From an uncultured Candidatus Binatia bacterium (GTDB taxonomy: Bacteria; Desulfobacterota; Binatia; UBA9968; JAJDTQ01): DNA of 64,000 nt. Under the pieces are notes generated by a model. The model was given only the letters and a program-made list of their open reading frames with translations, ran no database searches and was not told the origin of the DNA. Position 1 is the first letter of the stretch. Every line of letters begins with the position of its first letter. The translations under genes and the position numbers were made by a program. This document shows positions 1 to 64,000 of this stretch, piece after piece. The stretch covers positions 1 through 64,000 of the forward strand of contig CBDCAF010000018.1 of assembly GCA_965213675.1 (NCBI GenBank), given 5' to 3'.

Positions 1-1
1 C

Positions 2-496
2 GTCCTCACTCTGATGGTGGGGCTGGTGTTGACCGCCAAGCAGTGGCAGTTTCAGGCGCGGCTGTTCCCCTGGAGCATCGGCATCCCCACCATGATCTTG
101 TGTTTCCTGCAACTGGGCCTGGACCTCTTCCGCAACAGGAATGAGGACGAGGATCTCGCCGGGGTGATGGACCTGCCGGTGGACCGCAGCGTGCCGGTGG
201 CGGTGGTGATCAAGCGCGCGGTGAACATCTTCGCGTGGATCTTCGGCCTCTATGCCTGCATCTGGATCATCGGCTTCATCCTGAGCGTGCCGCTCTTCCT
301 GCTCCTCTACCTGAGGCTGCAGGCGGGCGAGTCCTGGAAGGTGGCGGTCAGCTACATGGTGGTGATGATGGCGTTCATGGTCGGGGTGTTCGAGATGGTG
401 CTGCACATCCCCTGGCCGCCGGGCTTGATCGACGGCCCGCAGGCGTTTATCCTCGGACTGGTGGAGCGTCACTTGTCGAGCCTGGTGCCGATATGA
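2..496 (+). CDS. C-terminal part of a tripartite tricarboxylate transporter membrane protein (TctB-like/TctA C-terminus), truncated by window start
   Basis: Frame open from window edge; ~4 hydrophobic helices, 'ARLFPW' and 'FEMVLHIPWPPG' TctB-like segments; Bug/TctC genes downstream. Confidence 0.6.
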   Translation, partial: VLTLMVGLVLTAKQWQFQARLFPWSIGIPTMILCFLQLGLDLFRNRNEDEDLAGVMDLPVDRSVPVAVVIKRAVNIFAWIFGLYACIWIIGFILSVPLFLLLYLRLQAGESWKVAVSYMVVMMAFMVGVFEMVLHIPWPPGLIDGPQAFILGLVERHLSSLVPI

Positions 497-504
497 TAGA
501 ACTC

Positions 505-534
505 TTGACATTTGCCGCGCGGTTTACGTATAAA
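505..534 (+). promoter_or_regulatory. Candidate sigma70 promoter
   Basis: TTGACA (505-510), 18 nt spacer, TATAAA (529-534), upstream of GGAGG RBS and ATG 581. Confidence 0.45.
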
Positions 535-580
535 CAGGCCGTCTGGATCAGCGGAAGAAATAACCAAAGGGAGGTAGCAT

Positions 581-982
581 ATGGTTGCGAAGAAAAGGTT
601 AGTTGGTTTGGCCACGGTCTTGGGAGCGTTGTTCCTGTTGTCCACCGTCGCCATGGCAATGGGCCCCAAGCTGATGGTGGACGTGGGCGATACGAAGAAG
701 GGTCGGCTGCAGGTCAAGATCTCCGCTGAAGGCTTGAAGGCGGGCCAAGAGGTGGGGATCCGGACGATGATGGGCGGCGTCCTTTCGGATGTGAGCTTTC
801 TGGTAAAGCCCGCCGTTGAGAAGGCCGACGACAAGGGCATGGTCTCCACGACTTGGGGCATCCGGGGCCGGACCATCAAGCGCCTGCTGAAGCCGGGCGA
901 TCACGAGGTCATGCTGGTGGACGGTGACGGGAAAACCCTGGCCAGCGCGAAGCTGACGATTCCAGCTCCAAAGAAGAAATAG
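581..982 (+). CDS. Small exported hypothetical protein
   Basis: Strong RBS, basic/hydrophobic signal peptide ending AMA, beta-rich mature part. Confidence 0.7.
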   Translation: MVAKKRLVGLATVLGALFLLSTVAMAMGPKLMVDVGDTKKGRLQVKISAEGLKAGQEVGIRTMMGGVLSDVSFLVKPAVEKADDKGMVSTTWGIRGRTIKRLLKPGDHEVMLVDGDGKTLASAKLTIPAPKKK

Positions 983-1202
983 GTTTGGTGCGGACGGAGC
1001 GCCCCCGGTTTTCGCGCCGGGACACTCCTGATGCAGGTCGGTTCCGGCAGGGACGGCCGTCAAGGACAGACGGGCTGAGGAACTCGGTTGTACGGGAGTC
1101 CTCAGCCCGTTTGCGTTTGTTGCCGGGTTTTCACGCAACGCGGAATGCGGCGGGCGGGCGTTCCCGAATGAATGGCTCCATGAGTCGAGAGGTGAACGAA
1201 TT

Positions 1203-2288
1203 ATGACGAGATCGAAAGCGGCGAGTTGGTCCACCTTGTTCTTTTTGTTGCTCTTCGCCGGGTTGTTGGCGACCACGGCGCAGGCCAAGACGATTAACAT
1301 CCTCATCGGTTATCCGCCCGGGGGCGGTCACGACATCGAGGCACGGGTCATGGCGCGGTACTTGGGGAAGTACCTGGATGGAAACCCCAAGATCATCGTC
1401 CAGAACATGCCCGGGGCCGGCGGCATGATCATGTCCTCCTATGTGTACAACCGGGCCAAGCCCGACGGCACCACAATCGGCCTTTTCGGCAGCAGCCACG
1501 GACTCCAGGCCGTGCTCGCGCCGCCCGAGATGGTCAAGTACGATCTCTTGAAGATGCCGATCATCTGGTCCGTAGCTGGCATCCAGGTTCATTTGACGCG
1601 GGAGTTTCTCGGAGCCAGAAACGCCAACGATCTGTTGACCAAGGTCGACCGCTCGAAGATAGTGGTGGCGGGCCGCTCCAAGCAGGGTTCCTCATGCCTG
1701 CGCGGCCAGTTGGCCCTGCGCCTTCTGGGAGTCGAGGAGTACACGGCGGTGTGCGCCTACGGGGGAACCTCACCCATCAGGGCCGCCATGGAACGGGGTG
1801 AGGCGAGCTACTTCGTGGCCAGCGACGCGCACCTGGTGGGCGGCGGCGCCTTTGTGGATCTGCATCAACGCAAACTCGTATTCCCCATGTACCAGAGCGG
1901 TATCCTCAAGGGCGATGGCACCATCGCACGGTCCGCTACGGTAAAGGGGGATGTCCCCACGCTGTATGAGGTGTACAAGGCGCACCACAAGAAGGAGCCC
2001 TCGGGCCCCGATTGGGAAGCGTGGCGCGCCATCGGTCTCGGCATCTCGAATCTGACCCGTACCCTGGTGCTGCCTCCGGGCATCGCCGCATCCAAGGTCC
2101 AGGAGTTGCGCGAGGCGGTCGGCAAGATGTCCAAGGACCCGGGGTTCGTCAAGGACTGGGAGCGGGTCTTCGGCCAGGAGCTTGGGCCCGTGCTCGTGAC
2201 GCCTGAGGATGCGAGCAGGATCCGCGACGAAACCATGGCGCCTGCCGAGTGGCAGGACCATCTCCGCAAGTTCGTCGCCGCCAAGTAG
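1203..2288 (+). CDS. Bug/TctC family tripartite tricarboxylate transporter substrate-binding protein
   Basis: Signal peptide; GYPPGGGHD, IVQNMPGAGG and KPDGTTI motifs. Confidence 0.85.
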   Translation: MTRSKAASWSTLFFLLLFAGLLATTAQAKTINILIGYPPGGGHDIEARVMARYLGKYLDGNPKIIVQNMPGAGGMIMSSYVYNRAKPDGTTIGLFGSSHGLQAVLAPPEMVKYDLLKMPIIWSVAGIQVHLTREFLGARNANDLLTKVDRSKIVVAGRSKQGSSCLRGQLALRLLGVEEYTAVCAYGGTSPIRAAMERGEASYFVASDAHLVGGGAFVDLHQRKLVFPMYQSGILKGDGTIARSATVKGDVPTLYEVYKAHHKKEPSGPDWEAWRAIGLGISNLTRTLVLPPGIAASKVQELREAVGKMSKDPGFVKDWERVFGQELGPVLVTPEDASRIRDETMAPAEWQDHLRKFVAAK

Positions 2289-2339
2289 GTGTTGGTTGAG
2301 GGGAGGGGCGACGCATCCCGAGCAAGAAGGGAGAAATCC

Positions 2340-3440
2340 ATGACCCTACGCAGATTGTCGTTGTTATTCGTGACCTGTGCGGTGCTGGGGACTCTTGTCC
2401 ATGGCTCCGCGCAGGCCTTCACTGAAGGCAAGAGAATCCAGATCCTTTCCGGCTATTCCCCTGGCGGCGGCCACGACACCGAGGGCCGGCTCATCGCCCG
2501 CCGGATCGGCAAGTATCTTCCAGGCATGCCTACGAAGGTGGTGAAGATCAACATGCCCGGCGCCTCCGGTCTGATCCACGGCGCCTACGTGCACCACAAG
2601 GCCAAGAAGGACGGGCTCACTTGGTCCATCATGGGCACGACCCACCTGAGCAGTTCGGTTCTGAGGGAGCCCAAGCCCAACTTCGACCTGACGAAGATGC
2701 CGGCGATCTATTCTACCAGCGGCGCTTCCGCCGCCATCGTCCGTGACTTTCTCAAGGTCAAGACCGGGGTCGAGCTGACCAAGATCGATCCTTCGAAGAT
2801 CGCGGTTTCCGGGCGTTCCCTGACCGGGTCCTCCTTTCTGAACGACGCAATCGGGCTCGATCTGCTGGGCATCAAGGGCTACAAGTTCGCGGTGGGTTAT
2901 CCCGGAACCGCCCAGATGGCGCTTGCGTTCCTGTCTGGAGAAGTTTCCTACGTCGGCGGCACCGGGCTCCATCACGTGCTCGGCAGCGGCGGCCGGTATT
3001 ACTCGTCCATCAAGGACGGGGTCGCCGTCGTCATCTGGCAAGGTGGCGTATTGACTCCCGACGGGAAGGTCATCCGCTCTCCGGGTACCGACATCCAGAC
3101 CTTCGAGGAGGTCTACAAGAACGTGAAGGGCGAGGCGCCCTCGGGCCCGGCGTGGGAAGCGTACAAGCTGACCGGTCCCACTCTGCGGACTCTGAACCGT
3201 ACGCTGGTGGTGCCGCCAGGGACACCCGCGGATCGCGTGGCGATCATCCGGGCCGCCTTCGACAAGATGTACTCCGATCCTGCCTATGTGAAGGAGTGGG
3301 AGAAGATCTTCGGGCTCAAGCTGGACTATATCAAGGGTCCGGACGCGGACAAGATCACCAACGACCTGCTCAAGCCCTCGCCGGGATGGGACTACCTCAA
3401 GAACGAGTACATTCCCGCGCTGTTGGCTCGCAAGAAATAG
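2340..3440 (+). CDS. Bug/TctC family substrate-binding protein (tandem paralogue)
   Basis: GYSPGGGHD, NMPGASG, GYPGTA and PPGTP motifs; ATG 2340 follows GGAG. Confidence 0.85.
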   Translation: MTLRRLSLLFVTCAVLGTLVHGSAQAFTEGKRIQILSGYSPGGGHDTEGRLIARRIGKYLPGMPTKVVKINMPGASGLIHGAYVHHKAKKDGLTWSIMGTTHLSSSVLREPKPNFDLTKMPAIYSTSGASAAIVRDFLKVKTGVELTKIDPSKIAVSGRSLTGSSFLNDAIGLDLLGIKGYKFAVGYPGTAQMALAFLSGEVSYVGGTGLHHVLGSGGRYYSSIKDGVAVVIWQGGVLTPDGKVIRSPGTDIQTFEEVYKNVKGEAPSGPAWEAYKLTGPTLRTLNRTLVVPPGTPADRVAIIRAAFDKMYSDPAYVKEWEKIFGLKLDYIKGPDADKITNDLLKPSPGWDYLKNEYIPALLARKK

Positions 3441-3520
3441 TGTGCCAGTTCGATTGCCGTCCGGCGCGCTCCACGCGCCGGGCGGCATGACTCTTCAACG
3501 GACACGACACCGGACAGTTC

Positions 3521-4912
3521 ATGAAAAAAGACATTCGCACCTGGATCGACCAGTTGCGCGGCGCCGGTGTGCTCGACACCATCTCCAAACCGGTGGATCC
3601 GCGCACCCAGATGGGCGCGCTTCTGTGGCAGTCGCGCGAACGCGCGCTGCTGTTCGAGAATCTCGCGGGGTATCCGGGCTGGCGCTGTCTCGGCCAGGCG
3701 CCAGGGGACGTGCGCCTCGCCCCATTGGCCTTCGGCTGCGACCGCAATGACATGGTGCCCGAGTTCGTCCGGCGCACCCAGGAGCCCGGCGCCACCCGGT
3801 TGGTGCCGTCGGGACCAGTCAAGGAACGCATCCTCAAGGGCGACGCGGTGGACATCACGAAGCTGCCGATCCACCAGTGCGGCATCCGCGACGGCGGCCC
3901 CTTCATCTCCGCCGGGCTCATGATCTCCAAGGACCCGGACACCGGCAACCGCAACCTGAGCTTCCACCGCCTGCAGATGAAGGGCCCGCGCAAGACGGGC
4001 ATCCTGCTCTACCCGCGCCACGGCTGGACCAACTACCAGAAACACGAAACCAGGGGCGAGGGCATGCCCGTGGCGTTCATGATCGGCCACCATCCCATGT
4101 ACTACTTCGCCGCCGCCACCTCCACGGACTACGGGCGGGACGAACTCACCATCGCCTCGGCGCTTCTCCAGGAAGAAGTGGAAATGGTGAAGTGCGAGAC
4201 CCTCGACATGGAGGTGCCGGCCCAGGCCGAGGTGGTGCTGGAAGGGGAGATTCTGCCCCACGTGCGCGAGGAGGAAGGACCCTTCAGCGAATTCCAGGAC
4301 TACTACCTGGCCGGCGCGGGGCAGAACCCGGTGTTCCAGGTCAATGCCGTCACCATGCGCGGCGACGCCATCTTCAAGAACATTCAGAACGGCGCCGAGG
4401 TGGAAGGCTGCGTGTACCACAAGGTGCCCATGTCCGCGCAGATCCTGCGGCGCATCCGCGGCGTGGGCGGCGGCGCCCAAGTGAAGAACGTGCTGGCGCT
4501 GCCGGGCATCTTCGGCATCGTCGTGCAGATGAACGCCCGCTACTACGGCGAAGCGCGCAACGTGCTCATGGCCGCCCTGTCCAGCGAGTACCAGCACCCC
4601 AAGGTGGCCATCGCCGTGGACGAGGATGTGGACATCTTCAACTACGCCGACGTGCTGTGGGCCATCTCCACGCGCGTCAACCCGGCCGAGGACATCATCA
4701 CCATCCCGGGCGCCAAGGTCCACGCCATGGACCCCTCGTGCCAGGAGGTGGGCAAGCCCGGCGCGCCCGGCTGGCACCGGGTGGGCGGCAAGGTGATGAT
4801 CGACGCCACCAAGCCGCCCGAGTGCGACCCGGCGCGGCGCTTCGAGTTCGAACGCCTGCAGCCCATGGGCGCCGGTCAGGTGCGCCTGGAGGATTTCCTT
4901 CAGGCCAGATGA
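3521..4912 (+). CDS. UbiD family (de)carboxylase
   Basis: DGGPFI, NLSFHR, EGPFSEF, VDEDVDIF, WAISTR and IDATKP motifs. Confidence 0.9.
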   Translation: MKKDIRTWIDQLRGAGVLDTISKPVDPRTQMGALLWQSRERALLFENLAGYPGWRCLGQAPGDVRLAPLAFGCDRNDMVPEFVRRTQEPGATRLVPSGPVKERILKGDAVDITKLPIHQCGIRDGGPFISAGLMISKDPDTGNRNLSFHRLQMKGPRKTGILLYPRHGWTNYQKHETRGEGMPVAFMIGHHPMYYFAAATSTDYGRDELTIASALLQEEVEMVKCETLDMEVPAQAEVVLEGEILPHVREEEGPFSEFQDYYLAGAGQNPVFQVNAVTMRGDAIFKNIQNGAEVEGCVYHKVPMSAQILRRIRGVGGGAQVKNVLALPGIFGIVVQMNARYYGEARNVLMAALSSEYQHPKVAIAVDEDVDIFNYADVLWAISTRVNPAEDIITIPGAKVHAMDPSCQEVGKPGAPGWHRVGGKVMIDATKPPECDPARRFEFERLQPMGAGQVRLEDFLQAR

Positions 4913-5014
4913 CTGGCAGCAGCACGTTTGCTGCAACGTCACTTCGGAATCGATCGACCAAGGGCGACCGGCGGCCGCCCCTGCGGCGTCCACCTCAGGC
5001 AAAGGAACCCGAAA

Positions 5015-5755
5015 TTGAGCGAAGTAGCCATCATCACCGGCGGCGCCAACGGCATTGGCCGTTGCGTCGCATTGCGGTTCGCCCGTGAAGGCATCGCCGT
5101 GGCCATTGCCGACGCCGACCGCGAGAGCGCGGCAGGGGTCGTGGACGAGCTGGCCGCCGCGGGCGCGCGTGCGCGCGCCTACGGCGTCGATGTAACCCGA
5201 GCCGCGGAGATCCAGGAAGTGGTGACGCGGGTGCGCGAGGATCTCGGACCCATCGACATCCTCTGCAACCTCGCCGGCGGCACCATCCACACCAAAGCCG
5301 TGGAGGACCTGTCCTGGGCCGAATGGCGCGAAGTGCTGGACGTGAACCTCAAGGGCACGTTCCTCTTCTGCCGTGAGGTGGCCCCCGGCATGATGGAGCA
5401 ACGGCGCGGCCGCATCGTCAACACCGCATCCAACTACGGCCTCACCGGCTGCGCCCTGCGCACCCCCTACTCGGCCGCCAAGGCCGGCGTCCTCGGCTTC
5501 ACCAAATCCCTGGCCCAGGAACTCGCCCCCTACGGCGTCCTCGTCAACGCCGTCGCCCCCGGCCCCACCGATACCCCGCGCGTCCTCGCCAAGGCCGCCC
5601 CCGGCTCCCGCGACGCCTGGAAACCGCTCATCCCCATGGGCCGCACCGGCCAGCCCGAGGACATCGCCGAAGGTTTCTACTTCCTCGTCAGCCCCCAGAA
5701 CACCTACATCACCGGCTACACGCTGAACGTCAACGGCGGCGTGGTGATGAACTGA
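5015..5755 (+). CDS. SDR family NAD(P)-dependent oxidoreductase
   Basis: TGGANGIG, YSAAK and VNAVAPG motifs; TTG start after AAGGA. Confidence 0.9.
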   Translation: MSEVAIITGGANGIGRCVALRFAREGIAVAIADADRESAAGVVDELAAAGARARAYGVDVTRAAEIQEVVTRVREDLGPIDILCNLAGGTIHTKAVEDLSWAEWREVLDVNLKGTFLFCREVAPGMMEQRRGRIVNTASNYGLTGCALRTPYSAAKAGVLGFTKSLAQELAPYGVLVNAVAPGPTDTPRVLAKAAPGSRDAWKPLIPMGRTGQPEDIAEGFYFLVSPQNTYITGYTLNVNGGVVMN

Positions 5756-5918
5756 GCCGCCATACCCTCCGAACTGGTGGAATCGGAACTCTTCGGTCAC
5801 CCCAGGAAGGCGAGGTCTTGCCCGTGGGGAGTTGGAAACAGGGTCTCAAGGATGTCGTCGCGCGGCTGAACGACAACGTTTTCAAGGCCGCGGGGTGAGA
5901 GCGCCGAGCCTTTGAAGT

Positions 5919-5937
5919 GTAACTAAAAACAGGTTAC
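5919..5937. promoter_or_regulatory. Palindrome GTAAC-N9-GTTAC, possible antitoxin operator
   Basis: Inverted repeat directly upstream of the TA toxin start. Confidence 0.35.
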
Positions 5938-5943
5938 TTATGC

Positions 5944-6210
5944 ATGTATGACGTCGTCATCAAGCGGAAGGTCTTGAGGCACATTGGAAGGCTGCCTGAA
6001 CCTGTTCAACGACGGTTCGCTAATCTTGTGGAGGATTTGCGGGACAAGGGACCGACCAGAGGAGATTGGCCGAACTTCAGCAAACTGGGAAGGGACACAT
6101 ATCACTGCCACCTTTACCGCGGTTGGGTGGCTTGCTGGTACTGTCACAATCGTGCTTCCGAGACGATTGAGGTCTACTATGCTGGCAGTCGTGAAAACGC
6201 CCCATATTGA
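5944..6210 (+). CDS. RelE/HigB-like type II toxin
   Basis: 88 aa, basic; 'LPEPVQRRF', 'YHCHL...WVACW' and 'EVYYAGSRENAPY' segments; overlaps an XRE gene. Confidence 0.7.
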   Translation: MYDVVIKRKVLRHIGRLPEPVQRRFANLVEDLRDKGPTRGDWPNFSKLGRDTYHCHLYRGWVACWYCHNRASETIEVYYAGSRENAPY

Positions 6211-6547
6211 GATCAGCATCAAGGGAAATATCCCGGATCGGCTGATGTCCGCTTTGGAAGCAGAGTTTGGCGATCAAGTTGTTGTCTCGGAAGAGCACGA
6301 CGATGAGTATGTAGATGTGTTCGATACCGACTGGTACCGAGAAGTCAAGTCCCGAATGACTCCAGGCGAAAATCTGAGAATCTACAGGGAAAACCACGGG
6401 TTGACGCAGGCGCAGTTGGGCAGGTTGCTGGGCGACGTTCCCCGCCAGCACGTCTCAAACATGGAACGGGCGGTGAGGTCGATCAGCCTGAAGACGGCTC
6501 GGAAGCTGGCAACGCTGTTCAAGGTATCACCGGAGAAGTTCATTTAG
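6179..6547 (+). CDS. XRE-family HTH antitoxin (HigA-like)
   Basis: C-terminal HTH 'LRIYRENHGLTQAQLG...HVSNMER'; toxin-first order. Confidence 0.75.
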   Translation: MLAVVKTPHIEISIKGNIPDRLMSALEAEFGDQVVVSEEHDDEYVDVFDTDWYREVKSRMTPGENLRIYRENHGLTQAQLGRLLGDVPRQHVSNMERAVRSISLKTARKLATLFKVSPEKFI

Positions 6548-6566
6548 TTGTGTCATTGGAACCTGG

Positions 6567-6722
6567 TGTCGTGTCCCGTAAATTCCTGCGATAATTTGCG
6601 GTTCTTTTCGCCTCCGGCTGCGTGGCTCTTCCTCGCGTGGTAACCGCCACTGCTCGTCATCGCGCCTTGCCGACAATAAAAATTTCTGCGCAACTTGTCG
6701 CAGTAATTTACGGGACCCGACA
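6567..6722. mobile_element. MITE-like element, copy 1
   Basis: Imperfect ~28-bp terminal inverted repeats (TGTCGTGTCCCGTAAATT.../...AATTTACGGGACCCGACA) flanked by CTGG on both sides; homologous to 26639-26796. Confidence 0.75.
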
Positions 6723-6839
6723 CTGGTTCGGAACGCCATGGATCACACCCGGCGCGGCAAGCTCGATCCTGTCACGGACGTTCCATGGGCCGGGGGTGTC
6801 ACCAACGCGGAAAGTTTCTGCTGGCGGAACCGCCAGCCC

Positions 6840-7640
6840 TCAGAACGTCTTCACCTGCTCCGGCCGCCACTTGCTCAGCCGCTCTTCGAGCTTCTTGACG
6901 GCCATGGTCATCACCAGGGAGATGCTCATGAACAGGATGAGGCCGGCGAAGACGACGTCGACGATGTAGTTGCCGGCGGCCTCGGCCATGAGGAAGCCGA
7001 CGCCTTGGTCGGAGCCGAAGAACTCTCCCACCACGACGCCCAGGATGGCGCGGCCGATGGCCAGCCGGAGGCCGGCGATGATGTAGGGCATGGAGTTGGG
7101 CAGCACCACGATCTTCATGAGCTGCCACTCGTTGGCGCCGAAGGAGCGGACGACGTTGACGAGCACGCGGTCGACGTTCTTGACGCCTTCGTAGGTGTTG
7201 ATGAGGAGCGGGAACAGCGCGCCGATGAAGACGATGACCACCGTGGACCAGATGCCGAAGCCGAACCACAGCACGATCAGCGGCAGGAAGACCAGGCGCG
7301 GGGTGGCGTTGAAGGCGGAGACGAAGGGGTCGAACATGGCGTTGAGCGTGTTGAAACGCCCCATGACCAGTCCCATCGGCAGCGCAACGACGATGGAGAG
7401 CCCGAGTCCGACGATGAACTCGGTGGCGCTGACGTAGAAGTGGAACGCCACCTGCCCGGAGGTGGTCATCTCGAACAGCTTGAGGGCGATGTGGTACGGG
7501 GTGGTGAAGAACAGCGCCAGTCCCTTGGGCAGCGTCACCACCGAGGGCAGGATCTCCCACGCCAGCAGGAACAGCACGATGAAGCCCCATCCCAGAATGG
7601 GTTCTTCTTTCTCCCGGTACTGCGACAGCAAGCGGTTCAT
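6840..7640 (-). CDS. NitT/TauT family ABC transporter permease
   Basis: Starts MNRLLSQ; 'VVRSFGA...VLPNSMPYII' EAA-like loop; GEFFGS. Confidence 0.88.
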   Translation of the reverse strand: MNRLLSQYREKEEPILGWGFIVLFLLAWEILPSVVTLPKGLALFFTTPYHIALKLFEMTTSGQVAFHFYVSATEFIVGLGLSIVVALPMGLVMGRFNTLNAMFDPFVSAFNATPRLVFLPLIVLWFGFGIWSTVVIVFIGALFPLLINTYEGVKNVDRVLVNVVRSFGANEWQLMKIVVLPNSMPYIIAGLRLAIGRAILGVVVGEFFGSDQGVGFLMAEAAGNYIVDVVFAGLILFMSISLVMTMAVKKLEERLSKWRPEQVKTF

Positions 7641-8422
7641 CGGTTCTCCCGGGTGCGCCAGGGCGCGATGGCGAGTTCGGCCCTGCGCAGGCCTTGGGTG
7701 AAGATCACGGCAATGATCATCAGCACGAGGATGCATACGAACATCTGCGCCAGCTGGTACATGTCGCCGTACCAGATGAGCGCGTGGCCGATGCCTTCGG
7801 AGGCGGCGTAGAACTCGCCCACGATGATGCCGACGATGCCCCGGCCGATGGCGATGCGCGCGCCCGCCACGATGTAGGGGAGGGTGCTCGGCAGGATGAC
7901 CTTGAGATAGAGATCGCGCTCCTTGCCGCCCAGGGACCGGACCACGTTGATGAGCAGCGTGTCCACGGAGCGGACGCCGGCGAAGGCGTTGAAGATGAAG
8001 GGGAACACCGCCAGCAGGAAGATCAGGATGGCCTTGCCCTTGACACCCACGCCGAACATCACGATGAGCAGCGGCGCCAGCGCCACCAGCGGGCTCGCGT
8101 ACATGGCGGTGAGGAACGGGTCCAGCGCGAACGCCACGCGGCGGCGCCATCCCATCACCACCCCCAGCGGAATGCCGACCACCACCGCGCCGGCGAATCC
8201 GTACACGAACGGCCTGCCACTGACGTAGAGGTCCTTCCACAACTCGCCGCTCAGGATCAGGTCGCCCGTGGCCGCCCACATCAGCGACGGCTTGGTGATG
8301 AAGAATGGGTTGAAGACGAAGACGTAGGTGAGCAGGAACTCCCACACCAGGAAGAAGCCCGCCACCGCCCCCGCCCCCAACAGGAAGCGCACGGTGCCTT
8401 CCGAAAGTCCCTTGATCCCCAT
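7637..8422 (-). CDS. NitT/TauT family ABC transporter permease
   Basis: Hydrophobic; 'VRSLGG...ILPSTLPYI' loop; GEFYAA. Confidence 0.88.
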   Translation of the reverse strand: MGIKGLSEGTVRFLLGAGAVAGFFLVWEFLLTYVFVFNPFFITKPSLMWAATGDLILSGELWKDLYVSGRPFVYGFAGAVVVGIPLGVVMGWRRRVAFALDPFLTAMYASPLVALAPLLIVMFGVGVKGKAILIFLLAVFPFIFNAFAGVRSVDTLLINVVRSLGGKERDLYLKVILPSTLPYIVAGARIAIGRGIVGIIVGEFYAASEGIGHALIWYGDMYQLAQMFVCILVLMIIAVIFTQGLRRAELAIAPWRTRENR

Positions 8423-8423
8423 G

Positions 8424-9200
8424 CTACTCCCTCGGGTTCAGCTCGTCCTTGAGGGTGTTCCAGATGTCGAGCTTGATGTCGTTGAACTCGGGTGTCAGGC
8501 GCATCTCGTAGTCCCGCGGCCGCGGCAGGTGGATCTTGATGATCCGTTTGGTCCGGCCCGGCCGCGCGGTCATCACGATGACGCGGTCCGAGAGGTAGGC
8601 CGCTTCCTCGATGCTGTGGGTGACGAACAGCACGGTCTTCTTGTGCTTGTCCCAGATCTGCAGCAACTCCGCCTGCATGAGGTCCCGGGTCTGCGCGTCC
8701 AGCGCGGCGAAGGGCTCGTCCATGAGCAGCACTTCGGGATCCGTGGCCAGCGCCCGGGCAAGCCCCACCCGCTGTTTCATGCCGCCCGACAGCTCGTGCG
8801 GAAAGTGTCCTTCGAATCCCGTGAGGCCCACCAGGTTGATGAGTTCCTGGGCGCGCGGCCGGCGCGAGGCCACCGATTCTCCCTTGAGTTCCGGTCCCAA
8901 CTCCACGTTGGCCATGACCGTGCGCCACGGCAGCAGGCCGAACTCCTGAAAGACCATCGCCCGCTCCACCCCCGGCCCGGTAATCTTCTTGCCGCCGATC
9001 TCCATTTCGCCGGCGTCGGGCTTGAGCAGCCCCAGGAGCACGTTCAGGAACGTGCTCTTGCCGCAGCCCGACGGCCCCACGATGGAGACGAACTCGCCGC
9101 TGCTCAGCTCGATGTGGAAATCCTTGAGTGCCGTCACCGGATTGCGGTTCTTGGGCGTGAAGGTCAGCGTGATGTCGGTGGAGCGGATGTAGGGTTCCAT
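8424..9200 (-). CDS. NitT/TauT family ABC transporter ATP-binding protein
   Basis: GPSGCGKS, LSGGMKQR, LLMDEPFAALD and VTHS motifs. Confidence 0.92.
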   Translation of the reverse strand: MEPYIRSTDITLTFTPKNRNPVTALKDFHIELSSGEFVSIVGPSGCGKSTFLNVLLGLLKPDAGEMEIGGKKITGPGVERAMVFQEFGLLPWRTVMANVELGPELKGESVASRRPRAQELINLVGLTGFEGHFPHELSGGMKQRVGLARALATDPEVLLMDEPFAALDAQTRDLMQAELLQIWDKHKKTVLFVTHSIEEAAYLSDRVIVMTARPGRTKRIIKIHLPRPRDYEMRLTPEFNDIKLDIWNTLKDELNPRE

Positions 9201-9318
9201 TGGCCCGAAACTACTATAACGGCATCGGGGTGACAAGGGAGATTCCCAGCCCACGGCAACCCTCGTTTCGGCCCCGGGCGGCCAGCGCAAGCAGGCCGCG
9301 CCCCATGACCGCAAACCG

Positions 9319-9342
9319 GGGGCGACCGCCGGTCGCCCCTAC
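9319..9342. repeat. GTAG-type REP-like palindrome (also at ~4961, 17160-17187 and 40872-40898)
   Basis: GGGGCGACCGCCGGTCGCCCCTAC; several intergenic copies. Confidence 0.6.
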
Positions 9343-9386
9343 GGGAACGTCCTGTGGCGCAAGCTCCTGGGCTGGGGATGGTTGCC

Positions 9387-10100
9387 CTACACCCCGAGAT
9401 AGCGGTGCCGCACGTCCTCGGCGCTGGCCAGTTCGGCGGAGTCGCCGGTCCAGACGATCCGCCCCTTTTCCATGATGTAGTGGCGGTCCGCGATTCGCAT
9501 CAGGGCTCCGTGGTTGCTGTCGATGAGGAGGATGGCCTGCCCCACGGCCTTGAGCCGGTCCAGGCAGCGCCAGATGTCGGCGCAAACGAGCGGGGCCAGC
9601 CCCTCGGTGGCCTCGTCCAGAAGGATCAAACGCGCGTTGGTCATGAGCGCGCGGCCGATGGCGAGCATCTGCTGCTCGCCGCCCGACAAGGCGCGGCCGT
9701 ACAGGTTCCCGCGCGCCTCCAGCGCGGGGAACATCTCGTAGATGCGTTCCACGGTCCAGGGGTCCGCGCCGGGACCTTGGGAAGCGGCGCCGTATCCGCC
9801 CGCCACCACCAGGTTCTCGCGCACGGTCAGGTTGGGGAAGACCTGCCGCCCCTCTGGCACCAGACCGATGCCGGCCCGGGCCGCCATGTAGCTCGGCTTG
9901 TTCTGGATTTCGACGTCCTGAAAACGGATCCTTCCTGCCCGCGGCGGCGTCAGTCCCATGATGGAGCGCACGGTGGTGGTCTTGCCCATGCCGTTGCGGC
10001 CCATCAGGGTTACTATCTCGCCGGCGTCCACCCGCAGGCTCACGTCGAACAGGATCTGGCTCGCGCCGTAGAATGTCTGGATGCCTTCGAGTTCCAGCAT
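9387..10100 (-). CDS. livF: Branched-chain amino acid-type ABC ATP-binding protein (LivF-like)
   Basis: GRNGMGKT, LSGGEQQMLAIGRALM and LDEATEGLAP motifs. Confidence 0.85.
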   Translation of the reverse strand: MLELEGIQTFYGASQILFDVSLRVDAGEIVTLMGRNGMGKTTTVRSIMGLTPPRAGRIRFQDVEIQNKPSYMAARAGIGLVPEGRQVFPNLTVRENLVVAGGYGAASQGPGADPWTVERIYEMFPALEARGNLYGRALSGGEQQMLAIGRALMTNARLILLDEATEGLAPLVCADIWRCLDRLKAVGQAILLIDSNHGALMRIADRHYIMEKGRIVWTGDSAELASAEDVRHRYLGV

Positions 10101-10140
10101 CGGGTTATTCCTGGAATCGCGCTGCTCCTGGCGCAAGGTC

Positions 10141-10890
10141 CTAGGCGTCCTCCCCCAGGTACGCCTCCCGCACTACCCGGTTGGCGCGGATGGCGTTCGG
10201 AGAGCCGGTGGCTACTTCGCATCCGCTTACCAGCACGGTGACACGATCCGCCAGGGTGAACACCGCGTCCATGTCGTGCTCCACCAACAGCATGGCCACG
10301 TGTCCCTTGAGTTCGCTCAGCAGCTCCACCATGCGCCGGGCTTCGTCCGGACCCATTCCGGCCATGGGTTCGTCCAGCAGGAGCAGCGTGGGGCGGGTGG
10401 CCAGCGCCATGGCGATCTCCAGTTGCCGCTGCTCGCCGTGAGCGAGGTTGCGCGCGAGGATCCCGCCGCGTGGGTCCAGGCCCACCTGCTCCAGGGCGTG
10501 GCGGGCGGGAGCCCGCAATGACGGGTCCGACCGCGCAGGACGCCAGAAGCGGAAGGAGTGGCCGTCGTGGGCCTGCACCGCCATGGCGACATTGTCTTCG
10601 GCAGTGAATCCGCCGAATACCGACGTGATCTGGAACGACCGCGCCAGTCCCAGCCGCGCGCGCTCGTGCATGGACCTTCGGGTAATGTCGCATCCGTCGA
10701 GGCGGATGGCGCCCTGGTCCGGCGCCACCTCCCCGGAAAGCTGCTTGATGGCCGTGGTCTTGCCCGCCCCGTTGGGGCCGATGAGCGCGTGGATCTCGCC
10801 GTGGACCACGTCCAGGGACAGGGAGTCCGTGGCCTTGATGGCCCCGTAGGTTTTGGTGAGGGCGCGGGCGGAGAGCAGCGGTTCAGTCAT
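10141..10890 (-). CDS. livG: Branched-chain amino acid-type ABC ATP-binding protein (LivG-like)
   Basis: GPNGAGKT, LLDEPMAG and VEHDM motifs; ends VREAYLG. Confidence 0.85.
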   Translation of the reverse strand: MTEPLLSARALTKTYGAIKATDSLSLDVVHGEIHALIGPNGAGKTTAIKQLSGEVAPDQGAIRLDGCDITRRSMHERARLGLARSFQITSVFGGFTAEDNVAMAVQAHDGHSFRFWRPARSDPSLRAPARHALEQVGLDPRGGILARNLAHGEQRQLEIAMALATRPTLLLLDEPMAGMGPDEARRMVELLSELKGHVAMLLVEHDMDAVFTLADRVTVLVSGCEVATGSPNAIRANRVVREAYLGEDA

Positions 10891-11932
10891 GGCCGTTTTT
10901 CTCTTCCTCGAACCAGCCCCAGATGCCGCGGCGGGCGAAAAGCACCACCAGGACCAGCACCGGCCCCAAAATGATCATCCAATGTTCCATGTACGCCGAC
11001 AGCACCTCCTCCATGAGGAGCAGCGCCGCGGCGCCGATGACCGGTCCGGCCAACGTGCCCATGCCGCCGAGGATGACCATCACCATGATCTCGCCCGAGA
11101 CGGTCCAGTGCATCAGCGCGGGGTCCACGAACCCCATGTAGTTGGCCATGAGCGCGCCTGCGAGACCCGCCGCGGCGCCGGCCAGGACGAAGGCCGTGAG
11201 CTTGTAGCGGTAGACGGGGAAGCCGAGGGCATACATCCGCTCCTCGTTCTCCTTGCACCCTTGCAGCACCATGCCAAAACGGGAGCGCACCAGCCGCCGG
11301 CCCAGGAACAGGAAGGCGGCCAGGATGAGCAGGCACACGTAGTAGAACGCGGGCTCGTTTTCCAGGGCGAGGCCCGGAAGTCGGTTCCGCTGGGCGATGC
11401 TCAGTCCGTCGTCGCCGCCGTAGACCTCCAACGACACGAAAAAGTAGTAGAGCATCTGCGCGAACGCCAGCGTGATCATGATGAAGTACATTCCGCTGGT
11501 GCGCAGACTGACGGCGCCGATGAAAAGGGCCAGCAGCGCGGCGGTCGCTGTAGCCAACGGCCAGACCACCAGGGTGTTCTCGAACCACGGGAGGGTAAAT
11601 GGCCACGCCGGGCCCGCGCCGCCGGTTCCATGGAAGGACAGGATGGCGACCACGTAGGCGCCGGCGCCGAAGTAGGCGGAGTGGCCGAAGCTGACCATGC
11701 CGCCGAAACCCAGGATAAGGTCCAGGCTTGCCGCCGCCAGGGCAAAGATCAGGATGCGGGTCACCAATCCGATGAGGAAGGACTCGTCCAGCGACTCCGC
11801 CACGGGCGGCAGTACGAGCAGCGCGGCGGCGATGAGGCTGGCGAGCGCGGCTTTCGTCCAACGCCGGTAGCCGCCAGTTCCACCCGCGGCTACCGAACGG
11901 GAATGCGTGGCCGTTTCGAGTGAATCCTGCAT
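10883..11932 (-). CDS. livM: Branched-chain amino acid-type ABC permease (LivM-like)
   Basis: GMVSFGHSAYFG, YFIMITLAFAQ and ILGGMGTLAGP motifs. Confidence 0.85.
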   Translation of the reverse strand: MQDSLETATHSRSVAAGGTGGYRRWTKAALASLIAAALLVLPPVAESLDESFLIGLVTRILIFALAAASLDLILGFGGMVSFGHSAYFGAGAYVVAILSFHGTGGAGPAWPFTLPWFENTLVVWPLATATAALLALFIGAVSLRTSGMYFIMITLAFAQMLYYFFVSLEVYGGDDGLSIAQRNRLPGLALENEPAFYYVCLLILAAFLFLGRRLVRSRFGMVLQGCKENEERMYALGFPVYRYKLTAFVLAGAAAGLAGALMANYMGFVDPALMHWTVSGEIMVMVILGGMGTLAGPVIGAAALLLMEEVLSAYMEHWMIILGPVLVLVVLFARRGIWGWFEEEKNGHD

Positions 11933-12053
11933 GAGAAAGGCCGGCGCTCCCAAGCCGGGGTCCGGAAGTCTTCGCGGTGGACGCCGAACCGCGGGCATCC
12001 TTGGCTTGGCTTCCCAAGTGAAGGGAGTCCTGAAGCGATGTGCGCGCCGCGCA

Positions 12054-12983
12054 TCACCGGTAACCGCCATACACCGGCAGCAGGCCGCGGGGCCGCCATA
12101 CCAGGATGGCGGCCATGAAGATGTAGATGGACATGGAGGACAGGGACGCGCCGACGCCGTTGGCGGTGGCGGGATCGAAAACGAGCCGCAGGGAGGCCGG
12201 CAGGAAGGCCCGGCCCATGATGTCGATGAACCCCACCAGAATGGAACCGACGAGCGCGCCGCGCACGGAGCCGATGCCGCCGATGACAATCACGACGAAG
12301 GTCAGGATGAGGATGTTCTCGCCCATGCCGACCTCCACGGCCCATACCGGGCCGGCCATGGCCCCGGCGAGTCCGGCCAGGAGCGCGCCGAGCCCGAACA
12401 CCAGCGTGTACAGGAGGGGCACGTTGACGCCCAGCGCGCCAATGATCTCCTGGTTGCTGGCGCTGGCGCGGATCATCATGCCCATGCGCGTGCGCACGAT
12501 GAGCCAGTACAGCGAGAAGGCCACCAGTCCCCCCACGACGATGATGGCCAGCCGGTACAGTGGGTAGTCCACGCCGGGAATGATCTGCACCGACCCCGAG
12601 AGTGCCGCGGGAACGTCAAGAAACAGCGCGCGCGGGCCCCAGATGATCTTGGTCAACTCGTTGAAGAAGAGAATCAGTCCAAAGGTGGCGAGGACTTGGT
12701 CCAGGTGGTCGCGTCTGTAGAGTGTACGCAACGCCACCCGCTCCACCGCCATGCCCACCGCCGCCGAGGCGCACAACGTGACCGCCAGGGCCAGCAGAAA
12801 GGACCCGGTGAGTTGGTACACGGTGGCGCACACGTACGCGCCAACCATGTATAGCGAACCGTGGGCCAGGTTGATCATCCCCATGATGCCGAACACCAAG
12901 GTCAGCCCGGAGGCCATGAGGAAGAGCATGACCCCGAACTGGAGGCCGTTCAGCACCTGCTCGAGGACGAGAAGGATGGGCAT
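12054..12983 (-). CDS. livH: Branched-chain amino acid-type ABC permease (LivH-like)
   Basis: GLTLVFGIMGMINLAHG and IVIGGIGS motifs. Confidence 0.87.
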   Translation of the reverse strand: MPILLVLEQVLNGLQFGVMLFLMASGLTLVFGIMGMINLAHGSLYMVGAYVCATVYQLTGSFLLALAVTLCASAAVGMAVERVALRTLYRRDHLDQVLATFGLILFFNELTKIIWGPRALFLDVPAALSGSVQIIPGVDYPLYRLAIIVVGGLVAFSLYWLIVRTRMGMMIRASASNQEIIGALGVNVPLLYTLVFGLGALLAGLAGAMAGPVWAVEVGMGENILILTFVVIVIGGIGSVRGALVGSILVGFIDIMGRAFLPASLRLVFDPATANGVGASLSSMSIYIFMAAILVWRPRGLLPVYGGYR

Positions 12984-13136
12984 GGGTCGCGAGACTGGCT
13001 GGCCTCCCGCCGGGATTCCGGGCTTGACCCGGAAAGTTCCGATTCAAGCCCGGAACCACAGGCGGGGGCGGTGTATGGACTGCCGGTGTCCCGGCTGGCA
13101 GGTCGGAGCCGGCGACACCGGGCCGATGGCGGGCCG

Positions 13137-14309
13137 CTACATCTTGCACTGGCCGGCGTAGGCGTCCGCGTGGTCCGAGAAAGCCTTGCCGACGGTCTTG
13201 TTGGTCAGCACTCCCCCTTCGCGCACCACCTCGCGGACGTGGATGTCCTGCACCGGATGGTGATTGGGCCCGAACCGGAAATTTCCGCGCACCGACTGAA
13301 AGTCGGCCGTGCGCAGGGCCGCGCGAAAGGCGTCCTTGTCGTCGACCTTGCCGCCGGTGCTCTCGAGCGCCGCGCCGATCAGTTGCGCCGCGTCATAGCC
13401 CTGGCTGGCGTACAGCGACGGGAGCCGGTTGTGGGCCTTTTGGAAACCGGCCACGAAGGCCCTGTTGGCGGCGTTGTCGATATCCTTGTTCCACTGGGAC
13501 GAGTTGATCACGCCCAGCGCGGCGTCGCCCACCGCCCCGAGGATGGTCTGATCGAAGGAGAACGCCGGACCGAACAGCGGAGTCTTCCCGGTCAGCCCCG
13601 CCTGATGGTATTGCTTGATGAAGCTGATGCCCATGCCGCCGGGCAGGAAGAAGAACACCGCGTCCGGGTTGGCCGCACGCAACGCCGCAATCTCCGCGGC
13701 GTAGTCCGTCTGACCCAGCTTGGTGTAGACCTCGCCGGCCAGCTTGCCCTTGTAGAAGCGCTTGAAGCCGCGCAGGGCGTCCTTGCCCGCGGGGTAGTTG
13801 GGCGCCAGGATGTAGGCGTTCTTGAAGCCTTTCCGTGCCACGTATTGGCCCATGGCCTCGTGCAGGTTATCGTTCTGCCATGCCACGTTGAAGTAGTTGG
13901 GATGGCATTTCTCGCCCGCCAGAAGCGACGGCCCGGCGTTGGGGCTGATGTAGAAGATTCCGGCCTCCACCACCTTGGGCACCACCGCGATGGCGAGGTT
14001 GGACCAGATGATACCGGTCATGACGTCGACCTTGTCGCGCTTCATGAAGCGGTTGGCCACCTGCAGCGCCTTGCCCGACTTGCGCGCGTCGTCCTCCACC
14101 AGCAGCTCCACCGCCGTGCCGCCGAGCTTGCCGCCTCCTTGGTCCACGGCCAGCTTGAAACCGTCGCGTACGTCCACGCCGAGGGCGCTTCCGCCGCCGG
14201 ACAGCGTGGTGATCATGCCGATCTTTACCTGGGCCGCCAGCGTGGCCGGTATGCCGATCAAGAGCGCCGCAGTGAGCGACGTTACGATCATTCTGATTGT
14301 CTTGCGCAT
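13137..14309 (-). CDS. ABC substrate-binding protein, Liv/aromatic-compound-binding family
   Basis: Signal peptide; VKIGMITTLSG, EDD and APNYPAGKD motifs; heads the liv-like operon. Confidence 0.85.
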   Translation of the reverse strand: MRKTIRMIVTSLTAALLIGIPATLAAQVKIGMITTLSGGGSALGVDVRDGFKLAVDQGGGKLGGTAVELLVEDDARKSGKALQVANRFMKRDKVDVMTGIIWSNLAIAVVPKVVEAGIFYISPNAGPSLLAGEKCHPNYFNVAWQNDNLHEAMGQYVARKGFKNAYILAPNYPAGKDALRGFKRFYKGKLAGEVYTKLGQTDYAAEIAALRAANPDAVFFFLPGGMGISFIKQYHQAGLTGKTPLFGPAFSFDQTILGAVGDAALGVINSSQWNKDIDNAANRAFVAGFQKAHNRLPSLYASQGYDAAQLIGAALESTGGKVDDKDAFRAALRTADFQSVRGNFRFGPNHHPVQDIHVREVVREGGVLTNKTVGKAFSDHADAYAGQCKM

Positions 14310-14424
14310 TCGAATGCCCCCTTTTCAGAGTTCCGCGAACATAGCGGGAACATGTGTGTATCGTCAAATTCGTTTCAATCCGGCGCTGAGCCAAGCGCCA
14401 AGGCTTCGAGACCGCGCGGGCGGC

Positions 14425-15681
14425 TCACGGCCCGAGTGCGCCGATGGGGATCACCCCTACATCGTGGCCGTCGTAACCCGCGTACCCGTATCCGTTCGGT
14501 ACGATGACCGCGAGCGCCGACGGCCTGTCATGGTCGCTGTGCTCCATGCGCTGGGCGAGTTTGCGGAGGTTCCTGGCGCCGTCTTCGACCCATCGTTCGC
14601 CCAGCTTGACCTCGAACGCCGCCCACCGTCCGTCCGCCGTCTCCACCACCGCGTCCACCTCCAGACCTTCCTTCTCCCGGTAGTGGGACACCCGTGCGTC
14701 CACCGCCTGCGCGTATACGCGGAGGTCGCGGATGACCATGGACTCGAAAAGGAGACCGAGAAACTCAAGGTCGGCCATCAGACGCGCTGGCGTGGCCCGC
14801 AAGGCCGCGACGGCCAGAGACGGATCCACAAAGTGTCTGATCGGCGTGCCCCGGAGCGTCGTGCGCGAGCGAAGGCGCGGTGACCACGCCGGTTGGTTCT
14901 CCAGGATCATGAGCCGGTGGAGGGCGTCGAGATACTCGGCGACCGTGTCGGCGCGCAGGGGCCGGCCGTCGTCGCCCACGTCCGCGGCCAGCCTCGACAT
15001 GGCCACGGGCGTGGCGACGTTGCGCGCGAGCGAACGCAGAAGACGGCCGACCTTGTCGGGGTCGCGGGCCTTGCCGGTGACTCGCGATATGTCGGTGCGC
15101 CGGACTTCGTCGAGGTAGCCGCGGTTTGCGCGCATCGTCTGCGGCAGCGTCTTGCCGATGTTGCCCGGCCAGCCCCCGGCGCACAGCAACTCGGCGACGC
15201 CTCGGACCGGCAAACCGGTTTGGGGCGCTCGTTGCGGATTGCCGCCCAGGAGCGCTTCAAGCGAGATGTTCCCGGTGGAACGTCCCATCTCGTACAACGA
15301 CAGCGGGCGCATGCGCAGCCGGGTGAAGCGGCCGGCGCCGCTGTGGCGGGTGATGTCGTCGGTGGGAACGGCGGAGCCCGTGAGGATGAACTGGCCGGGT
15401 GCGGCGCGCCGGTCCACTTCCCTGCGGACATGGTTCCAGATGGCGGGTTCCAGTTGCCATTCATCGATCAGTCGCGGCGCCGCGCCATCCAGGAGGGCCG
15501 TGGGATCGGCGCCGGCCATGCGCCGCGCGTTGATGTCGATGTCCAGCAATACCTGGCTCTGCGACGCCTGCATGGCGGTGGCGGTCTTGCCTGAAGCCTT
15601 GGGACCCTCCACCAGGACGGCCCCGGTGGCGTTCAACAGTTCCGCCAGTTCGGCGTCAACGATACGCGGGATGTAGGCCAT
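14425..15681 (-). CDS. AAA_14 ATPase with DUF4143 domain
   Basis: YIPRIVD, EGPKASGKT, LIDEWQ, FILTGS, GGWP, GLLFES and EVDAVV...AFEVK (PD-(D/E)xK-like) motifs. Confidence 0.85.
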   Translation of the reverse strand: MAYIPRIVDAELAELLNATGAVLVEGPKASGKTATAMQASQSQVLLDIDINARRMAGADPTALLDGAAPRLIDEWQLEPAIWNHVRREVDRRAAPGQFILTGSAVPTDDITRHSGAGRFTRLRMRPLSLYEMGRSTGNISLEALLGGNPQRAPQTGLPVRGVAELLCAGGWPGNIGKTLPQTMRANRGYLDEVRRTDISRVTGKARDPDKVGRLLRSLARNVATPVAMSRLAADVGDDGRPLRADTVAEYLDALHRLMILENQPAWSPRLRSRTTLRGTPIRHFVDPSLAVAALRATPARLMADLEFLGLLFESMVIRDLRVYAQAVDARVSHYREKEGLEVDAVVETADGRWAAFEVKLGERWVEDGARNLRKLAQRMEHSDHDRPSALAVIVPNGYGYAGYDGHDVGVIPIGALGP

Positions 15682-15746
15682 GGTTCGAGCCCGGCCAGTG
15701 GACGGTTCACGGGAACACCTTGCCCGTGTCTGTCGCGAGTCGCGTG

Positions 15747-15853
15747 ACCGGTGATTCAGCGGAAGTATAACCGGGGATTTGGCGTATTATCAACCGGTGG
15801 TTTGGCGGAATTACAACCGGGGATTTAGCGTATTATAAACCGATGATTCGGCG
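15747..15853. repeat. 23-bp tandem repeat, ~4.6 units, alternating A/B
   Basis: ACCGGTGATTCAGCGGAAGTATA / ACCGGGGATTTGGCGTATTATCA / ACCGGTGGTTTGGCGGAATTACA / ACCGGGGATTTAGCGTATTATAA / ACCGATGATTCGGCG. Confidence 0.8.
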
Positions 15854-15943
15854 CACATCCTGCGAGGGATTGGGCGGAAGTCCGGCAGATCCGGGAGCCG
15901 CTCCGTCGCGTACGTTTCGATGAAAGAGCGGCCCCCGGACGTT

Positions 15944-16972
15944 TCAGTTCGCCTCCTGGTACAAGTCCAGGGCCTTCACCACCGGGGAGTCGCTCATGGA
16001 CAGCAGGATGGCGTCGCTGTCGGCGGATGTGTTGGCGTGGGCGTGCTGGTTCCATAGCGGCACGACGAAAGAATCGCCTTGGCGCCATTCGAAGACCTGG
16101 CCGCCAATGATGGTCGTGCCCTGGCCGCGGTAGGCGTGGTAGATCACGGTGCTCGTATGGCGGTGGGGCAGGGTTTCGTGACCGGGTTCCAGGAGTTGAA
16201 CGGCGCACTGGACCGTGGGCATGGTGGGGCCGCCGGTGACGGGGTTCAGGAACTCCAGCAGGTAGCCGTCGTAGGGGTCCCGGCCGGCCTTGTTGTGCCG
16301 GAGCCGTTCGAGGCTGCGGGCGGTGTCGGCCCACTTGTAATGGAAGAACTGCCGCGGCGGCTTCATGGCGGGGCGCGCGTGGCCGTAGAAACCCGCGGTT
16401 TCCTCGCTGGTGGCCTCGGCGCTCTGTTGTTCCTGATGGTAGGGCTCGAAATAGAGTTGGTGCAGCGCCTGCGTGAGCGGAATGTCGAGTCCATCGAGCC
16501 AGATGATGGGCGCGCCGGAGTCGTTGACGTGGTCATGCCACGTGAGTTGGGGCGTCAGGATCAGGTCGCCTTCTTCCATCACGCACTTCTGGCCGTTGAC
16601 CGTGGTGTAGGCGTCCCGGCCTTGCAGCACGAAGCGGAAGGCTGCGGCGGTGTGACGGTGCGTGCGTGCGTACTCGCCGTGTTTCACGTACTGGAACGAA
16701 AAGTGAATGGTGTGGGTGGTGCCATGGCCGCCGGGGATGCCCGGGTTGAGGAGCCTGATGGTGCGGCGCTCCGCGTCGTCCAGGTTCACCACGTCCCCGG
16801 CCCGAATCATGCTTTCGTGCACGTCCTCCCAGCGCCAAAGGTATGGCTGCACCTGAGTGACGGGGTAGGGCGGCAGGTCCTCCAATCCCAGGCTCCAATG
16901 GCCTTCGAGACTCTTCCCGGCCATGTCCCGGTTGAGCTGGTCGATGGAATCGGTGATCCGTTCCTGTTTCAT
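15944..16972 (-). CDS. Bicupin ring-cleaving dioxygenase (gentisate 1,2-dioxygenase family)
   Basis: AERRTIRLLNPG, HRHTAAAFRF, LILTPQLTWHDH, WLDGLDIP and NPVTGG motifs. Confidence 0.85.
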   Translation of the reverse strand: MKQERITDSIDQLNRDMAGKSLEGHWSLGLEDLPPYPVTQVQPYLWRWEDVHESMIRAGDVVNLDDAERRTIRLLNPGIPGGHGTTHTIHFSFQYVKHGEYARTHRHTAAAFRFVLQGRDAYTTVNGQKCVMEEGDLILTPQLTWHDHVNDSGAPIIWLDGLDIPLTQALHQLYFEPYHQEQQSAEATSEETAGFYGHARPAMKPPRQFFHYKWADTARSLERLRHNKAGRDPYDGYLLEFLNPVTGGPTMPTVQCAVQLLEPGHETLPHRHTSTVIYHAYRGQGTTIIGGQVFEWRQGDSFVVPLWNQHAHANTSADSDAILLSMSDSPVVKALDLYQEAN

Positions 16973-17221
16973 GTCGTCTCCTCGAGGTCGGACTGGGCAC
17001 GGCGTCAGAATACACCAGCGGCGGCACAAGGGAAACGCTCGCCGTCTTTCCGGGAGTCTCTCGATCTCCCCCGGGCACTGGACGACATCGGCGCATTGTT
17101 GCATTCGACGGCACGGCCGGTTATGTCCATTTCCAGGAGCCTGTCGGATCCGATCCAGGGTAGCGGCGACCGGCCGGTCGCCGCTACGGGAGATCGTTCA
17201 GTCACAATCATTCGGTCACAG

Positions 17222-17268
17222 TCGTTCCTGTCCCAGTAATTGCGGCGTAATTACTGGGACAGGAACGA
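17222..17268. repeat. Hairpin with perfect 20-bp arms
   Basis: TCGTTCCTGTCCCAGTAATT-N7-AATTACTGGGACAGGAACGA in a divergent intergenic region. Confidence 0.7.
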
Positions 17269-17354
17269 ACCCCATCCGGCCCTCGACGCGGACGCTCGGT
17301 CAGCGTGGGATCACCCTGTCGTTGACGCGGGCATCGTTGACACAGGACAACATC

Positions 17355-18332
17355 ATGCTGGTGATTTCGAAGAAGCAGGTAGAGGAGTTGCTCGACCTTG
17401 ACGAGTTGATCGGCGCGCTGGAACAGGCGCACGTTCAGTTCTCGGCGGGCCGGGTGGTGATGCCCGTGCGCTTGGTGGTGCCGTTGCCCGAGATTCAGGG
17501 ACGCATCACGAGCATGCCGGCGTTCATGAGCGAGGCGAGGGCGCTGGGGATCAAGATCATCTCCTACTTCCGCGACAACCCGAAACAGGGACTGCCGCCG
17601 ATCCTGGCCAGCATCTCGCTTTACAGCGCCGAGACCGGCAACATCGAAGTGTTGATGGATGGCGTTTACATCACCGCCATTCGTACGGCCTGCGCTTCCG
17701 CCATGGCCACGAAGGCGCTGGCGCGCGTGGACACGCCGGTGCTGGGGATCCTCGGCGCCGGCACCCAGGCGCGCACCCACATCCGGGCGCTGAGCCGGGT
17801 GCGTTCCATCGAACGGGTCCTCATCTGGAGCCCGTCCCGCGTCAATGCCATCTACGTGAAGGAAGAATTGCAGGACGAGTTGGGCCTCCCCATCGAGCCG
17901 CAGGAATCCGCCGAGGCGGTGGTGCGCGGCGCGGACATCCTCACCGCGGTGACCGACTCGGCCGAGCCCATCCTGAACGCCGGCTGGCTCAAGCCCGGCG
18001 CCCACATCAACGCCGTCGGTTCGCACCGGCCCGGGGCCCGGGAGATGGGCGGCGACACGGTTCAAATGTCCACGGTGTTCGTGGACTCCGTGGACGCCAT
18101 CAATACCGAGTGCGGCGACATCCTGCTGGCGATCAAGGAAGGCGCCATCGCGCCGAATCACGTGCGCGGCGAGATCGGCGAGGTGCTCGCCGGCGCCAAG
18201 CCCGGCCGCACGAGTGACGATGAGATCACGATGTACAAATCGGTGGGCATCGCGGCCCAGGACGTGGCCGCGGCGAGCCTGGTCCACCGGCGCGCTGTCG
18301 AGCGGGGCGTGGGCACCGAGGTGGAGATGTAG
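17355..18332 (+). CDS. Ornithine cyclodeaminase/mu-crystallin family protein
   Basis: SMPA, ITAIRTA, GAGTQA, GAHINAVGS and YKSVGIAAQD motifs. Confidence 0.9.
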   Translation: MLVISKKQVEELLDLDELIGALEQAHVQFSAGRVVMPVRLVVPLPEIQGRITSMPAFMSEARALGIKIISYFRDNPKQGLPPILASISLYSAETGNIEVLMDGVYITAIRTACASAMATKALARVDTPVLGILGAGTQARTHIRALSRVRSIERVLIWSPSRVNAIYVKEELQDELGLPIEPQESAEAVVRGADILTAVTDSAEPILNAGWLKPGAHINAVGSHRPGAREMGGDTVQMSTVFVDSVDAINTECGDILLAIKEGAIAPNHVRGEIGEVLAGAKPGRTSDDEITMYKSVGIAAQDVAAASLVHRRAVERGVGTEVEM

Positions 18333-18362
18333 GGAGCTGCGATCGATTGCGCTTTTGGACAC

Positions 18363-18454
18363 GGCGTCCTTCAACTTCGCTCCGCTATGCGCAGGACGAA
18401 CGGGAAGGAATCCCGCAACCGTTCGTCCTGAGCGAAGCGAAGTCGAAGGATGCC
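18363..18454. repeat. Inverted pair of REP-like units (CCGTTCGTCCTGAGC...GTCGAAGGA type)
   Basis: Left arm 18363-18403 is an imperfect reverse complement of right arm 18419-18454. Confidence 0.6.
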
Positions 18455-18469
18455 CGTTCCGGAACACAC

Positions 18470-19660
18470 ATGATGGACCCCAACGAAGCCAGACAACGCA
18501 TCGAGGAAGGGCTCGACCTGGACGAGGTCCGGCGCCTGCTGGTCACGCTGCTACAGACTCCAAGCCCGCAAACCGAGTTGCTGGAGCGGGAGCCGCAGGT
18601 GCTCGCGTTGATCCGGGACGTGGTGCGCCCGGAACTCGCAGCGGAAGGGGTCGACACCACCATCGACGACATGGGCAACCTCATCGCCCGCTTGCCCGGC
18701 GCAGGCTCGGCCTCCGGGCTGGTGCTCGTCTCCTACGCCATGAACGCCGCTCCCAGCACCATGCCGAATCCGTATTCCGGGGAAATGGTAGACGGCGCGC
18801 CCTACGGCCTCGAAGGGCCGTGCGGCTGGGGTCGGGGCGCGTGCGAGCAGAAGGGCAGTTTGGCGGCCATGCTGAGCGCGGTGAAGCTCATCGCCCGCAG
18901 CGGCTGGGAGTTGCCCGGCGATCTCTACTTCGTCACCAGCACCGCGGGGGAAAGCGGCAAGCACGAGTCCCTCGATTACGTGCTGTCCAGCGGCGCCATC
19001 GATGCGCGCTGGGGCCTCATCGACGGACCGCCGGAGATCCAGTTGGGCAACAAGGGGCGCATTGACGTGCGCATCGTGGTGCGCGGCCGGCAAGCTCACA
19101 GCAGCCGCCCGTGGGACGGCATCAACGCCGTGGACGGCGCCGTCAAGGTGCTTGAGAAGCTCGCGCCGTTGATGCCCCATCCCGAGGACAAGAGCCACCC
19201 GGAATTGGGCCGGGTGTCGCTCACCCCCACGGATATCGAGAGCTTCCCGAAATCGACGCATACCATTCCCGGCGAGTGCCGCATTCGCATGGACCGGCGG
19301 CTGCTGCCCGGCGACGACGCCGACCGCGCCGTACAGCAAGTCGCGGATGCCATCGGCGACATCGAGCCCTACGAGATCTCGCTGGAAAAGGAAGAATTCA
19401 TGTACCCGTGCGAGGTGAGCAAGGATGCCGGCGTGGTGGTGGCCTTGGCCGGCGCCATCCGGACCATGTTGGGACGGGAGCCGGAATACAGCTTTTCCAC
19501 CGCGGCGAACGACACCGGCCTGCTCAATGTCCGCGGCATCGAGACCGTGAATTATGGCTCCCGCGCCGTCCGCTTCCAGCACACGGACAACGACCTGGTT
19601 CCGCTCAAGAGCGTCATCGAGGCCGCCAAGGTATTCCTGTTCATGGCGCTGCAGCGTTGA
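18470..19660 (+). CDS. M20/ArgE-DapE family amidohydrolase with atypical metal ligands
   Basis: GRGACEQKG, GNKG, GRQAHSSRPWDGINA, DRRLLPG and HTDND motifs. Confidence 0.8.
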   Translation: MMDPNEARQRIEEGLDLDEVRRLLVTLLQTPSPQTELLEREPQVLALIRDVVRPELAAEGVDTTIDDMGNLIARLPGAGSASGLVLVSYAMNAAPSTMPNPYSGEMVDGAPYGLEGPCGWGRGACEQKGSLAAMLSAVKLIARSGWELPGDLYFVTSTAGESGKHESLDYVLSSGAIDARWGLIDGPPEIQLGNKGRIDVRIVVRGRQAHSSRPWDGINAVDGAVKVLEKLAPLMPHPEDKSHPELGRVSLTPTDIESFPKSTHTIPGECRIRMDRRLLPGDDADRAVQQVADAIGDIEPYEISLEKEEFMYPCEVSKDAGVVVALAGAIRTMLGREPEYSFSTAANDTGLLNVRGIETVNYGSRAVRFQHTDNDLVPLKSVIEAAKVFLFMALQR

Positions 19661-19740
19661 CGTCAATGCTCGGAACCGTCATTCCCGCGAGACAGGCTGT
19701 GTCGAAACACCATCCGAGAGAAGCAACGGCCCCCCGAATC

Positions 19741-19768
19741 GTCATTCCCGCGAAGGCGGGAAACCAAG
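19741..19768. repeat. REP-like GTCATTCCCGCGAAGGCGGGAA family (also ~19678, ~26810-26900, ~41780-41830)
   Basis: Recurrent intergenic palindrome. Confidence 0.6.
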
Positions 19769-19856
19769 TGCGGCGGGGAATGGCGCAAGGGCAGTGCCGG
19801 GCGGAATGCATGCAAGGTATTGAAACGGTTTCAGGCAATCTCCAGGAGGCGCCATC

Positions 19857-20735
19857 ATGCCAATGACCGAGGCCAGGTTCATCGACGTGGACGGGGTGCG
19901 CACACGCTACTTCGAACAGGGCACGGGTGAGCCGTTGGTGCTGTGGCACGGCAGTCACTTCGGCACCACCGATGCCTGCGACAGTGCGCTGGACTGGGAA
20001 CTCAACTTCGACGCCTTGGCCGAGTCGTTTCGGGTGATCGCTGTCGACAAGCTCGGCCAGGGACACACCGGCAACCCCAAGACCGACGATGGCTATACCC
20101 CCGCGGCGGTAGTCGAGCACGCCCACGGGTTCCTCAAGGCCATGGACCTCCAGGACGTTCACCTCTGCGGCCATTCCCGTGGCGGATACCTGGTGGCGCG
20201 GCTCACGCTGCTGCACCCCGGGATCGTCAAGTCCTGCATCATCGTGGACAGCGGCACCCTGTCGCCGGGTCCGTCGCTCACCGAACTGGTGATGGCCGGG
20301 CGCCCCAAACCCTACCTCAGCCGCGAGAGCCAGCGCTGGGTGGTGGAACACTATTCCCACGGCACGTCGCACATCACCGGCGGTTGGATCGACGCCGCCG
20401 TGGAGATCGCCAGCCTGCCCAAGTACCAGGACTCCGTCCGCAAGATGAGCGGCGAGGGCCTGAAGGACAAGCTCTTCATGCCGAATCTGGTCCTCGACAA
20501 GGAGGAGTGCCTCGCGTGGATGATGGAGGGGCGGCTCACGACCCCGACCCTGGTGGTGTGGGGCTACAACGACCCCACGGCCCGGTATCAGCGGGGTCTG
20601 ACGCTCTTCGATTACGTCGCCAACAGCACCGAGAACGCGCAACTCCACGTCATCAACAAGGCCGGACACTTCTGTTACCGGGAACAGCCCGAGCAGTTCA
20701 ACCAGGCCGTGACGGGGTTCATCAAGAGCCTTTGA
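19857..20735 (+). CDS. Alpha/beta hydrolase (MhpC/BphD-like)
   Basis: WHG, GHSRGG nucleophile elbow, WGYND and AGH motifs. Confidence 0.85.
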   Translation: MPMTEARFIDVDGVRTRYFEQGTGEPLVLWHGSHFGTTDACDSALDWELNFDALAESFRVIAVDKLGQGHTGNPKTDDGYTPAAVVEHAHGFLKAMDLQDVHLCGHSRGGYLVARLTLLHPGIVKSCIIVDSGTLSPGPSLTELVMAGRPKPYLSRESQRWVVEHYSHGTSHITGGWIDAAVEIASLPKYQDSVRKMSGEGLKDKLFMPNLVLDKEECLAWMMEGRLTTPTLVVWGYNDPTARYQRGLTLFDYVANSTENAQLHVINKAGHFCYREQPEQFNQAVTGFIKSL

Positions 20736-20895
20736 GCACGGGTGGGCGTAGCGCACCGAGGAAATGGGGCACGACCGTGTGCGCTTCTGCAGGGCACGAC
20801 CTGCTCGCCTTGGGCCGCAGGTTGTCGGCGGTAGGGTTGGAAGTGGCGTTACCCGCCACCGCCAGAAACCGGATCACGATGCCGGACGGCCTGTT

Positions 20896-21603
20896 TCAGA
20901 GCTGCAAGGGCACGGCCTTGCCGAGAGCAATGGCACGCTCGGTGACCTTGGCCAGGTAGGCGAGCACCTCGACGCCGGTCCTCACGGATTGGCGCAGCAC
21001 GCGGCCGTACTCGGGATCGATTTCGTCCGCGGGGCGGATTGCGCTACAGTCTCCGCGCTGAATCACGAACAACAGCACGGCGCGGTGGCCGTCCTGTCGC
21101 AGTCGCATGAGTTCTTGAAGGTGTTTGGCGCCACGCAGGCTCACGGCATCCGGAAACGCGGCGACCCGATCCACCGCGAGGGTGACATTCTTCACCTCGA
21201 CGAAACACCTTTCGCTCGGCCGTTGCGGATGCCCTTCGAGCAGAAAGTCGAGGCGCGTGCCGGGTCGCGTGGCGAACTCGGGACGAAGCTTCTCATACCC
21301 CCGCAACTCATCGATTCGTCCTGTCTCAATGCCTTCCCGCGCCAGCCGGTTGGCCGCCAGCGTGTTGATCCCCACCAGCGTCCGGCCCACCCGGATGATC
21401 TCCCAGGTGTAGTTCAGTTTCCGGCCCCGGCCGCTCTGATCCGACAGGTAGACCCTGCTGCCCGGCGCGTTGCAGCCCATCATGCTGCCCGTGTTCGTGC
21501 AGTGCGCCGTCACCACCGTGCCGTCCTCAAGACGAACATCAGCGAGGAACCGCTTGTAGCGCTCGACGAGGACGCCGGAGATCAAGGGAGAAGGAAAACG
21601 CAT
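20896..21603 (-). CDS. sfsA: DNA/RNA nuclease SfsA
   Basis: RYKRFLADV, AHCTNTGSM, FVEVKNVT and FPDAVSLRGAKHL motifs. Confidence 0.92.
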   Translation of the reverse strand: MRFPSPLISGVLVERYKRFLADVRLEDGTVVTAHCTNTGSMMGCNAPGSRVYLSDQSGRGRKLNYTWEIIRVGRTLVGINTLAANRLAREGIETGRIDELRGYEKLRPEFATRPGTRLDFLLEGHPQRPSERCFVEVKNVTLAVDRVAAFPDAVSLRGAKHLQELMRLRQDGHRAVLLFVIQRGDCSAIRPADEIDPEYGRVLRQSVRTGVEVLAYLAKVTERAIALGKAVPLQL

Positions 21604-21800
21604 GGCCGGAAAATTGAACCTCACCCCGGACTTGATCCAGGGTTGCATGGATTCGTTGCCAATCGGGCCACTATGTTTGACAGGGTATGGACTCTCCCAA
21701 AATTGAGCCGACTCCAGCAGTTCGTCTTGGCAGGGTCGAGAAAACGGATTTGCATCGCCTCATCAAGCCTGACGGACTCCAGTTTCTGCCCGTGGAGCGT

Positions 21801-22670
21801 TCAGTGAGTGCCGTCGAGGCACTGCTTGGCGGCGCGGCGCAGCAGTACGCTGATGAGGTGGCGCTTGTACTCGGCGCTGCCTTCGCGGTCGTCGGTCAGG
21901 GCGGCTTCGTCGGCGAGGGCTTCGGCGGCTGCGAGTAGCCGCTGTTCTGTCGACTCGGTGGCGCCGGCGATGAGGTCATCGGCGGCGGTGGAGCGGCAGG
22001 GGGTGGGGCTGACGCAGCCGACGGCGCAGCGGGCGGCGCGAATTTCGCGGCCGTCGTCGTTCAGGTCGAGCACCAGGGCCAAGCCCAGGAGCGGGCGCTC
22101 GTGGACCTGGAACTTGAGGTAGGCGGCGCGCTGTGTGGGAGCGGGCAGCGGCACGTCCACGCCGGTCAGGACCTCGTCCTGGGCCAGGGAGTTTTCGTAG
22201 GCGCCGGACAGAAGCTCGTTCATCGCGACGGTGCGTTCCCCGCCCTTGCCTTGTGCCCGCACGGTGGCATTCAGGGCCAGCAGCAGGGTTGCGGGATCGG
22301 AGTGGGGTTCGGCGAAAGCGAGGTTGCCGCCCAGGGTGCCGCTGGCGCGCACACGCACGTTGGCGACGTTGGCGGCCATCCCGGCCATCACGGGCAGCGA
22401 TTCCTGGATCACGGTGGAGCGCTCGATGGTCCGGTGGGTGGCGCCGGCGCCGATGTGGATATGTCCGTCCCGGCGCTCGATGCGGTCCAGGCCGGTCACG
22501 GCCTTGATGTCGATCAGGTGCTCATAGCGCAGCAGGTCGTGGCGCATGGCCAGCAGCAGTTCGGTGCCGCCGGCGTACAGGGCGCCGGCGTCGCCGTAGT
22601 GGTCGAGCATGGCCGCGGCCTCGTCGAGGTCGGCGGGCCGGTGGATGTTGAAACGTCTGAGCGGCATCAT
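21801..22670 (-). CDS. Xanthine dehydrogenase family FAD-binding subunit (CoxM-like)
   Basis: AGGTELL, VRASGTLGGN...SD and SAEYKRHL motifs. Confidence 0.88.
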   Translation of the reverse strand: MMPLRRFNIHRPADLDEAAAMLDHYGDAGALYAGGTELLLAMRHDLLRYEHLIDIKAVTGLDRIERRDGHIHIGAGATHRTIERSTVIQESLPVMAGMAANVANVRVRASGTLGGNLAFAEPHSDPATLLLALNATVRAQGKGGERTVAMNELLSGAYENSLAQDEVLTGVDVPLPAPTQRAAYLKFQVHERPLLGLALVLDLNDDGREIRAARCAVGCVSPTPCRSTAADDLIAGATESTEQRLLAAAEALADEAALTDDREGSAEYKRHLISVLLRRAAKQCLDGTH

Positions 22671-22782
22671 GACGGGTACTCTCCACGGGTCGCGTGACGG
22701 AGACCATCCCGTGTCGGGTGTCCAGGGACGGGCGGCACGAAACTGCGTTGACCGCGCGCGGTTCGTTCAGGCGCGGCCGGCA

Positions 22783-25083
22783 TCATTTCTGGTTGTCTCC
22801 ACGGCTGGCGCGCGTTTCGCGGATCGCGCGCCAGACCTTCTCCGGCGTGAGCGGCGCCCGGCGTATGCGCGCGCCGGTGGCGTTGTAAACGGCGTTGGCG
22901 ATGTTGGCAGGCAGCGAGTTGAGCGACGCTTCACCACCGCCCTTGGCGCCGTAGGGTCCCACCCCGTCGCGGTTCTGCACCAGTTCCAGCTTCACGGTTC
23001 GCGGCATGTCGGAGAACCGCGGCAGGCGGTACTCCAGCAGGTTGCCGTTGAGGAGCTGGTTGCGGTCGAACTCGAGCTCCTCGAACATGCCGATGCCCAT
23101 GCCGGTGGTGGCGGCGCCGATGTCCTGGCCCTCGGCCAGGGCCGGGTTGATGGCCAGGCCCACGTCGCCGCAAGTGCCGAGCTTCTCCATGGTCACCTTG
23201 CCGGTCTCCTCGTCCACGGACACCTCGATGCCCGTGGAGGCGGCTTCCCAGAAAACCGGCAACTGCGCGAAATCCTTGTCCTTGCGGATGTAGGCGCGGC
23301 CGATGACCTCCCCGTCGGGCAGGCGGTAGTAGCGCGTGAGCACCTCGGACCAGGTGAGGCGCGCCTCGCCGCAGGTGACGCCGCCGCGAACGGTCTGGAT
23401 TTCCGATTCCTGGACGCCCAGCACATCAGCGGCCATGCGCACCATCTGCTCGATGGCCTCCCGGCTGGCCTCCTGCACCGCCCGGCCCATGAGGGTGGTG
23501 GTGCGGCTGGCTCCGGTGGAACGGTCGTAGGGAGTGATGGCGGTATCGGAGGACACCACCCGCACCAGGTCGAAGGGAATGCCCAATTCCTCAGCGGCAA
23601 TCTGCGGCAACACCGTGTGGCTTCCCTGGCCAAGCTCCGTGCTGCCGATCATCAGCGAAGCCGAGCCGTCGGCGTGCACACGCACGGCCGTGGATGTGAG
23701 GGGGTAGGCGCCGGCGTCGCTGGCAGAGCAGCCGATGCTGCGCCCGTGGCCGCTCGGCAGCGGTTCCTTCCAGCCGATGTTGTCGGCGACGATCTTGAGG
23801 TCCTCGGTCAGGGTGCCGTCGAAGGGGCGCATGCCGGGAAAGAACTCCTGCTTGGGCCGCGCCGCGTTGTGCATGCGGAACTCGTAGGGGTCCATGCCGA
23901 TCTTGGCCGCGAGTTCGTCGATCTGGGACTCGCCGGCCATGGTCACCTGGGCGCAGCCGAAGCCCCGGAAGGAGCTGGCCGGCACCGTGTTGGTGTAGAC
24001 CATGTGGTTGTCGATCTGGACGTTGGGGATGGCGTAGGGTCCGACGCAGCGGTTGGACGACTTTTCGCACACCAGAGGGCTGTTCTCAGCGTAGGCGCCG
24101 GTGTTCATGTAGATCTTGGCTTGGCGCGCGATGATCTTGCCGTCGGCGTCCACCGCGGTGCGCATCCAGGTGAGGGCGTCGTCGCCCCGGGTGGTGAGCA
24201 TGGCCTCTTCCACGCTGAGCTGGAGCTTCACCGGGCGGCGCGCTTTCCATGCGCACGCCGAAACCAGCGGCTCGATCTTCGTATAGGATTTGCTGCCGTA
24301 GCCGCCGCCCACGAACGGCACGATCAGGCGGATCTGGCTCACCGGCATGTCGAAGATGGTCTTCAGATCGTGGCGCACCATGAAGGGGTGCTGCGCCGAG
24401 GAGTATATGGTGACGCTGTCGTCGCCCACCTCGGCGATGGCCACGTAGGGCTCCATGGCGTAGGCATAGGCCATGGGAAAGTAGTACTCGCCCTCCGCCA
24501 CGGCCGCGGCCGTGGCGAACGCCTCGTCCACGTCCCCCCACTTGATGTGGTGTTCCTGGCACAGGTTGCTGCCCCGGCCCGCGGTGACCTCTCCTTCGAA
24601 CCCGCGCAGCGCCCCGGCTTCGAACTGGCGCTGGTGGAGCAGCGGCGCATCCGGCGCCAGCGATTCCTGGGGCTCCATCACTGCCGGCAACTCCTCGTAC
24701 TCGACGTGGATCAATTCCAGCGCCTCGTAGGCGGTGAGTTCGTCTTCGGCGATGACCGCGGCTACGGGTTCGCCCGCGTAGCGCACCTTGTCGATGGCCA
24801 CCAGGGGGTGGTCCTTGACGGCGTGTCCGAAATAGGGATTCAGCCCCTCCAAATCGTCGCCCCGCAGCACGTTGTACACGCCGGGATGGGCCTCGGCCCG
24901 GGATGTGTCCATGGAGACGATGGTCGCGTGGGCGTAGGGGCTCCGCAGCACCTTGGCGTAGGCCATGCCCGCGAGTTTGACGTCGCTCACGTAGAGCGCC
25001 CGGCCCGATACCTTGGCGCGGCCGTCCCGGCGCGGCACCGAGTGGTTGACCACTTTGAAGTCGCGGCTATTGTCCTCACTCAT
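22783..25083 (-). CDS. Xanthine dehydrogenase family molybdopterin-binding subunit
   Basis: RRDGRAKVSG, LRSPYAHA, VGGGYGSK, SFRGFG, ELGQG and GAKGGGE motifs. Confidence 0.9.
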   Translation of the reverse strand: MSEDNSRDFKVVNHSVPRRDGRAKVSGRALYVSDVKLAGMAYAKVLRSPYAHATIVSMDTSRAEAHPGVYNVLRGDDLEGLNPYFGHAVKDHPLVAIDKVRYAGEPVAAVIAEDELTAYEALELIHVEYEELPAVMEPQESLAPDAPLLHQRQFEAGALRGFEGEVTAGRGSNLCQEHHIKWGDVDEAFATAAAVAEGEYYFPMAYAYAMEPYVAIAEVGDDSVTIYSSAQHPFMVRHDLKTIFDMPVSQIRLIVPFVGGGYGSKSYTKIEPLVSACAWKARRPVKLQLSVEEAMLTTRGDDALTWMRTAVDADGKIIARQAKIYMNTGAYAENSPLVCEKSSNRCVGPYAIPNVQIDNHMVYTNTVPASSFRGFGCAQVTMAGESQIDELAAKIGMDPYEFRMHNAARPKQEFFPGMRPFDGTLTEDLKIVADNIGWKEPLPSGHGRSIGCSASDAGAYPLTSTAVRVHADGSASLMIGSTELGQGSHTVLPQIAAEELGIPFDLVRVVSSDTAITPYDRSTGASRTTTLMGRAVQEASREAIEQMVRMAADVLGVQESEIQTVRGGVTCGEARLTWSEVLTRYYRLPDGEVIGRAYIRKDKDFAQLPVFWEAASTGIEVSVDEETGKVTMEKLGTCGDVGLAINPALAEGQDIGAATTGMGIGMFEELEFDRNQLLNGNLLEYRLPRFSDMPRTVKLELVQNRDGVGPYGAKGGGEASLNSLPANIANAVYNATGARIRRAPLTPEKVWRAIRETRASRGDNQK

Positions 25084-25580
25084 CCGCGCGCCTCCTTCAT
25101 CACCGCCGCCGCCTTGCGGATGGCCTTCACGATGGGCACGTATCCGGTGCAGCGGCAGAGGTTGCCGTCCATGTGGTGAATGATCTCGTCGTCGGTGGGA
25201 TCGGGGTTGTCGTCCAGCAGCGCCTTGGCGGACAGGATCATGCCCGGCGTGCAAAAGCCGCATTGGAACGCGAACTCGTCGATGAAGCACTGCTGGATGG
25301 GATGCAGCGTGCGGTCACGGTCCTCGAGCCCCTCGATGGTGGTGACGGCACGCCCTTGGGCCTCGTAAGCCAGGTAGGTGCAGGAGCTCACCGGCAGGCC
25401 GTCCACCAGCACCGTGCAGGCGCCGCACACCTGCACCTCGCACGAGATCTTGGCGCCGGTGAGATTCAGGCGGTTCCGCAACACCTCCGAAAGGGTCTGC
25501 TGCGGCTCGCACTCCACGGCCACGTCCTTGCCGTTGAGTTCGAACCGCAACTCCACCAGGGCGGATCTGTTCCTAGACAT
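25080..25580 (-). CDS. Xanthine dehydrogenase family [2Fe-2S] subunit (CoxS-like)
   Basis: CEVQVCGAC, QCGFCTPG and NLCRCTGY motifs. Confidence 0.92.
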   Translation of the reverse strand: MSRNRSALVELRFELNGKDVAVECEPQQTLSEVLRNRLNLTGAKISCEVQVCGACTVLVDGLPVSSCTYLAYEAQGRAVTTIEGLEDRDRTLHPIQQCFIDEFAFQCGFCTPGMILSAKALLDDNPDPTDDEIIHHMDGNLCRCTGYVPIVKAIRKAAAVMKEARG

Positions 25581-26595
25581 AATGCGGGATGATCTCCTCG
25601 GACCAGAGCAGCATTTCCTTGTACATGGTATCCATGTCCGGATAGATGAGCTTCAACTCGAAGTGCTGCACACCGGCCTCGATGAACTCGTCGATACGCC
25701 GGCGCACATCGTCCACCGAACCGATGATGTGCCGGTCCAGGGCGAACTGAATGTTGTCCACATCGCGCTCGTAGGTGTGGGAGCTTTCGCGGATGGTGGG
25801 CAGGGCCAAGGTCATGGCCTCGTCCCGGGTGCGCGCGATGCAGGCCAGTTTCTCCACCGCGATCTTGATCCCCGCAGGGTCCCGGCCGGCGTCCTCGGCC
25901 GCCTTGTTGAGAATGTCGCAGCCTCGCGCCATCTCTTTGGGCGACAACCATCCAGGGATCCAGCCCTCACCGTAGCGCCCGGCCCGCACCGCGGCCTGAT
26001 CCATCCAGCCGCCCACCCACACCGGCGGAAACGGCTTCTGGAGCGGCTTGGGATGGATCTCGGCGTTCTCGAACTTGAGGTACTTGCCCTCGTACGAGGC
26101 CATGGGTTGGGTCCAGATGGCCTTCATGGCTTCGATGTACTCGTCGGTGCGGTTGCCCCGCCCCTTGATGGGCACCTCGAACACATCGAACTCGCTGGAG
26201 TCGCGGGTGGCCTTGGAACCCAAGCCGACGCCCACCAGGAGCCTCCCGTCGCACAGGTGGTCCAGGGTGGCGCACTGCTTGGCCGCGTAGATGGGGTTGC
26301 GCAGGGGCATTACCAGACAGGCCACGCCGATCTGGATGTTCTTCGTCTTGGCCGCCAAGTAGGACATGGTGGTCATGCATTCGAAGAAGTTGGCCTCCTG
26401 GGCGTCCGTGAGGGCCTCTGCGGCCCCGGACGAGATGTGGTGCCGGTGCATCTCCGAGCTCCACACCACGTGGTCGTGGAGCCAGATGGTGTCGAAGCCC
26501 AACTCCTCCGAGTTCTGCGCGGCCTTGACGATGTTCTCCTTGCTGGAGAGCGGCCCCGAGTTGGGCACCCGGATGCCGAATTCGAATTTACCCAT
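25573..26595 (-). CDS. LLM class flavin/F420-dependent oxidoreductase
   Basis: GFDTIWLHDH, LDHLCDGRL and PKPLQKPFPPVWVGG motifs. Confidence 0.88.
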   Translation of the reverse strand: MGKFEFGIRVPNSGPLSSKENIVKAAQNSEELGFDTIWLHDHVVWSSEMHRHHISSGAAEALTDAQEANFFECMTTMSYLAAKTKNIQIGVACLVMPLRNPIYAAKQCATLDHLCDGRLLVGVGLGSKATRDSSEFDVFEVPIKGRGNRTDEYIEAMKAIWTQPMASYEGKYLKFENAEIHPKPLQKPFPPVWVGGWMDQAAVRAGRYGEGWIPGWLSPKEMARGCDILNKAAEDAGRDPAGIKIAVEKLACIARTRDEAMTLALPTIRESSHTYERDVDNIQFALDRHIIGSVDDVRRRIDEFIEAGVQHFELKLIYPDMDTMYKEMLLWSEEIIPHYV

Positions 26596-26638
26596 GGTTA
26601 GCTCCTCAAACCAACGTGACCGTGATGCTGTTCCCTAG

Positions 26639-26796
26639 TGTCGCGTCCCGCAAATACCTGCGATAATTTGCTGGTCTTTTGTTGCCGTCGGCTGCGTTGC
26701 TCTTCCTCGCGTGGTGTCCGCCACTGCTCGTCATCGCGCCTTGCCGACAGCAAAAAATCCTGCGCAACTTATCGCAGGTATTTGCGGGACGCGACA
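26639..26796. mobile_element. MITE-like element, copy 2
   Basis: Perfect 28-bp TIR TGTCGCGTCCCGCAAATACCTGCGATAA, flanked by CTAG/CTGG; shares internal core GCTCTTCCTCGCGTGG...CCGCCACTGCTCGTCATCGCGCCTTGCCGACA with copy 1. Confidence 0.78.
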
Positions 26797-26924
26797 CTGG
26801 CCGCCTCCGTCATTCACGCTCAAGCGGGTGTGATTCCCTGCCCCACCCCGCCTGGATTCCCGCCCCCGATCGGGGTCGAGGGCAAGCTTTCGCGGGAATG
26901 GAACACTCTTCCATGCCCGCGACG

Positions 26925-27839
26925 CTAGGGCTCGGTAATGCCGATGCGGTCGTATTTCAAGTGGCGGTTGTACCAGTCCACCACCTCGCCGGCGATCTGG
27001 TCGAAATAGTCGTTGTAGACGCCGTAGTGGGTAGTCTTTTTCAGCATGACGAGCTTTTTGGGCTCGCCCGCTTTCTCGTACATGCGGATGGAATGTTCCT
27101 CGGGCGTGGTGGCGTCGTTCTCCACGGCGATGAACAGCACGCCCCGCGGCGAGATCTTGTGCACGACGTCCTCCGGGCAGTAGTCCAGGATGGCATCGGC
27201 GCACTGGAGCGGCATCTGGTTGGGAATCTTGGACGCGACTTCCTTCTTGATGTTGGTGGTCTTGCGCTCCGGGGTCTGGACCATGATCTCCTCGCGCGCA
27301 GCCACCAGTTCGCCGGCGCCTGTGCGCACCCGCACCCGGCGATCCTCCTCGATGCGCTTGAGATAGTCGATCCACTCGTATTCCCGGCGCATGGAATGAA
27401 GCCAGTCGCGGCCGCGGCACACGCCGAGGTAGCAGACCACGCATTTGACCCGGCTGTCGGTGGCGCCCACCAGAACGGCGTTGCCGCCGCCGGTGCCGCC
27501 CGAACCGTAGGTGGCGATGCGGTCGGAGTCCACGTCGTCGCGGGTCTCCATGTAGGTAATGGCATTGCGGATGTCCTCCGCTTGCCAGGTGGGCATGACC
27601 CAGCCCTTCTGCGGACCTTCGCTCTGCCCCCAGCCACGATAGTCGAAGCACAGGCACGCGTAACCCGCCGCGCACAACCGCTCGAACATCAGGATGTAGT
27701 GCTTGGCGTCCTTGAGGCCCAGGAACCCGGGGCCTTGGACGATGCCCGGCCAGGGCTGTCCCTGATCGTCGTCCGGCAGGTAGATGGTGCCGTGGACCTT
27801 GTAGCCTTCGCTGAAGAAAGTGATGTCCTCTGTTCGCAT
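26925..27839 (-). CDS. Alpha/beta hydrolase fold protein
   Basis: FDYRGWGQSEG; atypical elbow YGSGGTGGG; END; TTHY. Confidence 0.8.
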   Translation of the reverse strand: MRTEDITFFSEGYKVHGTIYLPDDDQGQPWPGIVQGPGFLGLKDAKHYILMFERLCAAGYACLCFDYRGWGQSEGPQKGWVMPTWQAEDIRNAITYMETRDDVDSDRIATYGSGGTGGGNAVLVGATDSRVKCVVCYLGVCRGRDWLHSMRREYEWIDYLKRIEEDRRVRVRTGAGELVAAREEIMVQTPERKTTNIKKEVASKIPNQMPLQCADAILDYCPEDVVHKISPRGVLFIAVENDATTPEEHSIRMYEKAGEPKKLVMLKKTTHYGVYNDYFDQIAGEVVDWYNRHLKYDRIGITEP

Positions 27840-27874
27840 GTGGCTCTCCCCCAAAACCAGTCCCAAGAAGACAG

Positions 27875-27930
27875 TGTCGCGCGCTGCGAGTTCCCGCGAC
27901 AAGTTGCGCAGGAATCTACGGGACACGACA
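27875..27930. mobile_element. Internally deleted MITE remnant
   Basis: Two degenerate ends joined (...GCGACAAGTTGCGCAG + GAATCTACGGGACACGACA). Confidence 0.5.
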
Positions 27931-28025
27931 CTTGCCGCCGGTGTTGTTGCCCGGCCTCCGGCCACCCTATTGCGCAGGGTGGCGCTTGCGTGGGCGGTGT
28001 TCCAACCCGCCCGCGCCGCAGGCTC

Positions 28026-29015
28026 CTAGGCGCGCACCGCCGGCAGGACTTCTTTGCCCAGCAGTTCGATTTGCTCGTACCAGTCCGCGTAACGGAACCG
28101 GAGGTCATAGACGATGTGGTTGAGGCCGCCCTCTTCGTAGCGCTGGGTGTCCCGGACGATGTCTTCCGGCGTGCCCGCCAGCAAGAGTCCCTCGATGTCT
28201 TCGAGCTTCGAGAAGGTGCCGGACTCGGGCTTCACCCAGGTCGGCTTCTTGTTGCCCTCGTTGATGAGACCCGGCGCGTTGACCTTGCTCACGGCGGTGT
28301 CCTTGTCCCTGGCGATGCTGGTGATGGGGATGGCGCCGGTGGTGACCATGGGCTTGCCGGCCTTGTCGCACAGGTCGTGCAGGTACTTGATGCACTTGTG
28401 GAAAGTGCGCAGCGGGATGCGTCCGGGCATCCAGCCGTCGCAGTAGTCCACCGCGCGCCGACACGATGCCGGGGTACCGCCGCCATACCAGATGGGAATG
28501 GGCGCCAAGGGCGTGGGCTTGAGTTGGACATCCTTGAAGGAGAAGTAGTCGTCCTCATAGTCGACCGTCTCACCGCTCCACAGGCGCCGCACGAGGTTGG
28601 AGTTGACCTTGGCGAGGTTGAAACGGTCCTCCCGAGTGTTCTTCAGCCCGGCCGCGGCAAATTCGTGCTGGAACGTACCCGCGCCGATGCCCATGATGAC
28701 CTTGCCTTCAGACAGGACGCTCAGGGCCGCCATGCACTGGGCCAGGTGAATCGGATGTCTGTGCGAGATCATCGTGCCCGTGCCCAGGGTGAGCTTTTTG
28801 CACACCGACGAGATCGCCGACAGGATGGCGACGCACTCGATGTGCGTGTTGTCCGTGCCCTCCATGCCGTGGGGCTCGAAGACCAGGTGGTCGCGGACCC
28901 AGACGGAGTCGAAACCCAGCGACTCGGCCAGTTTCGATCCCTCGATGCACTTCTCCACAGATCCTTGATCTCCGAAATGGGGCAACAGCAGTCCGAACTT
29001 CAATTGGGTCGCCAT
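28026..29015 (-). CDS. LLM class flavin/F420-dependent oxidoreductase
   Basis: GFDSVWVRDH, PIWYGG and DGWMP motifs. Confidence 0.88.
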   Translation of the reverse strand: MATQLKFGLLLPHFGDQGSVEKCIEGSKLAESLGFDSVWVRDHLVFEPHGMEGTDNTHIECVAILSAISSVCKKLTLGTGTMISHRHPIHLAQCMAALSVLSEGKVIMGIGAGTFQHEFAAAGLKNTREDRFNLAKVNSNLVRRLWSGETVDYEDDYFSFKDVQLKPTPLAPIPIWYGGGTPASCRRAVDYCDGWMPGRIPLRTFHKCIKYLHDLCDKAGKPMVTTGAIPITSIARDKDTAVSKVNAPGLINEGNKKPTWVKPESGTFSKLEDIEGLLLAGTPEDIVRDTQRYEEGGLNHIVYDLRFRYADWYEQIELLGKEVLPAVRA

Positions 29016-29292
29016 GCGCAAAACCTCCTTGCGGTCACTGATGGTAAGATGACTTGGCAGCAGCCGGGGCGGCACCGCGGGACCGTTCCATGATCCGTCG
29101 AGTCGCGGGGTTTCCCGAGCGTCGTTCAAGGCTTGATACAGCCTGATATAGATAGTCGGCGGTAACGAAGTCTGTCAAGCGCGCGGAGCCGGGCTGGCGT
29201 CACGGTCAAGCACGAACAGAAACCGCTGCGCCAAGCACCAACAGAAACTGGCAGGGCCGACCGGCGTTCGCCCACGCGGCGCAGACACCACA

Positions 29293-30327
29293 CTAGCACT
29301 TGTCGTCCGCACTCGAGATCTGGTGCGCGGCCACCGCGGCGCGGGCTTGGGCGAGGTAGCTTCGGCTTACCGGGATCGTGTGGCCGCCGGTGAGGCGCAG
29401 GACGGGGCGCTGATCGCGTTTGCCCCAGCCCTCCACGTGGTCAAAGGCGATCCAGTGCGAACGATGCACGCGCATGCCCCGGCTCCCGAGCTCTTCGACG
29501 GCGTCCGTGAAACGCATGAGAAGCTCGCAGCGACCCGAGGTGGTGACGACGGTCACGTAGTGGTCGTTCATCGTGAGGTGGATGACGTCCTGGCCGATCT
29601 CGGCGGGCAAGCGATCAGCCAGGGCCGATGCGGCGCCGGCAGGGGCGGTGGCGGAGTGCGCCGGTGCGGGTTGGGGCTTAGTCCGTTCGGTTTCGAGGGC
29701 GCCGCGGGCCGGGGAGTCATCCAACGATCCCGCCGCCGTTTCCTGGACCTTCGCCTCTGCCGCGGCTTCCGAAACTCCCGCAGCCTCCGCAGTCGCCGTC
29801 TCGATTTGCTCCAGGCCGTTGGGCTTCACGGGCACACGCTTGAGGCGTCGGGTCAACAGGCAGTGGACCATGGCGCTGCACAACAGGGTCGAGAACAACA
29901 CGGAAGCGTAAACCGTGGTCAGGTGGAATTCGGAAAGCTGCCTGAACGAAACCGTGTCCACGCCATAGATGATGGCGGTGGAGGCTGGGGTGGTCAGGAG
30001 GGCGGCTCCAGCGACCGCCAGCGCCACGTGCAGCGGGGATCGCCTGCGCGTGAGATAGAGTGTCACCACGTACTCGGCGTGGCACATGAACACGCACAGC
30101 GCGGCGCCGAAGCCGGTAAACGCCAAGCGCTGGACCCAAGGGGCCTCACGGGCCCCCACGGGACAGAGGGTCAGGTAAGCCCCGAGATAGACGGTCATCA
30201 TGATGGCGACCCGCCCCAGCAGCCAAGGACGCAACGCCTCGCGATACGCGTACTGCCTTGACGGTCCGCCCGCATCGGTGAGGCGATTGTCCTCAATTGG
30301 TGAAGAAATAGTCCCGGAGTTGTCCAT
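29293..30327 (-). CDS. Membrane-anchored LytTR DNA-binding protein
   Basis: ~4 TM helices, Ala/Glu/Pro linker, C-terminal 'DHYVTV...GMRVHRSHWIA...IPVSRSY'. Confidence 0.82.
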   Translation of the reverse strand: MDNSGTISSPIEDNRLTDAGGPSRQYAYREALRPWLLGRVAIMMTVYLGAYLTLCPVGAREAPWVQRLAFTGFGAALCVFMCHAEYVVTLYLTRRRSPLHVALAVAGAALLTTPASTAIIYGVDTVSFRQLSEFHLTTVYASVLFSTLLCSAMVHCLLTRRLKRVPVKPNGLEQIETATAEAAGVSEAAAEAKVQETAAGSLDDSPARGALETERTKPQPAPAHSATAPAGAASALADRLPAEIGQDVIHLTMNDHYVTVVTTSGRCELLMRFTDAVEELGSRGMRVHRSHWIAFDHVEGWGKRDQRPVLRLTGGHTIPVSRSYLAQARAAVAAHQISSADDKC

Positions 30328-30838
30328 GGCGTCGGCACACCCTTACGCCCGCTTTGACCTCCGCCGTGGCCAGGGATGCACTCCCCGGCATGAGGCCCGA
30401 CGCAGGCCGTTTGAAACAGGACGACCGATTGATACAGACGTATTTGGTATCCTCCGCCATGTCAACGCGCCGCGTCAACGGTCTGGTGTTTGCGACACGG
30501 CCGCCCCTCCAGGATGGCTCCGGCGCTGAAACCCGGATCATTCCGCGGGTGCGTTCTTGCAGGTGCATGCGGAAGTCCGGTGTCCTTTGCGTCAGTCCCG
30601 GATGCCCCCTTCTGTCATTCCCGCGCTGTGCGTTCTTGTGGCGTGCCGGGATTTTGTCTAAGTGTCTGAGTCTAGGAGCCTGTCGGGTTTGTCGAATCGT
30701 AGCGAGAGGCAGAGGGATGGAGGCCAGTTTCGGGCGGATTTGAGGACAAGATTGGTAATATTGGACGAAAATCCAACCGGCAATGGACCCATTCCCCTGC
30801 CTCGCAGCAGATTCTTGATAAACCCGACAGGCCCCTAG

Positions 30839-30871
30839 TGTCGTGTCCCGCAAATTACTGCGATAATTTGC
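30839..30871. mobile_element. Solo MITE end
   Basis: CTAG followed by TGTCGTGTCCCGCAAATTACTGCGATAATTTGC; no partner end seen nearby. Confidence 0.55.
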
Positions 30872-30951
30872 CGGTATGGATACGACGCCAGGAAATGCTG
30901 AAACATGGCTTTGCGCGGGCCGTCAGCCCAGCGTGGCCCAGGGAGGAATTC

Positions 30952-31899
30952 ATGAGCGACTTTTACAGCGAATGGCTGAACACCACGGATCGGAACGAGC
31001 AGTTTGTCGAAAACGCGCCGCGGGTGGCGCGCCACACCGAACTGGATTGGGTCCAGACGCGACAGGACGCCAGGGCGGCGTTGATGATCGCGCCCGAGCG
31101 AGGCTTTCCCACCGGCGGGAGCATGATGATGCGGGCGGAGATTCCCGTGGGTTGGCACACCGGGCGTCACAGCCACGGCGAGGAAGCCATCTACGTGGAA
31201 AGCGGCACGGGCTTCATGGTGCTGGACGGCAAGCGCTACGACTTCGGGCCGGGCACGGTCCTGCACGTGCCCTATCGGTCCGAGCACCAGTTGTTCAACA
31301 CCGGCGACGTGCCGGTGGGCTACATCTCCGGGCTGGCCTGGCACCTGGAGGCCTCGATGTACATGGGCCGCATGGATCAGTTCGAGGACTGCGGCGCCAA
31401 CAATCCGGAGGCGCTGACCGCCATCGGACCGGAAGAGTCGCAGGACTGGCCGGAAGACGGCCGGCGTATCTCCATGCACCAGGACCAGCACGAGCTTTCG
31501 GCCGAGTCCAAGCACGGCGCCACCTACTTCCTCATGGGCCGCAGCGGCAGCCGCAATGGTTTCAAGGCCACGGCCGCGGCCATCAGTTCCATCTTCGTTG
31601 AGTTGCCGCGCTCCAAGAGCCACAGCCACGCGCACCCCGAGGCATACCTCTACGCGCTCAAAGGGGCGGGCTACTCGGAGATCGGCGGCAAGCAGTACAA
31701 CTGGGAGCAGGGCGACGCCGTGCACGTGCCGCCCGGCATGATGCACCACCAGCACTTCAACCCCAGCGATGGCGAGACCCGTGAGCTCCGCTTCGAGTTC
31801 GGCATCCGCTACTGGCTGGTGGATCAGTGGAAGGGCTACACCACCATCGACAAGCACCTGCGCGCCATGTCCATGGACGAGGACGACGAGGACAAGTAG
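30952..31899 (+). CDS. Bicupin domain protein
   Basis: HSHGEEAIY...HQLFN and HAHPEAYLY...HQHFN motifs. Confidence 0.82.
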   Translation: MSDFYSEWLNTTDRNEQFVENAPRVARHTELDWVQTRQDARAALMIAPERGFPTGGSMMMRAEIPVGWHTGRHSHGEEAIYVESGTGFMVLDGKRYDFGPGTVLHVPYRSEHQLFNTGDVPVGYISGLAWHLEASMYMGRMDQFEDCGANNPEALTAIGPEESQDWPEDGRRISMHQDQHELSAESKHGATYFLMGRSGSRNGFKATAAAISSIFVELPRSKSHSHAHPEAYLYALKGAGYSEIGGKQYNWEQGDAVHVPPGMMHHQHFNPSDGETRELRFEFGIRYWLVDQWKGYTTIDKHLRAMSMDEDDEDK

Positions 31900-32023
31900 C
31901 CCGGAAGGATTCTCTCCGTGGCGGGCGCGGGTCCGGTGGGCGCAGGATGACGAACAGGGCGACGTGACGGCAGCGGACGGTATCTGTCCGCTGCCTGGAC
32001 AGGACGAGCGCGCGCGCCAACCA

Positions 32024-34078
32024 TTATTCGCGGATTCCCGCCAAGTCCAGCAGAAATGCGTATTCCAGGGCGATCTCGCGATAGCGCTTGAAGCGCCCGG
32101 ACGCGCCGCCGTGCCCGGCTTCCATGTTGGTCTTGAGCAACAGGCGGTTGGGGTCGGTCTTGACCGCGCGCAGCTTGGCCACCCATTTGGCAGGCTCCCA
32201 GTACTGCACCTGAGAGTCGTGCAGTCCGGTGGTCACGAGCATGTGGGGGTAGTCCCGGGCCGCGACGTTGTCGTAGGGTGAGTACGACAGTATGTAGTTG
32301 TAGAATTCCTTGTCGTTGGGGTTGCCCCACTCGTCGTACTCGCCGGTGGTGAGAGGAATGTCGGGGTCCAGCATGGTGGTGACCACATCCACGAACGGCA
32401 CCTGCGCCACCACGCCCTGGAACAGGTCCGGCCGCAGGTTCACCACCGCCCCCATCAGCAGGCCGCCGGCGCTTCCACCCATGGCGAACAGCCGCTCCCG
32501 CGAGGTATAGCCCTCCGCGATCAGATGCTCGGCGCACGCGACGAAGTCCGTGAAGGTGTTCTTCTTCCGGAGCAGCCTGCCGTCCTCGTACCACGCCCGC
32601 CCCATCTCTTCGCCGCCGCGGATGTGCGCGATGGCGAAGACGAAGCCACGGTCGAGCAGGCTCAGGCGCGCCGAGCCGAAGCCGGCGTCCAGGCTGTGGC
32701 CGTAGGAGCCGTAGCCGTAGAGCAGCAGCGGCGCGCGGCCGTCGCGCGCCGTCCCCTTCCGGTACACCAGCGAAATGGGCACCCGGGCGCCGTCCGCGGC
32801 GGTGGCGTGAAGCCGCTCGGTGCGGTATTGCCCGCTGTCGAAACCGCCCAGGACCTCCTCTTGCTTGAGCAGGGTCTTCTCCCGCGTCACCATGTCGTAG
32901 TCGTAGATGGAGCTGGGCGTAGTCATGGAGGTGTAGCCGTAGCGCAGTACCGTGGTGTCGAACTCCGGGTTGACGCTTGTGCCCGCGGCATAGGCGGGCT
33001 CGCCGAACTCCAGGTAGTGCTCCTCCGAGCCGTCCCACGGGATGATGCGGATGCGCATGAGCCCGTCGTGGCGTTCCTCCAGCACCAAGTGGTCCTGGAA
33101 CACCTCGAAGCCCTCCAGCAACACGTCGGGCCGGTGCGGAATGACTTCCTTCCAATGGTCCTTGCCGGTGTGGTCCAAGGGCGTGGACACGAGCCGGAAA
33201 TTGCGGGCTTCGTGATTGGTGTGGATGAAGAAGCGGTCCTCGAAATGGTCCACGGCGTGTTCGTGTCCCCGCTCCCGCGGCAGGAATACGGTGAACGCGC
33301 CGGTGGGGTCGCTGGCGTCGAGGTAGCGGTACTCGTTGCTCAGGGTCTGCGCGGAGACGATCATCAGGTAGCGCTTGGACTTGGTCTTGAACACGTGGGC
33401 CGAGAAGGTGTCGTCGGTTTCTTCGTAAACGAGCACGTCGTCATCCGGGTCGGTTCCCAGCGCGTGGCGGTAGATGCGGCAGGAGCGCAGGGTCTCGGGG
33501 TCCTGCTTGGCGTAGAACAGGGTTCGGTCGTCGTTTGCCCAGGTGATGTTGCTGGTCACCTCGGGGATGACGTCGGAAAGGGTCGCGCCGGTGGCGAGAT
33601 CCTTGAATCGGACGGTGTAGATGCGCCGCCCCTGGGTGTCCTCGGTGTACGCCAGCAGACCCTGGCCGAAGCTCACCGCGATCCTCCCCACCGAGTAGAA
33701 CTCGTGGCCCTCGGCGAGGACATTCACGTCGAGCATCATCTCTTCCGGATTGTCCAGGGACTCGCGCTTGCGCGCATACAGCGGATACTCCTGGCCCTCC
33801 TGGAAACGGGTGTAGTAATAGTAGTCGTCCCGCCGGTAGGGCACCGACATGTCCGTCTGCTTGATGCGCCCCTTGATCTCTTCGAACAGCGCCTCCTCGA
33901 GCTCCTGAACGTGGGCCATGGCCGCCGCGGTGTGGGCGTTTTCCGCTTCCAGGTAGGCCACCGTGTCGGGGTTCTCGCGTTCCCTCAGCCAGTAATAGTC
34001 ATCGATGCGCACGTGACCGTGATGCTCGAGCCTTTTGGGAGAAATCTTGGCCGTGGGTGGATTGAGGAAGCGTTCCAT
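32024..34078 (-). CDS. ptrB: Oligopeptidase B (S9A)
   Basis: DDYYWLR, YGYGSYG, GGSAGG, HDSQVQYWEPAKW and AGHGG motifs. Confidence 0.93.
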   Translation of the reverse strand: MERFLNPPTAKISPKRLEHHGHVRIDDYYWLRERENPDTVAYLEAENAHTAAAMAHVQELEEALFEEIKGRIKQTDMSVPYRRDDYYYYTRFQEGQEYPLYARKRESLDNPEEMMLDVNVLAEGHEFYSVGRIAVSFGQGLLAYTEDTQGRRIYTVRFKDLATGATLSDVIPEVTSNITWANDDRTLFYAKQDPETLRSCRIYRHALGTDPDDDVLVYEETDDTFSAHVFKTKSKRYLMIVSAQTLSNEYRYLDASDPTGAFTVFLPRERGHEHAVDHFEDRFFIHTNHEARNFRLVSTPLDHTGKDHWKEVIPHRPDVLLEGFEVFQDHLVLEERHDGLMRIRIIPWDGSEEHYLEFGEPAYAAGTSVNPEFDTTVLRYGYTSMTTPSSIYDYDMVTREKTLLKQEEVLGGFDSGQYRTERLHATAADGARVPISLVYRKGTARDGRAPLLLYGYGSYGHSLDAGFGSARLSLLDRGFVFAIAHIRGGEEMGRAWYEDGRLLRKKNTFTDFVACAEHLIAEGYTSRERLFAMGGSAGGLLMGAVVNLRPDLFQGVVAQVPFVDVVTTMLDPDIPLTTGEYDEWGNPNDKEFYNYILSYSPYDNVAARDYPHMLVTTGLHDSQVQYWEPAKWVAKLRAVKTDPNRLLLKTNMEAGHGGASGRFKRYREIALEYAFLLDLAGIRE

Positions 34079-34240
34079 GCCACCACCTTAGCAGAGAATC
34101 AGGCGCGCTCACGAACGCGGCTCGGACTCGCATTCCGTTGCCGAACGCTATAGCCTGTGCGCGAACGAAGGGGTACGAAAAGGGGTACGAAGGGGACGCG
34201 TTCGACAAGGACACGAGGGTTTCCGGGCAAGGAGGGCATC

Positions 34241-35296
34241 ATGGCGACCAGGGCGGTCAAGGAATTCGAGGTCCATCCCTACGTGCAGTTCATGAGCGAC
34301 CGGTTCGGTGCGTATGACCGCTGGATCGAGTCCGAGGGGTTGCCCGTGGTGAGCGGCTCCCATGTCCAGGACGTGCGCCGCATGGAACTGGGCGCGTGGC
34401 CGCGCCGGGGCGGCAAGGGCGCTTACCTGTCGTTCTCCGACCAGCGCGTGGCCGACGGCTACGTGTGCGAGATCGCGCCGGGTTCGAGCCTCGAGCCCCA
34501 ACGGCACCTCTTCGAGGAGATCGTGCTCATCACCCAGGGGCGCGGCGCCACCACGGTATGGTACGACGAGGCGCGCAAGCGCGCCTTCGAGTGGGAGACC
34601 GGTAGTCTCTTCGCCATTCCGCTCAATGCCTGGCACCAGCACTTCAACGCCAGCGGACAGGAACCGGCGCGCTACTTCGCCCTTACGAGCGCCCCGGTGG
34701 TGTTCGAGCTCTACCGGGACCCGGATTTCATCTTCAACACCGACCATGTCTTCAGGGACCGCTTCGATCCGGCCCAGGAGGACTTCTTCAGTCGTGAAGG
34801 AAGGTACAACACCGACTACTACGGCGGCATCCTGGAGAACAATTTCATCAGCAATATCCGCGACATCAAGCTGGTCCCGCGGGAGAAGCGCGGCAAGGGC
34901 AACCGCAACATGTACATCCACATGGCCGGCAGCACCATGCTCGCGCATGTCTCCCAGTTCCCGGTGGGAACCTACAAGAAGGCGCACCGCCACGGCCCCG
35001 GCGCTCACATCTACATGCTCGACTCCACCGGCTACTCGCTCATGTGGCAGGAGGGCGAGAAGCCCCAGCGCTTCGACTGGCAGGAAGGCACGGTGATGTC
35101 GCCGCCGGCCGGGAGCTGGCACCAGCACTACAACACCGGCCCGGAGCCCTGTCGGTTCGTGGCGCTGCACGCCTCCACCGCGGTCCAGGGCGAGGAGCGT
35201 GGCGTCGAGCAGATCGAGTTCGAGGACGAGGACCGGGCGTTGCGGCAAATGTACCAGGACGAGTGCGCGCGCAACGGCGTCACGGCGCAGATGTGA
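34241..35296 (+). CDS. Bicupin domain protein
   Basis: QRHLFEE, PLNAWHQHFN, YKKAHRHGPG and WHQHYN motifs. Confidence 0.82.
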   Translation: MATRAVKEFEVHPYVQFMSDRFGAYDRWIESEGLPVVSGSHVQDVRRMELGAWPRRGGKGAYLSFSDQRVADGYVCEIAPGSSLEPQRHLFEEIVLITQGRGATTVWYDEARKRAFEWETGSLFAIPLNAWHQHFNASGQEPARYFALTSAPVVFELYRDPDFIFNTDHVFRDRFDPAQEDFFSREGRYNTDYYGGILENNFISNIRDIKLVPREKRGKGNRNMYIHMAGSTMLAHVSQFPVGTYKKAHRHGPGAHIYMLDSTGYSLMWQEGEKPQRFDWQEGTVMSPPAGSWHQHYNTGPEPCRFVALHASTAVQGEERGVEQIEFEDEDRALRQMYQDECARNGVTAQM

Positions 35297-35441
35297 CCCG
35301 CGCGTGTGACCGCATGGCCGGCGCGGCGCGTGCCGCAACGATGTCGCGCGCCGTGTCCTCCACCACGACGCATGTGTCCTACCGGTGACGCCGCCGGTGC
35401 GCCGGCGCGGGCCAGACCCGTCAAATGCGAAAGGAGCCGTC

Positions 35442-35897
35442 ATGAGCGAAGGCACGCCCAGGAGAGCCCGGGCCATGGGCATCAACCACGTGGTGCTGGA
35501 GGTAGGGGATCTGGACGAGGCGCTGGAGTTCTACGGCGCCATCTTCGACTTCAGCCTGCGCGGCCGGAGCGACCGCAACGCCTTCATCGACCTGGGCGAC
35601 CAGTTCATCCAGTTGAGCTTGGGAAAGACCCAGGAGGCGGACGGGAAACGCCACTTCGGCTTTGTCGTGGACGACCGCGAGCCGGTGCGCGCCGCCCTCG
35701 CCCGCCTCGGGGTGCCGCCCCTGGACCAGCGCCTCAACTTCCGCGACCCGTGGGGCAACCGCATCGAGGTGGTGCCCTACAATGAAATTCAGTTCTCCAA
35801 GGCGCCCCACGTGCTCAGTGGCATGGGCCTCGGCGCATTGAAGAAGACGTCATCGGCCGCCGCGGAACTTGCAAAGAAGGGCATGGCGCCGGACTGA
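35442..35897 (+). CDS. VOC/glyoxalase family protein
   Basis: INHVVLEV, HFGFVV and FRDPWGNRIE motifs. Confidence 0.85.
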   Translation: MSEGTPRRARAMGINHVVLEVGDLDEALEFYGAIFDFSLRGRSDRNAFIDLGDQFIQLSLGKTQEADGKRHFGFVVDDREPVRAALARLGVPPLDQRLNFRDPWGNRIEVVPYNEIQFSKAPHVLSGMGLGALKKTSSAAAELAKKGMAPD

Positions 35898-35920
35898 GGC
35901 CGGCGCCGCCCTGCGTTCGC

Positions 35921-36958
35921 TCAGGACTGCGGCTTCTTGAAGCCGGTCAGGATTTGCAGGTACTCCTTGATGTCCGGAGGCATGTTGTTCAGCCCGGTCA
36001 GGGCCTCTCGGATGGCCGTGGGCGACACATAGGCGATGTTGAGGCGCGCCTTTCGGGTCTCCTTGAGGAATTCGGGGTTCTCCATCACCGCTTGGAAGGC
36101 CTTCCGCAGGATCGCGACCCGTTCCTTGGGCGTGCCCGGTGGCAGCGTGTAGACGCGGGTGATGGTGTTCTGCCGGTCCCACGCCTTGAAGGCCTTCGCA
36201 TGCTGGCCCTTGAGCACGTCGGAGAACAGCGGGACGTCCTTCACCTCCGGGTCCTGATGACGCTTGGTGATGATGAAGGGAACGAACTTGTTGTCGCCGG
36301 TGGCGTCCAGCATGCCCCGCGCGGTGACCCTCATGGACTCCCACGTCCAGCACGCGCCGTCCACTTCGCCGGACTCCATGGCGAGGCGTATCTTGGAAGT
36401 GCCGCCGTAGCCCGGAATGCTCTTGAACTTGGTGCCCAGTTGCCGGTTCAGGAACAGAAACGGGTCGGTGGTGTTGCCGGGCGCGCGCGTGCCGCCCATG
36501 GTGACCTCTCTCCCTGACTTGACGACATCATCCAGGGTCTTGAGCCCCGACCGCGCCATCAGGCCGCACGTGACCGAGTCCGACGTGGGTGTGCCGATGT
36601 ACTCGAACTCCTTGGGCTCGATCTGCACCTTTTTGTCGCCCATGGCGTGGGCGAAGATCAGTGCGGGGCTCCAGACGCCGAGGGTCGCTCCGTCGGGCTT
36701 GGCCTTTCTGAATACGAAGTTGGCCGTGATCAGGCTTCCGGCCCCGGGCAGATTCTGCACAATCGGCGTGGGGTTGCCTGGGATATACTGGCCGATGTGG
36801 CGGGCAATGTAGCGGGTATAGGTGTCATAGCCGCCCCCGGGGGTGAACCCCACCAGCATGCGCAGGTTCTTGCCCTTGTAGAATTCCTCCGCTCCTGCCG
36901 CGGCAGATCCCAGTACGAGCGCCAGCACCACGGCCAGTGACTTGATCATGCGAGACAT
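35921..36958 (-). CDS. Bug/TctC family substrate-binding protein
   Basis: FYKGK, GFTPGGGYD, NLPGAGS, KPDG and GYGG...LAMESGEVDG motifs. Confidence 0.88.
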   Translation of the reverse strand: MSRMIKSLAVVLALVLGSAAAGAEEFYKGKNLRMLVGFTPGGGYDTYTRYIARHIGQYIPGNPTPIVQNLPGAGSLITANFVFRKAKPDGATLGVWSPALIFAHAMGDKKVQIEPKEFEYIGTPTSDSVTCGLMARSGLKTLDDVVKSGREVTMGGTRAPGNTTDPFLFLNRQLGTKFKSIPGYGGTSKIRLAMESGEVDGACWTWESMRVTARGMLDATGDNKFVPFIITKRHQDPEVKDVPLFSDVLKGQHAKAFKAWDRQNTITRVYTLPPGTPKERVAILRKAFQAVMENPEFLKETRKARLNIAYVSPTAIREALTGLNNMPPDIKEYLQILTGFKKPQS

Positions 36959-37306
36959 CGGTAACCTCCTTGAAGTGTTTGGGGTCTTCGGTCGGACAGA
37001 ACCGGCTACCCGTAACAACACGCCATGGGAGTGTCAACACTGGCGAGGCGGTCCAGCGAAGCCTGGCACTCCTCGTGTGCCGCACCTGCTTCACAGACCC
37101 ACCGATTGGATGGCTATCCAGATGGATTTCGCGCCGAACCACGGTCATCCGCTTTCGAACCGACCCAATTTGCACGCCTCGCAACGGCTTGTTAGGTTGC
37201 CAGCCATTGGCGGTGCTTCGGCGCCGGGTGCACGGATCCTCGAACGGGGATCCTCGATGCGGTGAGGCTGGCAGGGACGCAGCCCGCTGGAAAGGAGAAC
37301 GGAAGG

Positions 37307-38188
37307 ATGCGCATTCGAACGACAGGGCGGTTTGCAGGACGGTTCGTTTCGAAGGCAATCGTGGTCCTTGGAGTAGCGGTGACGGGTGTCAGCCTGTTGC
37401 TTGGCAGTGCCGGCGCCGCATCCCTTCTGGAAAAGGCCAAGGCCGGGGAGACCGTCCGGATCGGTTTCGCCAACGAGATTCCCTGGGCCTATCCGGGAGA
37501 CAATAACGTGCCCAAGGGCTTCGTGAACGCCATTGCCATCGGCGTGCTCAACGAGATGGGGATCACCAAGATCCAACCCGTGGTCACGGATTGGGGCGGA
37601 CTGATTCCCGGTCTCAAGGCCAACCGGTTCGATGTCATTACCGGCGGCATGTACATTCTCAAGAGCCGTTGTCAGAACATCAACTTCTCGGATCCCATCG
37701 GGATCTTCGGTGACGCGTTCATCGTTGCCAAGGGCAATCCCAAGAACCTGCACAACTACCAGGACATCAAGAAGCAGAACGCCGTCCTGGTGACCGGCGC
37801 CGGCTACAATATCGTGGAGGCGGCGAAGAAGGAGGGCGTGCCCACCGCCCAGGTCATGCAGGTGCCGGGTCCCACGGAGATCCTGGCGGCGGTCCGGGCC
37901 GGACGCGCGGACGCCGGCGGCGTGACGTTTTTCACGGCGAACGCGCTGGTGAAGAAGAGTGGCGGCGCGGTGGATGTCAGCGATCCTTCGAAACAGCCGG
38001 AGTGGACCTACAACTGGGTCGGCATCGGCTTCCGCAAGTCGGACACGGCCTTCCTGAAGGCGTTCAACGAAGCCTTGGCCAAGCACCTGGGCTCGGACAA
38101 GATGATGGCCGCGGTCAAGGAGTATAGCTACACCAAGGCGCAGCTTCCCGGTGACGGCAGCACGGCATTCGCCTGCGCCAACCGCTGA
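37307..38188 (+). CDS. ehuB: Ectoine/hydroxyectoine ABC substrate-binding protein
   Basis: IGFANEIPWAY, LIPGLKANRFD and GNPKNLH motifs; operon context. Confidence 0.8.
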   Translation: MRIRTTGRFAGRFVSKAIVVLGVAVTGVSLLLGSAGAASLLEKAKAGETVRIGFANEIPWAYPGDNNVPKGFVNAIAIGVLNEMGITKIQPVVTDWGGLIPGLKANRFDVITGGMYILKSRCQNINFSDPIGIFGDAFIVAKGNPKNLHNYQDIKKQNAVLVTGAGYNIVEAAKKEGVPTAQVMQVPGPTEILAAVRAGRADAGGVTFFTANALVKKSGGAVDVSDPSKQPEWTYNWVGIGFRKSDTAFLKAFNEALAKHLGSDKMMAAVKEYSYTKAQLPGDGSTAFACANR

Positions 38189-38393
38189 GCCCGCCGCGGC
38201 CCCGCCCACGGGGTCAGGCGGCAGCAGCCCGGCGGCCCACGCGGTTCAAACACGCACCGGCCGCCGGGCCGCGATGGGCGGAGCGGCCCGGGCCCGGTCC
38301 CCGCTGCTTGAACCCGGTGTGCGACCGTGCGTGACCGCGACCGCTGTTGATCCGGACGCGTGACCGCTCCTGCTCGCGCTGGCGGGGAACCCG

Positions 38394-39059
38394 ATGTCCT
38401 ACTTCGACTTCCTCGCGACACACGGTTGGCGCTTGGCCGAAGGTGTCGTGGTGACGGCGCAGCAGACCGTGCTGGCGGCGGCGCTGGCGGTGGTCATCGC
38501 ATTGGTGATGGGGCTGATGCGGCTTTCGCCCAACGCCGCGGTGCGCGGCACGGCCACGTGCTACATCGAGGTCTTCCGCGGCACCTCGCTCCTCATCCAG
38601 CTCTACTGGATCTTCTTCGTGTTGCCCCTGTTCGGGCTCACCCTTGAGAAGTTCGTCGCGGGTTTCGTGGCGGTGGGGATGAACCTGGGCGCCTATGGGG
38701 CGGAGGTGGTGCGGGGCGCGATCCAGGCCGTGCCCCGGGGTCAATATGAGGCCGCGCTGGCGCTCAACCTGTCGCCCTGGACGCGGATGCAACGCATTAT
38801 CCTGCCCCAGGCCTTCCTGATCATGCTCCCGCCCTGGGGCAACCTCCTGATCGAGCTCCTCAAGGCCACCGCGCTGGTGGCCCTGATTTCGGTGACCGAC
38901 CTGATGTTTCAGGCCAAGCAGATCAACGGTTACACGTTTCTGTCGGCCGAGGCTTTCGGCACTGCGCTGGTGATCTACTACGTCATGGCGCGGCTCTTGA
39001 TCTCGCCTTCCATGCGCTGGCTGGAGGGCATGATGGCGCGCAAGATGGGCCGGGCCTGA
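38394..39059 (+). CDS. ehuC: Ectoine ABC permease
   Basis: FRGTSLLIQLYW, AYGAEVVRG and NLLIELLK motifs. Confidence 0.82.
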   Translation: MSYFDFLATHGWRLAEGVVVTAQQTVLAAALAVVIALVMGLMRLSPNAAVRGTATCYIEVFRGTSLLIQLYWIFFVLPLFGLTLEKFVAGFVAVGMNLGAYGAEVVRGAIQAVPRGQYEAALALNLSPWTRMQRIILPQAFLIMLPPWGNLLIELLKATALVALISVTDLMFQAKQINGYTFLSAEAFGTALVIYYVMARLLISPSMRWLEGMMARKMGRA

Positions 39060-39070
39060 TCGAGGCGGGG

Positions 39071-39742
39071 ATGTTCGACTGGCGCTGGGACTTCACGTTC
39101 GAGATTCTGCCGCAGCTCCTGTGGGCGACGCTCAACACGTTGATGGCCGCGGGCATCGGCTACGGCATCGCCTTGGTGCTGGGGCTGGTGTTCTGCCTGG
39201 CGCAACGTACGCCGTGGCGCGCCTTGACCCGGGTCGTGCGCGAGGCCGTGGAGTTCATCCGCTCGACCCCACTGGTGTTGCAGATCTTCTTCGTGTTCTA
39301 TGTCGGTCCGCAGTTCGGCGTTCGGCTGTCGCCGTGGACTTCGGGCATGATCGCCATCGGGCTCCACTACGCCGCCTACCTGTCGGAAGTATACCGGGGC
39401 GGTCTCGACGCCGTGCCCAAGGGGCAGTGGGAGGCGTGCCACGCGCTCCATCTGAGCACGACGCGAACCTATTTCCGGATCATCATCCCGCAGGCGCTAC
39501 CGGCCGCCCTGCCCGGCATGGGCAACTATCTCGTGGGGATATTCAAGGACACCCCCATGCTGTCGGTCATCGCCGTCACCGAACTCTTGCAGGCCGCCAA
39601 CGCCATCGGCTCGGAGACCTATCGTTTCCTGGAACCCTACACCATGGTCGGGGTGATATTTCTGGCGATCTCGTTGCCCGCGGCGGCCGGACTTCGCGCG
39701 TTCGAGGCCTGGGTGCGGCGGGCGCTGGGGATGAGTCGATGA
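39071..39742 (+). CDS. ehuD: Ectoine ABC permease
   Basis: WRWDF, FIRSTPLVLQ, HYAAYLSEVYR and FKDTP motifs. Confidence 0.82.
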   Translation: MFDWRWDFTFEILPQLLWATLNTLMAAGIGYGIALVLGLVFCLAQRTPWRALTRVVREAVEFIRSTPLVLQIFFVFYVGPQFGVRLSPWTSGMIAIGLHYAAYLSEVYRGGLDAVPKGQWEACHALHLSTTRTYFRIIIPQALPAALPGMGNYLVGIFKDTPMLSVIAVTELLQAANAIGSETYRFLEPYTMVGVIFLAISLPAAAGLRAFEAWVRRALGMSR

Positions 39743-39949
39743 AGCGCATTCCGAGCAGGGGCAGCCGGGCGCCGGCGCCTCGCGAACCGGCACGGAAGGT
39801 GCGCGTTTCGGGCCGCCCCGCGTCATCGGCTGCTGCCGGCCGTCTGCGTCCGGACCCACGGCAGCCGCACATGATCCCCTCGGGCCGGTCCGCGTTGTCA
39901 GTCCATTGCCGGCTGTTGCCGGTTCCCGCGATTGTCCCTGGAGGGTCCC

Positions 39950-40759
39950 GTGACTGATTCCGTCCATCCCACGAGCCTCGGCGCCGGCGGCCCCATGGTG
40001 CGCTTCAGCAAGGTCACGAAACGGTATGGGTCCCTCACCGTTCTGGATGCCTTGGACCTCGACGTCGCCGCCAACGAGATGGTGTGCATCATCGGGCCTT
40101 CCGGCGCGGGCAAGACCAGCGTGTTGCGCATGCTCATGACCCTGGAGGAAATCGACGACGGCGTCATCTACGTGGAAGGCCAGCCGCTGACGCATATGGA
40201 GCGGGACGGCGTTCTGGTGAAGGCCAACACGGCGCACCTGCGCAAGCAGCGCATGAACATCGGCATGGTTTTTCAGCATTTCAATCTGTTCCCGCACATG
40301 ACCGCGCTGGCGAACTGCATGGAGGCGCCGGTCCAGGTGCTGGGGCTCAGCCGGGACGAGGCGGAAGCGAGGGCGGTGGAATTGCTGGGCATGGTGGGGT
40401 TGGAGGACAAGAAGGACCAGCACCCGTCGCGCCTTTCCGGCGGCCAGCAACAGCGCGTGGCCATCGCCCGGGCCTTGGCCATGCGTCCCAAGGTCATGCT
40501 GCTGGACGAAGTCACCTCCGCCCTGGACCCCGAGGTCATCGGCGAGGTGTTGAACGTCATCCGCCAACTCAACAGCGAGCATAGTCTCACCATGCTCATG
40601 GTGACCCACCAGATGGGCTTCGCCCGCGAGATCTCCGACCGGGTCTGCTTCCTGTACGAGGGCAAGATCGCCGAGCAGGGGACCCCCGGCGAGATTTTCG
40701 AAAACCCGCGCAACGAGCGCACCCAGCAGTTCCTCGCGGCGGTACTTGAGGCGCGCTGA
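39950..40759 (+). CDS. ehuA: Ectoine ABC ATP-binding protein
   Basis: GPSGAGKT, LSGGQQQR and LDEVTSALDPE motifs. Confidence 0.82.
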   Translation: MTDSVHPTSLGAGGPMVRFSKVTKRYGSLTVLDALDLDVAANEMVCIIGPSGAGKTSVLRMLMTLEEIDDGVIYVEGQPLTHMERDGVLVKANTAHLRKQRMNIGMVFQHFNLFPHMTALANCMEAPVQVLGLSRDEAEARAVELLGMVGLEDKKDQHPSRLSGGQQQRVAIARALAMRPKVMLLDEVTSALDPEVIGEVLNVIRQLNSEHSLTMLMVTHQMGFAREISDRVCFLYEGKIAEQGTPGEIFENPRNERTQQFLAAVLEAR

Positions 40760-40894
40760 CGCGAGCTCACCGGCTCGGTCTGCAACCGGACGTGACGATA
40801 CAAGCTTCGTCGGCGGTCGCCTCTGTTCGGCGTACGCCCCTGTGGTTGGCCGTTGGCAGGAGACTATCCGTGTAGGGGCGACCGGCGGCGGCCC

Positions 40895-41755
40895 CTACAC
40901 GCTGTGGTTGTCGCTCTTGTTGTGGACGGTCTCGTTGAGAGAACCCGTGCGGTAGCCCTGAAGGTCGATGCTGACGTAGGTGAACCCGGCGTCCTTGAAA
41001 CGTTGGACGATCCCTTCTCGCACGTCCGGCAGCAGCAGCTTGTCGAACTCGTCCGGCGCCACCTCGATGCGCGCCAGCGCGTCATGGTAGCGCACCCGGT
41101 ACACCCGGAAACCCAGTTCGCGCAGCACGCGCTCGCAGCGGTTCACCTGGGTGAGCTTCTCCGGGGTGATGGCGGTGCCGTAGGGAAAACGGCTGGACAG
41201 GCACGCCAGCGCGGGCTTGTCCCATACCGGGAGCCCCATGCGCCGGGCGGCCTCGCGGATGTCGGCCTTGGTGAAACCCAACTCGTCCAGGGGCGAGCGC
41301 ACGCCCCGCTCGCGCGCGGCCTTCCGGCCGGGGCGGTGGTCGCCGCGGTCGTCCAGGTTGAAGCCGTCCAGCACGTGCGGCATGCCCAAGGTCGCGGCCT
41401 CGTCGATGGCCTTGCCGTAAAGCTCGGTCTTGCAGAAATAGCAGCGGTTGACGGGGTTGGCGGCGTAGCGCGGGTCGTCCAGTTCGTAGGTGTCGATGAG
41501 CAGGTGGCGGGCGCCGATGCTCTCGGCCAAGCCGCGGGCGTCGGCCCCCTCCTCGGGCGCGAGGCTGGGAGAGACTGCGGTGAGCGCCAGAGCGTTGTCG
41601 CCGAGAGCATCCACGGCCTCGGCGAGCAGGTAGCCGGAATCGACCCCGCCCGAGAAGCAGACCACGGCCTGTCCCATCTCTCTCAGCAGCGCCTGAAGTT
41701 CGGCCACCTTTCGCGCCAGTTCGGCGTCCTCAAAAGGGTCATTCCCTGGCCCCAC
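40895..41755 (-). CDS. larE: ATP-dependent sulfur transferase LarE family (PP-loop)
   Basis: SGGVDS, RCYFCK, DHRPG, ACLSSRFPYG and GYRTGSLN motifs; start approximate. Confidence 0.85.
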   Translation of the reverse strand: MGPGNDPFEDAELARKVAELQALLREMGQAVVCFSGGVDSGYLLAEAVDALGDNALALTAVSPSLAPEEGADARGLAESIGARHLLIDTYELDDPRYAANPVNRCYFCKTELYGKAIDEAATLGMPHVLDGFNLDDRGDHRPGRKAARERGVRSPLDELGFTKADIREAARRMGLPVWDKPALACLSSRFPYGTAITPEKLTQVNRCERVLRELGFRVYRVRYHDALARIEVAPDEFDKLLLPDVREGIVQRFKDAGFTYVSIDLQGYRTGSLNETVHNKSDNHSV

Positions 41756-41880
41756 TCCGTGAACCCCGCGCACCCTACCGTCATTCACCCGCACCCCACC
41801 GTCGTTCCCGCGAAGGCGGGAATCCAGGCGGGGTAGTGTGGGGGAGCCCTTCATCGACGTCGTGACCGATGTCAGCGCTC

Positions 41881-42444
41881 TTACGGCGTGGACTTCACCT
41901 TCGGCCGCTCCAGCAGCGTGTTGCACCAGCGTCTCACGTTGGGCAGGTCCTCGGTGATGGACGTCCGGTAGGCGTCCTGCCGGGTGAAGAACGGCACATA
42001 CGTGATGTCCGCCAGCGAGTAGTCGTCGACGATGTAGTCGCGCCCGGCCATGCGCTCTTCCAGCGTCTCCAGGTGCTGCCGCAGCCGCTTCTTGTTCTTC
42101 TCCACCTCGTGGTCGTGGCGGATGTTGCCGGCCGCGGTCTGAAGCCGGGTGTTGCAGAAGTCGATCCAGATGCGTACCTCGGCGCGCTTGGCCAGATCCT
42201 TCGGCATCAACGGCACGTCGGGAAACTTCTCGTCCAGGTACTCGTTGACGACCGCGGATTCGTAGATCACCGCGTCCCCGTCCACCAGCACCGGCACCTT
42301 GCCGTAGGGGTTCAGGGTGACCAGCTCTTCCGACTTGTTCCTCAGGTCGCACTCGACCAGTTCGTAAGGGATGTCTTTCTCTGCCAGGACAAGCCTTGTC
42401 CTGTGGGCATACGGTCAAGGACCGTAGGACAGTAGTCGCAACAT
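41881..42444 (-). CDS. Glutathione S-transferase, probable selenoprotein (in-frame TGA at codon 10)
   Basis: AAGGAGG RBS; ATG 42444 reads MLRLLSYGP-(TGA)-PYAHRTRLVLAEK...NPYGKVPVL...IYESAVVNEYLDE...SLADI. Confidence 0.8.
42385..42403 (-). promoter_or_regulatory. Candidate bacterial SECIS hairpin
   Basis: mRNA CAGGACAA-GGC-UUGUCCUG; G-led loop 19 nt after the UGA. Confidence 0.65.
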
Positions 42445-42493
42445 GTCTTCCTCCTTCGAAGTTTGCGCTTCCACGTGGGCGCGGAAAAGACTT

Positions 42494-42880
42494 CTACGCG
42501 ATGATCGGTTCCTTCACCGGAATGTGGCTGGGCCTCCGCGGCACCCGCGTGCGCGGCTTGCCGTCCACCTGGGAGTTGCCCGCGCCGAACAGCAGCAGAC
42601 GGTCCCCGCCCGTGTTGCAGAGCTGGTACGGCTGGCCCGACCTCAGCAGGATGGTGTCGTGGGGGTTCAGGACGAACTCATCCTCCGGCGTCCGCACCGT
42701 GCACTGGCCCTCGAGGACCATGAAGACATGGTCGTCGTTCTCGTGGTAGTGCATGTCGTCCTGCATGTTCGCTTCGCAGTTGATGGTCCAGAAATAGGTC
42801 AGGTCCGTGCGCCACAACGAAAGATGGCGGATGTCCGGGTTGGCCTTGGCCTCCGTGATGGGGTTTTTCACTTCGTACAT
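42494..42880 (-). CDS. Monocupin protein
   Basis: HYHENDDHVFMVLEG motif. Confidence 0.75.
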   Translation of the reverse strand: MYEVKNPITEAKANPDIRHLSLWRTDLTYFWTINCEANMQDDMHYHENDDHVFMVLEGQCTVRTPEDEFVLNPHDTILLRSGQPYQLCNTGGDRLLLFGAGNSQVDGKPRTRVPRRPSHIPVKEPIIA

Positions 42881-42916
42881 GCGCGTGTCCTCCCTCTGTC
42901 TCGAGTCGAATAGCCG

Positions 42917-43165
42917 CTATTTCGGCGCCACCAGCTTGCCGTGGGTGCCGTCGCAGTACGGCCGCGTCTTCGACCGCCAGCACGCGCAAATGGCCATGGT
43001 CCGGGGCTCGTCCACCGTGATTTCCCGGGGCGTGATGGACGTCACCTTGTGCGACCCGTCGCAGAACGGAAAGTTCCGGGTCCGCCCGCACATGCAGTAG
43101 AAGCGGCTCTTGGATTCCTGCCGGACGATCACCGGCTCGATCAGATCATCGTATGCCAGGCCCAT
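42917..43165 (-). CDS. CDGSH iron-sulfur domain protein (two motifs)
   Basis: CMCGRT..PFCDGSH and CACWRS..PYCDGTH. Confidence 0.88.
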   Translation of the reverse strand: MGLAYDDLIEPVIVRQESKSRFYCMCGRTRNFPFCDGSHKVTSITPREITVDEPRTMAICACWRSKTRPYCDGTHGKLVAPK

Positions 43166-43293
43166 TCGAATTCCTCCCTCGGCGTGGGACGTGCTGTTCC
43201 GCTGATCGGGCGGCCTCCAGCCCGTCTCCCGTATGCCCCTTCACCGTATACTCCACTTTGCCCCGGAGGGCCAGACGACGTTGTGCTCGTTGC

Positions 43294-44679
43294 CTATCTC
43301 AGCACGCTCATGACCGTCCGCGCATCGACGATGTGAATGCCGGTCCGGGCGTCCGCAGCCACGCTCTCCGGAACGAACAGGGCTTGGCAAACATCGGTGC
43401 CTTCAGCGCCGGCCAGGTCGCCCGAATGAACGTGCGCGGCGGCGGTGGCCGCAACCGGGCGCGACGTCGACTTGGCCTCGCCCACCAGCAATCGGTTCCC
43501 GTCAACCGAGCGCGCGACGATGTCGAGTTCCGGCGCATTGCCGCGCCAGTATCGTTGCGCGGGCTCCCACGGACCCAGCCGGCCCAGGGTCGTGTCGGAA
43601 CGGTGAAGGAGGGGCACCGCCCCGCGGCACAATTCCTCCCAGGCAAGAGCCTCAAGGCCGCGCCGGTGCCGCCGCCAGTATGCGAGCCGCGTCTCCGGGG
43701 GCGTAGCGGCCAGCGCCGCTCGATGGGGTGCGACCACCCGAAACCACAGGCGCAGAAAGGGATCGTCTATCCGGTAGAGACTCCGTTTGCCGGACTTCGG
43801 GTCAGTTCCGAACGGCGTTTCGCGGCGCACCAGCCCCATCTCCGTGAGCGATGCCAGCGGTCTCGACAGGCTGGAGGCGGGCTTGCCAAGACGGCCCGCG
43901 ATCTCGGTGACCCGGTGCGCCCCGTTGCCGATGACGTCCAGCAAGGGGCGCAACGCCGTAGCTGGAGGGGTCTCCTCCCGCAACAGCCGATCAGGTTCTG
44001 CATGCAGGGGGCCCGCGGCGTCGAGAACCAGAGTGTCCACCGCGGCTTCGATGTCGTTTCCGAAAGGTTCGGCAAGCTCCCAATAACGAGGTATGCCTCC
44101 CCACAGCGCATAGACGCTCACCAGGTCGTGATGCTTGTCGAAGGGGAAAGCCTCGGCGAGATGCCCCGCCGGCAGGGGGCGGACGCCAAAGGCTTCGGCA
44201 GCCCGGCCGTAGAGCGGAGCGGTAGCATCGAGTATCAAGCTGTGCATCATGCGCTGACTCGATCCGCACACGACCAGGCGCAACCGCCGCTCCGGGCGGT
44301 CCAACCAGTTCTGCAAGACCCCGGTTAGAGTGGGGTCCGCGTCGATGAGGTAGGGAAGCTCGTCCAGCACCCACGGACCTTGCCAGCCGGCGCGGTCGGC
44401 GTCGGCGGAAAGCCGCGTCAGAAACGAGCGCCAGTCCGGGTACTCGACGTCTGCAAAGCCGGGGAATCGTTCAGCGACTGCTTCCGCCAGGTAGCGCCGC
44501 TGTACCGGCGGGACGGACTGATCCGCGACCGTGTACAGGCCCCGGTGGCGCCGCGACCATTCAATGAGAAGGCGCGACTTGCCTATCCTGCGGCGTCCCC
44601 AGATGACGGCGAACGCTCCAGTCCGTGTCAGCACATTGTCCAACCGCTCCATCTCGCGGCTGCGATCGAGGAACTGCAT
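43294..44679 (-). CDS. Archaeal-type P-loop ATPase with DUF234/PD-(D/E)xK-like C-terminus
   Basis: FLDRSRE, GRRRIGKS, LDELPYL, CGSS, GGIPRY, DPFLRLWF and ELDIVA...GEAK motifs. Confidence 0.85.
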   Translation of the reverse strand: MQFLDRSREMERLDNVLTRTGAFAVIWGRRRIGKSRLLIEWSRRHRGLYTVADQSVPPVQRRYLAEAVAERFPGFADVEYPDWRSFLTRLSADADRAGWQGPWVLDELPYLIDADPTLTGVLQNWLDRPERRLRLVVCGSSQRMMHSLILDATAPLYGRAAEAFGVRPLPAGHLAEAFPFDKHHDLVSVYALWGGIPRYWELAEPFGNDIEAAVDTLVLDAAGPLHAEPDRLLREETPPATALRPLLDVIGNGAHRVTEIAGRLGKPASSLSRPLASLTEMGLVRRETPFGTDPKSGKRSLYRIDDPFLRLWFRVVAPHRAALAATPPETRLAYWRRHRRGLEALAWEELCRGAVPLLHRSDTTLGRLGPWEPAQRYWRGNAPELDIVARSVDGNRLLVGEAKSTSRPVAATAAAHVHSGDLAGAEGTDVCQALFVPESVAADARTGIHIVDARTVMSVLR

Positions 44680-44683
44680 TTCC

Positions 44684-44722
44684 TTATTATGTAGAAGAAC
44701 ATTATGTTTGACAACATAATAA
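44684..44722. promoter_or_regulatory. Nested inverted repeats in the ATPase/drmD divergent region
   Basis: ATTATGTT-TGAC-AACATAAT (44701-44720) and TTATTATGT...ACATAATAA. Confidence 0.5.
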
Positions 44723-44731
44723 TCGGCAAGT

Positions 44732-47700
44732 TTGGCCAATTCTCGCAACTTCAGCGAATATGATAAAGCAACTACAGACTTGCCCGCACCGCTTGAGAGA
44801 ACGCCCTTGGAAGACGCCGCCCGACTATTACCCGAACGTTTCCCCGACGTCGGGGAACTCGTCGAAGTGCGTTCACGCCGCTGGCTGGTGGAGGCGGTGG
44901 AGTCGGAATCGGGCCGCGTCAGCCTTGCCTGCGCGGACGACGACGCCCAAGGGCAGACCCTGGAGGTCTACTGGGAATTCGAGATCGACCGGCGCATCCT
45001 TGAGGTGGAGGCGTGGAACGCCATCGGCGCCAAGGGGTTCGACGCGCCCCGCCACTTCAGCGCGTTCCTCCACACGTTGCGCTGGAACTGCGTCACCGCC
45101 ACCGACCCGAATCTCTTCCAGTCGCCGTTCCGGGCCGGCATCAAGATCGACGCCTACCAGATGGAGCCGCTCCGCAAGGCGCTTCGGCTGCCACGGGTCA
45201 ATCTGTTCATCGCGGACGATACCGGCCTCGGCAAGACCATTGAGGCCGGTCTCATCGCGCGGGAATTGTTGCTACGCAAGAAGGTCAAGACGATGGTCGT
45301 CGCCGCGCCGGCCTCCGTGCTGGAGCAGTGGAAGGCCGAGATGGAAGAGCGTTTCGGTCTGCTGTTCGTGATCCTCGACCGCGCTTACCTCACGCAGGTC
45401 CGGCAGGAACGCGGCTTCGGCGTGAATCCCTGGCGTACCCATAGCAGGTTCCTGGTGTCCCACAACCTGCTCATTGACCCGACCTACGCCGATCCGATGC
45501 GTGAGTGGCTCGGGGCTCTTCTGCCCGGCAGCCTGCTCATCCTCGACGAGGCCCACCATGCCGCGCCGTCGAGCGGCGGGCGTTACGGCATCGAGTCGAA
45601 GTTCACCCGGGCGGTCCGTGATGTTGGCGGCCGGTTCGAACACCGTCTGTTTCTGTCCGCCACTCCCCACAACGGCCACTCCAACAGCTTCTCCACGCTG
45701 CTTGAGCTGCTTGATCCGTACCGTTTTACCCGCGGCGTGCCGGTGCGGGGAAAGAAGGACCTCGACGAGGTCATGGTCCGGCGCATCAAGGAAGACATCC
45801 GCGAGGTGCAGGGCGGCTTCCCCAGACGGCACGTGGAGCCGGTTCGGATCGATGGCCTGCCGGACGACGCACCGGAACTCGTTTTGTCGAGGCTCCTTGA
45901 CGAATATCGCGGCTTGCGGGAGCAGCGGCTGGCCGGCGCCAGGCCGCGAGCCCAGGCCATGGCCGGTTTGCTCGTGGTGGGGCTGCAACAGAAGCTCCTG
46001 TCATCCATCGAAGCGTTCGCCATCTCGCTCGCGCGGCATCGCAGGACGATTGAGCGACTTTGGGCGCAAGACACTGAAGACGGTCAGAACGTCCCGGATA
46101 CACGGGTTGAGACCGTGGCGACCGAACCATTTCTGAAACTGTTCGCAAAACCGCCGGACGCGGACGACGAACGCGCGGAACAGACCGACGAAGAGAACGC
46201 GGCCGAGGAAGAGGCGCAGATCACGGCCATCAACGAGACTGCCGAGCTAGGTACCCCCACGGATGAAGGAGCAAAGGCGGCTTGGGATAAGGAGCAGGCC
46301 CTCCTGACTCGTATGCACGAAGTCGCCGATGGCGCCCGCGGCCGCCCTGACGCCAAGACCCGCCGCCTGATCGACTGGATCTACGACAACCTCTGTCCCG
46401 ACCGCCCGCGCTGGAACGAACGGCGGGTGCTGATCTTCACCGAGAACGTGATCGGCACGAAACGGTACTTGCGCGAGATGCTGGAGCAGGCCATTGCCGG
46501 CACCGACTTCGCCGAGGAGCGCATCGAGACCATTGACGGCCAGACCGCCGGCGCCAGGCGCAAGGAGATTCAACGTCGCTTCAACGCCGATCCGGCCCAC
46601 GATCCGTTACGCATCCTCATTGCCACAGACGCGGCGCGCGAGGGGCTGAACTTCCAGGCGCACTGCACCGACCTGTTCCACTTCGACCTGCCCTGGAACC
46701 CTGGCCGCATCGAACAGCGCAACGGCCGCATCGACCGCAAGCTGCAACCGGCCCCGGAGGTGCGCTGCCACTACTTCGTGCTGCCGCAGCGCGCCGAGGA
46801 CCGGGTACTTGAAGTGCTGGTTCGGAAGACCGCCACCATCAGGCAGCAGCTCGGCAGTCTCTCCAAAGTGATCGATGACGAGGTGGAGCGCCGGCTGCGC
46901 GAAGGCATCCGTCACGGAGACGTGGAGCGCATCGCGCGCGACATTGAGGCGGCCGATCTCGACCGTGAAAGGCGACGAGTAGCGGCCGAGGAACTGGAAG
47001 CCGCCCGCGAACGGCAGGACGACTTGAAGGGGCAGATCGAACGATGCCGCGGGCTGCTGGACCAGTCCCGCCGCTGGGTGCAGTTCGAGGCGCAACCCTT
47101 TCGCAACGCTCTGTCCTGTTCCCTGGAGATGCTGGGTGCGGAGCCGTTGAAGGAAACACGTACCGACGATGGCGGGGTGGTCTGGACGCTGCCGCCGCTG
47201 GCGGGCAAGGCGCGGGCGGATGCAAGTTGGACCGCCACACTGGACACGTTGCGCGCGCCGCGCAAGACCGACCAGAAGCTCGCGGAATGGCGGCAGCAGG
47301 CGCCGATTCGTCCGGTGGTGTTCGAGGATGCGGGTGTGCTCACCGACGACACCGTGCATTTGCACCTGGAACAACGCATGGCGCAACGGCTGCTGGCGCG
47401 CTTTCGCTCCCAGGGCTTCGTCTACCATGACCTGTCCCGCGCCTGTCTCGTGCAGGCCGCGGACTCCGTCCCTCGGGTGATTCTGCTGGGGCGGCTGTGT
47501 CTCTTCGGACGCCATGCCGAGCGTCTGCACGAGGAGTTGATCCCGGTGGCGGCCCGCTGGGTCGAGCCGTCGCGCCGCAACGGGCCGCTCAGGGCCTATG
47601 CCGAGGAGGCGGAAGCACGAACGCTGGAACGCCTGGAGACGGCCTTGCAGAGCGCACGAGGCCCGAACGAGACGATTCACCGCAGGCTGCGCGACATTGC

Positions 47701-48073
47701 CGCTCAGGATATCGAAGACCTGCTGCCGCAACTCGAAGACCGCGCCGAGGGTGTGGCCCGGAGCGCTGGGGACAGGCTTCGCGCACGTGGCGAAAGGGAG
47801 GGACAGCAGCTTCGGGAGACCCTGGAACGTCAGCGCCGGCGAGTGGAAACGGAACTCGGCAAGCACGAGGGCCGCGGAACCCAGCTCACGCTGGAGTTCA
47901 GTGAAGCCGAGAAGCGCCAGCTTCAGGCCGACATCGCGTCGTGGCGCGTGCGTCTGGACCGGTTCGACAAGGACCTTAAGACCGAACCGGCCCGGATCCG
48001 CGAGTTCTACGAAGTGCGGGCACAACGAGTCGAGCCCATCGGCTTGGTGTACCTGTGGCCGGACACCGGTTGA
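44732..48073 (+). CDS. drmD: DISARM SNF2-like helicase
   Basis: ADDTGLGKT, LDEAHH, LSATPHNG, TDAAREGLN and PWNPGRIEQRNGRIDR motifs; ends VEPIGLVYLWPDTG; upstream of an MTase; start uncertain. Confidence 0.88.
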   Translation: MANSRNFSEYDKATTDLPAPLERTPLEDAARLLPERFPDVGELVEVRSRRWLVEAVESESGRVSLACADDDAQGQTLEVYWEFEIDRRILEVEAWNAIGAKGFDAPRHFSAFLHTLRWNCVTATDPNLFQSPFRAGIKIDAYQMEPLRKALRLPRVNLFIADDTGLGKTIEAGLIARELLLRKKVKTMVVAAPASVLEQWKAEMEERFGLLFVILDRAYLTQVRQERGFGVNPWRTHSRFLVSHNLLIDPTYADPMREWLGALLPGSLLILDEAHHAAPSSGGRYGIESKFTRAVRDVGGRFEHRLFLSATPHNGHSNSFSTLLELLDPYRFTRGVPVRGKKDLDEVMVRRIKEDIREVQGGFPRRHVEPVRIDGLPDDAPELVLSRLLDEYRGLREQRLAGARPRAQAMAGLLVVGLQQKLLSSIEAFAISLARHRRTIERLWAQDTEDGQNVPDTRVETVATEPFLKLFAKPPDADDERAEQTDEENAAEEEAQITAINETAELGTPTDEGAKAAWDKEQALLTRMHEVADGARGRPDAKTRRLIDWIYDNLCPDRPRWNERRVLIFTENVIGTKRYLREMLEQAIAGTDFAEERIETIDGQTAGARRKEIQRRFNADPAHDPLRILIATDAAREGLNFQAHCTDLFHFDLPWNPGRIEQRNGRIDRKLQPAPEVRCHYFVLPQRAEDRVLEVLVRKTATIRQQLGSLSKVIDDEVERRLREGIRHGDVERIARDIEAADLDRERRRVAAEELEAARERQDDLKGQIERCRGLLDQSRRWVQFEAQPFRNALSCSLEMLGAEPLKETRTDDGGVVWTLPPLAGKARADASWTATLDTLRAPRKTDQKLAEWRQQAPIRPVVFEDAGVLTDDTVHLHLEQRMAQRLLARFRSQGFVYHDLSRACLVQAADSVPRVILLGRLCLFGRHAERLHEELIPVAARWVEPSRRNGPLRAYAEEAEARTLERLETALQSARGPNETIHRRLRDIAAQDIEDLLPQLEDRAEGVARSAGDRLRARGEREGQQLRETLERQRRRVETELGKHEGRGTQLTLEFSEAEKRQLQADIASWRVRLDRFDKDLKTEPARIREFYEVRAQRVEPIGLVYLWPDTG

Positions 48074-48078
48074 GACCC

Positions 48079-51000
48079 ATGCCTGCGCCCGACCCACACA
48101 CCCGCGCCCATCTCGAATGGCTCGGCTTCATCCAGCCGAACGGCCTCGTGGTCTCCGCTCCGGCCCTGGTCAAGGCTGGGGCCATCCTCAACCGGCACGA
48201 TGTCGAAGGGCAGGAGTTGCTGGACGCTTGGTTGAACCAACGCGATGGATCGCCTGCGCGCCCTCGGGAACAGTGCCTCCAGGACTTCCGCGTATTCGCG
48301 AAGACCATCCTCGGCTGGGGTTTCTCGCCCAAGGGATACGCGGGTACGGAGGAGACCCCTATCCCGGCGGCACTTAAGGTTCCTCTCCCCGACTACGGAG
48401 AGACGCTGCGTCCGGACTTCGCGGTGTGCGAGCGCGACCCGCAGGCCGGGGAATTGCCGTGGCAGTTGCTCGTGCAGGTGCTGGAAGAGGGTGAAGGCTT
48501 CGACAGGCCGACCGCCGGCGGACTGAAAACCTCTCCGCAGGATCGAATGGAGCGCCTCCTCCGCAGCACCGGAGTTCCTGCTGGTGTGCTCTTCAACGGC
48601 GCTGCGCTACGTCTCGTCTCGGCCCCGCGCGGCGAAAGCTCCGGCTGGATGGACTTTCGTTTGGCCGACATGGCCCAGACCGCGGGGCGGCCTCTGTGCG
48701 CGGCGTTGCGCCTTCTTTTGTGTGAGCAACGCCTGTTGACAGGGCCGAAGGAACATCGCCTGGCGGCGCTGCTCGCCGACAGCCGCCGGTATCAGAACGA
48801 GGTCAGCGAGCGGCTTTCCGAGCAGGTCATGCACGCACTCTATGACCTCCTTCGAGGGTTCCAGGCGGCCCAGGACGAATCCCGCGGAGAGCTGCTGCGG
48901 GAACCGCTCTCCGCGGAAGGCGACCCCAACGACATCTATCGCGGCCTTCTCGCCGTCATCCTCCGCCTCGTCTTTCTGCTCTACGCCGAGGAGCGCCGCA
49001 TGCTTCCGGGCGGCGAGACCTTCATCCAGCACTATTCGGTTGGCGGCCTCTACCAGCGCCTGCGCGAGGAGGCGGCCTTGCACCCGGATACCATGGATCA
49101 GCGCTACGGCGCGTGGGCGCAGCTTCTCGTGCTGTTCCGCCTTATTCACGACGGGGCGGGTGGGCACAAGACCGGAGGCAGCGTCAGCCTTCCGGAACGC
49201 CGCGGCGTTTTGTTCAACCCGGATCGGTATCCGTTCCTCGAGGGCCGTCACAGCGGCGGCGGCCGGCAGATCACCGAGCGGGTCCAGCCGCCGCTGGTCT
49301 CCGACGGCGCCGTCTACCGGGTGCTGGAGAAGCTGGTAGTCCTCGACGGCGAGCGCATTTCCTACCGCACCCTGGACGTGGAACAGATCGGGTCCGTTTA
49401 CGAGGTCATCATGGGCTTCCGTCTGGAGACCGCCACCGGCCGGTCCATGTCCGTCAAGTCCGCCAAGAAGCTTGGGGCGCCGAGCACCGTCGATCTCGAC
49501 GAGTTGGCGAGACAGCCCGGCGAACGTCGTGGGAAATGGCTCCAGGACCGCGTGGACCGCACCCTCACCGACACCGTCAGGAAGGGACTGCGGGCAGCCG
49601 ATACGGTGGATGACCTTCACTTGGCGCTGGACCGGGTGCTGGACAAGGACGCCACGCCGGACCTCGTCACTCCCGGCTCCCTGGTGCTGCAACCCAGTGA
49701 TGAGCGCCGCCGCTCGGGCTCCAACTACACGCCGCGGGAACTCACCGAACCGATTGTCCGCCACACTCTGGAGCCCCTGCTCAATCGGCTTCGCGGCGAG
49801 GATGGACAGGCACCGTCTCCCGCCCGGATTCTCGACCTCAAGATTTGCGATCCGGCCATGGGTTCCGGCGCCTTTCTGGTGGAAACCTGTCGCCAGCTCG
49901 CGGATGCGCTCACCGAGGCATGGCACAAGCACGATGAGACGCCGGTAATCCCGCCTGACGAAGACGAGGGGATCCATGCCCGCCGTCTGGTCGCCCAGAA
50001 GTGCCTCTACGGCATCGACCGGAATCCCATGGCTGTGGACCTGGCCAAGACCTCGCTGTGGCTCAGCACGTTGGCGCGGGACCACCCGCTCACCTTCCTG
50101 GACCACGCGTTCCGCCATGGCGACGCCCTCGTCGGATTGACCCGGAAACAGGCCGAGGCGTTCCACTGGATCCCGGATAGACCTCCTGAAGAGGGTTTCG
50201 AGATCATGAGGGTGCGGGAACACATGACGGAGTTGGCCGCGCTGCGCCAGCGCATCAGGGACGCGGGCGAGGATGTCTCCGATCAAGAACTGCACGACAT
50301 CTGGCAAGATGCGCGCGACGAGCTTGGCGCCGTCCGGCTCTACGGCGATCTGGCGCTGGCGGCGTTCTTCGCTGAAACCAAACGGGGGCCAAGGGAAGGG
50401 AAGAGGCGCGAATTCGCCGCAGCCGCCTGGGGTGGTCAGGCCGAGCGCTACCTGGGATGGATCGGGGACCAGCGCGGCAGCGACCCGCCGCTCGCTCCTT
50501 TCCACTGGGAAATCGAGTTCCCCGAGGTGTTCGAGCGCGAGAATCCGGGGTTCGACGCGTTCGTCGGGAACCCGCCGTTCGCCGGGAAAAATAGCGTCGT
50601 CGCTGGTAACGTCGTGGGTTATCCCGACTGGCTCAAGACCGTCCACAGAGAGAGCCACGGCAACGCCGACCTTGTAGCGCACTTCTACCGGCGTGCGTTC
50701 AACCTCCTGCGTGAAGGGGGCGCGTTCGGTCTGATTGCCACCAACACCATCGCCCAAGGCGATACCCGTTCCACCGGACTGCGCTGGATTTGCGAGAACA
50801 ACGGCTCGATCTTCCGCGCCACCAAACGGGTCAAGTGGCCCGGCGACGCGGCCGTGGTGGTCAGCGTGCTGCACGTCGCCAAGGGCGAATTTGCAGGAAC
50901 CAAGGTGCTCGACGGCAGGGATGTGGAGAACATCACCGCGTTCCTCTTCCACAAGGGCGGCCACGCCGACCCGGCGCGCCTCGAAGCGAACGCCGGCAAG

Positions 51001-53229
51001 AGCTTCCAGGGAAGCATCGTCCTCGGAATGGGCTTCACCTTTGACGACACGGACAAGAAGGGCGTCGCCAACCCGCTGTCGGAGATGCAGCGGCTGATCG
51101 AAGCAGACCCGCGCAACGGCGAGCGCATCTTCCCGTACATCGGTGGCGAGGAGGTGAACACCAGCCCGACCCACGCCCATCACCGATACGTGATCAACTT
51201 TGAGGACTTTCCGTTGCGGAGGGAGGACCTGGGAAAGCAGTGGGCGGACGCGGGGGAAGACTTGCGCCGCACATGGCTGCGGCGCGGGGTGGTCCCGCTG
51301 GACTATCCGGAGCCGGTGGCAGCGGATTGGCCGGATTTGCTGGCGATTGTGGATGAGCGAGTGAGGCCGGAGCGAAGCAAGCTCACGAAGAATCCCATCG
51401 GTCGAAAGCGAGCGGAGTTCTGGTGGCGTTACGGCTCGACGGCAAACGAACTCTACGCCGCCAGCGCCAGTCAGCCTCGAGTTTTGGTGATTTCGAGATA
51501 CGGACAAGTTGCTGCATTCACGTTCTTGCCCGCCGGCGCTGTCTATAGCGATTCATGCATCATATTCCCGGTCGACACCTATGCCGCCCTGTGCGTCCTC
51601 CAGTCCCGCCCCCACGAGATCTGGGTGCGCTTCTTTGGCTCGTCGATGAAGGACGACCTCCGCTACACGCCATCCGACTGCTTCGAGACTTTCGCTTTTC
51701 CTGATGATTGGGCAACGGCCACGGCGCTGGAGGCCGCAGGCAAGGCGTATTTTGAGCACCGAGTGACGCTGATGCTCTGTAACGGTGAGGGTCTGACCAG
51801 AACCTTAAACCGCTTTCATGACCCCTACGATGGCAATCCGAATATCATCCGTCTCCGAGAACTCCACGCCGCCATGGACCGCGCCGTCCTCGACGCCTAC
51901 GGCTGGACCGACATCCCCACCGACTGTGATTTCCTCCTCGACTACGAAATCGACGAGGCTACTTGGGGCGTGAAGAAAAAGCCGTACCGCTATCGCTGGC
52001 CCGACAAAATTTGCGACGAAGTCCTTGCTCGCCTTCTCGCCCTCAATGTTGAGCGTTCCGAAGAGGAAGCCCGTGCACGGCTGGTGCAGAAGCCGGTCCG
52101 AAAGAAACGCCATCGCGTCCTGATGGTGGCAGAACAACCTCCTCTCTGGGATCGTCCAATGACTGACCAGACTCCACAGCGGTTCACGCCGTTGGTGAAG
52201 CGCTCTCGTCCCAAGCCTTCGACGATCTATCCGGTTCTCTGGAAATTTGCGTGTGAGCGCCAGCGGGTCTATCTACGGCGCGTCGCAGGCGACCCAAGCC
52301 CGTGGACTACGGACACTGTGCTGTCAGAATACAAGTTCACGAATGCCTTCAGAGCCGCTGACAGGGTGAGTCAGTACCTGATTCAGTTGATCTATTCTGA
52401 TGCTAAGGCCAGCGGCGCCAACGTGTTTCTGAGAGCCCTTTTATTCAAGGTCTTCAACAAGATCGAGACGTGGGACAGGGTCGTTAACGGACTCGGCATG
52501 CCTGTCGCTCACGAGTTCGACTACGCGGCGTGCGACGATTTGCTTGTCAATCTTCGTCGGCAGGGGGCGCCGATTTACTCCGCCGCTTACATCATGCCAT
52601 CGGGAGGACGAGTCGGGATGCCGAAGCACCGGATGCATCTCGAACTGATTCGCAGAATGCTTGATGAACGCCTTCCGGAGAAGCTGCAGGAGTCGAAGTC
52701 GCTGGCTGAAGCCTACGAGATGGTTCTTTTGTATCCCACGTTGGGACCCTTTCTCGCTTTCCAGTACGTTATCGACCTAAATTATTCGACCCTGATGAAC
52801 CACTCGGAACAGAGATTCGTGGTTGCCGGCCCCGGCGCCTTGGATGGACTGTCCAAGTGCTTCGAGTCGCTTGGGGAGTATGATCCGGCCGACGCCATCC
52901 TATGGTTGTCCGACATCCAAGCGGACGAGTTCGCGCGGTATGGACTCGAATTCGGGGGTCTATGGGGACGCCCGCTTCAGCCGATCGATGTCCAGAATCT
53001 GTTCTGTGAGGTCTCGAAGTACACTCGGGTGACACATCCAGAGATAAGAGGCCTGACCAAGCGTAAACGCATCAAGCAAAGATTTGCGATGACAGGGCCG
53101 CTCGCCAAGCCCTTCTTCCCGCCCAAATGGGGCTTGAATCAACGAATTGACGAGTGGCTCCCGCGCCGAACGGGTGCAACTCTCGAACAACGCGAGCTTT
53201 TCTTCCCAACCCCAGCCAGGCCTACGTGA
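48079..53229 (+). CDS. drmMI: DISARM N6-adenine DNA methyltransferase fused in frame to an aGPT-Pplase1-like (base hypermodification) domain
   Basis: RSGSNYTP, DPAMGSGAFL, GNPPF and YIGGEE motifs; no stop before FACERQ...PWT.D..L..YKFTNAFRAADRVSQYLI...FLAFQY..DLNYS...IDVQNLFCEVSKY; internal ATG at 52159. Confidence 0.82.
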   Translation: MPAPDPHTRAHLEWLGFIQPNGLVVSAPALVKAGAILNRHDVEGQELLDAWLNQRDGSPARPREQCLQDFRVFAKTILGWGFSPKGYAGTEETPIPAALKVPLPDYGETLRPDFAVCERDPQAGELPWQLLVQVLEEGEGFDRPTAGGLKTSPQDRMERLLRSTGVPAGVLFNGAALRLVSAPRGESSGWMDFRLADMAQTAGRPLCAALRLLLCEQRLLTGPKEHRLAALLADSRRYQNEVSERLSEQVMHALYDLLRGFQAAQDESRGELLREPLSAEGDPNDIYRGLLAVILRLVFLLYAEERRMLPGGETFIQHYSVGGLYQRLREEAALHPDTMDQRYGAWAQLLVLFRLIHDGAGGHKTGGSVSLPERRGVLFNPDRYPFLEGRHSGGGRQITERVQPPLVSDGAVYRVLEKLVVLDGERISYRTLDVEQIGSVYEVIMGFRLETATGRSMSVKSAKKLGAPSTVDLDELARQPGERRGKWLQDRVDRTLTDTVRKGLRAADTVDDLHLALDRVLDKDATPDLVTPGSLVLQPSDERRRSGSNYTPRELTEPIVRHTLEPLLNRLRGEDGQAPSPARILDLKICDPAMGSGAFLVETCRQLADALTEAWHKHDETPVIPPDEDEGIHARRLVAQKCLYGIDRNPMAVDLAKTSLWLSTLARDHPLTFLDHAFRHGDALVGLTRKQAEAFHWIPDRPPEEGFEIMRVREHMTELAALRQRIRDAGEDVSDQELHDIWQDARDELGAVRLYGDLALAAFFAETKRGPREGKRREFAAAAWGGQAERYLGWIGDQRGSDPPLAPFHWEIEFPEVFERENPGFDAFVGNPPFAGKNSVVAGNVVGYPDWLKTVHRESHGNADLVAHFYRRAFNLLREGGAFGLIATNTIAQGDTRSTGLRWICENNGSIFRATKRVKWPGDAAVVVSVLHVAKGEFAGTKVLDGRDVENITAFLFHKGGHADPARLEANAGKSFQGSIVLGMGFTFDDTDKKGVANPLSEMQRLIEADPRNGERIFPYIGGEEVNTSPTHAHHRYVINFEDFPLRREDLGKQWADAGEDLRRTWLRRGVVPLDYPEPVAADWPDLLAIVDERVRPERSKLTKNPIGRKRAEFWWRYGSTANELYAASASQPRVLVISRYGQVAAFTFLPAGAVYSDSCIIFPVDTYAALCVLQSRPHEIWVRFFGSSMKDDLRYTPSDCFETFAFPDDWATATALEAAGKAYFEHRVTLMLCNGEGLTRTLNRFHDPYDGNPNIIRLRELHAAMDRAVLDAYGWTDIPTDCDFLLDYEIDEATWGVKKKPYRYRWPDKICDEVLARLLALNVERSEEEARARLVQKPVRKKRHRVLMVAEQPPLWDRPMTDQTPQRFTPLVKRSRPKPSTIYPVLWKFACERQRVYLRRVAGDPSPWTTDTVLSEYKFTNAFRAADRVSQYLIQLIYSDAKASGANVFLRALLFKVFNKIETWDRVVNGLGMPVAHEFDYAACDDLLVNLRRQGAPIYSAAYIMPSGGRVGMPKHRMHLELIRRMLDERLPEKLQESKSLAEAYEMVLLYPTLGPFLAFQYVIDLNYSTLMNHSEQRFVVAGPGALDGLSKCFESLGEYDPADAILWLSDIQADEFARYGLEFGGLWGRPLQPIDVQNLFCEVSKYTRVTHPEIRGLTKRKRIKQRFAMTGPLAKPFFPPKWGLNQRIDEWLPRRTGATLEQRELFFPTPARPT

Positions 53230-54301
53230 TTTCGCGGTAAAGAAGTTGCCGTTGATTCATGTCGAGCGTTACGTGTCCTCCCTCGTGTTCCCGGAGAGAC
53301 CTGAACACGCGATATCCTTTGAGAATGGCGGTTTCCCACCGCCATAGGGGAAGTTTGGCGACCTCGAAGCCTTGTATGAACTCCTTTACGGCCTTGAGCA
53401 GGTCATAGTCGACCTGGTCGATATTGTCGTAGTAGTTCATTTTCTTTGCCCGGCTGAATACAATGGCGGATACGGCCTCTTCGATAATTCTCGCCCGCGC
53501 ACCGTCCTCGTTCTCGTCCACCAGTGGATCGCTCTTCCGCTTGCACTTCAGTAGGTGTCTTATGACAGGTGACCATCCGAGGTACACGGCGTAAGCGAAA
53601 TGGAAAACATCGTGAAACCGGTAGAAGTCAGGCTGTCCGATATTGTCCGTCAGGCGATCCCCGAAGTTCAGTCCGTTACACCGGAGTATGGCCGTCACCT
53701 TGCTGTCCCGCTGGACTTGGCGAAAGTCGATATCGAGTTTACGTGGGAGCTGTTCCTCTTCCGGGAAGCCCTCATCGAAGAAAGGTGGGACGACATACCT
53801 CTCGGGCCATCGGCTCTGCGTCTTTTCCTGGTTCGTTCGCGCGGCCTCGTAGAGGTCGACGCCGGCGCCTTCCGCAACGTGAAATAGGGCGTCCCAGGTT
53901 GGCCCAAGCCTTCCGGAATCCATTCGGTCACGGTTTTGCACTGCACTGAGTAATTCGCCCGCCGCAACCCCGAGGGCCACTCCATCCCCCAAGGGTCCTG
54001 GGCTTCGCCCCGATAGGGCCTGCGCTCGCTTGTTCGCACGGTTCAGTGCCGACGGATCAAGAATGGCGGAGAGGCGCGCCAAGTACCAAAGACAATCTCC
54101 GATTTCTTCGACGAGCCGCTTACGGTATGCGGGATAGGCGTCGGTTTCACGTTGTTCCTTTTTCAATTCGGCGAGAACACTCCCCGCTTCACCGAAAAGA
54201 CCTGCCGCAAGGATGAGGGCGTGGTTCGGTTTGTCGACGAGTTGATCCGTTCGCTTTGCAGACTTGGCGTATTCAATGAGCCAAGACATCGGCTTTCTCA
54301 T
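53222..54301 (-). CDS. MazG-like nucleotide pyrophosphohydrolase with MazG_C domain
   Basis: GLFGEAG..EL..EEIGDCLWYL acidic motif; YRFHDVFHFAY..LGWSPVIR..KRKS...EDGARA..IEE. Confidence 0.8.
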   Translation of the reverse strand: MRKPMSWLIEYAKSAKRTDQLVDKPNHALILAAGLFGEAGSVLAELKKEQRETDAYPAYRKRLVEEIGDCLWYLARLSAILDPSALNRANKRAQALSGRSPGPLGDGVALGVAAGELLSAVQNRDRMDSGRLGPTWDALFHVAEGAGVDLYEAARTNQEKTQSRWPERYVVPPFFDEGFPEEEQLPRKLDIDFRQVQRDSKVTAILRCNGLNFGDRLTDNIGQPDFYRFHDVFHFAYAVYLGWSPVIRHLLKCKRKSDPLVDENEDGARARIIEEAVSAIVFSRAKKMNYYDNIDQVDYDLLKAVKEFIQGFEVAKLPLWRWETAILKGYRVFRSLREHEGGHVTLDMNQRQLLYREIT

Positions 54302-55067
54302 GTGCTTCCTTCAAGGAACGGAGATCGTCGAGCAGTTTCTGTAGCCGTCTTTCCGACCCCTCAAGGGTGGCATAAGACGAGTGGACCACCAGGGTGCCCA
54401 TGTCCTGCCCGGTCTCTTTGGCGACACAATCCTGGAGGCGGGCCAAACCAAGCAGGTTGCCTGGTACCTTGTATCGGTAGTCATGGCTCCGGTAGAATGC
54501 TGTCAGGTGGACCGCACCAACGAAGAGCTTGAACGAAAGGTGGGAGAGACAAGGATCGCCCCGTCGGCGTTTACCGTCTTTCACCGTGTTGTAGAGGGGC
54601 ATGTCGTATTCCCCTTCGGCGACATTAATGTCGTAACGGGATTTCATGGTTCCCTTGGTCGAAAGCTCCTTCTTCATATTGTCTATCATCTCCTTCAAGG
54701 GGTTCATGTCCGTGCCATCGGCTGTCTTTCGTCGAACCAGCCGATAGGCGTAGGTGTCCCAAAGGATCTTTGGATGCCGCTTGATCGCCGGAAAGGTCTT
54801 ATCGGGGTAGTCGTCGTAGACGCCCTTCAGTCCCCGCCTGCGATATTCTGACAAGGGAAAGATCGTTTCGGCCACCGAGTGAATCGGTAGTTGGTTTTCG
54901 CCCATAAAGAAGTCATCGAGTTTTTGCTCTGCGGCCTTGGGATAGCCCCTCTTTCCCGGTTCTCCGATCTCCAGCACAAGGTTCAGCATGGGACCGTTGG
55001 ACAACAGGAACTCGGCGGCGTCAACCCAGGCATCCATCCAGGCAGCGGTCTGGATCAATTTTGCCAT
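54273..55067 (-). CDS. Divergent thymidylate-synthase-superfamily enzyme
   Basis: PCLSHLSF (catalytic Cys), LTAFYRSHD, PGNLLGLARL and LVVHS motifs. Confidence 0.7.
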   Translation of the reverse strand: MAKLIQTAAWMDAWVDAAEFLLSNGPMLNLVLEIGEPGKRGYPKAAEQKLDDFFMGENQLPIHSVAETIFPLSEYRRRGLKGVYDDYPDKTFPAIKRHPKILWDTYAYRLVRRKTADGTDMNPLKEMIDNMKKELSTKGTMKSRYDINVAEGEYDMPLYNTVKDGKRRRGDPCLSHLSFKLFVGAVHLTAFYRSHDYRYKVPGNLLGLARLQDCVAKETGQDMGTLVVHSSYATLEGSERRLQKLLDDLRSLKEAHEKADVLAH

Positions 55068-55696
55068 CACGTCACCTCCTCCGTGAGGGCCAGTAGGTCG
55101 CGTAGATGACGGGCGAGGAAGGCGTCGTCGAGCCATGCATGGCCGTTGTCACCCCATTCGGCACCCCAGCTATTCCTGACCAGGAAGCACCGCGATGTAT
55201 CGGCGGTCCCCAAACCGACCGCTACGACTGCGTGAAGACCTCGGATCGGGCCGTCGTGCGAGATTAACCAAAGAGGTGTAGGCGACAAAAAGTCGTCTGG
55301 TATGGAAATGCCGAGAACAGGCGTTTGCCCAGCGTTTAGCAGGGTTTCGACCTCATCTGCGGTAGCATCCTTCTGAACGCTCTTGCGTGGGTACAGTCGC
55401 ACGCCTGCCGGTGGCATCCAGCCGAGAGGCAAACCGTCGGGATAGTAGGGGCAGTCTGCTTCCGCGGGCTGCCCAGGGTCTTGCAGGGCACGAGATGTCT
55501 CCAGGAATGCTGCGCCATCCGTCGGATTGTGGACCGACGCAAAGTAGTGGAGATACTCCGGCGAGAGCGCCATCTTGGAGCCGCGCACGCGTTCGTGTGC
55601 GCTCGTGCAGGCAAATGATAGACATGTGGGCCGGGCGCCCTGGTCCCGAATCGGGCCGAGGCTTTGCCGGTGGTCGACGAGAACGGTGATGTTCAT
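55067..55696 (-). CDS. Papain-like C1 cysteine peptidase (no signal peptide or prodomain)
   Basis: IRDQGARPTCLSFA, LHAVVAVG and VRNSWGAEWGDNGHAW motifs. Confidence 0.85.
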   Translation of the reverse strand: MNITVLVDHRQSLGPIRDQGARPTCLSFACTSAHERVRGSKMALSPEYLHYFASVHNPTDGAAFLETSRALQDPGQPAEADCPYYPDGLPLGWMPPAGVRLYPRKSVQKDATADEVETLLNAGQTPVLGISIPDDFLSPTPLWLISHDGPIRGLHAVVAVGLGTADTSRCFLVRNSWGAEWGDNGHAWLDDAFLARHLRDLLALTEEVT

Positions 55697-56676
55697 GCTG
55701 CATTTGCCAGTGCGTCGAGTTTGGCTTTTCTCGGGAAGCCGCCGGATTCCTTTCCATGAGCATCGATTTTGATCGCGATATGGTCGAGTGTCGCGCCGCT
55801 CCATGGGCGGGCGTGTTCAAAGGCGAGTCGATGTGTGCCAGGAGTATTGAAACGGACATACACGACACGGGCTGAAGGCCGTCCATAGACTCTGTCCGAG
55901 TCTGCTGTGTGCTCTGCGATGACCTCGGAGCTGGCTCCGGTGTCGATGAGCCTCCAGATGTAGCCGGCGGAAACGTTGTCCTCCAGATGGACTGCGAAGA
56001 GATCGTCGGGTCCGGCTTCGAGAAACGTGTCGGTGTCACCACAGGTCAAAGCCCAGACGTCGGCCCAGGAGTTCGTGATCAGTTCTGCGGGTGCCAACGC
56101 CCGCTTCAGTTCCTTGACCGGCGTCGCTTCGAGTTGTTTGGCTTCCGCGCGCGTAAGGACCTTGGACGTTACCAAACCCCAGCATGCGGCTTGGTAGCTG
56201 ATGCCCAAGCGAAGGGAAAGTTGGTAGATGTTGCGCGGTTGATGCAGCTCTTGCCTTTTCCAGCCATGGCGTGTGGCGGATTCTACCATGAGCTGTTTTG
56301 ATGCCAGCAGCTCCGAGGCAAAGGTGTCAGCGGCCACCTCCTCAATCGCACGTGACCCTGAAGCGTGACGTCCCGCGAACCCAACGGTTTTATCCAGGCT
56401 TGACTCATGCCCCAGCACCCAGTGTCCGAGCTCGTGGGCCAGTGTAAACCGCTGAACGGCCAGTCCCATGCGACTCGTAACGATGATGCCTCGGGCACCC
56501 TTGCCAGCGGGAACAACGGCGCCCCAAAGATGATCCAGCGGCCGAAAGACGAGGGGGATGTCCCGCGTGGTGATCGCGCTGACAATGTCGAAACTGGTGC
56601 GGTCACTCTTGGCAGTTGAGGCGAGAATCTTGGCTGCTTCTCTGACGGCTCGCAAAGTCTCGTTACGTCTGTTCAT
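55693..56676 (-). CDS. ImmA/IrrE metallopeptidase with C-terminal chagasin (I42)-like domain
   Basis: RFTLAHELGH and E..AD.FASELL; C-terminal LEDNVSAGYIW...PGTHRLAFEHARPW. Confidence 0.78.
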   Translation of the reverse strand: MNRRNETLRAVREAAKILASTAKSDRTSFDIVSAITTRDIPLVFRPLDHLWGAVVPAGKGARGIIVTSRMGLAVQRFTLAHELGHWVLGHESSLDKTVGFAGRHASGSRAIEEVAADTFASELLASKQLMVESATRHGWKRQELHQPRNIYQLSLRLGISYQAACWGLVTSKVLTRAEAKQLEATPVKELKRALAPAELITNSWADVWALTCGDTDTFLEAGPDDLFAVHLEDNVSAGYIWRLIDTGASSEVIAEHTADSDRVYGRPSARVVYVRFNTPGTHRLAFEHARPWSGATLDHIAIKIDAHGKESGGFPRKAKLDALANAA

Positions 56677-57025
56677 CCGGTTTCCTCGACCGCAGGAATT
56701 GGGCGAAACGAAGAACCTCCTCCCGGTCGGTCACCGACAGTTCAGCGGTCGCCCGTGCTACCAGTCGTACCGACTCCGGCTCCGGGCTCTCCAGATCGGG
56801 TCCGGTGAGGCTCTCCATGTTGGTCTGATAGAGCGTGGCAAGGCGCTGAAGTTCCAATGCATCGACACGTCGCGCCCGATTCTCCATGAGTGAAATGGCG
56901 GATCTGGGAAGGCCGAGATGTGCGGCAACCTCTTCCTGGGTGAACCCGCAGTATTCCCGCGCCTCCTTTAGCCGCGTGCTCAGGGTGCCACGCTTGGCTG
57001 GCTGGCCGTGATTATCGTCGTTCAT
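56663..57025 (-). CDS. XRE-family HTH transcriptional regulator
   Basis: RLKEAREYCGFTQEEVA..LG..RSAISLMEN; GGAGGT RBS. Confidence 0.88.
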   Translation of the reverse strand: MNDDNHGQPAKRGTLSTRLKEAREYCGFTQEEVAAHLGLPRSAISLMENRARRVDALELQRLATLYQTNMESLTGPDLESPEPESVRLVARATAELSVTDREEVLRFAQFLRSRKPDEQT

Positions 57026-57059
57026 TTACCACCTCCAATCGGATGGGTTGGCGTCAAGC

Positions 57060-57455
57060 TCAGGAGATCTTTCTCATCATTTCGGGTACAAGATGATCGA
57101 TCATGTCGTCGATGCTCTGGTAACCTCCAGGACGAATCAGCCGAACGTCAATGGGGCGACCTAGGTATCGCTGAAAAATCGGAGAGCTGCGGGCCACAGC
57201 CTTTGAGTCCAACTCAGGCATGGAATCCCACAGGTCGGAGTTGCTCCTGTCACTGACCATTCCGTTACGACTCGCTTCCACTTGTAAATCCCAGTCTCCC
57301 ATCTCCTGACTCGCCCATTCCCTGAGTTCTTTTCTCAAGAGGGCCTCCTTGTTCGGCCCACGGCCCCTCACGGTCCTCAGCGTGGAGGTATCCCAGAACG
57401 AAAGGGGAATCTGGGATGAAGATTTAGGGGCTTGGGTAGGGATTTTGTGTTCCAT
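57060..57455 (-). CDS. Hypothetical protein, possible divergent acyl-carrier-like protein
   Basis: ELDSKAV...YLGRPID...YQSIDDMIDHL matches ACP helix II-IV spacing; directly downstream of a PPTase; start uncertain. Confidence 0.5.
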   Translation of the reverse strand: MEHKIPTQAPKSSSQIPLSFWDTSTLRTVRGRGPNKEALLRKELREWASQEMGDWDLQVEASRNGMVSDRSNSDLWDSMPELDSKAVARSSPIFQRYLGRPIDVRLIRPGGYQSIDDMIDHLVPEMMRKIS

Positions 57456-57489
57456 AACGGAACAAGATTAGCACCGTAATGTTCGAAAG

Positions 57490-58161
57490 TCAAACATTGC
57501 GTTGGGGCAATTCCGGCTGTTGTGACAACAAGGCAACTGAGCCCACCCAGGGACGGACGGCGGTGGTGCAGCAAACCTCTACAGCGATTCGGTCGAAATG
57601 AGCAACGCCGTTCATCATCCCTTGTGGCGCAACTTCCTTCCACGAGAGTCGTACGTTGTCGTAGCCGAATCGGACACCAAGAACAGGGTTCAAAGCCTTG
57701 AAAACGGCTTCCTTCACCGACAGTAGGATCACCGAGCCTGCAACACCCCAGTCCAGAGGCAACTCGTCGGACGCGATCAGTCCTTTGATTGACAGGAGTT
57801 CCCGACCGCGGTCCAGAGTCTCGATGTCGATGCCGACGGACCTCACGTGACTGATCCGAGATAGCCCAGCCACAACTTTGGTGCCTTTATGGCTCACGCT
57901 CCCCGTGTAACCCGGTGGCCAGTCTCGGGCGCCGGAGGCGAGGTGCCCTGGCTCATTGGCAGACAGCCCAGCACTCTCCAGCAGATTGGTCAGACAGGTC
58001 GCCGTGGCCTTCCGTCTCGCGCGTTCCACGACGGGGACACGTTCAGCGGACAGGACGTCCTGAGGGCCTGGTAGCCAATGCGCAAAAGAACCGCCCCTGA
58101 TGCTCACTTCAGGTGCCAAGCGTTTGAGTTCGTCAACGAGGGGGTCACGTTGCAGATACAT
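57490..58161 (-). CDS. 4'-phosphopantetheinyl transferase (EntD/Sfp-type)
   Basis: WPPGYTGSVSH, VGIDIE and SVKEAVFKA motifs. Confidence 0.8.
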   Translation of the reverse strand: MYLQRDPLVDELKRLAPEVSIRGGSFAHWLPGPQDVLSAERVPVVERARRKATATCLTNLLESAGLSANEPGHLASGARDWPPGYTGSVSHKGTKVVAGLSRISHVRSVGIDIETLDRGRELLSIKGLIASDELPLDWGVAGSVILLSVKEAVFKALNPVLGVRFGYDNVRLSWKEVAPQGMMNGVAHFDRIAVEVCCTTAVRPWVGSVALLSQQPELPQRNV

Positions 58162-58343
58162 GGTTTGATTTTTGCCGTTTACGGGTCTGCGTGGGGTCGA
58201 TATCGGTTGGGTGCCGTGACGACGGCTGGCTTCTCGTTGTCTCCCGTGCCCCAGTTCTTCCGCTTGGGGCATATCGTCTCATCGGGTAACCTATTCTATA
58301 GGCCGCCGGTTCCGTGGGCGAGCCCCCATTGGACGCGATCCTG

Positions 58344-58742
58344 ATGGAAGCCAAACTCAAGCACCTTGAATTTATCCAGGGCGTAGTGAATCGCCTAGCG
58401 TCTGACTCCTTCCGAATGAAGGGCTGGGCGGTGGCCTTGGTTGCTGCGTTCTTTGTCCTGTTGGCAAGGGAAGGACGGATCGAATTTGCCCCGATAGCCG
58501 TGGTTCCCGTGCTTGTCTTCTGGGGACTCGACGGCTACTTCCTGTGGCAGGAACGTCTCTTCCGTGCCCTGTACGATCACGTTCGGCGTGTGAGTGAAGT
58601 CGACATTGACTTCTCCATGGATGTCGGCCCGTTTCGAATGGGCTGGCGACGAACTTGGTTGGGCGCAACATTCTCGAAAACGCTGATCTTCTTCTACGGC
58701 GCGTTGACCATCGCTGTCGGCTTGGTGACGTGCATCTACTGA
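58344..58742 (+). CDS. Small membrane protein upstream of a TIR gene
   Basis: KHLEFIQGVVNRLASDSFRMKGW; ~3 hydrophobic helices; LDGYFLWQERLFRALYD. Confidence 0.7.
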   Translation: MEAKLKHLEFIQGVVNRLASDSFRMKGWAVALVAAFFVLLAREGRIEFAPIAVVPVLVFWGLDGYFLWQERLFRALYDHVRRVSEVDIDFSMDVGPFRMGWRRTWLGATFSKTLIFFYGALTIAVGLVTCIY

Positions 58743-58761
58743 CCGCGAGGAGACACATCCA

Positions 58762-59259
58762 ATGACACGCAGGGTGTTCTACAGCTTTCACTACAACGCC
58801 GACAACTGGCGAGCTGCCATGGTGCGCAATATCGGCAGTATCGAAGGGAGCAGCCCCGCATCGGACAACGACTGGGAGGCCGTGAAGAGGGGCGGGGAAG
58901 CAGCGATCAGGAAATGGATCGCCAACCAAATGCAATACCGCTCCTGTACAGTCGTACTGGTCGGGTCGAATACTGCGAACCGCAAGTGGATCAACCACGA
59001 AATCGTCAAGTCGTGGGATGACGGTATGGGTGTGATAGGGATCCACATTCACGGGCTGAAGGATGCCGACGGCAATACGTCAGCCCGAGGAGCCAATCCG
59101 TTTGACTTCATCACGCTTGGAGATTCTGCGAAGCGGCTATCATCCATAGTGAGGTGTTGTGTTCCCGGCGGCAGCAATAGTCAGGAGAAATATGCCTGGA
59201 TCTCGAAGCACCTCGCGAATGCAGTAGAAGAAGCCATAAAAATACGAAACAATAATTGA
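58762..59259 (+). CDS. TIR-domain protein (ThsB/DUF1863-like)
   Basis: RRVFYSFHY, SCTVVLVG and RKWINHEI (catalytic Glu) motifs. Confidence 0.85.
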   Translation: MTRRVFYSFHYNADNWRAAMVRNIGSIEGSSPASDNDWEAVKRGGEAAIRKWIANQMQYRSCTVVLVGSNTANRKWINHEIVKSWDDGMGVIGIHIHGLKDADGNTSARGANPFDFITLGDSAKRLSSIVRCCVPGGSNSQEKYAWISKHLANAVEEAIKIRNNN

Positions 59260-59276
59260 AGACCGCTATCGTCTGT

Positions 59277-60512
59277 ATGAAAGCATCCATCGAGCAACCC
59301 AACCCTGGAGCCGATCCCGGAACGATCACGCGCGTAGCCCTGCGTAACTACAAAAGCATTGCCGCCTGCGATGTCGAGTTGACGCCGCTCACTGTCCTCG
59401 TGGGTCCCAACGGTTCCGGCAAGAGTAATTTCCTTGACGCCCTGTGCTTTGCGGCGCAGGCATTGCGTTTTTCTCTGCACCATGCTGTACACGAGCGCGG
59501 TGGGATCAACGAGGTGCGCCGGCTTTCCCACGGCCATCCCAACCGCTTTGGCATCCGTCTGGATTTCCGTTTGTCCGACGCAACAGGGTGGTACGCGTTC
59601 AAGATCGGAGTGCGACGGAACGGCGGCTGTGTCGTACACCGCGAGGAATGTGCTATCCAACACGCCGACCCTGGAGAAAGGCAGTATTTCCGAATAGGCG
59701 ACGGTCGTCTACTGTCTACCTCCATCCCACACCCGCCGCCGACAGGTGGAAGTGACCGACTTTACCTACAGTCGGCCTCAGGATTTCGAGCGTTCCGGCC
59801 GATTTACGATATGTTGGCGGGAATGGGGTTCTACAATCTCAAGCCGGACCGGATTCGAGACTTCCAGTCGCCGGACCGCGGGGATCTCCTCAAACGGAAT
59901 GGAAGCAACATCGCCAGCGTTCTCGCCAACCTTGAGTCACGTTCCCCAGAGGTTGCAACACGGGTCGGCCAATACCTGTCCAAGGTCGTCCCGGGAACGG
60001 TCGGCGTGGCGTCGAAGACGGTCGGACCCAAGCTGACCCTGGAGTTTTGTCAGCAGGTGCGTGGCGATCCGCACCCTCGGCGGTTTCTTGCCAACAACGC
60101 TTCAGAAGGGACGTTGCGGGTCGTCGGGGTACTCGTAGCGCTTTGTCAGAGTATCGGAGTGGAATCGGGGAACGTGAAACTGGTCGGCATCGAAGAACCG
60201 GAAGGCACCCTTCACCCTGCGGCTGCCGGAGTGCTGTCCGACATACTGCGCGAGGCGAGCGAGCGTGTGCAGGTTGTCGTCACCAGCCAGAGTGCGGACT
60301 TGTTGGATCGGAAAACGATTCCATTGGAATCCATCCTGGCGGTCGTCTCCGAGGACAATGAGACGAAAATTGCCCGGCTTGATGCGGCAGGCCACACGGC
60401 ACTCCGGGAAGATATGTTCACGGCGGGGGAGATGCTTCGGATGAATCAGCTTACGCCGAATCCAAAGCAGGTGGCGCCCGTTCACCTGGACCTCTTCCGT
60501 AAGGAGGAGTAG
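59277..60512 (+). CDS. ABC/SMC-like predicted ATPase (AAA_21 type), partly degenerate
   Basis: LRNYKSI, GPNGSGKS, SEGTLR, IEEPE and VTSQS motifs. Confidence 0.8.
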   Translation: MKASIEQPNPGADPGTITRVALRNYKSIAACDVELTPLTVLVGPNGSGKSNFLDALCFAAQALRFSLHHAVHERGGINEVRRLSHGHPNRFGIRLDFRLSDATGWYAFKIGVRRNGGCVVHREECAIQHADPGERQYFRIGDGRLLSTSIPHPPPTGGSDRLYLQSASGFRAFRPIYDMLAGMGFYNLKPDRIRDFQSPDRGDLLKRNGSNIASVLANLESRSPEVATRVGQYLSKVVPGTVGVASKTVGPKLTLEFCQQVRGDPHPRRFLANNASEGTLRVVGVLVALCQSIGVESGNVKLVGIEEPEGTLHPAAAGVLSDILREASERVQVVVTSQSADLLDRKTIPLESILAVVSEDNETKIARLDAAGHTALREDMFTAGEMLRMNQLTPNPKQVAPVHLDLFRKEE

Positions 60513-60537
60513 GGGAAGGTGTCAAGGAGGCGTGTTC

Positions 60538-60888
60538 ATGCCGCGCAACACATCGGTTTCTCTCGGGTATCACTTCATCGGTTTCATCGACGAGCGTGTG
60601 CAGTCCGGTCGTTACAACTCGGCAAGCGATGTGGTGCGCGCCGGGCTGCGGCTGTTGGAAGAGCACGAAGCCAAGGTTGAGGCTCTGAGGGAAGCCCTCA
60701 TCGAAGGCGAGCAATCCGGTCCGGCGACACCGTTTGACTTCGACGCGTTCATTACCCGCAAGAAGACTACTCAGGACGGTCAAGAGGGCCGTCCTGAGAC
60801 CCAGTCCGAGTTTGCCAGCCAAGACCGCTACCCGGCCGGCCATGAAACGGGACGCCTGAACCGAGACGACATTGACGAAGGCGGTTAG
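60538..60888 (+). CDS. ParD-family RHH antitoxin with C-terminal extension
   Basis: NTSVSLG..F..FI...VQSGRYNSASDVVRAGLRLLE...IEGEQSG..FDFDAF. Confidence 0.8.
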   Translation: MPRNTSVSLGYHFIGFIDERVQSGRYNSASDVVRAGLRLLEEHEAKVEALREALIEGEQSGPATPFDFDAFITRKKTTQDGQEGRPETQSEFASQDRYPAGHETGRLNRDDIDEGG

Positions 60889-60897
60889 TTTCCTACA

Positions 60898-61137
60898 ATG
60901 AGCACCATGATTGACCCGAAGGCATGCGCCTTCCAGGAAGATCGCGCTGCGGCTGAAGTCGAAGCTGCCCTGGCGGCGGCCAAGGAAGACGCCAAGAGAG
61001 TCAGGGCAGAGTTTGTCGATAGTTTGCCGCCAGACTCTCTCGCATACGATGCCGAATGGACTACCGGGTACGGCAGCGAGGGTCGCTTGATCTTCACGAT
61101 AACCTCCGTATGCGTGACTACCCCAGAGAAGCGGTGA
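60898..61137 (+). CDS. Hypothetical protein
   Basis: 79-aa ORF in operon orientation; no motif recognised. Confidence 0.35.
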   Translation: MSTMIDPKACAFQEDRAAAEVEAALAAAKEDAKRVRAEFVDSLPPDSLAYDAEWTTGYGSEGRLIFTITSVCVTTPEKR

Positions 61138-61300
61138 ACCAAGTGACTGCCGACCTGCGAAGGCGACTCGTCGGCACAAGAGTCGATGCATGTGGTGTAT
61201 GGGTGGTCACCATCATCCTGCGGCCCAGGCCGTCGGGTTGATCCCATGCCTAGAGATCCACGCCAATTGACAACCGCGGACCATCCCGTACGTTCAAGGC

Positions 61301-61681
61301 ATGACCTACCGAGAGCCATTGCCCCCTGGATGTCCGCCGAACCCCGCGGACGAAATCAACCTGCCACGTGAGCTGTTCCGGTTGGTGCGGAGCCTTCCAC
61401 CCGCCGCAGAGGACTTCAGATCGTGGCGCGCGGAACAACCGCAACGCGGTTTACCGAAGGAGTTGACGGAGTGCCAAGCCCGGGGACTGTCGGTCTATGC
61501 AGAGCGCTACGACCTGGAGAGCATCTTGAAGCTCCCGAAGTTCCGCGGACGTTGGATCTGTCGCCTGCGGCTGGGAGCGGGCGCGGGCCGGATTCAACAG
61601 ACGGGGAGACCTTCGCACCATACTTGGTGGCCGCTGGCTGATTACGATTTCCTCGGCCAGTGTCACGTGGAAACGGCATGA
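61301..61681 (+). CDS. Hypothetical protein, possible ADP-ribosyltransferase-like fold
   Basis: GCPP, LFRLV, EDF, CQARGLSVY and HHTWW segments; ATGA overlap with the next gene. Confidence 0.55.
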   Translation: MTYREPLPPGCPPNPADEINLPRELFRLVRSLPPAAEDFRSWRAEQPQRGLPKELTECQARGLSVYAERYDLESILKLPKFRGRWICRLRLGAGAGRIQQTGRPSHHTWWPLADYDFLGQCHVETA

Positions 61682-64000
61682 GTACGATCCGTTACACCGC
61701 CAGTCTGCTGTACTACGACGGCCCACAGATCATCGAAGCCCGCGACGATGAGGGTCACGATTATCTGGCGTTGTTGGTGGAGAGTGACGGGGAAGACCGC
61801 TATCTGGCCGTGGAGGTTGCCGCTGATCGGTTGCACCAATTTCGCAATGGTTCGCTGGACTTGAGGACGCTGCTGACCGAGTCGGCGAAGAATGGGTGGT
61901 ATCTGACGACGACCGCGGATCTCGATCAACCGTTGACGATTGTGCGCCAGCAGACGCCGGTCGGGGAAAGCGGATTTCTTCCCGCGGACGGCTTTGTGCT
62001 GCATGAATTGGGCTCGCCCGTTGAGCGCAAGCAAGAGAGCGTTGAGATGCCCACGAGACCGCCGAAGCTTGCCGACTCCGCTGAAGCGCGCGCCGAAATC
62101 ACCCGCGCCCTCCGCCTGGACCTCGTCGGCCCCGGCGCGGACGGCTATCTCGCCGACGAGCAACTCCCCGGTTGGGTGCGTCCGTCCAACTGGTACCTCA
62201 CCGGCTTCCTTGTTCCACGCTATGCCGGCTTTGAGCAGCGCGCCGATGCGGACTCGGACGATGAGATGGAGCCGGAGGTCTGCGAGGACATAGGCGCTGG
62301 CGACGACTCCAGCGAAGACCGTCGTGCCGCCAAGGCGGGGTTCTTTCCGTCGTCCATGGGTTTGAGCTTTCTCGCGGCGCCGGGGACCGACCGTGTCACC
62401 GCGGTCGTGCGCTGGGGCGACTACCGGAAGGTCGAGGGCAAGGTTTCCGCTGAAGAGGGAAGCGAATTGCCGGTTCGGTGGCAACGCACGCGGTGCGAAG
62501 CAACCCTGTCCATGGTCTTGCCGGAAGACAATTCGCCGCGGCATCTGCCTGTGCCCCACTCACGGGGCCTCGAAGTCCACGTCGTGGCCCGGACCATGGA
62601 CGCGAGCCTCTTTGCCGGGAAGATCGCTCGGGACACGCGCTCCGTCTCCGTATTTCTGGTCAACGCCCGAGCACCGGCCGAGGACGACCGGCGGGACGAG
62701 GCATTTGCCTTTCAAGCACAGATCGAAGTGCAGTCCGATGTCCCTTTCGCCGTGCGGCCCGACCTTCGCCCTGTATCGGGCGACAACTGGGATGAACGGG
62801 TGGCCGACCTGCACTATGCCGATGTTCCCGAGTATGCTTCCGGGCACGGCGTGGCAGCGACTTGGGAGGTCCGGGGCGGCGCCTGTCATGCCTTGCGAAC
62901 GGACTGGACGCCCATCGCGGAAGTGGAGCATACCGAGCCGCTCACACACCTTGCCCGAACCGAACTGGACATGACTGCGCTGGGCCGGCTCGCCGATGGC
63001 GAGGCCGTGCGAACGGCTCTGATGCCGCTGGTATCCGGATACCGTGAGTGGGTCGAAGCGCATGCACTCGGAGACCTCCCGGAGCAGCGGAAAGAGGTCG
63101 CTCGGGAGTTGCTGCACCGTGCCCGCCTGGCGGCAAGGCGCATGGAAAAGGGCATCGGCGTACTGGCCTCCGATGTGGAGGCGCGAGATGCTTTCTGCAT
63201 GGCCAACCGGGCCGTCGCTGCGGCATTGGCGCGGCGCATCGAAGACCCTCCCCGGTGGCGCGCCTTCCAACTCGCATTCGTGCTGTTGAACCTGCCCGGA
63301 ATCGCCGACCCTTCCGATCCCGAGCGCGAGATCGTCGACCTGCTGTTTTTTCCCACCGGCGGCGGCAAGACCGAGGCGTATCTCGGTCTGGCGGCCTTCA
63401 CCATGGCGTTGCGGCGGCTGCGCAACCCTGCGGACAACGGACGCGCTGGCGCCGGCGTCAGCGTCATCATGCGGTATACGCTACGCCTGTTGACACTGGA
63501 CCAACTCGGTCGCGCCGCCGCGCTGGTGTGCGCGATGGAACTTGAACGTAAACGCGATGTTGAACGCTACGGCGTGTGGCCGTTCGAGATCGGCCTGTGG
63601 GTCGGCAAGGCGGGCACTCCCAACTGGCTCGGCAAGAAGGGCGACCGCAATTCGGATTCCGCGCGTGCCAAGGTCAACCGGTACAAGGACAATCCGCAGG
63701 CTCGGCCCATACCCATCCCGCTGGAGAACTGTCCCTGGTGTGCCCACAGGTTCACGCCCGATTCCTTTGCGCTGCTGCCGAACGCCGACGCGCCCACGGA
63801 TTTGCGCATTTCTTGCTCGAACTGGGAATGCGAGTTTTCCGGCGACCCGCCGCTTCCTATCGTTGCTGTGGACGAGCCCCTGTACCGGCGTCTGCCGGCC
63901 TTTCTGATTGCCACGGTGGACAAGTTCGCGTCTCTGCCTTGGGTTGGACAGTCCGGGGCGCTGCTCGGCGGCGCGGACCGCTTCGATGACGAAGGGTTCT
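61678..64000 (+). CDS. drmA: DISARM helicase DrmA with N-terminal DUF6575-like domain; truncated by window end (absent from the ORF track)
   Basis: Manual translation open from ATG 61678: MSTIRYTASLLYYDGPQII..., then from ATG 62047 LRLDLVGP, PSNWYLTGFL, FPSSMGLSF, WRAFQLAF, FPTGGGKTEAY, MRYTLRLLT, CPWC and IATVDKFA. Confidence 0.88.
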   Translation, partial: MSTIRYTASLLYYDGPQIIEARDDEGHDYLALLVESDGEDRYLAVEVAADRLHQFRNGSLDLRTLLTESAKNGWYLTTTADLDQPLTIVRQQTPVGESGFLPADGFVLHELGSPVERKQESVEMPTRPPKLADSAEARAEITRALRLDLVGPGADGYLADEQLPGWVRPSNWYLTGFLVPRYAGFEQRADADSDDEMEPEVCEDIGAGDDSSEDRRAAKAGFFPSSMGLSFLAAPGTDRVTAVVRWGDYRKVEGKVSAEEGSELPVRWQRTRCEATLSMVLPEDNSPRHLPVPHSRGLEVHVVARTMDASLFAGKIARDTRSVSVFLVNARAPAEDDRRDEAFAFQAQIEVQSDVPFAVRPDLRPVSGDNWDERVADLHYADVPEYASGHGVAATWEVRGGACHALRTDWTPIAEVEHTEPLTHLARTELDMTALGRLADGEAVRTALMPLVSGYREWVEAHALGDLPEQRKEVARELLHRARLAARRMEKGIGVLASDVEARDAFCMANRAVAAALARRIEDPPRWRAFQLAFVLLNLPGIADPSDPEREIVDLLFFPTGGGKTEAYLGLAAFTMALRRLRNPADNGRAGAGVSVIMRYTLRLLTLDQLGRAAALVCAMELERKRDVERYGVWPFEIGLWVGKAGTPNWLGKKGDRNSDSARAKVNRYKDNPQARPIPIPLENCPWCAHRFTPDSFALLPNADAPTDLRISCSNWECEFSGDPPLPIVAVDEPLYRRLPAFLIATVDKFASLPWVGQSGALLGGADRFDDEGF

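Follow-up and report, generated by a model that had tools for sequence, protein, structure and literature searches.

In the window, a 64,000-nucleotide stretch of a Candidatus Binatia genome, the DISARM methylase DrmMI is joined in frame to a PF18723 domain, and this fusion is genuine, with two complete proteins joined via a short linker. We consider it somewhat probable that the fusion arose by stop loss and is tolerated, with the PF18723 domain belonging to the core of a separate cassette that would act on pyrimidines.

A genuine fusion at a DISARM locus

A single frame is open from 48055 to 53229 on the + strand (1724 aa counted from GTG 48055). Since the consensus of its relatives opens with MPxPDP, ATG 48079 is likelier to be the true start than GTG 48055; ATG 52159 corresponds to residue 1369. 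As the preliminary description had it, the ORF is uninterrupted, with both the MTase tail LARLLALNVERSEEE and the junction PLWDRP-MTDQ present in the translation, and the added domain, put there at about 356 aa, is a complete 356-aa PF18723 protein from ATG 52159. The fused ORF, the DISARM genes and a further pair of defence genes are arranged as follows:

44732..48073, + strand: drmD, SNF2-type helicase of class 1 DISARM (PADLOC DrmD PDLC02621, E 3e-303, aa 36-1111)
48055..52158, + strand, probable start ATG 48079: DrmMI part of the fused ORF (PADLOC DrmMI PDLC02643)
52159..53229, + strand: PF18723 domain, in frame with DrmMI and equivalent to a complete stand-alone gene of 356 aa (Pfam)
58762-59259, + strand: ThsB-like TIR protein (PADLOC ThsB, E 3e-67; Pfam ThsB_TIR)
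59256-60512, + strand: HEC-01A / AAA_21 ATPase (PADLOC HEC-01A, E 7e-150; Pfam AAA_21)
61660..63999, + strand, continuing to 65460 on the contig: drmA (NCBIfam DISARM_DrmAS, E 3e-168; PADLOC DrmA)
65370-67286 on the contig, after drmA: drmB (PADLOC DrmB)

Since the PDLC02643 profile is matched over its full length (1261 bits; ORF aa 15-1354 against positions 6-1332 of 1347), DrmMI is complete ahead of the junction. Its Pfam matches (Eco57I, MmeI_Mtase, MmeI_TRD, and N6_Mtase), together with the SAM-binding motif I DPAMGSGAF and the catalytic NPPF (GNPPFAG) in the translation, mark this part as a predicted N6-adenine DNA methylase with Eco57I/MmeI-type MTase and TRD domains. Like class 1 DISARM (drmD, drmMI, drmA, drmB, and drmC), the locus has drmD, drmMI, drmA, and drmB in canonical order with full-length profile matches, and the PADLOC DrmA and DrmB profiles were matched on L086. 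Unlike class 1 DISARM, drmMI bears the extra 356-aa domain, drmC was not recognised among the ORFs tested, and drmMI is split from drmA by ~8.4 kb filled with other defence cargo. This variable cargo slot houses the PF18723 cassette in this lineage.

We considered whether the fusion could be false, an assembly or sequencing artefact in which the metagenome-assembled genome had lost a stop or picked up an indel. The genome is in 21 contigs, its contamination is estimated at 8%, and GC drops from 0.66 to 0.57 close to the junction, all of which would fit such an error. On the other hand, the GC drop begins ~650 nt upstream of the junction, within drmMI, and Logan contigs of four runs, which may include the source sample, cross 52159. 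Those of runs X1 (6660 nt) and X2 (1076 nt) show 0 differences and those of X3/X4 (1083 nt) show 9 substitutions, as in a variant strain; on the 5' side of 51897, the Logan assembly is in pieces, with DrmMI genes of other organisms piling up, and no contig spans the whole ORF. None of the four runs shows an indel at the junction, whose read support at ~52100-52170 the preliminary description had left to be established.

Homologues with the same fusion also exist in other assemblies. In L006, a genome record of its own whose domain is 97% identical, 1774 codons stay open through the junction, and some nine protein clusters also keep the frame, with identity as low as ~72% on either side of the fusion. 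At that distance, P0124, P0127, P0128, and P0129 (identities of 72-73% for the MTase part and 70-74% for the domain) have longer linkers that are nonetheless in frame, with no conserved Met at the domain start, and in P0123, Leu replaces the junction Met. The artefact reading is therefore largely refuted, and we regard it as highly improbable. Among the long PF18723 proteins (948-3017 aa), 11 of 15 have a DNA methylase domain; P0130 and P0131 are fusions to an Eco57I-type methylase whose MTase part is 21-25% identical, and P0134 is a fusion to an N6_N4 MTase. PF18723 has thus joined DNA methylases of three kinds independently.

Family and predicted fold of the PF18723 domain

PF18723 was the sole Pfam match of the domain at E<=10, at ORF residues 1391-1665 (E 3e-94 to 8e-93), scoring 316 bits against a curated cut-off of 25 and covering positions 3-280 of the 281 in the profile. 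The preliminary description had called the domain aGPT-Pplase1-like, a name absent from the Pfam copy used, and the label was right in substance, PF18723 being the family of phage ViI gp160. Gp160 itself matches PF18723 (E 4e-83), aligns with our domain by BLASTP over its full length (aa 13-305; 26% identity, E 1e-24), and is listed as aG/PT-PPlase1 in Table 3 of Lee 2018. A further phage member of PF18723 bears 'aGPT-Pplase clade 1' as its deposited name. The family was reportedly first proposed by Iyer et al. in 2013. Its current Pfam name, HMUDK_hel, had raised the suspicion of a wrong family call, which was ruled out by the gp160 homology, the PF18723 match of gp160 itself, the deposited phage protein, and the label in that table of Lee 2018. 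With 4149 clusters at 50% identity, the family occurs in thymidine-hypermodifying phages and in many bacteria. NCBIfam has no model for the PF18723 domain or MazG_C, nor does PADLOC (2023) have one for the cassette genes described below.

Beyond full-length homology, the domain shares with gp160 the motifs PWT, F.N..R..DR.S, LGPFLA.Q..D..Y, AGPG, and QN.FCE.SKYTR, and a MazG-like gene adjoins both gp160 in the phage and the fused ORF here. Unlike gp160, the domain is encoded by a bacterium and fused to a defence methylase, and neither a 5-hmdU DNA kinase nor a clade-2 transferase was found in this genome. The preliminary description saw no 5-hmdU kinase gene, and this holds beyond the window: no P-loop kinase domain (PF18747 HMUD2 or dNMP-kinase-like) is present in the fused ORF by Pfam, and a search of the 97.7%-complete genome found neither the PF18747 HMUD2 kinase nor the PF18724 ADDT transferase. 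Since both are missing, the genome appears to have no complete phage-type hypermodification pathway.

To compare folds, we used an AF2 model of the domain built from 73 sequences (pLDDT 93), which replaced an earlier model from 21 close sequences (pLDDT 70) that gave weak matches only. In a VIA structure search, rows 1-25 were all chains of the HhH glycosylase superfamily (Z 4.3-10.3), led by QNG1 (7ugk; Z 10.3, 245 residues aligned, rmsd 6.0, 7% identity), and gp46/PUGT (8z2m) aligned over 221 residues (Z 9.8, rmsd 4.2); gp46 was also the top Foldseek match (probability 0.97). The model thus predicts an HhH DNA-glycosylase-like fold, nearest to QNG1 and the 5-PmdU glycinyltransferase gp46, and together with Pfam and the gp160 alignment it bears out the earlier placement of the domain in a phage thymidine-hypermodification family with that fold. 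The domain sequence itself had 0 matches at E<=10 among PDB chains. QNG1, the DUF2419 queuosine-5'-monophosphate glycosylase, is the best structural match of the domain, but the two show no relation in sequence, and the context here is not one of queuosine. QNG1 shows that this fold is able to work on free nucleotides too, besides DNA.

Gp46 of phage PaMx11, nearest in solved fold after QNG1, is one of the amino-acid:DNA transferases of PF18724 (ADDT, formerly aGPT-Pplase2), with M6 gp51 and ViI gp247. The related clade-2 enzymes depend on a Cys that has a Glu next to it (PMC8989533), which in gp46 is Cys247 (PMC11472151). Our domain likewise has a conserved Cys beside a Glu in a C-terminal helix; in the alignment of 73 sequences, E284 is invariant and C283 near-invariant. 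Unlike the transferases, the domain had no PF18724 match at E<=10, though the same library recognises ViI gp247. Since hhalign of the PF18723 family profile against gp247 gave no significant alignment, the proposed equivalence of the Cys-Glu pair is one of fold and position only.

In the hypermodification papers PMC8989533 and PMC5889632 we found no enzymatic activity for PF18723 members, and the latter leaves the role of ViI gp160 open. The papers found for aGPT-Pplase1, PF18723, or HMUDK_hel contained nothing on bacterial fusions, and among the matches listed for DrmMI paired with MazG, thymidylate synthase, hypermodification, or pyrophosphorylase, no paper contained DrmMI.

A conserved cassette next to the fusion

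Downstream of the fused ORF lies a run of genes on the opposite strand:

53222..54301, - strand: MazG pyrophosphohydrolase fused to MazG_C (Pfam MazG_C, E 2e-78, and MazG; PHROG 229 MazG-like)
54273..55136, - strand: divergent thymidylate-synthase-like (TS-like) enzyme, candidate pyrimidine hydroxymethylase (Pfam, TIGR03283, atlas neighbours)
55067..55804, - strand: papain-like (C1) peptidase (Pfam Peptidase_C1, E 7e-10)
55693..56676, - strand: M78 (ImmA/IrrE-type) metallopeptidase with a chagasin-type I42 inhibitor domain (Pfam Peptidase_M78, Inhibitor_I42)
56663..57025, - strand: XRE-type HTH regulator (Pfam HTH_31/HTH_3)
57060..58272, - strand: a 131-aa ORF without a family and a 260-aa ORF (blastn blocks; Pfam)

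The MazG-MazG_C gene converges on the fused ORF with an overlap of 8 nt. Its MazG E/D motif residues are invariant (A5), and because no Walker A motif was seen by eye in MazG_C, a kinase step would be without a clear candidate. The TS-like gene is the only ThyA-family match in its own genome; it matches Pfam Thymidylat_synt below the cut-off (E 5e-5) and TIGR03283 at E 5e-10, and its atlas neighbours are named thymidylate synthase. Upstream of these two genes and on the same strand, the adjacent HTH and M78 genes are putative regulators, which we take to be a CapH/CapP-like pair. The 260-aa ORF has a weak likeness to 4'-phosphopantetheinyl transferases (Pfam ACPS/4PPT_N, E ~5e-4). Both this ORF and the 131-aa one are co-conserved with the cassette, the blastn blocks of three related loci (L007, L008, and L009) reaching 57969-58177 of the window.

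We counted these genes across 80 related loci from species-representative genomes. MazG-MazG_C is present in 57 (in 46 of those, no more than 300 nt from the PF18723 gene), the TS-like gene in 52, HTH or M78 in 57 (M78 in 49 and HTH in 44), and a syntenic papain-like peptidase in 21. PF18723 is fused to MazG-MazG_C in one locus (L063), all seven proteins of ~590 aa that were tested combine Thymidylate_kin with PF18723, and the cassette of L006 carries Nmad2. Together, these findings mark PF18723 as the signature of a widespread cassette in its own right, with MazG-MazG_C and a TS-like enzyme or Nmad2, with or without a dNMP-kinase-like domain and with HTH/M78-peptidase regulators. By the same gene content, the functional partners of the PF18723 domain would be its cassette neighbours and not the DISARM genes. 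A complex prediction for the domain with MazG-MazG_C scored 0.00, which speaks neither for nor against binding. The cassette is conserved across phyla and is lodged here between drmMI and drmA; it lies in or beside DISARM in 8 of the 80 loci, in several phyla, and it has settled in that slot repeatedly.

A related kind of cassette was recently shown to be anti-phage: PMC13092281 describes an E. coli system, validated by DefensePredictor, whose labelled domains include TS, dNMPk, 5hmdUk, and NMAD. Compared by domain labels only, both systems have a TS-like and a 5hmdUk (PF18723) component, and relatives of our cassette bear Thymidylate_kin with PF18723 or, in L006, Nmad2. Unlike the E. coli system as described there, the cassette in the window has MazG-MazG_C without dNMPk or NMAD and adds the papain-like and M78-I42 peptidases. 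As a separate observation, a prophage origin of the low-GC segment was considered, and no phage structural or integrase genes were present among the tested ORFs of 53222-61681.

Origin and meaning of the fusion

Stand-alone PF18723 matches (195-623 aa) number at least 8000, against 15 long ones. Among the close relatives is a stand-alone protein of 356 aa (P0002; 89% identity, 100% coverage) that begins at the Met of ATG 52159, and in another locus (L008), the stand-alone gene starts at offset 0 relative to that codon. Since stand-alone relatives begin at the same Met, the fusion looks like a stop loss between adjacent genes. In a PF18723 tree from a quick, unfinished search, the fused state needs at least three changes, with stand-alone forms (P0002/P0003 and P0015-P0017) nested among fused ones. 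Meanwhile, the cassette outlives DISARM: it is kept in L007, where drmD and most of drmMI are gone, and in L009, where both have decayed. Because stand-alone forms are commoner and interleaved on the tree and the cassette outlives decayed DISARM, a tolerated, recurrent stop loss between adjacent genes appears the most likely origin of the fusion.

A true mechanistic coupling of DrmMI and the PF18723 domain is possible, in which recognition by DrmMI would place the domain at its sites with both acting on the same DNA, and the domain would add a thymine-derived mark of self as a second one, or else recognise hmU-type phage DNA and attack it for DISARM. The three independent methylase fusions exceed what adjacency alone would lead one to expect and point to a real functional link, while the in-frame linkers at ~72% identity in both halves suggest selection rather than neutrality; P0123 without its internal Met, the cassette's presence in or next to DISARM in several phyla, and the predicted fold, that of base-flipping DNA enzymes, fit as well. 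Such coupling is nonetheless hard to reconcile with the great excess of stand-alone forms, the interleaving on the quick tree, the retention of the cassette without DISARM, conserved partners that are MazG-MazG_C and TS-like genes, and a genome in which ADDT and the HMUD2 kinase were not found, and we consider it unlikely. The same partners, interleaving, and persistence count against the preliminary description's proposal of a methylase that directs hypermodification to its own sites or serves to detect modified phage DNA. We find it doubtful, more so than coupling in general, that a host thymine-modifying enzyme tethered to the DISARM methylase makes an hmU-derived self mark or a blocking lesion; such an enzyme could set the mark beside m6A on host DNA or, with the cassette forcing hmU into invading DNA, turn that hmU into the lesion at DrmMI-bound sites. 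If true, a functional fusion would give a restriction-like system an arm for pyrimidine hypermodification encoded by the host, and the clade-1 (gp160) family its first activity.

The fusion might also exist at the DNA level only, with the working PF18723 protein made from the internal ATG 52159 and the read-through product minor or inert. Besides the matching starts of P0002 and L008, it is favoured by TCTGGGATCGTC just 5' of ATG 52159, which is kept in fused and unfused loci alike and in which GGGA, weakly resembling a Shine-Dalgarno element, lies 7 nt ahead of the ATG. On the other hand, the Leu of P0123, the long in-frame linkers without a conserved Met in the 72% group, and the fact that nothing would halt ribosomes running through from drmMI make it rather improbable. 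Thus, while the lost drmMI stop put forward in the preliminary description agrees with the starts of the stand-alone relatives, the separate translation proposed with it survives as a rival of low probability.

Under the stop-loss explanation, the PF18723 gene would have stood directly behind drmMI on the same strand until loss of the drmMI stop fused them, and the fused state would be tolerated and persistent yet flip back and forth among close relatives. The TS-like enzyme may make a C5-substituted pyrimidine nucleotide, e.g., 5-hydroxymethyl-dUMP, and MazG may skew or clean the dNTP pool; upon HTH/M78-controlled induction, the modified base would enter newly made DNA, chiefly that of phages. 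The PF18723 domain would then flip the modified base and act through its conserved Cys-Glu pair, as in the related phage transferases, making the DNA unusable or marking it. The DrmMI tether would keep the enzyme on DNA beside DISARM and be dispensable for its function. Against this explanation stand, besides the methylase fusions and the persistence of the fused frame, the lack of a reported PF18723 activity and the role of gp160 left open in PMC5889632, the missing dNMP-kinase-like and NMAD domains relative to the validated system as PMC13092281 outlines it, a TS-like match under the Pfam cut-off, a MazG_C without a Walker A motif by eye, the blank comparison with gp247, and the unfinished tree search.

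The locus thus shows PF18723 as the core of a conserved bacterial cassette, offers a testable lead to the function of the clade-1 'pyrophosphorylases', and bears on the question of bacteria using the phages' own DNA-modification chemistry against them. Even if merely tolerated, the fusion documents a cargo slot in DISARM and an easy fusion route for adjacent defence genes. The same slot between drmMI and drmA also holds the ThsB-like TIR protein and the HEC-01A ATPase, which form a separate defence pair.

The fused reading frame and the identity of its added domain

Forward-strand positions 48055-53229 translate as a single open frame of 1724 codons, and ATG 48079, five bases 3' of the drmD stop, is the likely start since the consensus of its relatives opens MPxPDP. 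The methylase part is complete, as the DrmMI profile PDLC02643 (PADLOC) covers residues 15-1354 at profile positions 6-1332 of 1347; Pfam matches within this part are Eco57I, MmeI_Mtase, MmeI_TRD, and N6_Mtase. The linker between DrmMI and the added domain reads ...QKPVRKKRHRVLMVAEQPPLWDRP, after which ATG 52159 (residue 1369) begins a 356-aa segment matched end to end by PF18723 (Pfam; E 3e-94, profile 3-280 of 281). A Pfam search found no kinase domain in the fused ORF. With an open frame, a complete methylase, and a full-length PF18723 domain, the preliminary description of an in-frame methyltransferase-domain fusion was correct.

That description had also labelled the domain aGPT-Pplase1. 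The Pfam copy used has no entry of this name, and PF18723, the only family matched by the domain at E<=10, is called "HMUDK_hel, 5-hmdU DNA kinase, helical domain" there. We rejected the Pfam name as a refutation of the label on the evidence of two phage proteins. ViI gp160 (Vi01_130c, orf00160), which Lee et al. 2018 (PMC5889632, excerpt) call "aG/PT-PPlase1" in their Table 3, matches PF18723 (E 4e-83, profile search); its alignment with the window's domain is full-length (26% identity, E 1e-24), with the shared motifs PWT, F.N..R..DR.S, LGPFLA.Q..D..Y, AGPG, and QN.FCE.SKYTR. Montesquieu MONT_52, deposited as "aGPT-Pplase clade 1", has PF18723 as its sole match. Since both match PF18723 and gp160 aligns at full length, the domain is, as judged by sequence, a member of the family that the literature calls clade 1 and for which Pfam now uses a newer name, and the label holds. 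In profile searches, the characterised transferase ViI gp247 matches PF18724 "ADDT" and the kinase gp243 matches PF18747 "HMUD2"; profile-to-sequence comparison of the PF18723 family with gp247 gave no match. The family comprises 4149 clusters at 50% identity, and 504 phage records, mostly of ViI-like and M6-like phages, hold a homologue.

Logan contigs from four sequencing runs (X1-X4), which may include the source sample, cover the junction. The X1 contig (6660 nt) shows 0 differences across 51897-53400, junction included, as does the X2 contig (1076 nt) over the junction, while those of X3 and X4 (1083 nt) carry 9 substitutions and represent a variant strain with the frame unchanged. No insertion or deletion is listed in the junction-covering contigs of the four runs. 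L006, a locus from a separate genome record (a Candidatus Binatia MAG; domain 97% identical), has a 1774-codon open frame across the junction. A length-restricted search returned 15 domain-carrying proteins of 948-3017 aa, 11 of them with a DNA methylase domain, and the same fusion was found in L006 and in proteins P0122-P0124 and P0127-P0129. In the methylase part, P0122 is 89% and P0123 80% identical to the window, and both are 93-94% identical to it in the domain. For P0124, P0127, P0128, and P0129 the corresponding values are 72-73% and 70-74%; their linkers are of low complexity, up to ~45 residues longer, and keep the frame. The window's junction Met is Leu in P0123. An assembly or sequencing artefact is very unlikely to be the source of the fusion.

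Other fused architectures include P0130/P0131, in which the domain is joined to an Eco57I-type methylase 21-25% identical to DrmMI, and P0134 (NADAR + PF18723 + N6_N4 methylase). P0132 combines a Ser/Thr kinase, FGE-sulfatase, and PF18723; P0136 combines PF18723 with a family-A DNA polymerase, Toprim, and an AAA_25 helicase; and P0135 is a 1359-aa domain-carrying protein that matches no other family.

Fused and stand-alone forms, and the fold they share

Stand-alone forms are the rule, with at least 8000 matches of 195-623 aa scored. The stand-alone protein P0002 (89% identical, 356 aa) and the gene at related locus L008 start exactly at the window's junction Met; at L008 a TGA terminates the drmMI remnant and TCTGGGATCGTC is conserved upstream of the ATG. 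A maximum-likelihood tree was built by a quick search from 82 domain sequences, 11 of them fused; on it the fused state requires at least three changes on well-supported branches. P0001, P0122, and P0123, which form the window's clade, have stand-alone P0002/P0003 as their sister group, and stand-alone P0015-P0017 are nested within the fused P0124-P0129 group. The adjacency of drmMI to a following PF18723 gene is the stable feature, and the intervening stop comes and goes. Three independent fusions of the domain to methylases speak for a real functional coupling of the two activities, which we nevertheless consider unlikely; we rate fusion to DrmMI as tolerated, not required.

A first structure model of the domain, from 21 close sequences, had a pLDDT of 70, and a second, from 73 diverse sequences, a pLDDT of 93 and pTM of 0.90. 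The best Foldseek PDB match of the domain model was PaMx11 gp46 (probability 0.97, E 0.07, TM 0.34-0.43), the 5-PmdU glycinyltransferase. VIA, a structure search independent of Foldseek, aligned the model with human QNG1/DUF2419 (Z 10.3, 245 residues) and gp46 (Z 9.8, rmsd 4.2, 221 of 287 residues), followed in order by Mag1, AlkA, Ogg, NTHL1, EndoIII, AGOG, OGG1, MutY, and MBD4; rows 1-25 are HhH-glycosylase superfamily chains throughout, and unrelated chains appear from about Z 4.3. Although Z values of this size can arise by chance with helical models, we argue that assignment of the modelled domain to the HhH-glycosylase fold is sound because the VIA list is uniform and coverage is good.

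In the 73-sequence alignment, R34, R65, D68, R69, F99, Q202, D206, G226, D277, E284, K287, P321, and W324 are invariant and C283 is near-invariant. Clade-2 enzymes require a Cys with an adjacent Glu (PMC8989533, excerpt), and Cys247 of gp46 attacks C6 of the flipped pyrimidine (PMC11472151, excerpt). C283/E284 may be the equivalent of the clade-2 pair.

The DISARM locus and its cargo

Genes of the DISARM locus, in order
44732-48073 (+): drmD (PADLOC profile), first in the locus
48055-53229 (+): drmMI::PF18723, directly after drmD
61660-65460 (+): drmA, after ~8.4 kb of cargo; extends past the window on the contig
65370-67286 (contig): drmB, after drmA

Besides the cassette and two co-conserved ORFs reaching to 58272, the ~8.4-kb cargo between drmMI and drmA includes a TIR-ATPase pair (58762-60512, +). 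This pair comprises a ThsB-like TIR protein (PADLOC ThsB E 3e-67; also PDC-M50B) followed by a HEC-01A/AAA_21 ATPase (E 7e-150), and is a candidate second defence pair in this slot. At L006 the slot holds a related ATPase and TIR protein, an 8xMP membrane protein, and a ParE toxin. An ATPase_2/DUF234 protein with an HTH (43294-44748, -) lies immediately upstream of drmD. No drmC was recognised among the ORFs examined at the DISARM locus; an 866-aa ORF without a family match (67902-70502, -, on the window's contig) follows drmB at a possible drmC place, with NADH dehydrogenase genes next.

GC content drops from ~0.65 to ~0.57 across ~51500-62000, a segment spanning the last ~650 nt of drmMI, the entire cargo, and the 5' ~350 nt of drmA. 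Exchange of cargo via recombination inside the flanking DISARM genes would fit this pattern, and L007 and L008 carry drmMI 3' and drmA 5' remnants such as this exchange would leave.

Eight of 80 related loci, from several phyla, have the cassette flanked by DISARM genes. L006 is DISARM-flanked with PF18723 fused, drmMI is intact and lies 5.5-6 kb upstream at L010 and L028, L023 has DISARM genes in a different order, and L012 has a drmD fragment. At L007 and L008 the last ~40-110 codons of drmMI lie immediately 5' of a stand-alone PF18723 gene. By blastn, L007 joins window position 43177 to 51853 and keeps 51853-58167, so drmD and most of drmMI are lost; its drmA is internally deleted and the whole cassette is intact. 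L009 likewise has large internal deletions in drmD and drmMI with the whole cassette intact. The cassette is maintained at loci where DISARM is not.

Cassette genes and their proposed working

Cassette genes following the fused ORF
53222-54301 (-): MazG-MazG_C (Pfam MazG_C E 2e-78), convergent with the fused ORF
54273-55136 (-): divergent thymidylate-synthase (TS)-like gene, convergent with the fused ORF
55067-55804 (-): papain-like peptidase (Pfam)
55693-56676 (-): M78 peptidase fused to a chagasin-type (I42) inhibitor (Pfam)
56663-57025 (-): XRE-type HTH (Pfam)

Co-occurrence was counted by tblastn of the window's proteins against the 80 loci, taken from species-representative genomes with the closest homologues. 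MazG-MazG_C is present in 57 loci (<=300 nt from the PF18723 gene in 46 of those), the TS-like gene in 52, both together in 42, and neither in 13; HTH or M78 occurs in 57 and the papain-like gene in 21. PF18723 is fused to MazG-MazG_C at L063 (704 aa), and a MazG-like gene adjoins the ViI gp160 gene. The PF18723 gene has an N-terminal extension of >150 codons in 24/80 loci, and all seven extended proteins examined by profile were Thymidylate_kin + PF18723. At L006, the closest same-fusion relative, an Nmad2 (PF18753) gene (12215-12841, -) replaces the TS-like, papain-like, M78, and HTH genes, and MazG-MazG_C is 73% identical to the window's, compared with 97% for the fused domain.

The TS-like gene is the only ThyA-profile match, below cut-off, in the 97.7%-complete source genome, and the organism presumably makes dTMP by a route other than ThyA. 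By eye, its product carries a DPCLSH cysteine and a YRSHDY motif, which we take to be retained ThyA motifs. The acidic motif residues of the MazG domain are invariant, as are D219, N220, Y227, R228, H230, D231, H234, G242-P245, R248, K254, R255, D266, R269, E274, and E275 of MazG_C. The MazG_C pattern resembles that of an enzyme active site; no Walker A motif was seen in MazG_C by eye, and the literature label "nucleotide kinase" is not evident from its sequence.

We infer that the cassette works as an inducible module against phage. Its TS-like enzyme would produce a pyrimidine nucleotide substituted at C5, for example 5-hm-dUMP, the MazG domain would bias the dNTP pool, and the modified base would enter newly made DNA. 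There the base would be flipped out by the PF18723 enzyme, which would act on C5 by Cys-Glu chemistry or, alternatively, pass the base to a kinase-like partner; fusion to DrmMI would hold the domain on DNA beside DISARM. That 5-hmU-type chemistry could disable phage is plausible because phosphorylated 5-hmU in templates turns off bacterial transcription in vitro (PMC6457204, excerpt).

The component families are already known, and this cassette type has just recently been tied to defence. DefensePredictor (PMC13092281, excerpt) added 42 validated defence units in E. coli; "5-hydroxymethyluracil kinase" and thymidylate synthase are among the domains that it newly connects with defence, a figure legend names TS, dNMPk, 5hmdUk, and NMAD, and MazG, MazG-C and aGPT-Pplase systems are given as predictions. 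By domain labels, the TS/dNMPk/5hmdUk/NMAD unit resembles the window's cassette, of which it may be an orthologue. Our literature search found no paper naming DrmMI together with the cassette or PF18723 families; what we take to be new is that DrmMI and PF18723 are fused, that the cassette sits inside DISARM in several phyla, and that the domain has repeatedly been joined to methylases. These findings provide a way into the uncharacterised clade-1 family.

The XRE-type HTH and M78 peptidase presumably resemble the damage-responsive CapH/CapP regulator pairs. The regulator module of the cassette also contains a protease-inhibitor pairing, in which I42, an inhibitor class for papain-like proteases, is carried on M78 and the papain-like gene adjoins and overlaps it, co-conserved in 21/80 loci.

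Follow-up and report, generated by a model that had tools for sequence, protein, structure and literature searches.

Does a block of genes lodged inside a DISARM locus of an uncultured Candidatus Binatia bacterium form a system of its own, and what would such a system do? In the window (the whole stretch of 64,000 nucleotides analysed here), seven ORFs, all of the same orientation, occupy the minus strand at 53222-58272. The first-pass annotation had regarded them as one unit, nested in DISARM and facing a domain of the aGPT-Pplase1 type. In this study, the composition, conservation and genomic setting of this cassette were investigated using domain models, profile searches, predicted structures and gene-neighbourhood comparison. 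The seven genes, together with the HMUDK_hel domain of the facing DrmMI, are one conserved, accessory and horizontally moving system, which is most likely an inducible anti-phage system and probably tampers with thymine-type DNA building blocks.

Gene organisation and genomic setting

The ORFs, implied starts, overlaps and 34-bp gaps given in the first-pass annotation all match the sequence, and the features are as follows.

44732-48073, plus strand: DISARM DrmD (PADLOC DrmD, 2.8e-303)
48055-52191, plus strand: DrmMI methyltransferase body (PADLOC DrmMI, E=0, residues 15-1354; Pfam Eco57I, MmeI_Mtase, MmeI_TRD and N6_Mtase)
52192-53229, plus strand: HMUDK_hel domain (PF18723) at the DrmMI C-terminus
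53222-54301, minus strand: MazG-type all-alpha NTP pyrophosphohydrolase fused to MazG_C, 359 aa
54273-55067, minus strand: divergent thymidylate-synthase-superfamily (TS-like) enzyme, 264 aa (PF00303 below cut-off; TIGR03283)
55067-55696, minus strand: papain-family (C1) cysteine peptidase, cytoplasmic and prodomain-less, 209 aa (Peptidase_C1)
55693-56676, minus strand: IrrE/CapP-like M78 zinc metallopeptidase with a C-terminal chagasin (I42) domain, 327 aa
56663-57025, minus strand: CapH-like Xre-family HTH repressor, 120 aa (HTH_31; PADLOC capH)
57060-57455, minus strand: ORF6, putative divergent carrier-protein-like protein, 131 aa, with Ser84 as putative phosphopantetheine site
57490-58161, minus strand: Sfp-type 4'-phosphopantetheinyl transferase (PPTase), 223 aa from the ATG at 58161; the longest ORF extends to 58272
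61660-64000, plus strand: DISARM DrmA, running past the window end and followed by DrmB (PADLOC DrmA, 3.1e-111 for the part in the window)

On the minus strand, the papain ATG at 55696 and the IrrE stop share ATGA, and TGATG combines the papain stop with the TS-like ATG at 55067. The HTH and IrrE-chagasin genes overlap by 14 bp, and gaps of 34 bp each lie between the PPTase gene and ORF6 and between ORF6 and the HTH gene. All domain assignments of the first-pass annotation hold, three of them, weak or absent in Pfam, being backed by profile searches: the TS-like protein (below cut-off), the PPTase (both domains below cut-off) and the 131-aa ORF (no match).

The nesting in DISARM was likewise correct, with DrmD and DrmMI upstream and DrmA and DrmB downstream according to PADLOC. 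The extension of the contig contained DrmA at full length (2.6e-277) and DrmB (2.7e-80); no DrmC was recognised within 9 kb after DrmB. PDC-M50 and HEC-01 adjoin the cassette, and PDC-M50, HEC-01 and ParD all lie within 3 kb. The G+C content of the cassette is 0.565-0.58 vs 0.63-0.66 in the flanks, and it drops to 0.565 from position 52001 on, thereby including the HMUDK_hel domain.

Conservation and modularity across related loci

The TS-like family was used to assemble a sample of 80 related loci, which come from archaea as well as many bacterial phyla. The TS-like gene was accompanied by the carrier-like ORF and the papain gene in 73/80 loci each, by IrrE-chagasin in 70/80, by HTH in 69/80 and by MazG-MazG_C in 63/80. 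All seven window genes occurred together in 26/80 loci, and the arrangement is therefore far beyond chance. These 26 loci belong to Binatia, Acidobacteriota, Planctomycetota, Myxococcota, Proteobacteria, Spirochaetota and Thermoplasmata, and include one Haloarcula plasmid. Gene order with overlapping stops and starts was kept in distant phyla and archaea, for all seven genes in the 26 loci and for HTH-IrrE-papain-TS in 69, so that the single unit proposed at first reading recurs in other genomes. That unrelated modules (one for regulation and proteolysis, one for nucleotides and a stray PPTase/ACP pair) merely sit side by side here, as defence islands packing unrelated systems tightly and the presence of PDC-M50, HEC-01 and ParD within 3 kb might suggest, is hardly credible, being contradicted by these counts and by protein identities of 30-77% among the loci, which argue against one recently spread element.

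The invariant heart of the cassette is the carrier-protein-like protein with the TS-like enzyme, around which other parts vary. Five loci (L028, L032, L037, L039 and L042) keep the carrier-like, TS-like and HMUDK_hel genes and lack those for papain, IrrE and HTH. The nucleotide-supply parts are interchangeable: a variant without MazG-MazG_C carries a second TS and a dCTP-deaminase-like gene, sometimes with a Tmk-like kinase, and the second TS (8 loci) never co-occurs with MazG (63 loci). HMUDK_hel and a UDG-named protein are also two interchangeable parts, the former encoded by a stand-alone gene in 41/80 loci, the latter in 30/80, one or the other in 71/80 and both in none. The UDG name is an NCBI annotation only, and the protein had no match in Pfam, NCBIfam or a profile search of the PDB. 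A PPTase of Sfp or AcpS type was found in 34/80 loci, among which 33 have the carrier-like gene, 28 HMUDK_hel and 0 the UDG-named gene; no PPTase lies within about 9 kb in the 30 UDG-type loci.

The regulatory switch

The HTH, IrrE-chagasin and papain genes are a three-gene switch preceding the TS-like gene. The HTH protein matched HTH_31 (1.7e-10) and PADLOC capH (1.1e-11, profile positions 7-100/103). The IrrE-chagasin protein matched Peptidase_M78 (1e-9), Inhibitor_I42 (3.1e-10, above cut-off) and PADLOC capP (7.1e-16, over profile positions 8-146/242 only). The likeness to a CapH/CapP pair noted at first reading thus stands, as both models match; a plain CapP is not what is encoded, since chagasin takes the place of the GAF sensor. 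Residues H81, E82, H85 and E113, as well as G238, W241 and W292 of the chagasin loops, are invariant among 34 sequences.

The papain-like protein (Peptidase_C1, 6.8e-10) looks active from its complete catalytic set (Q19, C25, H155, N175 and W177), which is invariant among 33 sequences. A predicted papain-chagasin complex scored 0.92 vs 0.00 for the best of 3 controls, with 100% contact agreement between runs and a partner pLDDT of at least 77; that mark was attained by 58/80 solved complexes and 2/110 mismatched pairs. Chagasin loops 233-240, 262-266 and 290-293 lie on C25, H155 and W177 of papain, and the chagasin domain is thus modelled as plugging the papain active site, although the score may stem from solved chagasin-protease structures and not from this pair.

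Nucleotide- and DNA-directed parts

The TS-like protein matched Thymidylat_synt (PF00303) at 5.1e-5 (23.0 bits, vs a cut-off of 24.3) and TIGR03283 of NCBIfam at 4.8e-10. Against the PDB, all 25 of its 25 weak profile matches were thymidylate synthases with the catalytic Cys aligned (best E 0.08). The residues PC(173), R193-S194-x-D196 and N204, invariant among 22 sequences, align to TS. From these alignments, the TS-like enzyme retains the catalytic Cys and uracil-reading Asn of TS, while its family is very distant from TS by sequence. It is not the housekeeping TS: the housekeeping enzyme of the genome is ThyX (2 matches), and the TS-like gene is the sole ThyA-type match. At E<=1e-10, a search of 1.84 billion representatives places 609 clusters in the family. 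The MazG protein matched MazG_C (1.8e-78) and MazG (5e-5) in Pfam. Its N-terminal part resembles dCTP pyrophosphatase 1/RS21-C6 and MazG-like chains (1e-5 to 1e-3 by profile), and no solved relative of MazG_C was found in a profile search of PDB chains.

The aGPT-Pplase1-like domain that the cassette was said to converge on is present as residues 1391-1665 of the convergent DrmMI ORF and now bears the Pfam name HMUDK_hel (PF18723, 8.2e-93); the old name persists in phage records and BFVD entries. The predicted model (pLDDT 91.1) had the SP10 5-hmdU DNA kinase as its best viral structural match (E 5.8e-13, TMq 0.77) and PaMx11 gp46, a 5-PmdU glycinyltransferase, as its best solved match (Z 11.0, rmsd 3.9, 228 residues), followed by QNG1 and HhH DNA glycosylases. 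As modelled, it is the helical domain of phage 5-hmdU DNA kinases, with an HhH-glycosylase-like, base-flipping fold. The link to thymine-hypermodification enzymes proposed at the outset holds. By composition and gene context, HMUDK_hel is the eighth part of the cassette. Phage records with homologues of it number 504, and Salmonella and Pseudomonas phages account for many of them. MazG_C is the fusion partner in 42 of 66 long HMUDK_hel proteins (mostly together with MazG), a DrmMI-type methylase in 10 (48-92% identity) and thymidylate kinase in 5. MazG-HMUDK_hel-MazG_C fusions are named 'putative DNA base hypermodification protein' by NCBI.

Carrier-like protein and PPTase

As a single sequence, the PPTase matched ACPS (4.3e-4) and 4PPT_N (7e-4), both below cut-off. 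A profile of 18 family members matched M. tuberculosis PptT (1.9e-33) and EntD (1.3e-28), with the GIDIE and KEAxFKA motifs aligned. ORF6 had no match in Pfam, NCBIfam or PADLOC. In its family, Ser84 and Gly111 are invariant among 43 sequences (pattern DS...IRxGGY), and its profile gave weak PDB matches (E 0.02-1.6), about half of them carrier proteins, with Ser84 aligned to their DS motif. In the predicted model (pLDDT 79.8), Ser84 lies at the N-terminus of a helix. The model matched about 12 ACP/PCP chains by VIA at a non-significant Z of 3.9-4.7, and Foldseek returned no carrier protein at E<=0.001. Family members are named 'acyl carrier protein' (JGI, four) or 'Carrier domain-containing protein' (UniRef, one). 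From these weak matches, ORF6 may be a divergent carrier-protein-like protein. No enzyme able to load a carrier protein was seen.

Proposed function and alternative explanations

We give about an even chance to the full reading, in which the cassette is inducible and defends the cell by way of a 5-modified deoxyuridine nucleotide and chemistry on DNA bases. Infection would disturb the protease/inhibitor latch, and the metallopeptidase would then cut the repressor and induce the operon. From a pyrimidine dNTP, MazG, the TS-like enzyme and MazG_C, the last as predicted kinase, may make a 5-substituted nucleotide derived from dUMP, by a route that would parallel the making of 5-hmdU by phages. 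This nucleotide would be incorporated into replicating DNA, mainly phage DNA in an infected cell, where HMUDK_hel may flip out and process the altered base and the phosphopantetheinylated carrier protein would have a part in its chemistry, so that phage DNA would be spoiled. The TS-like product, the MazG substrate, any kinase activity of MazG_C and any DNA modification are inferred. Against this reading count the great distance of the TS-like family from TS, the weakness of the carrier-protein matches, the lack of a PPTase near the UDG-type loci and of any enzyme seen to load a carrier, and the UDG name, which is an annotation only. Of the mechanisms suggested at first reading, delivery of a carrier-tethered group to a base and a protease-gated abortive system that poisons nucleotides both stay candidates.

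The spread of the cassette bears on this reading and on the next. The TS-like gene is patchy, with 5/301 genomes of the class carrying it, and it occurs on 22 plasmid records (12 from conjugative plasmids), on only 2 IMG/VR contigs and, as a full-length homologue, in none of 50,697 phage records. DISARM genes flank the cassette in 9/80 loci, and in the other 71/80 none lies within about 9 kb. A crude sample of 112 flanking ORFs gave just 5-6 ORFs for each of the most frequent PADLOC families; therefore, a defence-island context is established in the DISARM-linked loci only. DISARM-embedded genes are mostly defence genes according to the available text of 10.1101/2024.01.29.577857.

It is unlikely that the cassette instead hypermodifies thymine-position bases of its own carrier's DNA, either as a second 'self' mark of a DISARM variant through the DrmMI-HMUDK_hel fusion or to guard plasmids or islands against restriction on entering a new host. 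The recurrent methylase fusions, the nine DISARM-flanked loci, the NCBI name of related fusions and the plasmid records agree with such a role, and the domain family serves protective hypermodification in phages, as described in the available part of PMC8989533. However, most loci have no DISARM gene nearby, and DrmMI in L012 and L014 has neither the fused domain nor a nearby HMUDK_hel gene. A repressor-plus-peptidase switch suggests normally silent genes, a poor fit to a constitutive self mark, and replacing thymine throughout a 4.5-Mb genome by way of the nucleotide pool would come at a high cost.

Slightly more doubtful is an action on nucleotide pools and proteolysis only, in which MazG and the TS-like enzyme would deplete or poison dNTPs, freed papain would be an abortive-infection effector, and DNA bases would stay unmodified. 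The kinship of the MazG part to dCTP pyrophosphatase 1, a TS-like enzyme apart from housekeeping and a papain with a full catalytic set under an in-cis-encoded, toxin-antitoxin-like inhibitor would suit it. It leaves unexplained the near-obligatory HMUDK_hel or UDG-named protein, the former with a base-flipping, DNA-glycosylase-like fold, as well as the carrier protein and PPTase, and the five loci without papain, IrrE and HTH stand against it.

A small-molecule pathway, in which the carrier, PPTase, TS-like enzyme and peptidase make a nucleoside-type secondary metabolite under HTH/IrrE regulation, is highly improbable. Secondary metabolism typically pairs a carrier protein with a dedicated PPTase, some nucleoside-antibiotic pathways use TS-family enzymes, and Sorangium and Streptomyces are among the carriers. 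Yet adenylation, condensation, ketosynthase and exporter genes are not recurrent among the conserved clusters, the conserved partners act on DNA or dNTPs, and the setting is a DISARM/defence island.

Comparison with known systems

Within class 1 DISARM (DrmD, DrmMI, DrmA, DrmB and DrmC), the cassette sits between drmMI and drmA with one domain fused to DrmMI; it differs in lying on the opposite strand, having its own regulator and occurring without DISARM in 71/80 loci. As in CapH/CapP, DdrO/IrrE and ImmR/ImmA, an Xre-type HTH gene adjoins an M78 HExxH peptidase gene. The C-terminal GAF domain of CapP, which forms its ssDNA groove according to the available text of PMC13228613, is exchanged here for a chagasin inhibitor domain; the cassette protein has no Cys between H85 and E113, the place of the cysteine switch in CapP, and a papain-like peptidase is added as a third member. 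The described capH/capP pairs lie upstream on the opposite strand (10.1101/2022.04.27.489752, as far as the text is available), whereas the cassette pair is co-oriented within the operon, a difference counted against the best explanation. As in chagasin (I42)-papain pairs, the model places three I42 loops within the active-site cleft of a C1 peptidase whose catalytic set is intact; here the inhibitor forms part of a cytoplasmic metallopeptidase, its target gene adjoins, and both lie in an operon of nucleotide enzymes. Among the papers searched, none joins chagasin with conflict systems.

The thymidine-hypermodification pathway of phages SP10, PhiW-14, M6, ViI and PaMx11 (described in PMC8989533, available in part) employs a dUMP hydroxymethylase, a dNTP pyrophosphatase, a 5-hmdU DNA kinase and an aGPT-Pplase/amino-acid:DNA transferase. 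The cassette likewise has a TS-family enzyme, a dNTP pyrophosphatase and the 5-hmdU-kinase helical domain, and in some variants, genes for a second TS, a dCTP-deaminase-like and a Tmk-like protein are also present. In contrast to the phage pathway, it is encoded by cells and plasmids, its helical domain has no fused P-loop kinase, and it shows no aGPT-Pplase2, PLP or radical-SAM tailoring genes; it adds a PPTase, a switch of protease and repressor, and a carrier-protein-like protein as obligatory partner.

PADLOC has no model for the five non-regulatory genes, and none of the papers searched describes this composition. A further comparison is with the DefensePredictor systems (PMC13092281), by described domains only. 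A validated E. coli system with TS, dNMP-kinase, 5-hmdU-kinase and NMAD domains protects against phage, and systems with MazG, MazG-C, aGPT-Pplase, UDG and HTH are listed as predicted and unvalidated; the available text mentions no carrier protein, PPTase, papain or chagasin. One HMUDK_hel gene had no blastn match in E. coli genomes. The initial claim that no such system had been described holds for the composition and not for the class as a whole, since the DefensePredictor and cassette systems share TS-family and PF18723-type domains, which in the validated E. coli system serve phage defence.

Gene content and layout of the cassette

Seven consecutive co-oriented ORFs, as proposed in the first-pass annotation, were confirmed on the minus strand at 53222-58272. 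They encode a PPTase, ORF6 (a 131-aa carrier-protein-like protein, 57060-57455), an HTH protein, IrrE-chagasin (a 327-aa CapP-like M78 metallopeptidase with a C-terminal I42 domain), a papain-like protein, a TS-like protein and MazG-MazG_C. The junctions claimed for these genes were recovered in the minus-strand reading: the IrrE stop overlaps the papain start as ATGA (55693-55696), the papain stop overlaps the TS-like start as TGATG (55065-55069), and gaps of 34 bp each separate PPTase from ORF6 and ORF6 from HTH. The HTH and IrrE genes overlap by 14 bp. A promoter and terminator scan did not rise above shuffled sequence (promoter-like, 1 vs 1.8 expected; terminator-like, 5 vs 5.8), and no operator was identified.

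Pfam analysis of the cassette ORFs returned MazG and MazG_C (1.8e-78), Peptidase_C1, Peptidase_M78 with Inhibitor_I42, and an Xre-type HTH. The TS-like ORF (23.0 vs 24.3 bits) and both calls on the PPTase ORF (20.7 and 20.1 bits) were under the Pfam cut-offs, and ORF6 had no Pfam or NCBIfam match. The cassette had been put forward as a candidate new DNA-modification or defence system with a CapH/CapP-like regulatory pair. PADLOC recognised the HTH gene as capH (1.1e-11) and the peptidase as capP (7.1e-16), and the other five genes matched no known or candidate defence model.

Recurrence of the cassette and its two architectures

The TS-like family contained 580 proteins at E<=0.001 in a word-index search, and an exhaustive search of 1.84 billion representatives (50% identity clusters) yielded 1165 clusters at E<=0.001, 609 at 1e-10 and 160 at 1e-30. 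The TS-like alignment was searched against one genome per species, giving 114 stretches of which 100 encoded relatives, and the best 80 of these 100 were compared. Genes were counted by tblastn with the window proteins and by clustering of crude ORF calls.

Genes accompanying the TS-like gene, as numbers of loci among the best 80 of 100
Papain-like: 73/80
IrrE-chagasin: 70/80
HTH: 69/80
MazG-MazG_C: 63/80
HMUDK_hel (PF18723, formerly aGPT-Pplase1): 41/80
223-aa protein with the NCBI name uracil-DNA glycosylase (UDG) on a plasmid record: 30/80
Sfp-type PPTase: 28/80
AcpS-type PPTase: 6/80
DUF4031: 24/80
dCTP-deaminase-like: 11/80
Second, more canonical TS: 8/80
Tmk-like kinase: 2/80

ORF clustering and tblastn placed the ORF6 family in 61 loci, and a profile search of six-frame translations added another 12, for a total of 73 of the best 80 of 100; in three of the seven loci without it (L016, L054, L070), the contig ends just upstream. 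The expectation that the genes keep company elsewhere was borne out, all seven window genes occurring together in 26 of the best 80 of 100 loci. The carriers comprise Binatia, Thermodesulfobacteriota, Gamma-, Beta- and Alphaproteobacteria, Acidobacteriota, Planctomycetota, Myxococcota, Nitrospirota, Nitrospinota, Verrucomicrobiota, Actinomycetota, Chloroflexota and Spirochaetota, together with one Thermoplasmata archaeon and a Haloarcula plasmid.

Two architectures were distinguished. Type A, the form of the window, has PPTase, ORF6, HTH, IrrE-chagasin, papain-like, TS-like and MazG-MazG_C genes facing HMUDK_hel. Type B (Pseudomonas, Burkholderia, Lysobacter and others) has ORF6, HTH, IrrE-chagasin, papain-like and TS-like genes on one side, facing the UDG-named gene, MazG-MazG_C, DUF4031 and a second divergent HTH gene (L034-L079, e.g. 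L078:9808-12426, Proteobacteria). In the best 80 of 100 loci, HMUDK_hel and the UDG-named gene never occurred together (0/80) and one or the other was present in 71; likewise, MazG and the second TS never co-occurred (0/80) and one or the other was present in 71. Both Tmk-like genes adjoin HMUDK_hel in loci without MazG, and on the Haloarcula plasmid tmk adjoins a 'nucleotide kinase domain-containing protein'. A PPTase was encoded in 34 of the best 80 of 100 loci (Sfp-type in 28, AcpS-type in 6), 33 of which also had the carrier-like gene; HMUDK_hel was present in 28 of these 34 and the UDG-named gene in none. Type B loci have the carrier-like gene and no PPTase within about 9 kb. Five loci (L028, L032, L037, L039, L042) contain only ORF6, TS-like and HMUDK_hel genes, with or without MazG, and are devoid of the three switch genes. 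These exclusions and pairings mark the ORF6/TS-like pair and a third component as the invariant core, with the switch and nucleotide-supply parts as modules. The UDG-named 223-aa protein had no Pfam, NCBIfam or PDB match.

In eight loci (L013, L016, L023, L029, L031, L033, L035, L048), MazG-MazG_C is replaced by the second, more canonical TS (PF00303, 2.7e-19), usually accompanied by a dCTP-deaminase-like gene and in two loci by a Tmk-like kinase beside HMUDK_hel. The phage 5-hmdU supply route is nearly complete in these loci, which lie in cellular genomes.

ORF6 and the PPTase

Ser84, the putative phosphopantetheine site of ORF6, and Gly111 did not vary among 43 sequences, and I107, G110 and Y112 were almost invariant. 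The family profile gave weak matches against PDB (E 0.02-1.6), about half of which were acyl, peptidyl or D-alanyl carrier proteins, with Ser84 aligned on their DS motif. In the AlphaFold model (mean pLDDT 79.8, exceeding 90 through most of residues 80-131), Ser84 starts a short helix. Carrier proteins conserve a Ser in a (D)S motif where helix II begins, and Ser84 is its counterpart in ORF6. A Foldseek search with the model returned nothing at E<=0.001. The wide VIA structure search placed about 12 carrier proteins among 50 rows at Z 3.9-4.7, below the trust level of the tool, one of them the carrier domain from 10-formyl-THF dehydrogenase; the top row was an EF-hand-like chain (Z 5.3). Database names within the family include 'acyl carrier protein' (JGI, four times) and 'Carrier domain-containing protein' (UniRef, once). 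Given the alignments, the model, the names and two kinds of neighbouring PPTase, we take ORF6 to be likely a divergent carrier protein, short of proof. The PPTase profile (18 members) matched PptT (1.9e-33) and EntD (1.3e-28); G110, D112, K150, E151 and K155 were invariant, and the Mg-binding Asp/Glu residues and the K-E-A motif of the two-lobed, Sfp-type PPTases are in place.

TS-like protein and MazG-MazG_C

Residues C173, R193, S194, D196 and N204 of the TS-like protein were invariant and aligned to positions 196-261 of L. casei TS. Its profile had no PDB match at E<=0.01; at relaxed E (0.08-2), all 25 matches were thymidylate synthases, covering the P-C, R-S-x-D and Asn motifs. Judged by the curated models PF00303 and TIGR03283 (39.3 vs 174.55 for the latter), it is not an orthologous dTMP synthase. 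The thymidylate synthesis of the genome is of the ThyX type, with two matches, and the TS-like protein is its sole ThyA-type match. The ThyX-type matches (G000:C17:66826-67401 and G000:C1:3916499-3917071 in the window's own genome) have near-equal scores and lie in open frames of 589 aa each; they represent either two copies or a sign of contamination, which is put at 8% for this assembly.

A conserved (D/N)V(V/L/M)AH pentapeptide forms the extreme C-terminus of most close relatives in the TS-like family (window 54273-54350), and some members lack the whole C-terminal tail. The C-terminus of thymidylate synthase closes the active site, so the tail could be a regulatory or processing site.

In the profile search, the N-terminal part of MazG-MazG_C matched dCTP pyrophosphatase 1/RS21-C6 and MazG-like chains, and MazG_C had no solved relative; an Atlas search with MazG_C returned its own family alone and no structure. 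MazG_C is called a predicted nucleotide kinase in a passage of the DefensePredictor report (PMC13092281).

HMUDK_hel domain and its fusion to DrmMI

The facing 1724-aa ORF (48055-53229, plus strand) is DrmMI (PADLOC E=0), and the aGPT-Pplase1-like domain on which the seven genes were said to converge proved to be HMUDK_hel at residues 1391-1665 (8.2e-93). Its model (pLDDT 91.1) had the SP10 5-hmdU DNA kinase as the best viral match (E 5.8e-13, TMq 0.77); a helical-domain protein of PhiW-14 was also among the best, as were entries that keep the name 'Pplase1 alpha-glutamyl/putrescinyl thymine pyrophosphorylase clade 1'. Against solved structures in VIA, the top 24 rows were all of the HhH-glycosylase kind and the next row was at Z 3.7. 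The best was the PaMx11 5-PmdU glycinyltransferase gp46 (Z 11.0, rmsd 3.9 over 228 aligned residues), with QNG1 (Z 9.5) and DNA glycosylases (Z 5.0-8.4) after it. Homologues of the domain were found in 504 phage records, and a blastn search with one HMUDK_hel gene against E. coli genomes gave no match. Burroughs 2015 and Iyer 2013 are probably the first descriptions of the contexts in which MazG_C and aGPT-Pplase domains occur.

The DrmMI fusion protein shares the helical domain PF18723 with the phage 5-hmdU DNA kinases; the P-loop kinase domain that is fused to it in those enzymes was not found in the 1724-aa ORF. Among 66 long HMUDK_hel proteins from a big protein collection, MazG_C was present in 42 (mostly with MazG), a DrmMI-type methylase in 10 and thymidylate kinase (PF02223) in 5. 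This pattern links HMUDK_hel functionally to MazG-MazG_C, suggests that MazG_C occupies the place of the P-loop kinase of the phage enzymes, and shows the fusion of DrmMI with HMUDK_hel to be genuine and recurrent. Assembly error or frameshift as its source was rejected, since 10 independent long proteins have the same architecture. The G+C drop of the insert starts at about 52 kb, inside the DrmMI ORF; the fusion therefore probably resulted from joining of the cassette's own HMUDK_hel gene to drmMI.

HTH, IrrE-chagasin and papain-like proteins

The Xre-type HTH gene adjoins the M78 HExxH peptidase gene. In IrrE-chagasin, H81, E82 and H85 (HExxH), E113 and the chagasin-loop residues were invariant in 34 sequences, and Inhibitor_I42 was detected at residues 224-302 (40.6 bits vs the Pfam cut-off of 27.2). 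Regulators of the CapH/CapP type are described for CBASS, DISARM and other operons in parts of two reports (PMC13228613, 10.1101/2022.04.27.489752). The likeness to them held for the HTH/M78 pair and the HExxH motif and failed in two respects. CapP has a C-terminal GAF domain forming an ssDNA-binding groove, according to a section of one report (PMC13228613), whereas Pfam found no GAF domain in IrrE-chagasin, and the capP model was matched at positions 8-146 of 242 alone. The rule of upstream, opposite-strand placement relative to the regulated operon, as worded in part of the other (10.1101/2022.04.27.489752), is not followed here, the two genes being third and fourth in a co-oriented run. 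The cysteine switch loop of CapP is located in the former source between the second His and the Glu ligand (PMC13228613); no Cys lies there in IrrE-chagasin.

The papain-like protein was above the PF00112 cut-off and starts with the mature domain from its first residue, having no signal peptide or prodomain. Its Q19, C25, H155, N175 and W177 were invariant in 33 sequences, and equivalents of all the papain reference positions (Gln19, Cys25, His159, Asn175, Trp177) are present. Its predicted complex with residues 205-327 of IrrE-chagasin scored 0.92 (median of three runs) vs 0.00 for the best of three controls; 58 of 80 solved complexes attained that mark, as did 2 of 110 mismatched pairs. Agreement in contacts between runs was 100%, with a partner pLDDT of at least 77, and the chagasin loops 233-240, 262-266 and 290-293 were modelled on C25, H155 and W177. 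Because chagasin-peptidase complexes are already solved, the prediction may lean on them and indicates likeness to those complexes rather than binding by this pair.

Surroundings and distribution

Class 1 DISARM has DrmD, DrmMI, DrmA and DrmB at one locus. The nesting of the cassette in DISARM was upheld, with DrmD and DrmMI on one side and DrmA and DrmB on the other; drmD is upstream of drmMI, drmA runs from 61660, and drmB lies beyond the window on the contig. Within 9 kb beyond drmB, six large ORFs gave no PADLOC match to DrmC (PLD nuclease). According to a portion of one report (10.1101/2024.01.29.577857), defence genes make up most of those embedded in DISARM. Three further small systems lie between the cassette and drmA.

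Small systems between the cassette and drmA (58314-60888, plus strand)
PDC-M50A, membrane protein of PDC-M50A/B (1.7e-45)
ThsB-type TIR protein paired with PDC-M50A (ThsB 3.2e-67/PDC-M50B 1.5e-62)
HEC-01A, ABC-type ATPase, its start overlapping the TIR gene end (7.2e-150)
ParD antitoxin, without an obvious ParE beside it (3.6e-35)

In the interval 61301-62950 (plus strand), a 126-aa ORF just before drmA weakly matched PD-T4-10_A (5.2e-5). The best DrmA model does not cover roughly the first 430 residues of its ORF, which had weak PD-T4-10_B (1.1e-5) and DUF6575 (6.3e-4) matches; this may be an extension at the N-terminus or a small system joined in error. Upstream of drmD, four ORFs (40853-44328, plus strand; 327, 188, 156 and 391 aa) had no Pfam or PADLOC match; they lie in high-G+C DNA and may not all be genes.

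The G+C content was 0.565-0.58 over 52-60 kb vs 0.63-0.66 on either side. The dip starts where the coding of HMUDK_hel begins, and the insert including that domain therefore looks to have been acquired as a block. The TS-like gene was present in 5 of 301 sampled genomes of the class, the window's own included, and in 2 of 21 other genomes of the genus. It was found on 22 plasmid records (12 conjugative), and integrase genes occurred in 5 of the best 80 of 100 loci. Only two of 2.9 million IMG/VR contigs had it, both as the whole cassette, and 50,697 phage records gave 11 partial, weak matches alone, to ordinary thymidylate synthases. This distribution, patchy in genomes, present on plasmids and scarce in phage contigs, is that of a mobile accessory system carried by cells rather than of a phage pathway. 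On the basis of the same IMG/VR and phage counts, phage or prophage origin as the main habitat was rejected. DISARM genes flank the cassette in 9 of the best 80 of 100 loci, all closer relatives, so its tie to DISARM is real and not general. PADLOC on 112 crude flanking ORFs, counted per family, gave top families of 5-6 ORFs each.

Proposed mechanism and alternatives

The model starts from observed composition, conservation, modular exclusions, catalytic residues and fold relations; overall, the earlier interpretation is supported in part. MazG would convert a dNTP to a dNMP, a TS-family enzyme would act on C5 of a uracil nucleotide, and together with a kinase they would correspond to the triad by which phages feed 5-hydroxymethyl pyrimidines into DNA. 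HMUDK_hel is, according to a passage on phage enzymes (PMC8989533), the domain by which phages act on 5-hmdU once it is in DNA. From this likeness and this role, we infer that the cassette, on induction, would make a 5-substituted deoxyuridine nucleotide, and that the resulting base would be processed in newly made DNA to the harm of a replicating phage. Gene context ties the carrier to the TS-like protein and the PPTase to HMUDK_hel. The pantetheine arm is therefore probably involved in chemistry at the 5-methylene/5-phosphomethyl position. The structural match gp46 flips the target base into its pocket, as described in a section of its report (PMC11472151). No carrier-loading enzyme was found in the cassette. 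The simplest candidate cargo, a speculative one, would be the thiol itself or a one-carbon unit. The switch most likely works as a latch, in which the chagasin domain would hold the papain-like peptidase and, once the latch is disturbed, the metallopeptidase would cut the repressor.

The following proposal, of a novel type of immune mechanism, is tentative and, taken as a whole, rather doubtful. The phosphopantetheinylated carrier would be the obligatory partner of the TS-like enzyme and of a base-flipping 5-hmdU-kinase/aGPT-Pplase-type domain; the pantetheine thiol, or a carried group, would become attached, in replicating phage DNA, to an activated 5-methylene/5-phosphomethyl uracil, and the protein- or cofactor-linked base would block the phage. 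The system would be armed by a protease/inhibitor latch in place of the ssDNA sensor of CapP, and its DISARM-embedded form would be physically coupled to DrmMI.

The same cassette might instead hypermodify DNA for self-marking or anti-restriction, a possible reading that we also hold doubtful. It is unlikely that the cassette acts through nucleotide pools and proteolysis alone, and quite improbable that it is a nucleoside metabolite pathway. Chance juxtaposition of the genes, scarcely credible, is excluded because the cassette recurs across its many carrier groups at protein identities of about 30 to 77%.

If the chemistry inferred for the cassette is right, hosts would use the phages' own DNA-modification toolkit against phages, phosphopantetheine carriers would have a new use, immune operons would have a new trigger route, and DISARM would be linked, through the repeated fusion with DrmMI, to base chemistry beyond methylation.

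Comparison with known systems

A passage of the DefensePredictor report describes a validated E. coli system with TS, dNMP-kinase, 5-hmdU-kinase and NMAD domains, and lists systems with aGPT-Pplase, MazG, MazG-C, dUTPase, UDG and HTH as predicted and unvalidated, citing Burroughs 2015 (PMC13092281). In a search of the main texts of papers, nothing joined a carrier protein/PPTase, a papain/chagasin pair and nucleotide enzymes; an earlier computational mention is possible. Systems with TS and 5-hmdU-kinase domains have only just been shown to be protective in E. coli. Our verdict is that the cassette is a widespread, uncharacterised variant of these newly emerging defence systems, present in many phyla, archaea and plasmids (609 clusters at 50% identity, E<=1e-10), in which the host side encodes parts of phage thymine hypermodification. 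Three unusual additions mark it: an obligatory carrier with PPTase, the carrier being linked to a TS-like enzyme; a peptidase of the CapP type in which a protease inhibitor, predicted to dock the neighbouring papain-like enzyme, takes the place of the sensor; and a recurrent fusion to DrmMI.

Follow-up and report, generated by a model that had tools for sequence, protein, structure and literature searches.

A metalloprotease regulator with a chagasin-family domain and a translationally coupled papain-family protease in the middle of a DISARM-associated gene cassette

An HTH protein paired with an ImmA/IrrE/CapP metalloprotease is a textbook proteolytic switch, and the inhibition of papain by chagasin is equally familiar. 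In the IrrE/DdrO pair of Deinococcus and the ImmA/ImmR pairs of ICEBs1 and prophages, the repressor is cleaved by the neighbouring metalloprotease, as passages of one study describe (10.1101/2022.04.27.489752). CapH/CapP pairs regulate CBASS, DISARM and other defence operons; the DISARM association of CapH/CapP-like pairs is already reported in the same passages (10.1101/2022.04.27.489752). CapP is described there and in parts of a second source as a peptidase joined by an HTH-like linker to a GAF domain, with an inter-domain groove for single-stranded DNA (ssDNA), by which it is activated, and with a cysteine-switch loop that is found in about a third of CapPs (10.1101/2022.04.27.489752; 10.64898/2026.05.16.725639). 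We analysed a pair of this kind in a stretch of 64,000 nucleotides, called the window below. In the window, a DISARM operon encloses the cassette to which the pair belongs: drmMI (48055-53229) lies on one side and drmA (61660 onward) on the other, and the cassette genes between them are on the opposite strand. None of the cassette genes matches a Drm protein, and they are not part of core DISARM (DrmA/B/C/D/MI). All coordinates below refer to the reverse strand unless stated otherwise.

The first member of the pair is a CapH-like XRE-family HTH protein (56663..57025), presumed to be the repressor and the substrate of the metalloprotease. Its gene overlaps the start of the ImmA gene by 14 nt and is present in all 27 related loci. 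The protein matches Pfam HTH_31 (1.7e-10) and HTH_3 (1.4e-9), as well as the PADLOC capH model over residues 15-113 (1.1e-11). The second member is an ImmA/IrrE (M78) metallopeptidase of 327 aa (55693..56676). Residues 61-165 match Peptidase_M78 (PF06114; E 1e-9, 38.7 bits against a cut-off of 22), and the zinc-binding and catalytic motif HELGH occupies residues 81-85 (56422..56436). H81, E82, H85 and E113 are invariant in 25/25 ImmA sequences, and HExxH is kept in 68 of the 72 full-length family representatives. The PADLOC capP model also matches (E 7e-16), covering only residues 14-164. The regulator pair is thus of the IrrE/CapP type that was proposed from the sequence alone, and like CapH/CapP it combines an XRE-type HTH protein with a C-terminal oligomerisation region and an adjacent HExxH M78 peptidase.

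The differences from CapP begin beyond the peptidase. The GAF domain is absent, and the C-terminus of the ImmA protein is instead an inhibitor domain of the chagasin family (I42). No Cys lies between H85 and E113 of the window ImmA, so that the cysteine-switch loop is missing too, and a cysteine protease is coupled to the pair. In the absence of the CapP GAF and cysteine switch, an ssDNA trigger therefore cannot simply be assumed. IrrE and ImmA share the M78 fold family with the window protein; here, however, we found no GAF and no sign of a RecA- or RapI-type input, and the inhibitor domain and the papain partner are added.

Chagasin-family inhibitors are known from Trypanosoma, Leishmania, Entamoeba, Plasmodium and Pseudomonas as free-standing proteins of about 110-130 aa or as tandem repeats, whose targets are regarded as mostly exogenous or compartmentalised proteases. 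Their canonical protease-binding loops are L2, NPTTG(Y/F)xW; L4, GxGG; and L6, RPW. In the window the domain is instead part of a cytoplasmic fusion to a metalloprotease. It is recognised by Pfam as Inhibitor_I42 (PF09394) at residues 224-302 (55771..56007; E 3.1e-10, 40.6 bits against a cut-off of 27.2), and at E 5.6e-11 and 43 bits when the C-terminal 135 aa are scanned alone; the whole domain takes up approximately residues 200-327 (55696-56079). We compared a profile of 21 I42 domains with all PDB sequences. Nine matches were obtained at E<=1, and all nine are I42 inhibitors, including amoebiasin-2 (4e-4), chagasin, the Leishmania and Pseudomonas ICPs and PbICP-C. In the profile alignment, L2, L4 and L6 are in register with the loops of these inhibitors. 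The L2 (BC) loop is NVSAGYIW (residues 234-241, 55954..55977), the counterpart of NPTTGFAW in chagasin, and the L6 (FG) loop is RPW (residues 290-292, 55801..55809). A chagasin-like C-terminal domain with N-x-S-A-G-Y-x-W and RPW had been noticed in the sequence-only reading, and it is borne out by the Pfam score and by both loops.

The domain shares with the known inhibitors the family PF09394, the G-aromatic-x-W of L2, the RPW of L6 and a C1 peptidase as partner. At 29-36% identity G238, Y239, W241, G265, P291 and W292 show no variation, the archaeal plasmid copy included, and R290 is kept in at least 90%. Among the 72 full-length representatives, G[YFW]xW occurs in 68 and [RQKH]PW in 63. Across sequences of as little as about 30% identity, no other part of the domain is conserved as well as the three loop motifs. 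Compared with chagasin, L2 retains S-A-G-Y-x-W with x-x-S-A in place of NPTT, and L4 is cut to YG in place of GxGG. These changes bear on the predicted potency of the inhibitor and count against a role of the domain in keeping a protease latent.

The next gene encodes a C1A-like cysteine peptidase of the papain family (C1; 209 aa; 55067..55696), and its start overlaps the ImmA stop (ATGA). The protein matches Pfam Peptidase_C1 with E 5.5e-10. A profile of 22 C1 sequences matches mature papain-family chains over positions 3-190, with Der f 1 at 1.1e-18 and cathepsin K at 5e-17. Q19 (codon 55640-55642), C25 (55622-55624), H155 (55232-55234), N175 (55172-55174) and W177 are invariant in 22/22 orthologues and also in a set of 11/11 sequences that includes the plasmid and archaeal copies. 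As with the I42 loops, the invariance of the catalytic residues extends down to about 30% identity. Typical C1A zymogens have a signal peptide, an inhibitory propeptide and disulphides, and the propeptide occupies the active-site cleft until activation. Reading the sequence directly and aligning it, we found no signal peptide, prodomain or hydrophobic leader; the N-terminus corresponds to the mature start, seven residues ahead of VDxR, and the Cys22 disulphide partner is absent. A papain with intact Q/C/H/N and no prodomain, joined to the ImmA gene by an ATGA overlap, had been described from the window, and each of these points is confirmed. In place of a propeptide, the presumed blocker would be the I42 domain of a separate protein.

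We then considered how regularly the two genes occur together. The family search gave 723 matches, and both domains are annotated in 117/120 among the matches listed. Among the best 150 representatives of I42-matching clusters (50% identity), 100 have the ImmA domain, and there are at least 100 fusion clusters. The 27 genomes with the cassette come from many bacterial phyla, and its five-gene core is also carried by rhizobial, sphingomonad, Burkholderia and Haloarcula (archaeal) plasmids. A near-full C1 gene is present in 22 of the 27 loci, and all 22 have the I42 region. The ImmA-I42 and C1 genes overlap by 4 nt, stop to start, in 19/19 loci where both ORFs were called, and among the plasmid matches listed C1 and the thymidylate-synthase-like (TS-like) gene adjoin ImmA-I42 in 15/15. 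The observation of an I42 domain next to a papain is confirmed at the level of sequence and is well beyond chance, and the comparison supports co-occurrence and translational coupling of the two from bacteria to an archaeal plasmid. An inhibitor-protease pairing of the I42 domain with C1 is strongly suggested by these data.

Our preferred reading, which we think may as readily prove right as wrong, is that ImmA-I42 and C1 together make up a protease-latency module, which is part of a larger cassette that is mobile and associated with defence. The I42 domain would bind its cognate papain 1:1 through L2, L4 and L6 and replace the propeptide as the latency device, and the cell would hold an ImmA-I42/C1 complex. 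Once triggered, the metalloprotease would cleave the HTH repressor, as CapP, IrrE and ImmA do, and this would raise expression of the whole operon. The fusion of the inhibitor to the metalloprotease, and in some lineages also to the HTH, would make papain activity depend on the regulator, on its state or its fate: the papain would be set free once ImmA-I42 is lost, cleaved or displaced. The strict 1:1 co-translation of the two proteins leaves no obvious route of papain release, and this speaks against a latency module.

The sequence-only reading had gone further and proposed a two-protease switch, in which one sensor derepresses the operon and holds or releases the papain as effector. This proposal is only partly supported. 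Its inhibitor-protease pairing is retained here, but the pair is no two-gene system; it is the middle of a conserved cassette of 5-8 genes, a larger unit than had been reported. The closest to that proposal is a toxin-antitoxin or abortive-infection system, in which the papain would be the terminal toxic effector and HTH-ImmA-I42 the repressor/antitoxin; its loss on infection would free the papain against host or phage proteins, and the nucleotide enzymes would be a separate co-transferred module. The succession of a DNA-binding domain, a linker and a toxin-binding domain is the architecture of type II antitoxins, and natural single-chain fusions of HTH, M78 and I42 exist (P0307, P0371). The HTH and M78 architecture is shared with the HTH-COG2856 (spr1629-type) repressor/antitoxins, and there is a weak NCBIfam match to the spr1629 family (1e-4), its score being far under the 335-bit family cut-off. 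Both I42 loops are retained in the 4/72 representatives without HExxH. Decay is also asymmetric: I42 without an intact C1 is found in three of the 27 loci (L012, L013 and L023), and an intact C1 without I42 in none, although these counts are small. The tight translational coupling fits such a system as well. However, here the toxin would be a papain, and in none of the 27 genomes and 15 plasmids does C1 form a module of two or three genes that is separated from the ACP-like and TS-like genes. In addition, Streptomyces cassettes exist without C1, so that C1 is not the sole indispensable output. We regard a toxin-antitoxin system as unlikely.

These Streptomyces cassettes, found on two plasmids, have the order ACP-HTH-ImmA-TS-like, with MazG_C and HMUDK_hel and without C1. 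The alignment of their ImmA with the family profile ends with the strand before L2. Neither GYxW nor RPW is present in the ImmA of the two plasmids, and a C-terminal beta-rich domain is retained. Thus, among the copies compared, the I42 loops are lost only where C1 is lost. The variant shows that the papain is dispensable to the cassette, which counts against a latency module. Since the C1-less variant is also without I42 loops, we regard the papain as a gated output or amplifier of an accessory kind, not as the core effector; the comparison indicates that C1 is probably an accessory layer. The core effectors would then be the nucleotide-directed enzymes.

The same variant bears on two further explanations. 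The C-terminal domain could be an exapted scaffold, an I42-derived Ig-like module that no longer inhibits anything, its adjacency to C1 being historical. The canonical NPTT and GxGG are indeed not kept, and the Streptomyces proteins keep the C-terminal domain without the loops. Yet the loop motifs are the part of the domain that is conserved best, and their loss is confined to cassettes that have lost C1, and we consider an exapted scaffold extremely improbable. Alternatively, the I42/C1 complex might replace GAF as the input of ImmA. A phage factor that binds C1, inhibits it or is cleaved by it would alter the I42-C1 contact and switch ImmA on, and C1 would be a bait or guard instead of an effector. 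The I42 domain sits exactly where CapP and IrrE have their GAF sensor, and no Cys switch is present; even the C1-less variant retains a C-terminal beta-rich domain, and the core effectors look nucleotide-directed. Both the allostery and the phage-encoded partner are hypothetical, however, and such a sensor appears to us quite unlikely.

Returning to the latency module, we place it in the full gene order, which runs on one strand: PPTase, ACP-like, CapH-like HTH, ImmA-I42, C1, TS-like and MazG+MazG_C, with a convergent HMUDK_hel protein. Derepression would raise the PPTase, the ACP-like carrier, the TS-like enzyme and MazG/MazG_C, along with a U/hmU-DNA enzyme. Unlike CapH/CapP, which are divergent from their operon, the pair in the window is mid-operon. 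The HTH gene begins 34 nt past the ACP-like gene, without space for a promoter of its own, and a search for operators and promoters found none (1 promoter-like site against 1.8 expected). This arrangement is an observation against the latency module as we have drawn it.

The first gene (57490..58161; start set by alignment, ORF open to 58272) encodes a protein like the Sfp-type 4'-phosphopantetheinyl transferases and is present in 23/27 loci. Its Pfam matches are below the cut-off (ACPS and 4PPT_N, E 4e-4 and 7e-4) and those to NCBIfam PptT/Npt are weak; in 15 aligned orthologues it has the motifs GSVSHKG, GIDIE and SVKEAxFKA and the common start MxLxxDPLVDEL. The small ACP-like protein (u131; 57060..57455) has no match in Pfam, PADLOC or NCBIfam. 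Its gene is present in 27/27 loci, and D83, S84, G111 and Y112 are invariant, the D-S pair being the presumed phosphopantetheine attachment site. The carrier-protein scores are weak: E 0.14 to PF00550 for one plasmid homologue, and E 0.11 to the ACP 2n98 in a PDB profile search. On the Streptomyces plasmids, the same position is taken by a true PP-binding ACP (PF00550, E 1e-7, which passes the cut-off), and hhalign pairs its Ser with S84 of the ACP-like family (E 5.5e-4, probability 30%). In its Atlas model, the homologue P0432 comes closest to clusters of ACPs (TM 0.57/0.78), which is a lead only. The neighbour of the ACP-like gene is either an Sfp-like PPTase or AcpS, recruited repeatedly.

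Downstream of C1 lies a divergent enzyme of the thymidylate-synthase fold (54273..55067), whose start overlaps the C1 stop (TGATG). Its membership by score is marginal, with Pfam Thymidylat_synt at 5e-5 and 23.0 bits, just under the cut-off of 24.3; NCBIfam thy_syn_methano matches partially (4.8e-10), and the PHROG thymidylate synthase match is 8.5e-6. C173 (in CLSH), R193, H195 and N204 are invariant in 20/20 sequences. We take C173, R193 and N204 to have the ThyA roles of catalytic Cys, dUMP-phosphate Arg and uracil-specifying Asn. The last gene on this strand (53222..54301) encodes a MazG NTP pyrophosphohydrolase fused to MazG_C (Pfam MazG_C 1.8e-78, MazG 5e-5; PHROG MazG-like 1.6e-41). Convergent on it, on the forward strand, is a protein with the helical domain of 5-hmdU DNA kinase (HMUDK_hel; 52159..53229; Pfam 3.8e-94), here fused in frame to the DrmMI C-terminus. 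HMUDK_hel is present in 15/27 loci, in 13 as a stand-alone convergent gene and in 2 elsewhere in the locus. The accessory genes, without exception, encode enzymes that act on U/T nucleotides or on U/hmU-DNA: UDG, HMUDK_hel, dTMP kinase, dCTP deaminase and a fusion of MazG_C with thymidylate kinase.

The ACP-like, C1 and TS-like genes, together with the regulators, are the invariant coding core of the cassette. Considering this core, the papain-fold protein could be a pathway enzyme, namely a thioesterase, transacylase or processing peptidase acting on the holo-ACP-like carrier. With the TS-like and MazG_C/dTMP-kinase-type enzymes it would make a modified thymidine-type nucleotide or DNA base, and I42 would only stop off-target proteolysis. 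The repeated recruitment of PPTase or AcpS and the uniform kind of accessory enzymes agree with this. Against it, C1 is from end to end an ordinary C1A-type peptidase, a dedicated inhibitor of the high-affinity type would be unusual for a biosynthetic enzyme, and the C1-less variant retains both the ACP and the TS-like gene. A pathway enzyme is very unlikely indeed. A bolder idea, which we rate as very unlikely, is that ImmA-I42 and the papain are a new kind of immune sensor-switch with a protease-inhibitor pair in place of the ssDNA-sensing GAF. A phage factor acting on the papain or on I42 would flip the metalloprotease on. An ACP-dependent TS-like pathway would then make or destroy a uracil/thymine-type nucleotide, read by UDG or a 5-hmdU-DNA-binding protein, and so poison phage DNA replication. 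If true, bacteria and archaea would have in common an unrecognised defence system that recurs inside DISARM.

Phage thymidine hypermodification, the subject of PMC8989533, and the nucleotide-modifying candidates of DefensePredictor share with the cassette the TS fold, the 5-hmdU-DNA-kinase helical domain, MazG, MazG-C and dTMP kinase. The DefensePredictor passages place TS and 5-hmdU kinase in validated E. coli systems and MazG/MazG-C among predictions only; these passages mention no ImmA, papain, chagasin or carrier protein, and no peptidase besides M15 (PMC13092281). In the open-access and bioRxiv full text that we searched, we found no description of an ImmA-I42/papain cassette. The fusion would be the first case found of a cysteine-protease inhibitor domain inside a bacterial immune regulator, and also the first of a prodomain-less cytoplasmic papain checked in trans. 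The ImmA-I42 family is large and lies in defence loci, yet it is annotated only generically. The pair consists of two small soluble proteins, and the C1-less Streptomyces variant is a ready-made natural control.

PADLOC v2 has no models for C1, the TS-like protein, MazG, the PPTase or the ACP-like protein. The whole cassette, with its carrier protein, PPTase, TS-like enzyme, MazG/MazG_C and U/hmU-DNA enzymes, is a candidate nucleotide-directed defence system that is not modelled there. We infer its anti-phage function only from location: within +/-7 kb, drmA flanks the cassette in 12/27 loci and drmMI in 8/27.

The ORF at 55693-56676 on the minus strand, within a densely packed row of minus-strand genes (53.2-58.2 kb), encodes a 327-aa protein with two domains. 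By Pfam, Peptidase_M78 (IrrE N-terminal-like) spans residues 61-165 (E 1e-9), and Inhibitor_I42, the model for the chagasin family, spans residues 224-302 (E 3.1e-10; 40.6 bits vs a curated cut-off of 27.2). When only the last 135 residues of this protein, ImmA-I42, were scanned, the I42 match was obtained at E 5.6e-11. The motif HELGH occupies residues 81-85, NVSAGYIW residues 234-241 and RPW residues 290-292. Using a profile of 21 orthologous C-terminal domains (alignment A4), we searched every PDB sequence. Nine sequences were matched at E<=1, and all nine are I42 inhibitors: amoebiasin-2 (4e-4), several chagasin entries (about 3e-3), the Leishmania and Pseudomonas ICPs and PbICP-C are among them. 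In the alignment, NPTTGFAW pairs with SAGYxW, GAGG with YGxxS, and RPW with RPW. The sequence-only reading had noticed a chagasin-like C-terminal domain with NxSAGYxW and RPW, and both the Pfam score and the PDB matches confirm it.

The stop codon of ImmA-I42 and the start codon of the next gene overlap as ATGA. This gene, C1 (55067-55696, minus strand), encodes a 209-aa protein with a Pfam Peptidase_C1 match. Its profile, built from 22 sequences, matched 168 PDB sequences at E<=0.01; over positions 3-190 it aligns with mature chains of the papain family, such as Der f 1 (1.1e-18) and cathepsin K (5e-17). Residues Q19, C25, H155, N175 and W177 are invariant in the 22-sequence alignment. The protein begins at the mature N-terminus and has no leader, no propeptide and no Cys22. 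The coupled papain with intact Q/C/H/N residues and no prodomain was read correctly from the sequence. The association of ImmA-I42 with a papain is genuine and far beyond chance. The C1 matches on Bacillus, Clostridium and Sinorhizobium medicae plasmids (<=31% identity) are other C1 proteins and were rejected as relatives of the cassette; the two contexts inspected, on a Bacillus thuringiensis and a Clostridium acetobutylicum plasmid, have a longer C1 protein without an annotated ImmA or I42 neighbour.

When the fusion protein was used as the query for a family search, 723 matches were obtained. Both domains are annotated in 117 of the 120 listed matches (58-100% identity), for which the sole name is 'ImmA/IrrE family metallo-endopeptidase'. 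Our census covered one genome per species and plasmids, and the genome scan gave 50 loci. True relatives are 27 of them (L001-L027), from Binatia, Thermodesulfobacteriota, Gammaproteobacteria, Vicinamibacterales, Longimicrobiales, Planctomycetota, Thermoanaerobaculia, Terriglobia, Spirochaetota and Ca. Multivorans. In the other 23 loci (L028-L050), ten had any tblastn match at E<=1e-5, confined to the metallopeptidase part, and no other cassette gene was matched.

Using tblastn with the window proteins, we found one same-strand cassette in the 27 related loci, some of which are cut by contig borders. A small protein, u131, and the HTH protein are encoded in all 27, an Sfp-like phosphopantetheinyl transferase (PPTase) in 23 and the I42 region of ImmA-I42 in 25. 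C1 is near-full in 22 loci and gives any match in 24; the thymidylate-synthase-like (TS-like) and MazG+MazG_C genes are each near-full in 17. The eighth gene, HMUDK_hel (5-hmdU-DNA-kinase helical domain), is present in 15 loci and convergent on MazG in 13 of these. The ImmA stop and the C1 start overlap by 4 nt in every one of the 19 loci that allowed a call of the two ORFs. In the window, C1 and TS-like overlap as TGATG, and HTH and ImmA overlap by 14 nt. Scanning 53000-58500 gave one promoter-like site (1.8 expected) and five terminator-like sites (5.8 expected), and no conserved operator upstream of the PPTase gene was seen by eye between the window and L001. Rfam gave no matches in 50000-64000, and the window has no tRNA genes. 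The single match in the phage collection is weak and partial and is confined to the M78 part, which gives no indication that the cassette is phage-borne.

Two deviations were seen among these loci. Five Vicinamibacterales loci (L005, L011, L012, L013, L018; ~8.1-11.4 kb) have an inserted conserved ORF (~160 aa; TIR-type by eye only) downstream of C1 or TS-like, and in these loci the TS-like and MazG genes are truncated or displaced. In a Spirochaetota MAG (L027, 6236-7946), three in-frame stops interrupt the ACP-like gene and two frames share the ImmA match; these are likely pseudogenes or assembly errors.

A tblastn search of 72,556 plasmids returned 21 ImmA-I42 records at 30-36% identity. 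The 15 records listed from these 21 are all also among the C1 and TS-like matches, at adjacent coordinates. Annotated contexts come from plasmids of the archaeon Haloarcula marina and of Rhizobium, Burkholderia glumae, Sphingobium, Sinorhizobium and Bradyrhizobium. They share an invariant overlapping core of five genes, for the small protein, HTH, ImmA(I42), C1 and TS-like. The last is annotated as 'hypothetical' (~260 aa), and the TS-like residues C173 (CLSH), R193, H195 and N204 are kept in 20/20 sequences. The accessory genes of the plasmids vary, and all concern uracil/thymine nucleotides or DNA: one set is a convergent uracil-DNA glycosylase with MazG/MazG_C, and that of Haloarcula is HMUDK_hel with dTMP kinase. 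The Bradyrhizobium plasmid has dCTP deaminase and Shedu as neighbours. A Mycobacterium sp. plasmid (L061, 5364-12591) has a rearranged order that begins with TS-like, AcpS and HTH. Next come a 430-aa ImmA whose NRTTGHRW loop looks canonical, an IS630 transposase, a C1 truncated to 127 aa, and a fusion of MazG, MazG_C and thymidylate kinase.

We compared the conservation of the inhibitor domain with the presence of the papain. At 29-36% identity, in a set that takes in the archaeal copy and single-chain HTH+M78+I42 forms, G238, Y239 and W241 of the L2 protease-binding loop, G265 of L4, and P291 and W292 of L6 are invariant. C1 of the divergent set keeps Q19, C25, H155, N175, S176 and W177. In 72 full-length fusions, HExxH is present in 68, G[YFW]xW in 68 and [RQKH]PW in 63; the four without HExxH retain both I42 loops. 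Two Streptomyces plasmids (L059, 4365-7828; L060, 4284-7698) carry a C1-less variant composed of MazG/MazG_C, ACP, HTH, ImmA, TS-like and HMUDK_hel. The alignment of their 298-aa ImmA to the family profile ends at the strand before L2, and this ImmA has neither GYxW nor RPW and no Pfam I42. These plasmids are closely related, and therefore the joint absence of C1 and the loops counts as one event. In the genomes, where the numbers are small, I42 is kept without intact C1 in L012, L013 and L023, both are missing in L024 and L025, and I42 accompanies C1 in all 22 loci where C1 is near-full. That the C-terminal domain is a non-inhibitory scaffold is hardly probable beside the invariant loops and this co-variation. 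From these patterns, we consider it quite likely that the I42 domain is a binding partner and inhibitor of the C1 encoded next to it.

The I42 profile also matched 926 of 1.84 billion cluster representatives at E<=1e-3 (144 at E<=1e-10). Among the best 150 of the 926, 100 have an ImmA domain and 32, at under 200 aa, are either fragments or free-standing inhibitors. The remaining 18 are longer proteins that lack ImmA, and all four of these scanned with Pfam are tandem-I42 proteins. P0277, P0308, P0321 and P0356 have three to six I42 domains in tandem and lack ImmA; they presumably act as multi-headed inhibitors of cysteine proteases. P0307 and P0371 combine HTH, M78 and I42 in a single chain (468 and 485 aa); in P0371, HVLGH replaces HExxH and both I42 loops are retained.

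The architecture, the coupling and the co-variation of ImmA-I42 and C1 bear out part of the two-protease switch proposed in the sequence-only reading. That proposal is too narrow, since the pair sits within a larger cassette. We suggest that the I42 domain would clamp the prodomain-less papain 1:1, and that ImmA would cleave the HTH protein once triggered. The nucleotide-directed enzymes of the operon would then be the core output, and the papain an accessory gated output whose release may hinge on the fate of ImmA-I42. Taken as a whole, this reading has about an even chance of being right. A minority possibility is that the papain is the terminal toxin of a toxin-antitoxin or abortive-infection module; this is to be weighed on the one hand with the 22 loci where a near-full papain is accompanied by I42, and on the other with the Streptomyces plasmid cassettes that have no papain.

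The known regulator CapP consists of a peptidase, an HTH-like linker and a GAF domain, with the zinc ligands His96, His100 and Glu129; a Cys-switch loop occurs in a third of CapPs, and cleavage of CapH is activated by ssDNA in the inter-domain groove (10.1101/2022.04.27.489752; 10.64898/2026.05.16.725639). PADLOC identified the upstream 120-aa HTH protein as capH (1e-11) and the metallopeptidase part of ImmA-I42 as capP (7e-16), within residues 14-164 only. ImmA-I42 has the equivalent H81, H85 and E113. Unlike CapP, it has no Cys between H85 and E113, and the I42 domain stands at the GAF position. Two CapP-defining features are therefore absent, and we only infer an action of the CapP-switch type. 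The position of I42 would also fit a protease-inhibitor pair that serves as the sensor in place of GAF, which we consider unlikely.

The small upstream protein u131 had no family match in the window, and its 558 relatives carry no Pfam domain. It has an invariant D-S followed by a GGY motif, and is flanked by an Sfp-like PPTase in the window and Haloarcula, and by AcpS in Bradyrhizobium and the Mycobacterium plasmid variant. The gene at the same position on the two Streptomyces plasmids passes PF00550 PP-binding (E ~1e-7), and hhalign aligned the attachment Ser of this ACP with the invariant Ser of u131 (E 5.5e-4, probability 30%). A weak lead from the u131 family itself is PP-binding at E 0.14. 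The family profile gave no significant ACP match in PDB; a broader alignment reached 2lki at 0.0074 and the ACP 2n98 at E 0.11. TPR proteins, the top PDB rows, were rejected as repeat artefacts in which no single stretch passes. The Atlas model of a homologue (low confidence) has ACP clusters as structural neighbours (TM 0.57/0.78), which is a lead only. Thus, u131 is probably a carrier protein. A papain acting as an enzyme of a carrier-protein pathway would agree with these neighbours, but we rate this as very unlikely beside the gated papain. In the window (57060-58161, minus strand), L051, L056 and L059-L061, the defence-island cassette thus pairs a gene for a carrier-like protein, with its invariant D-S, with one for an Sfp-like PPTase or AcpS.

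The cassette lies inside a DISARM locus. DrmD (44732-48073) and the methyltransferase DrmMI (48055-53229, plus strand; PADLOC E 0) are on one side, DrmA (61660 to the window end) is on the other, and the cassette stands between DrmMI and DrmA beside PDC-M50A (58314-58742), a ThsB-like TIR protein (58762-59259) and HEC-01A (59256-60512). G+C of the DrmMI-DrmA interval is 0.57 vs 0.65 outside. Of the 27 loci, 12 have drmA and 8 have drmMI within +/-7 kb of the cassette. Payne et al. (10.1101/2024.01.29.577857) argue that embedding in DISARM, BREX and RM loci marks genes enriched for defence, and report the same orientation in 96.7% of cases; the window cassette, in contrast, is on the strand opposite DISARM. 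The main text of that paper has no mention of thymidylate, MazG, papain, ImmA or peptidase, and PADLOC v2 has no matching model for the PPTase, the small protein, C1, TS-like or MazG.

Open-access and bioRxiv full text gave nothing relevant on chagasin/I42 joined with ImmA, anti-phage or phage, and nothing on chagasin with an adjacent prokaryotic cysteine peptidase. For MazG/TS/papain/PPT in defence the same sources gave only a jumbo-phage review, and for 5-hmdU DNA kinase with MazG only DefensePredictor, which cites Burroughs et al. 2015 (PMC4678834) for these nucleotide domains. We found no description of the widespread cassette in these sources; Burroughs et al. 2015 may cover parts of it. 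We read the cassette as a new form of putative HTH/ImmA-regulated defence operon, in which a chagasin domain is fused to the regulator and followed by a predicted cognate cytoplasmic papain.

Two further observations concern the DISARM side. DrmMI continues without a stop, in frame, into a C-terminal HMUDK_hel domain (Pfam 3.8e-94), and an internal Met at ~52159 corresponds to the start of the stand-alone HMUDK_hel gene of other loci; this is either a genuine gene fusion or a stop lost or a frameshift in the assembly. In four of the 27 loci (L020-L022, L025), as well as in the window, the PPTase end of the cassette faces a divergently oriented gene for an AAA ATPase of the HEC-01A type.
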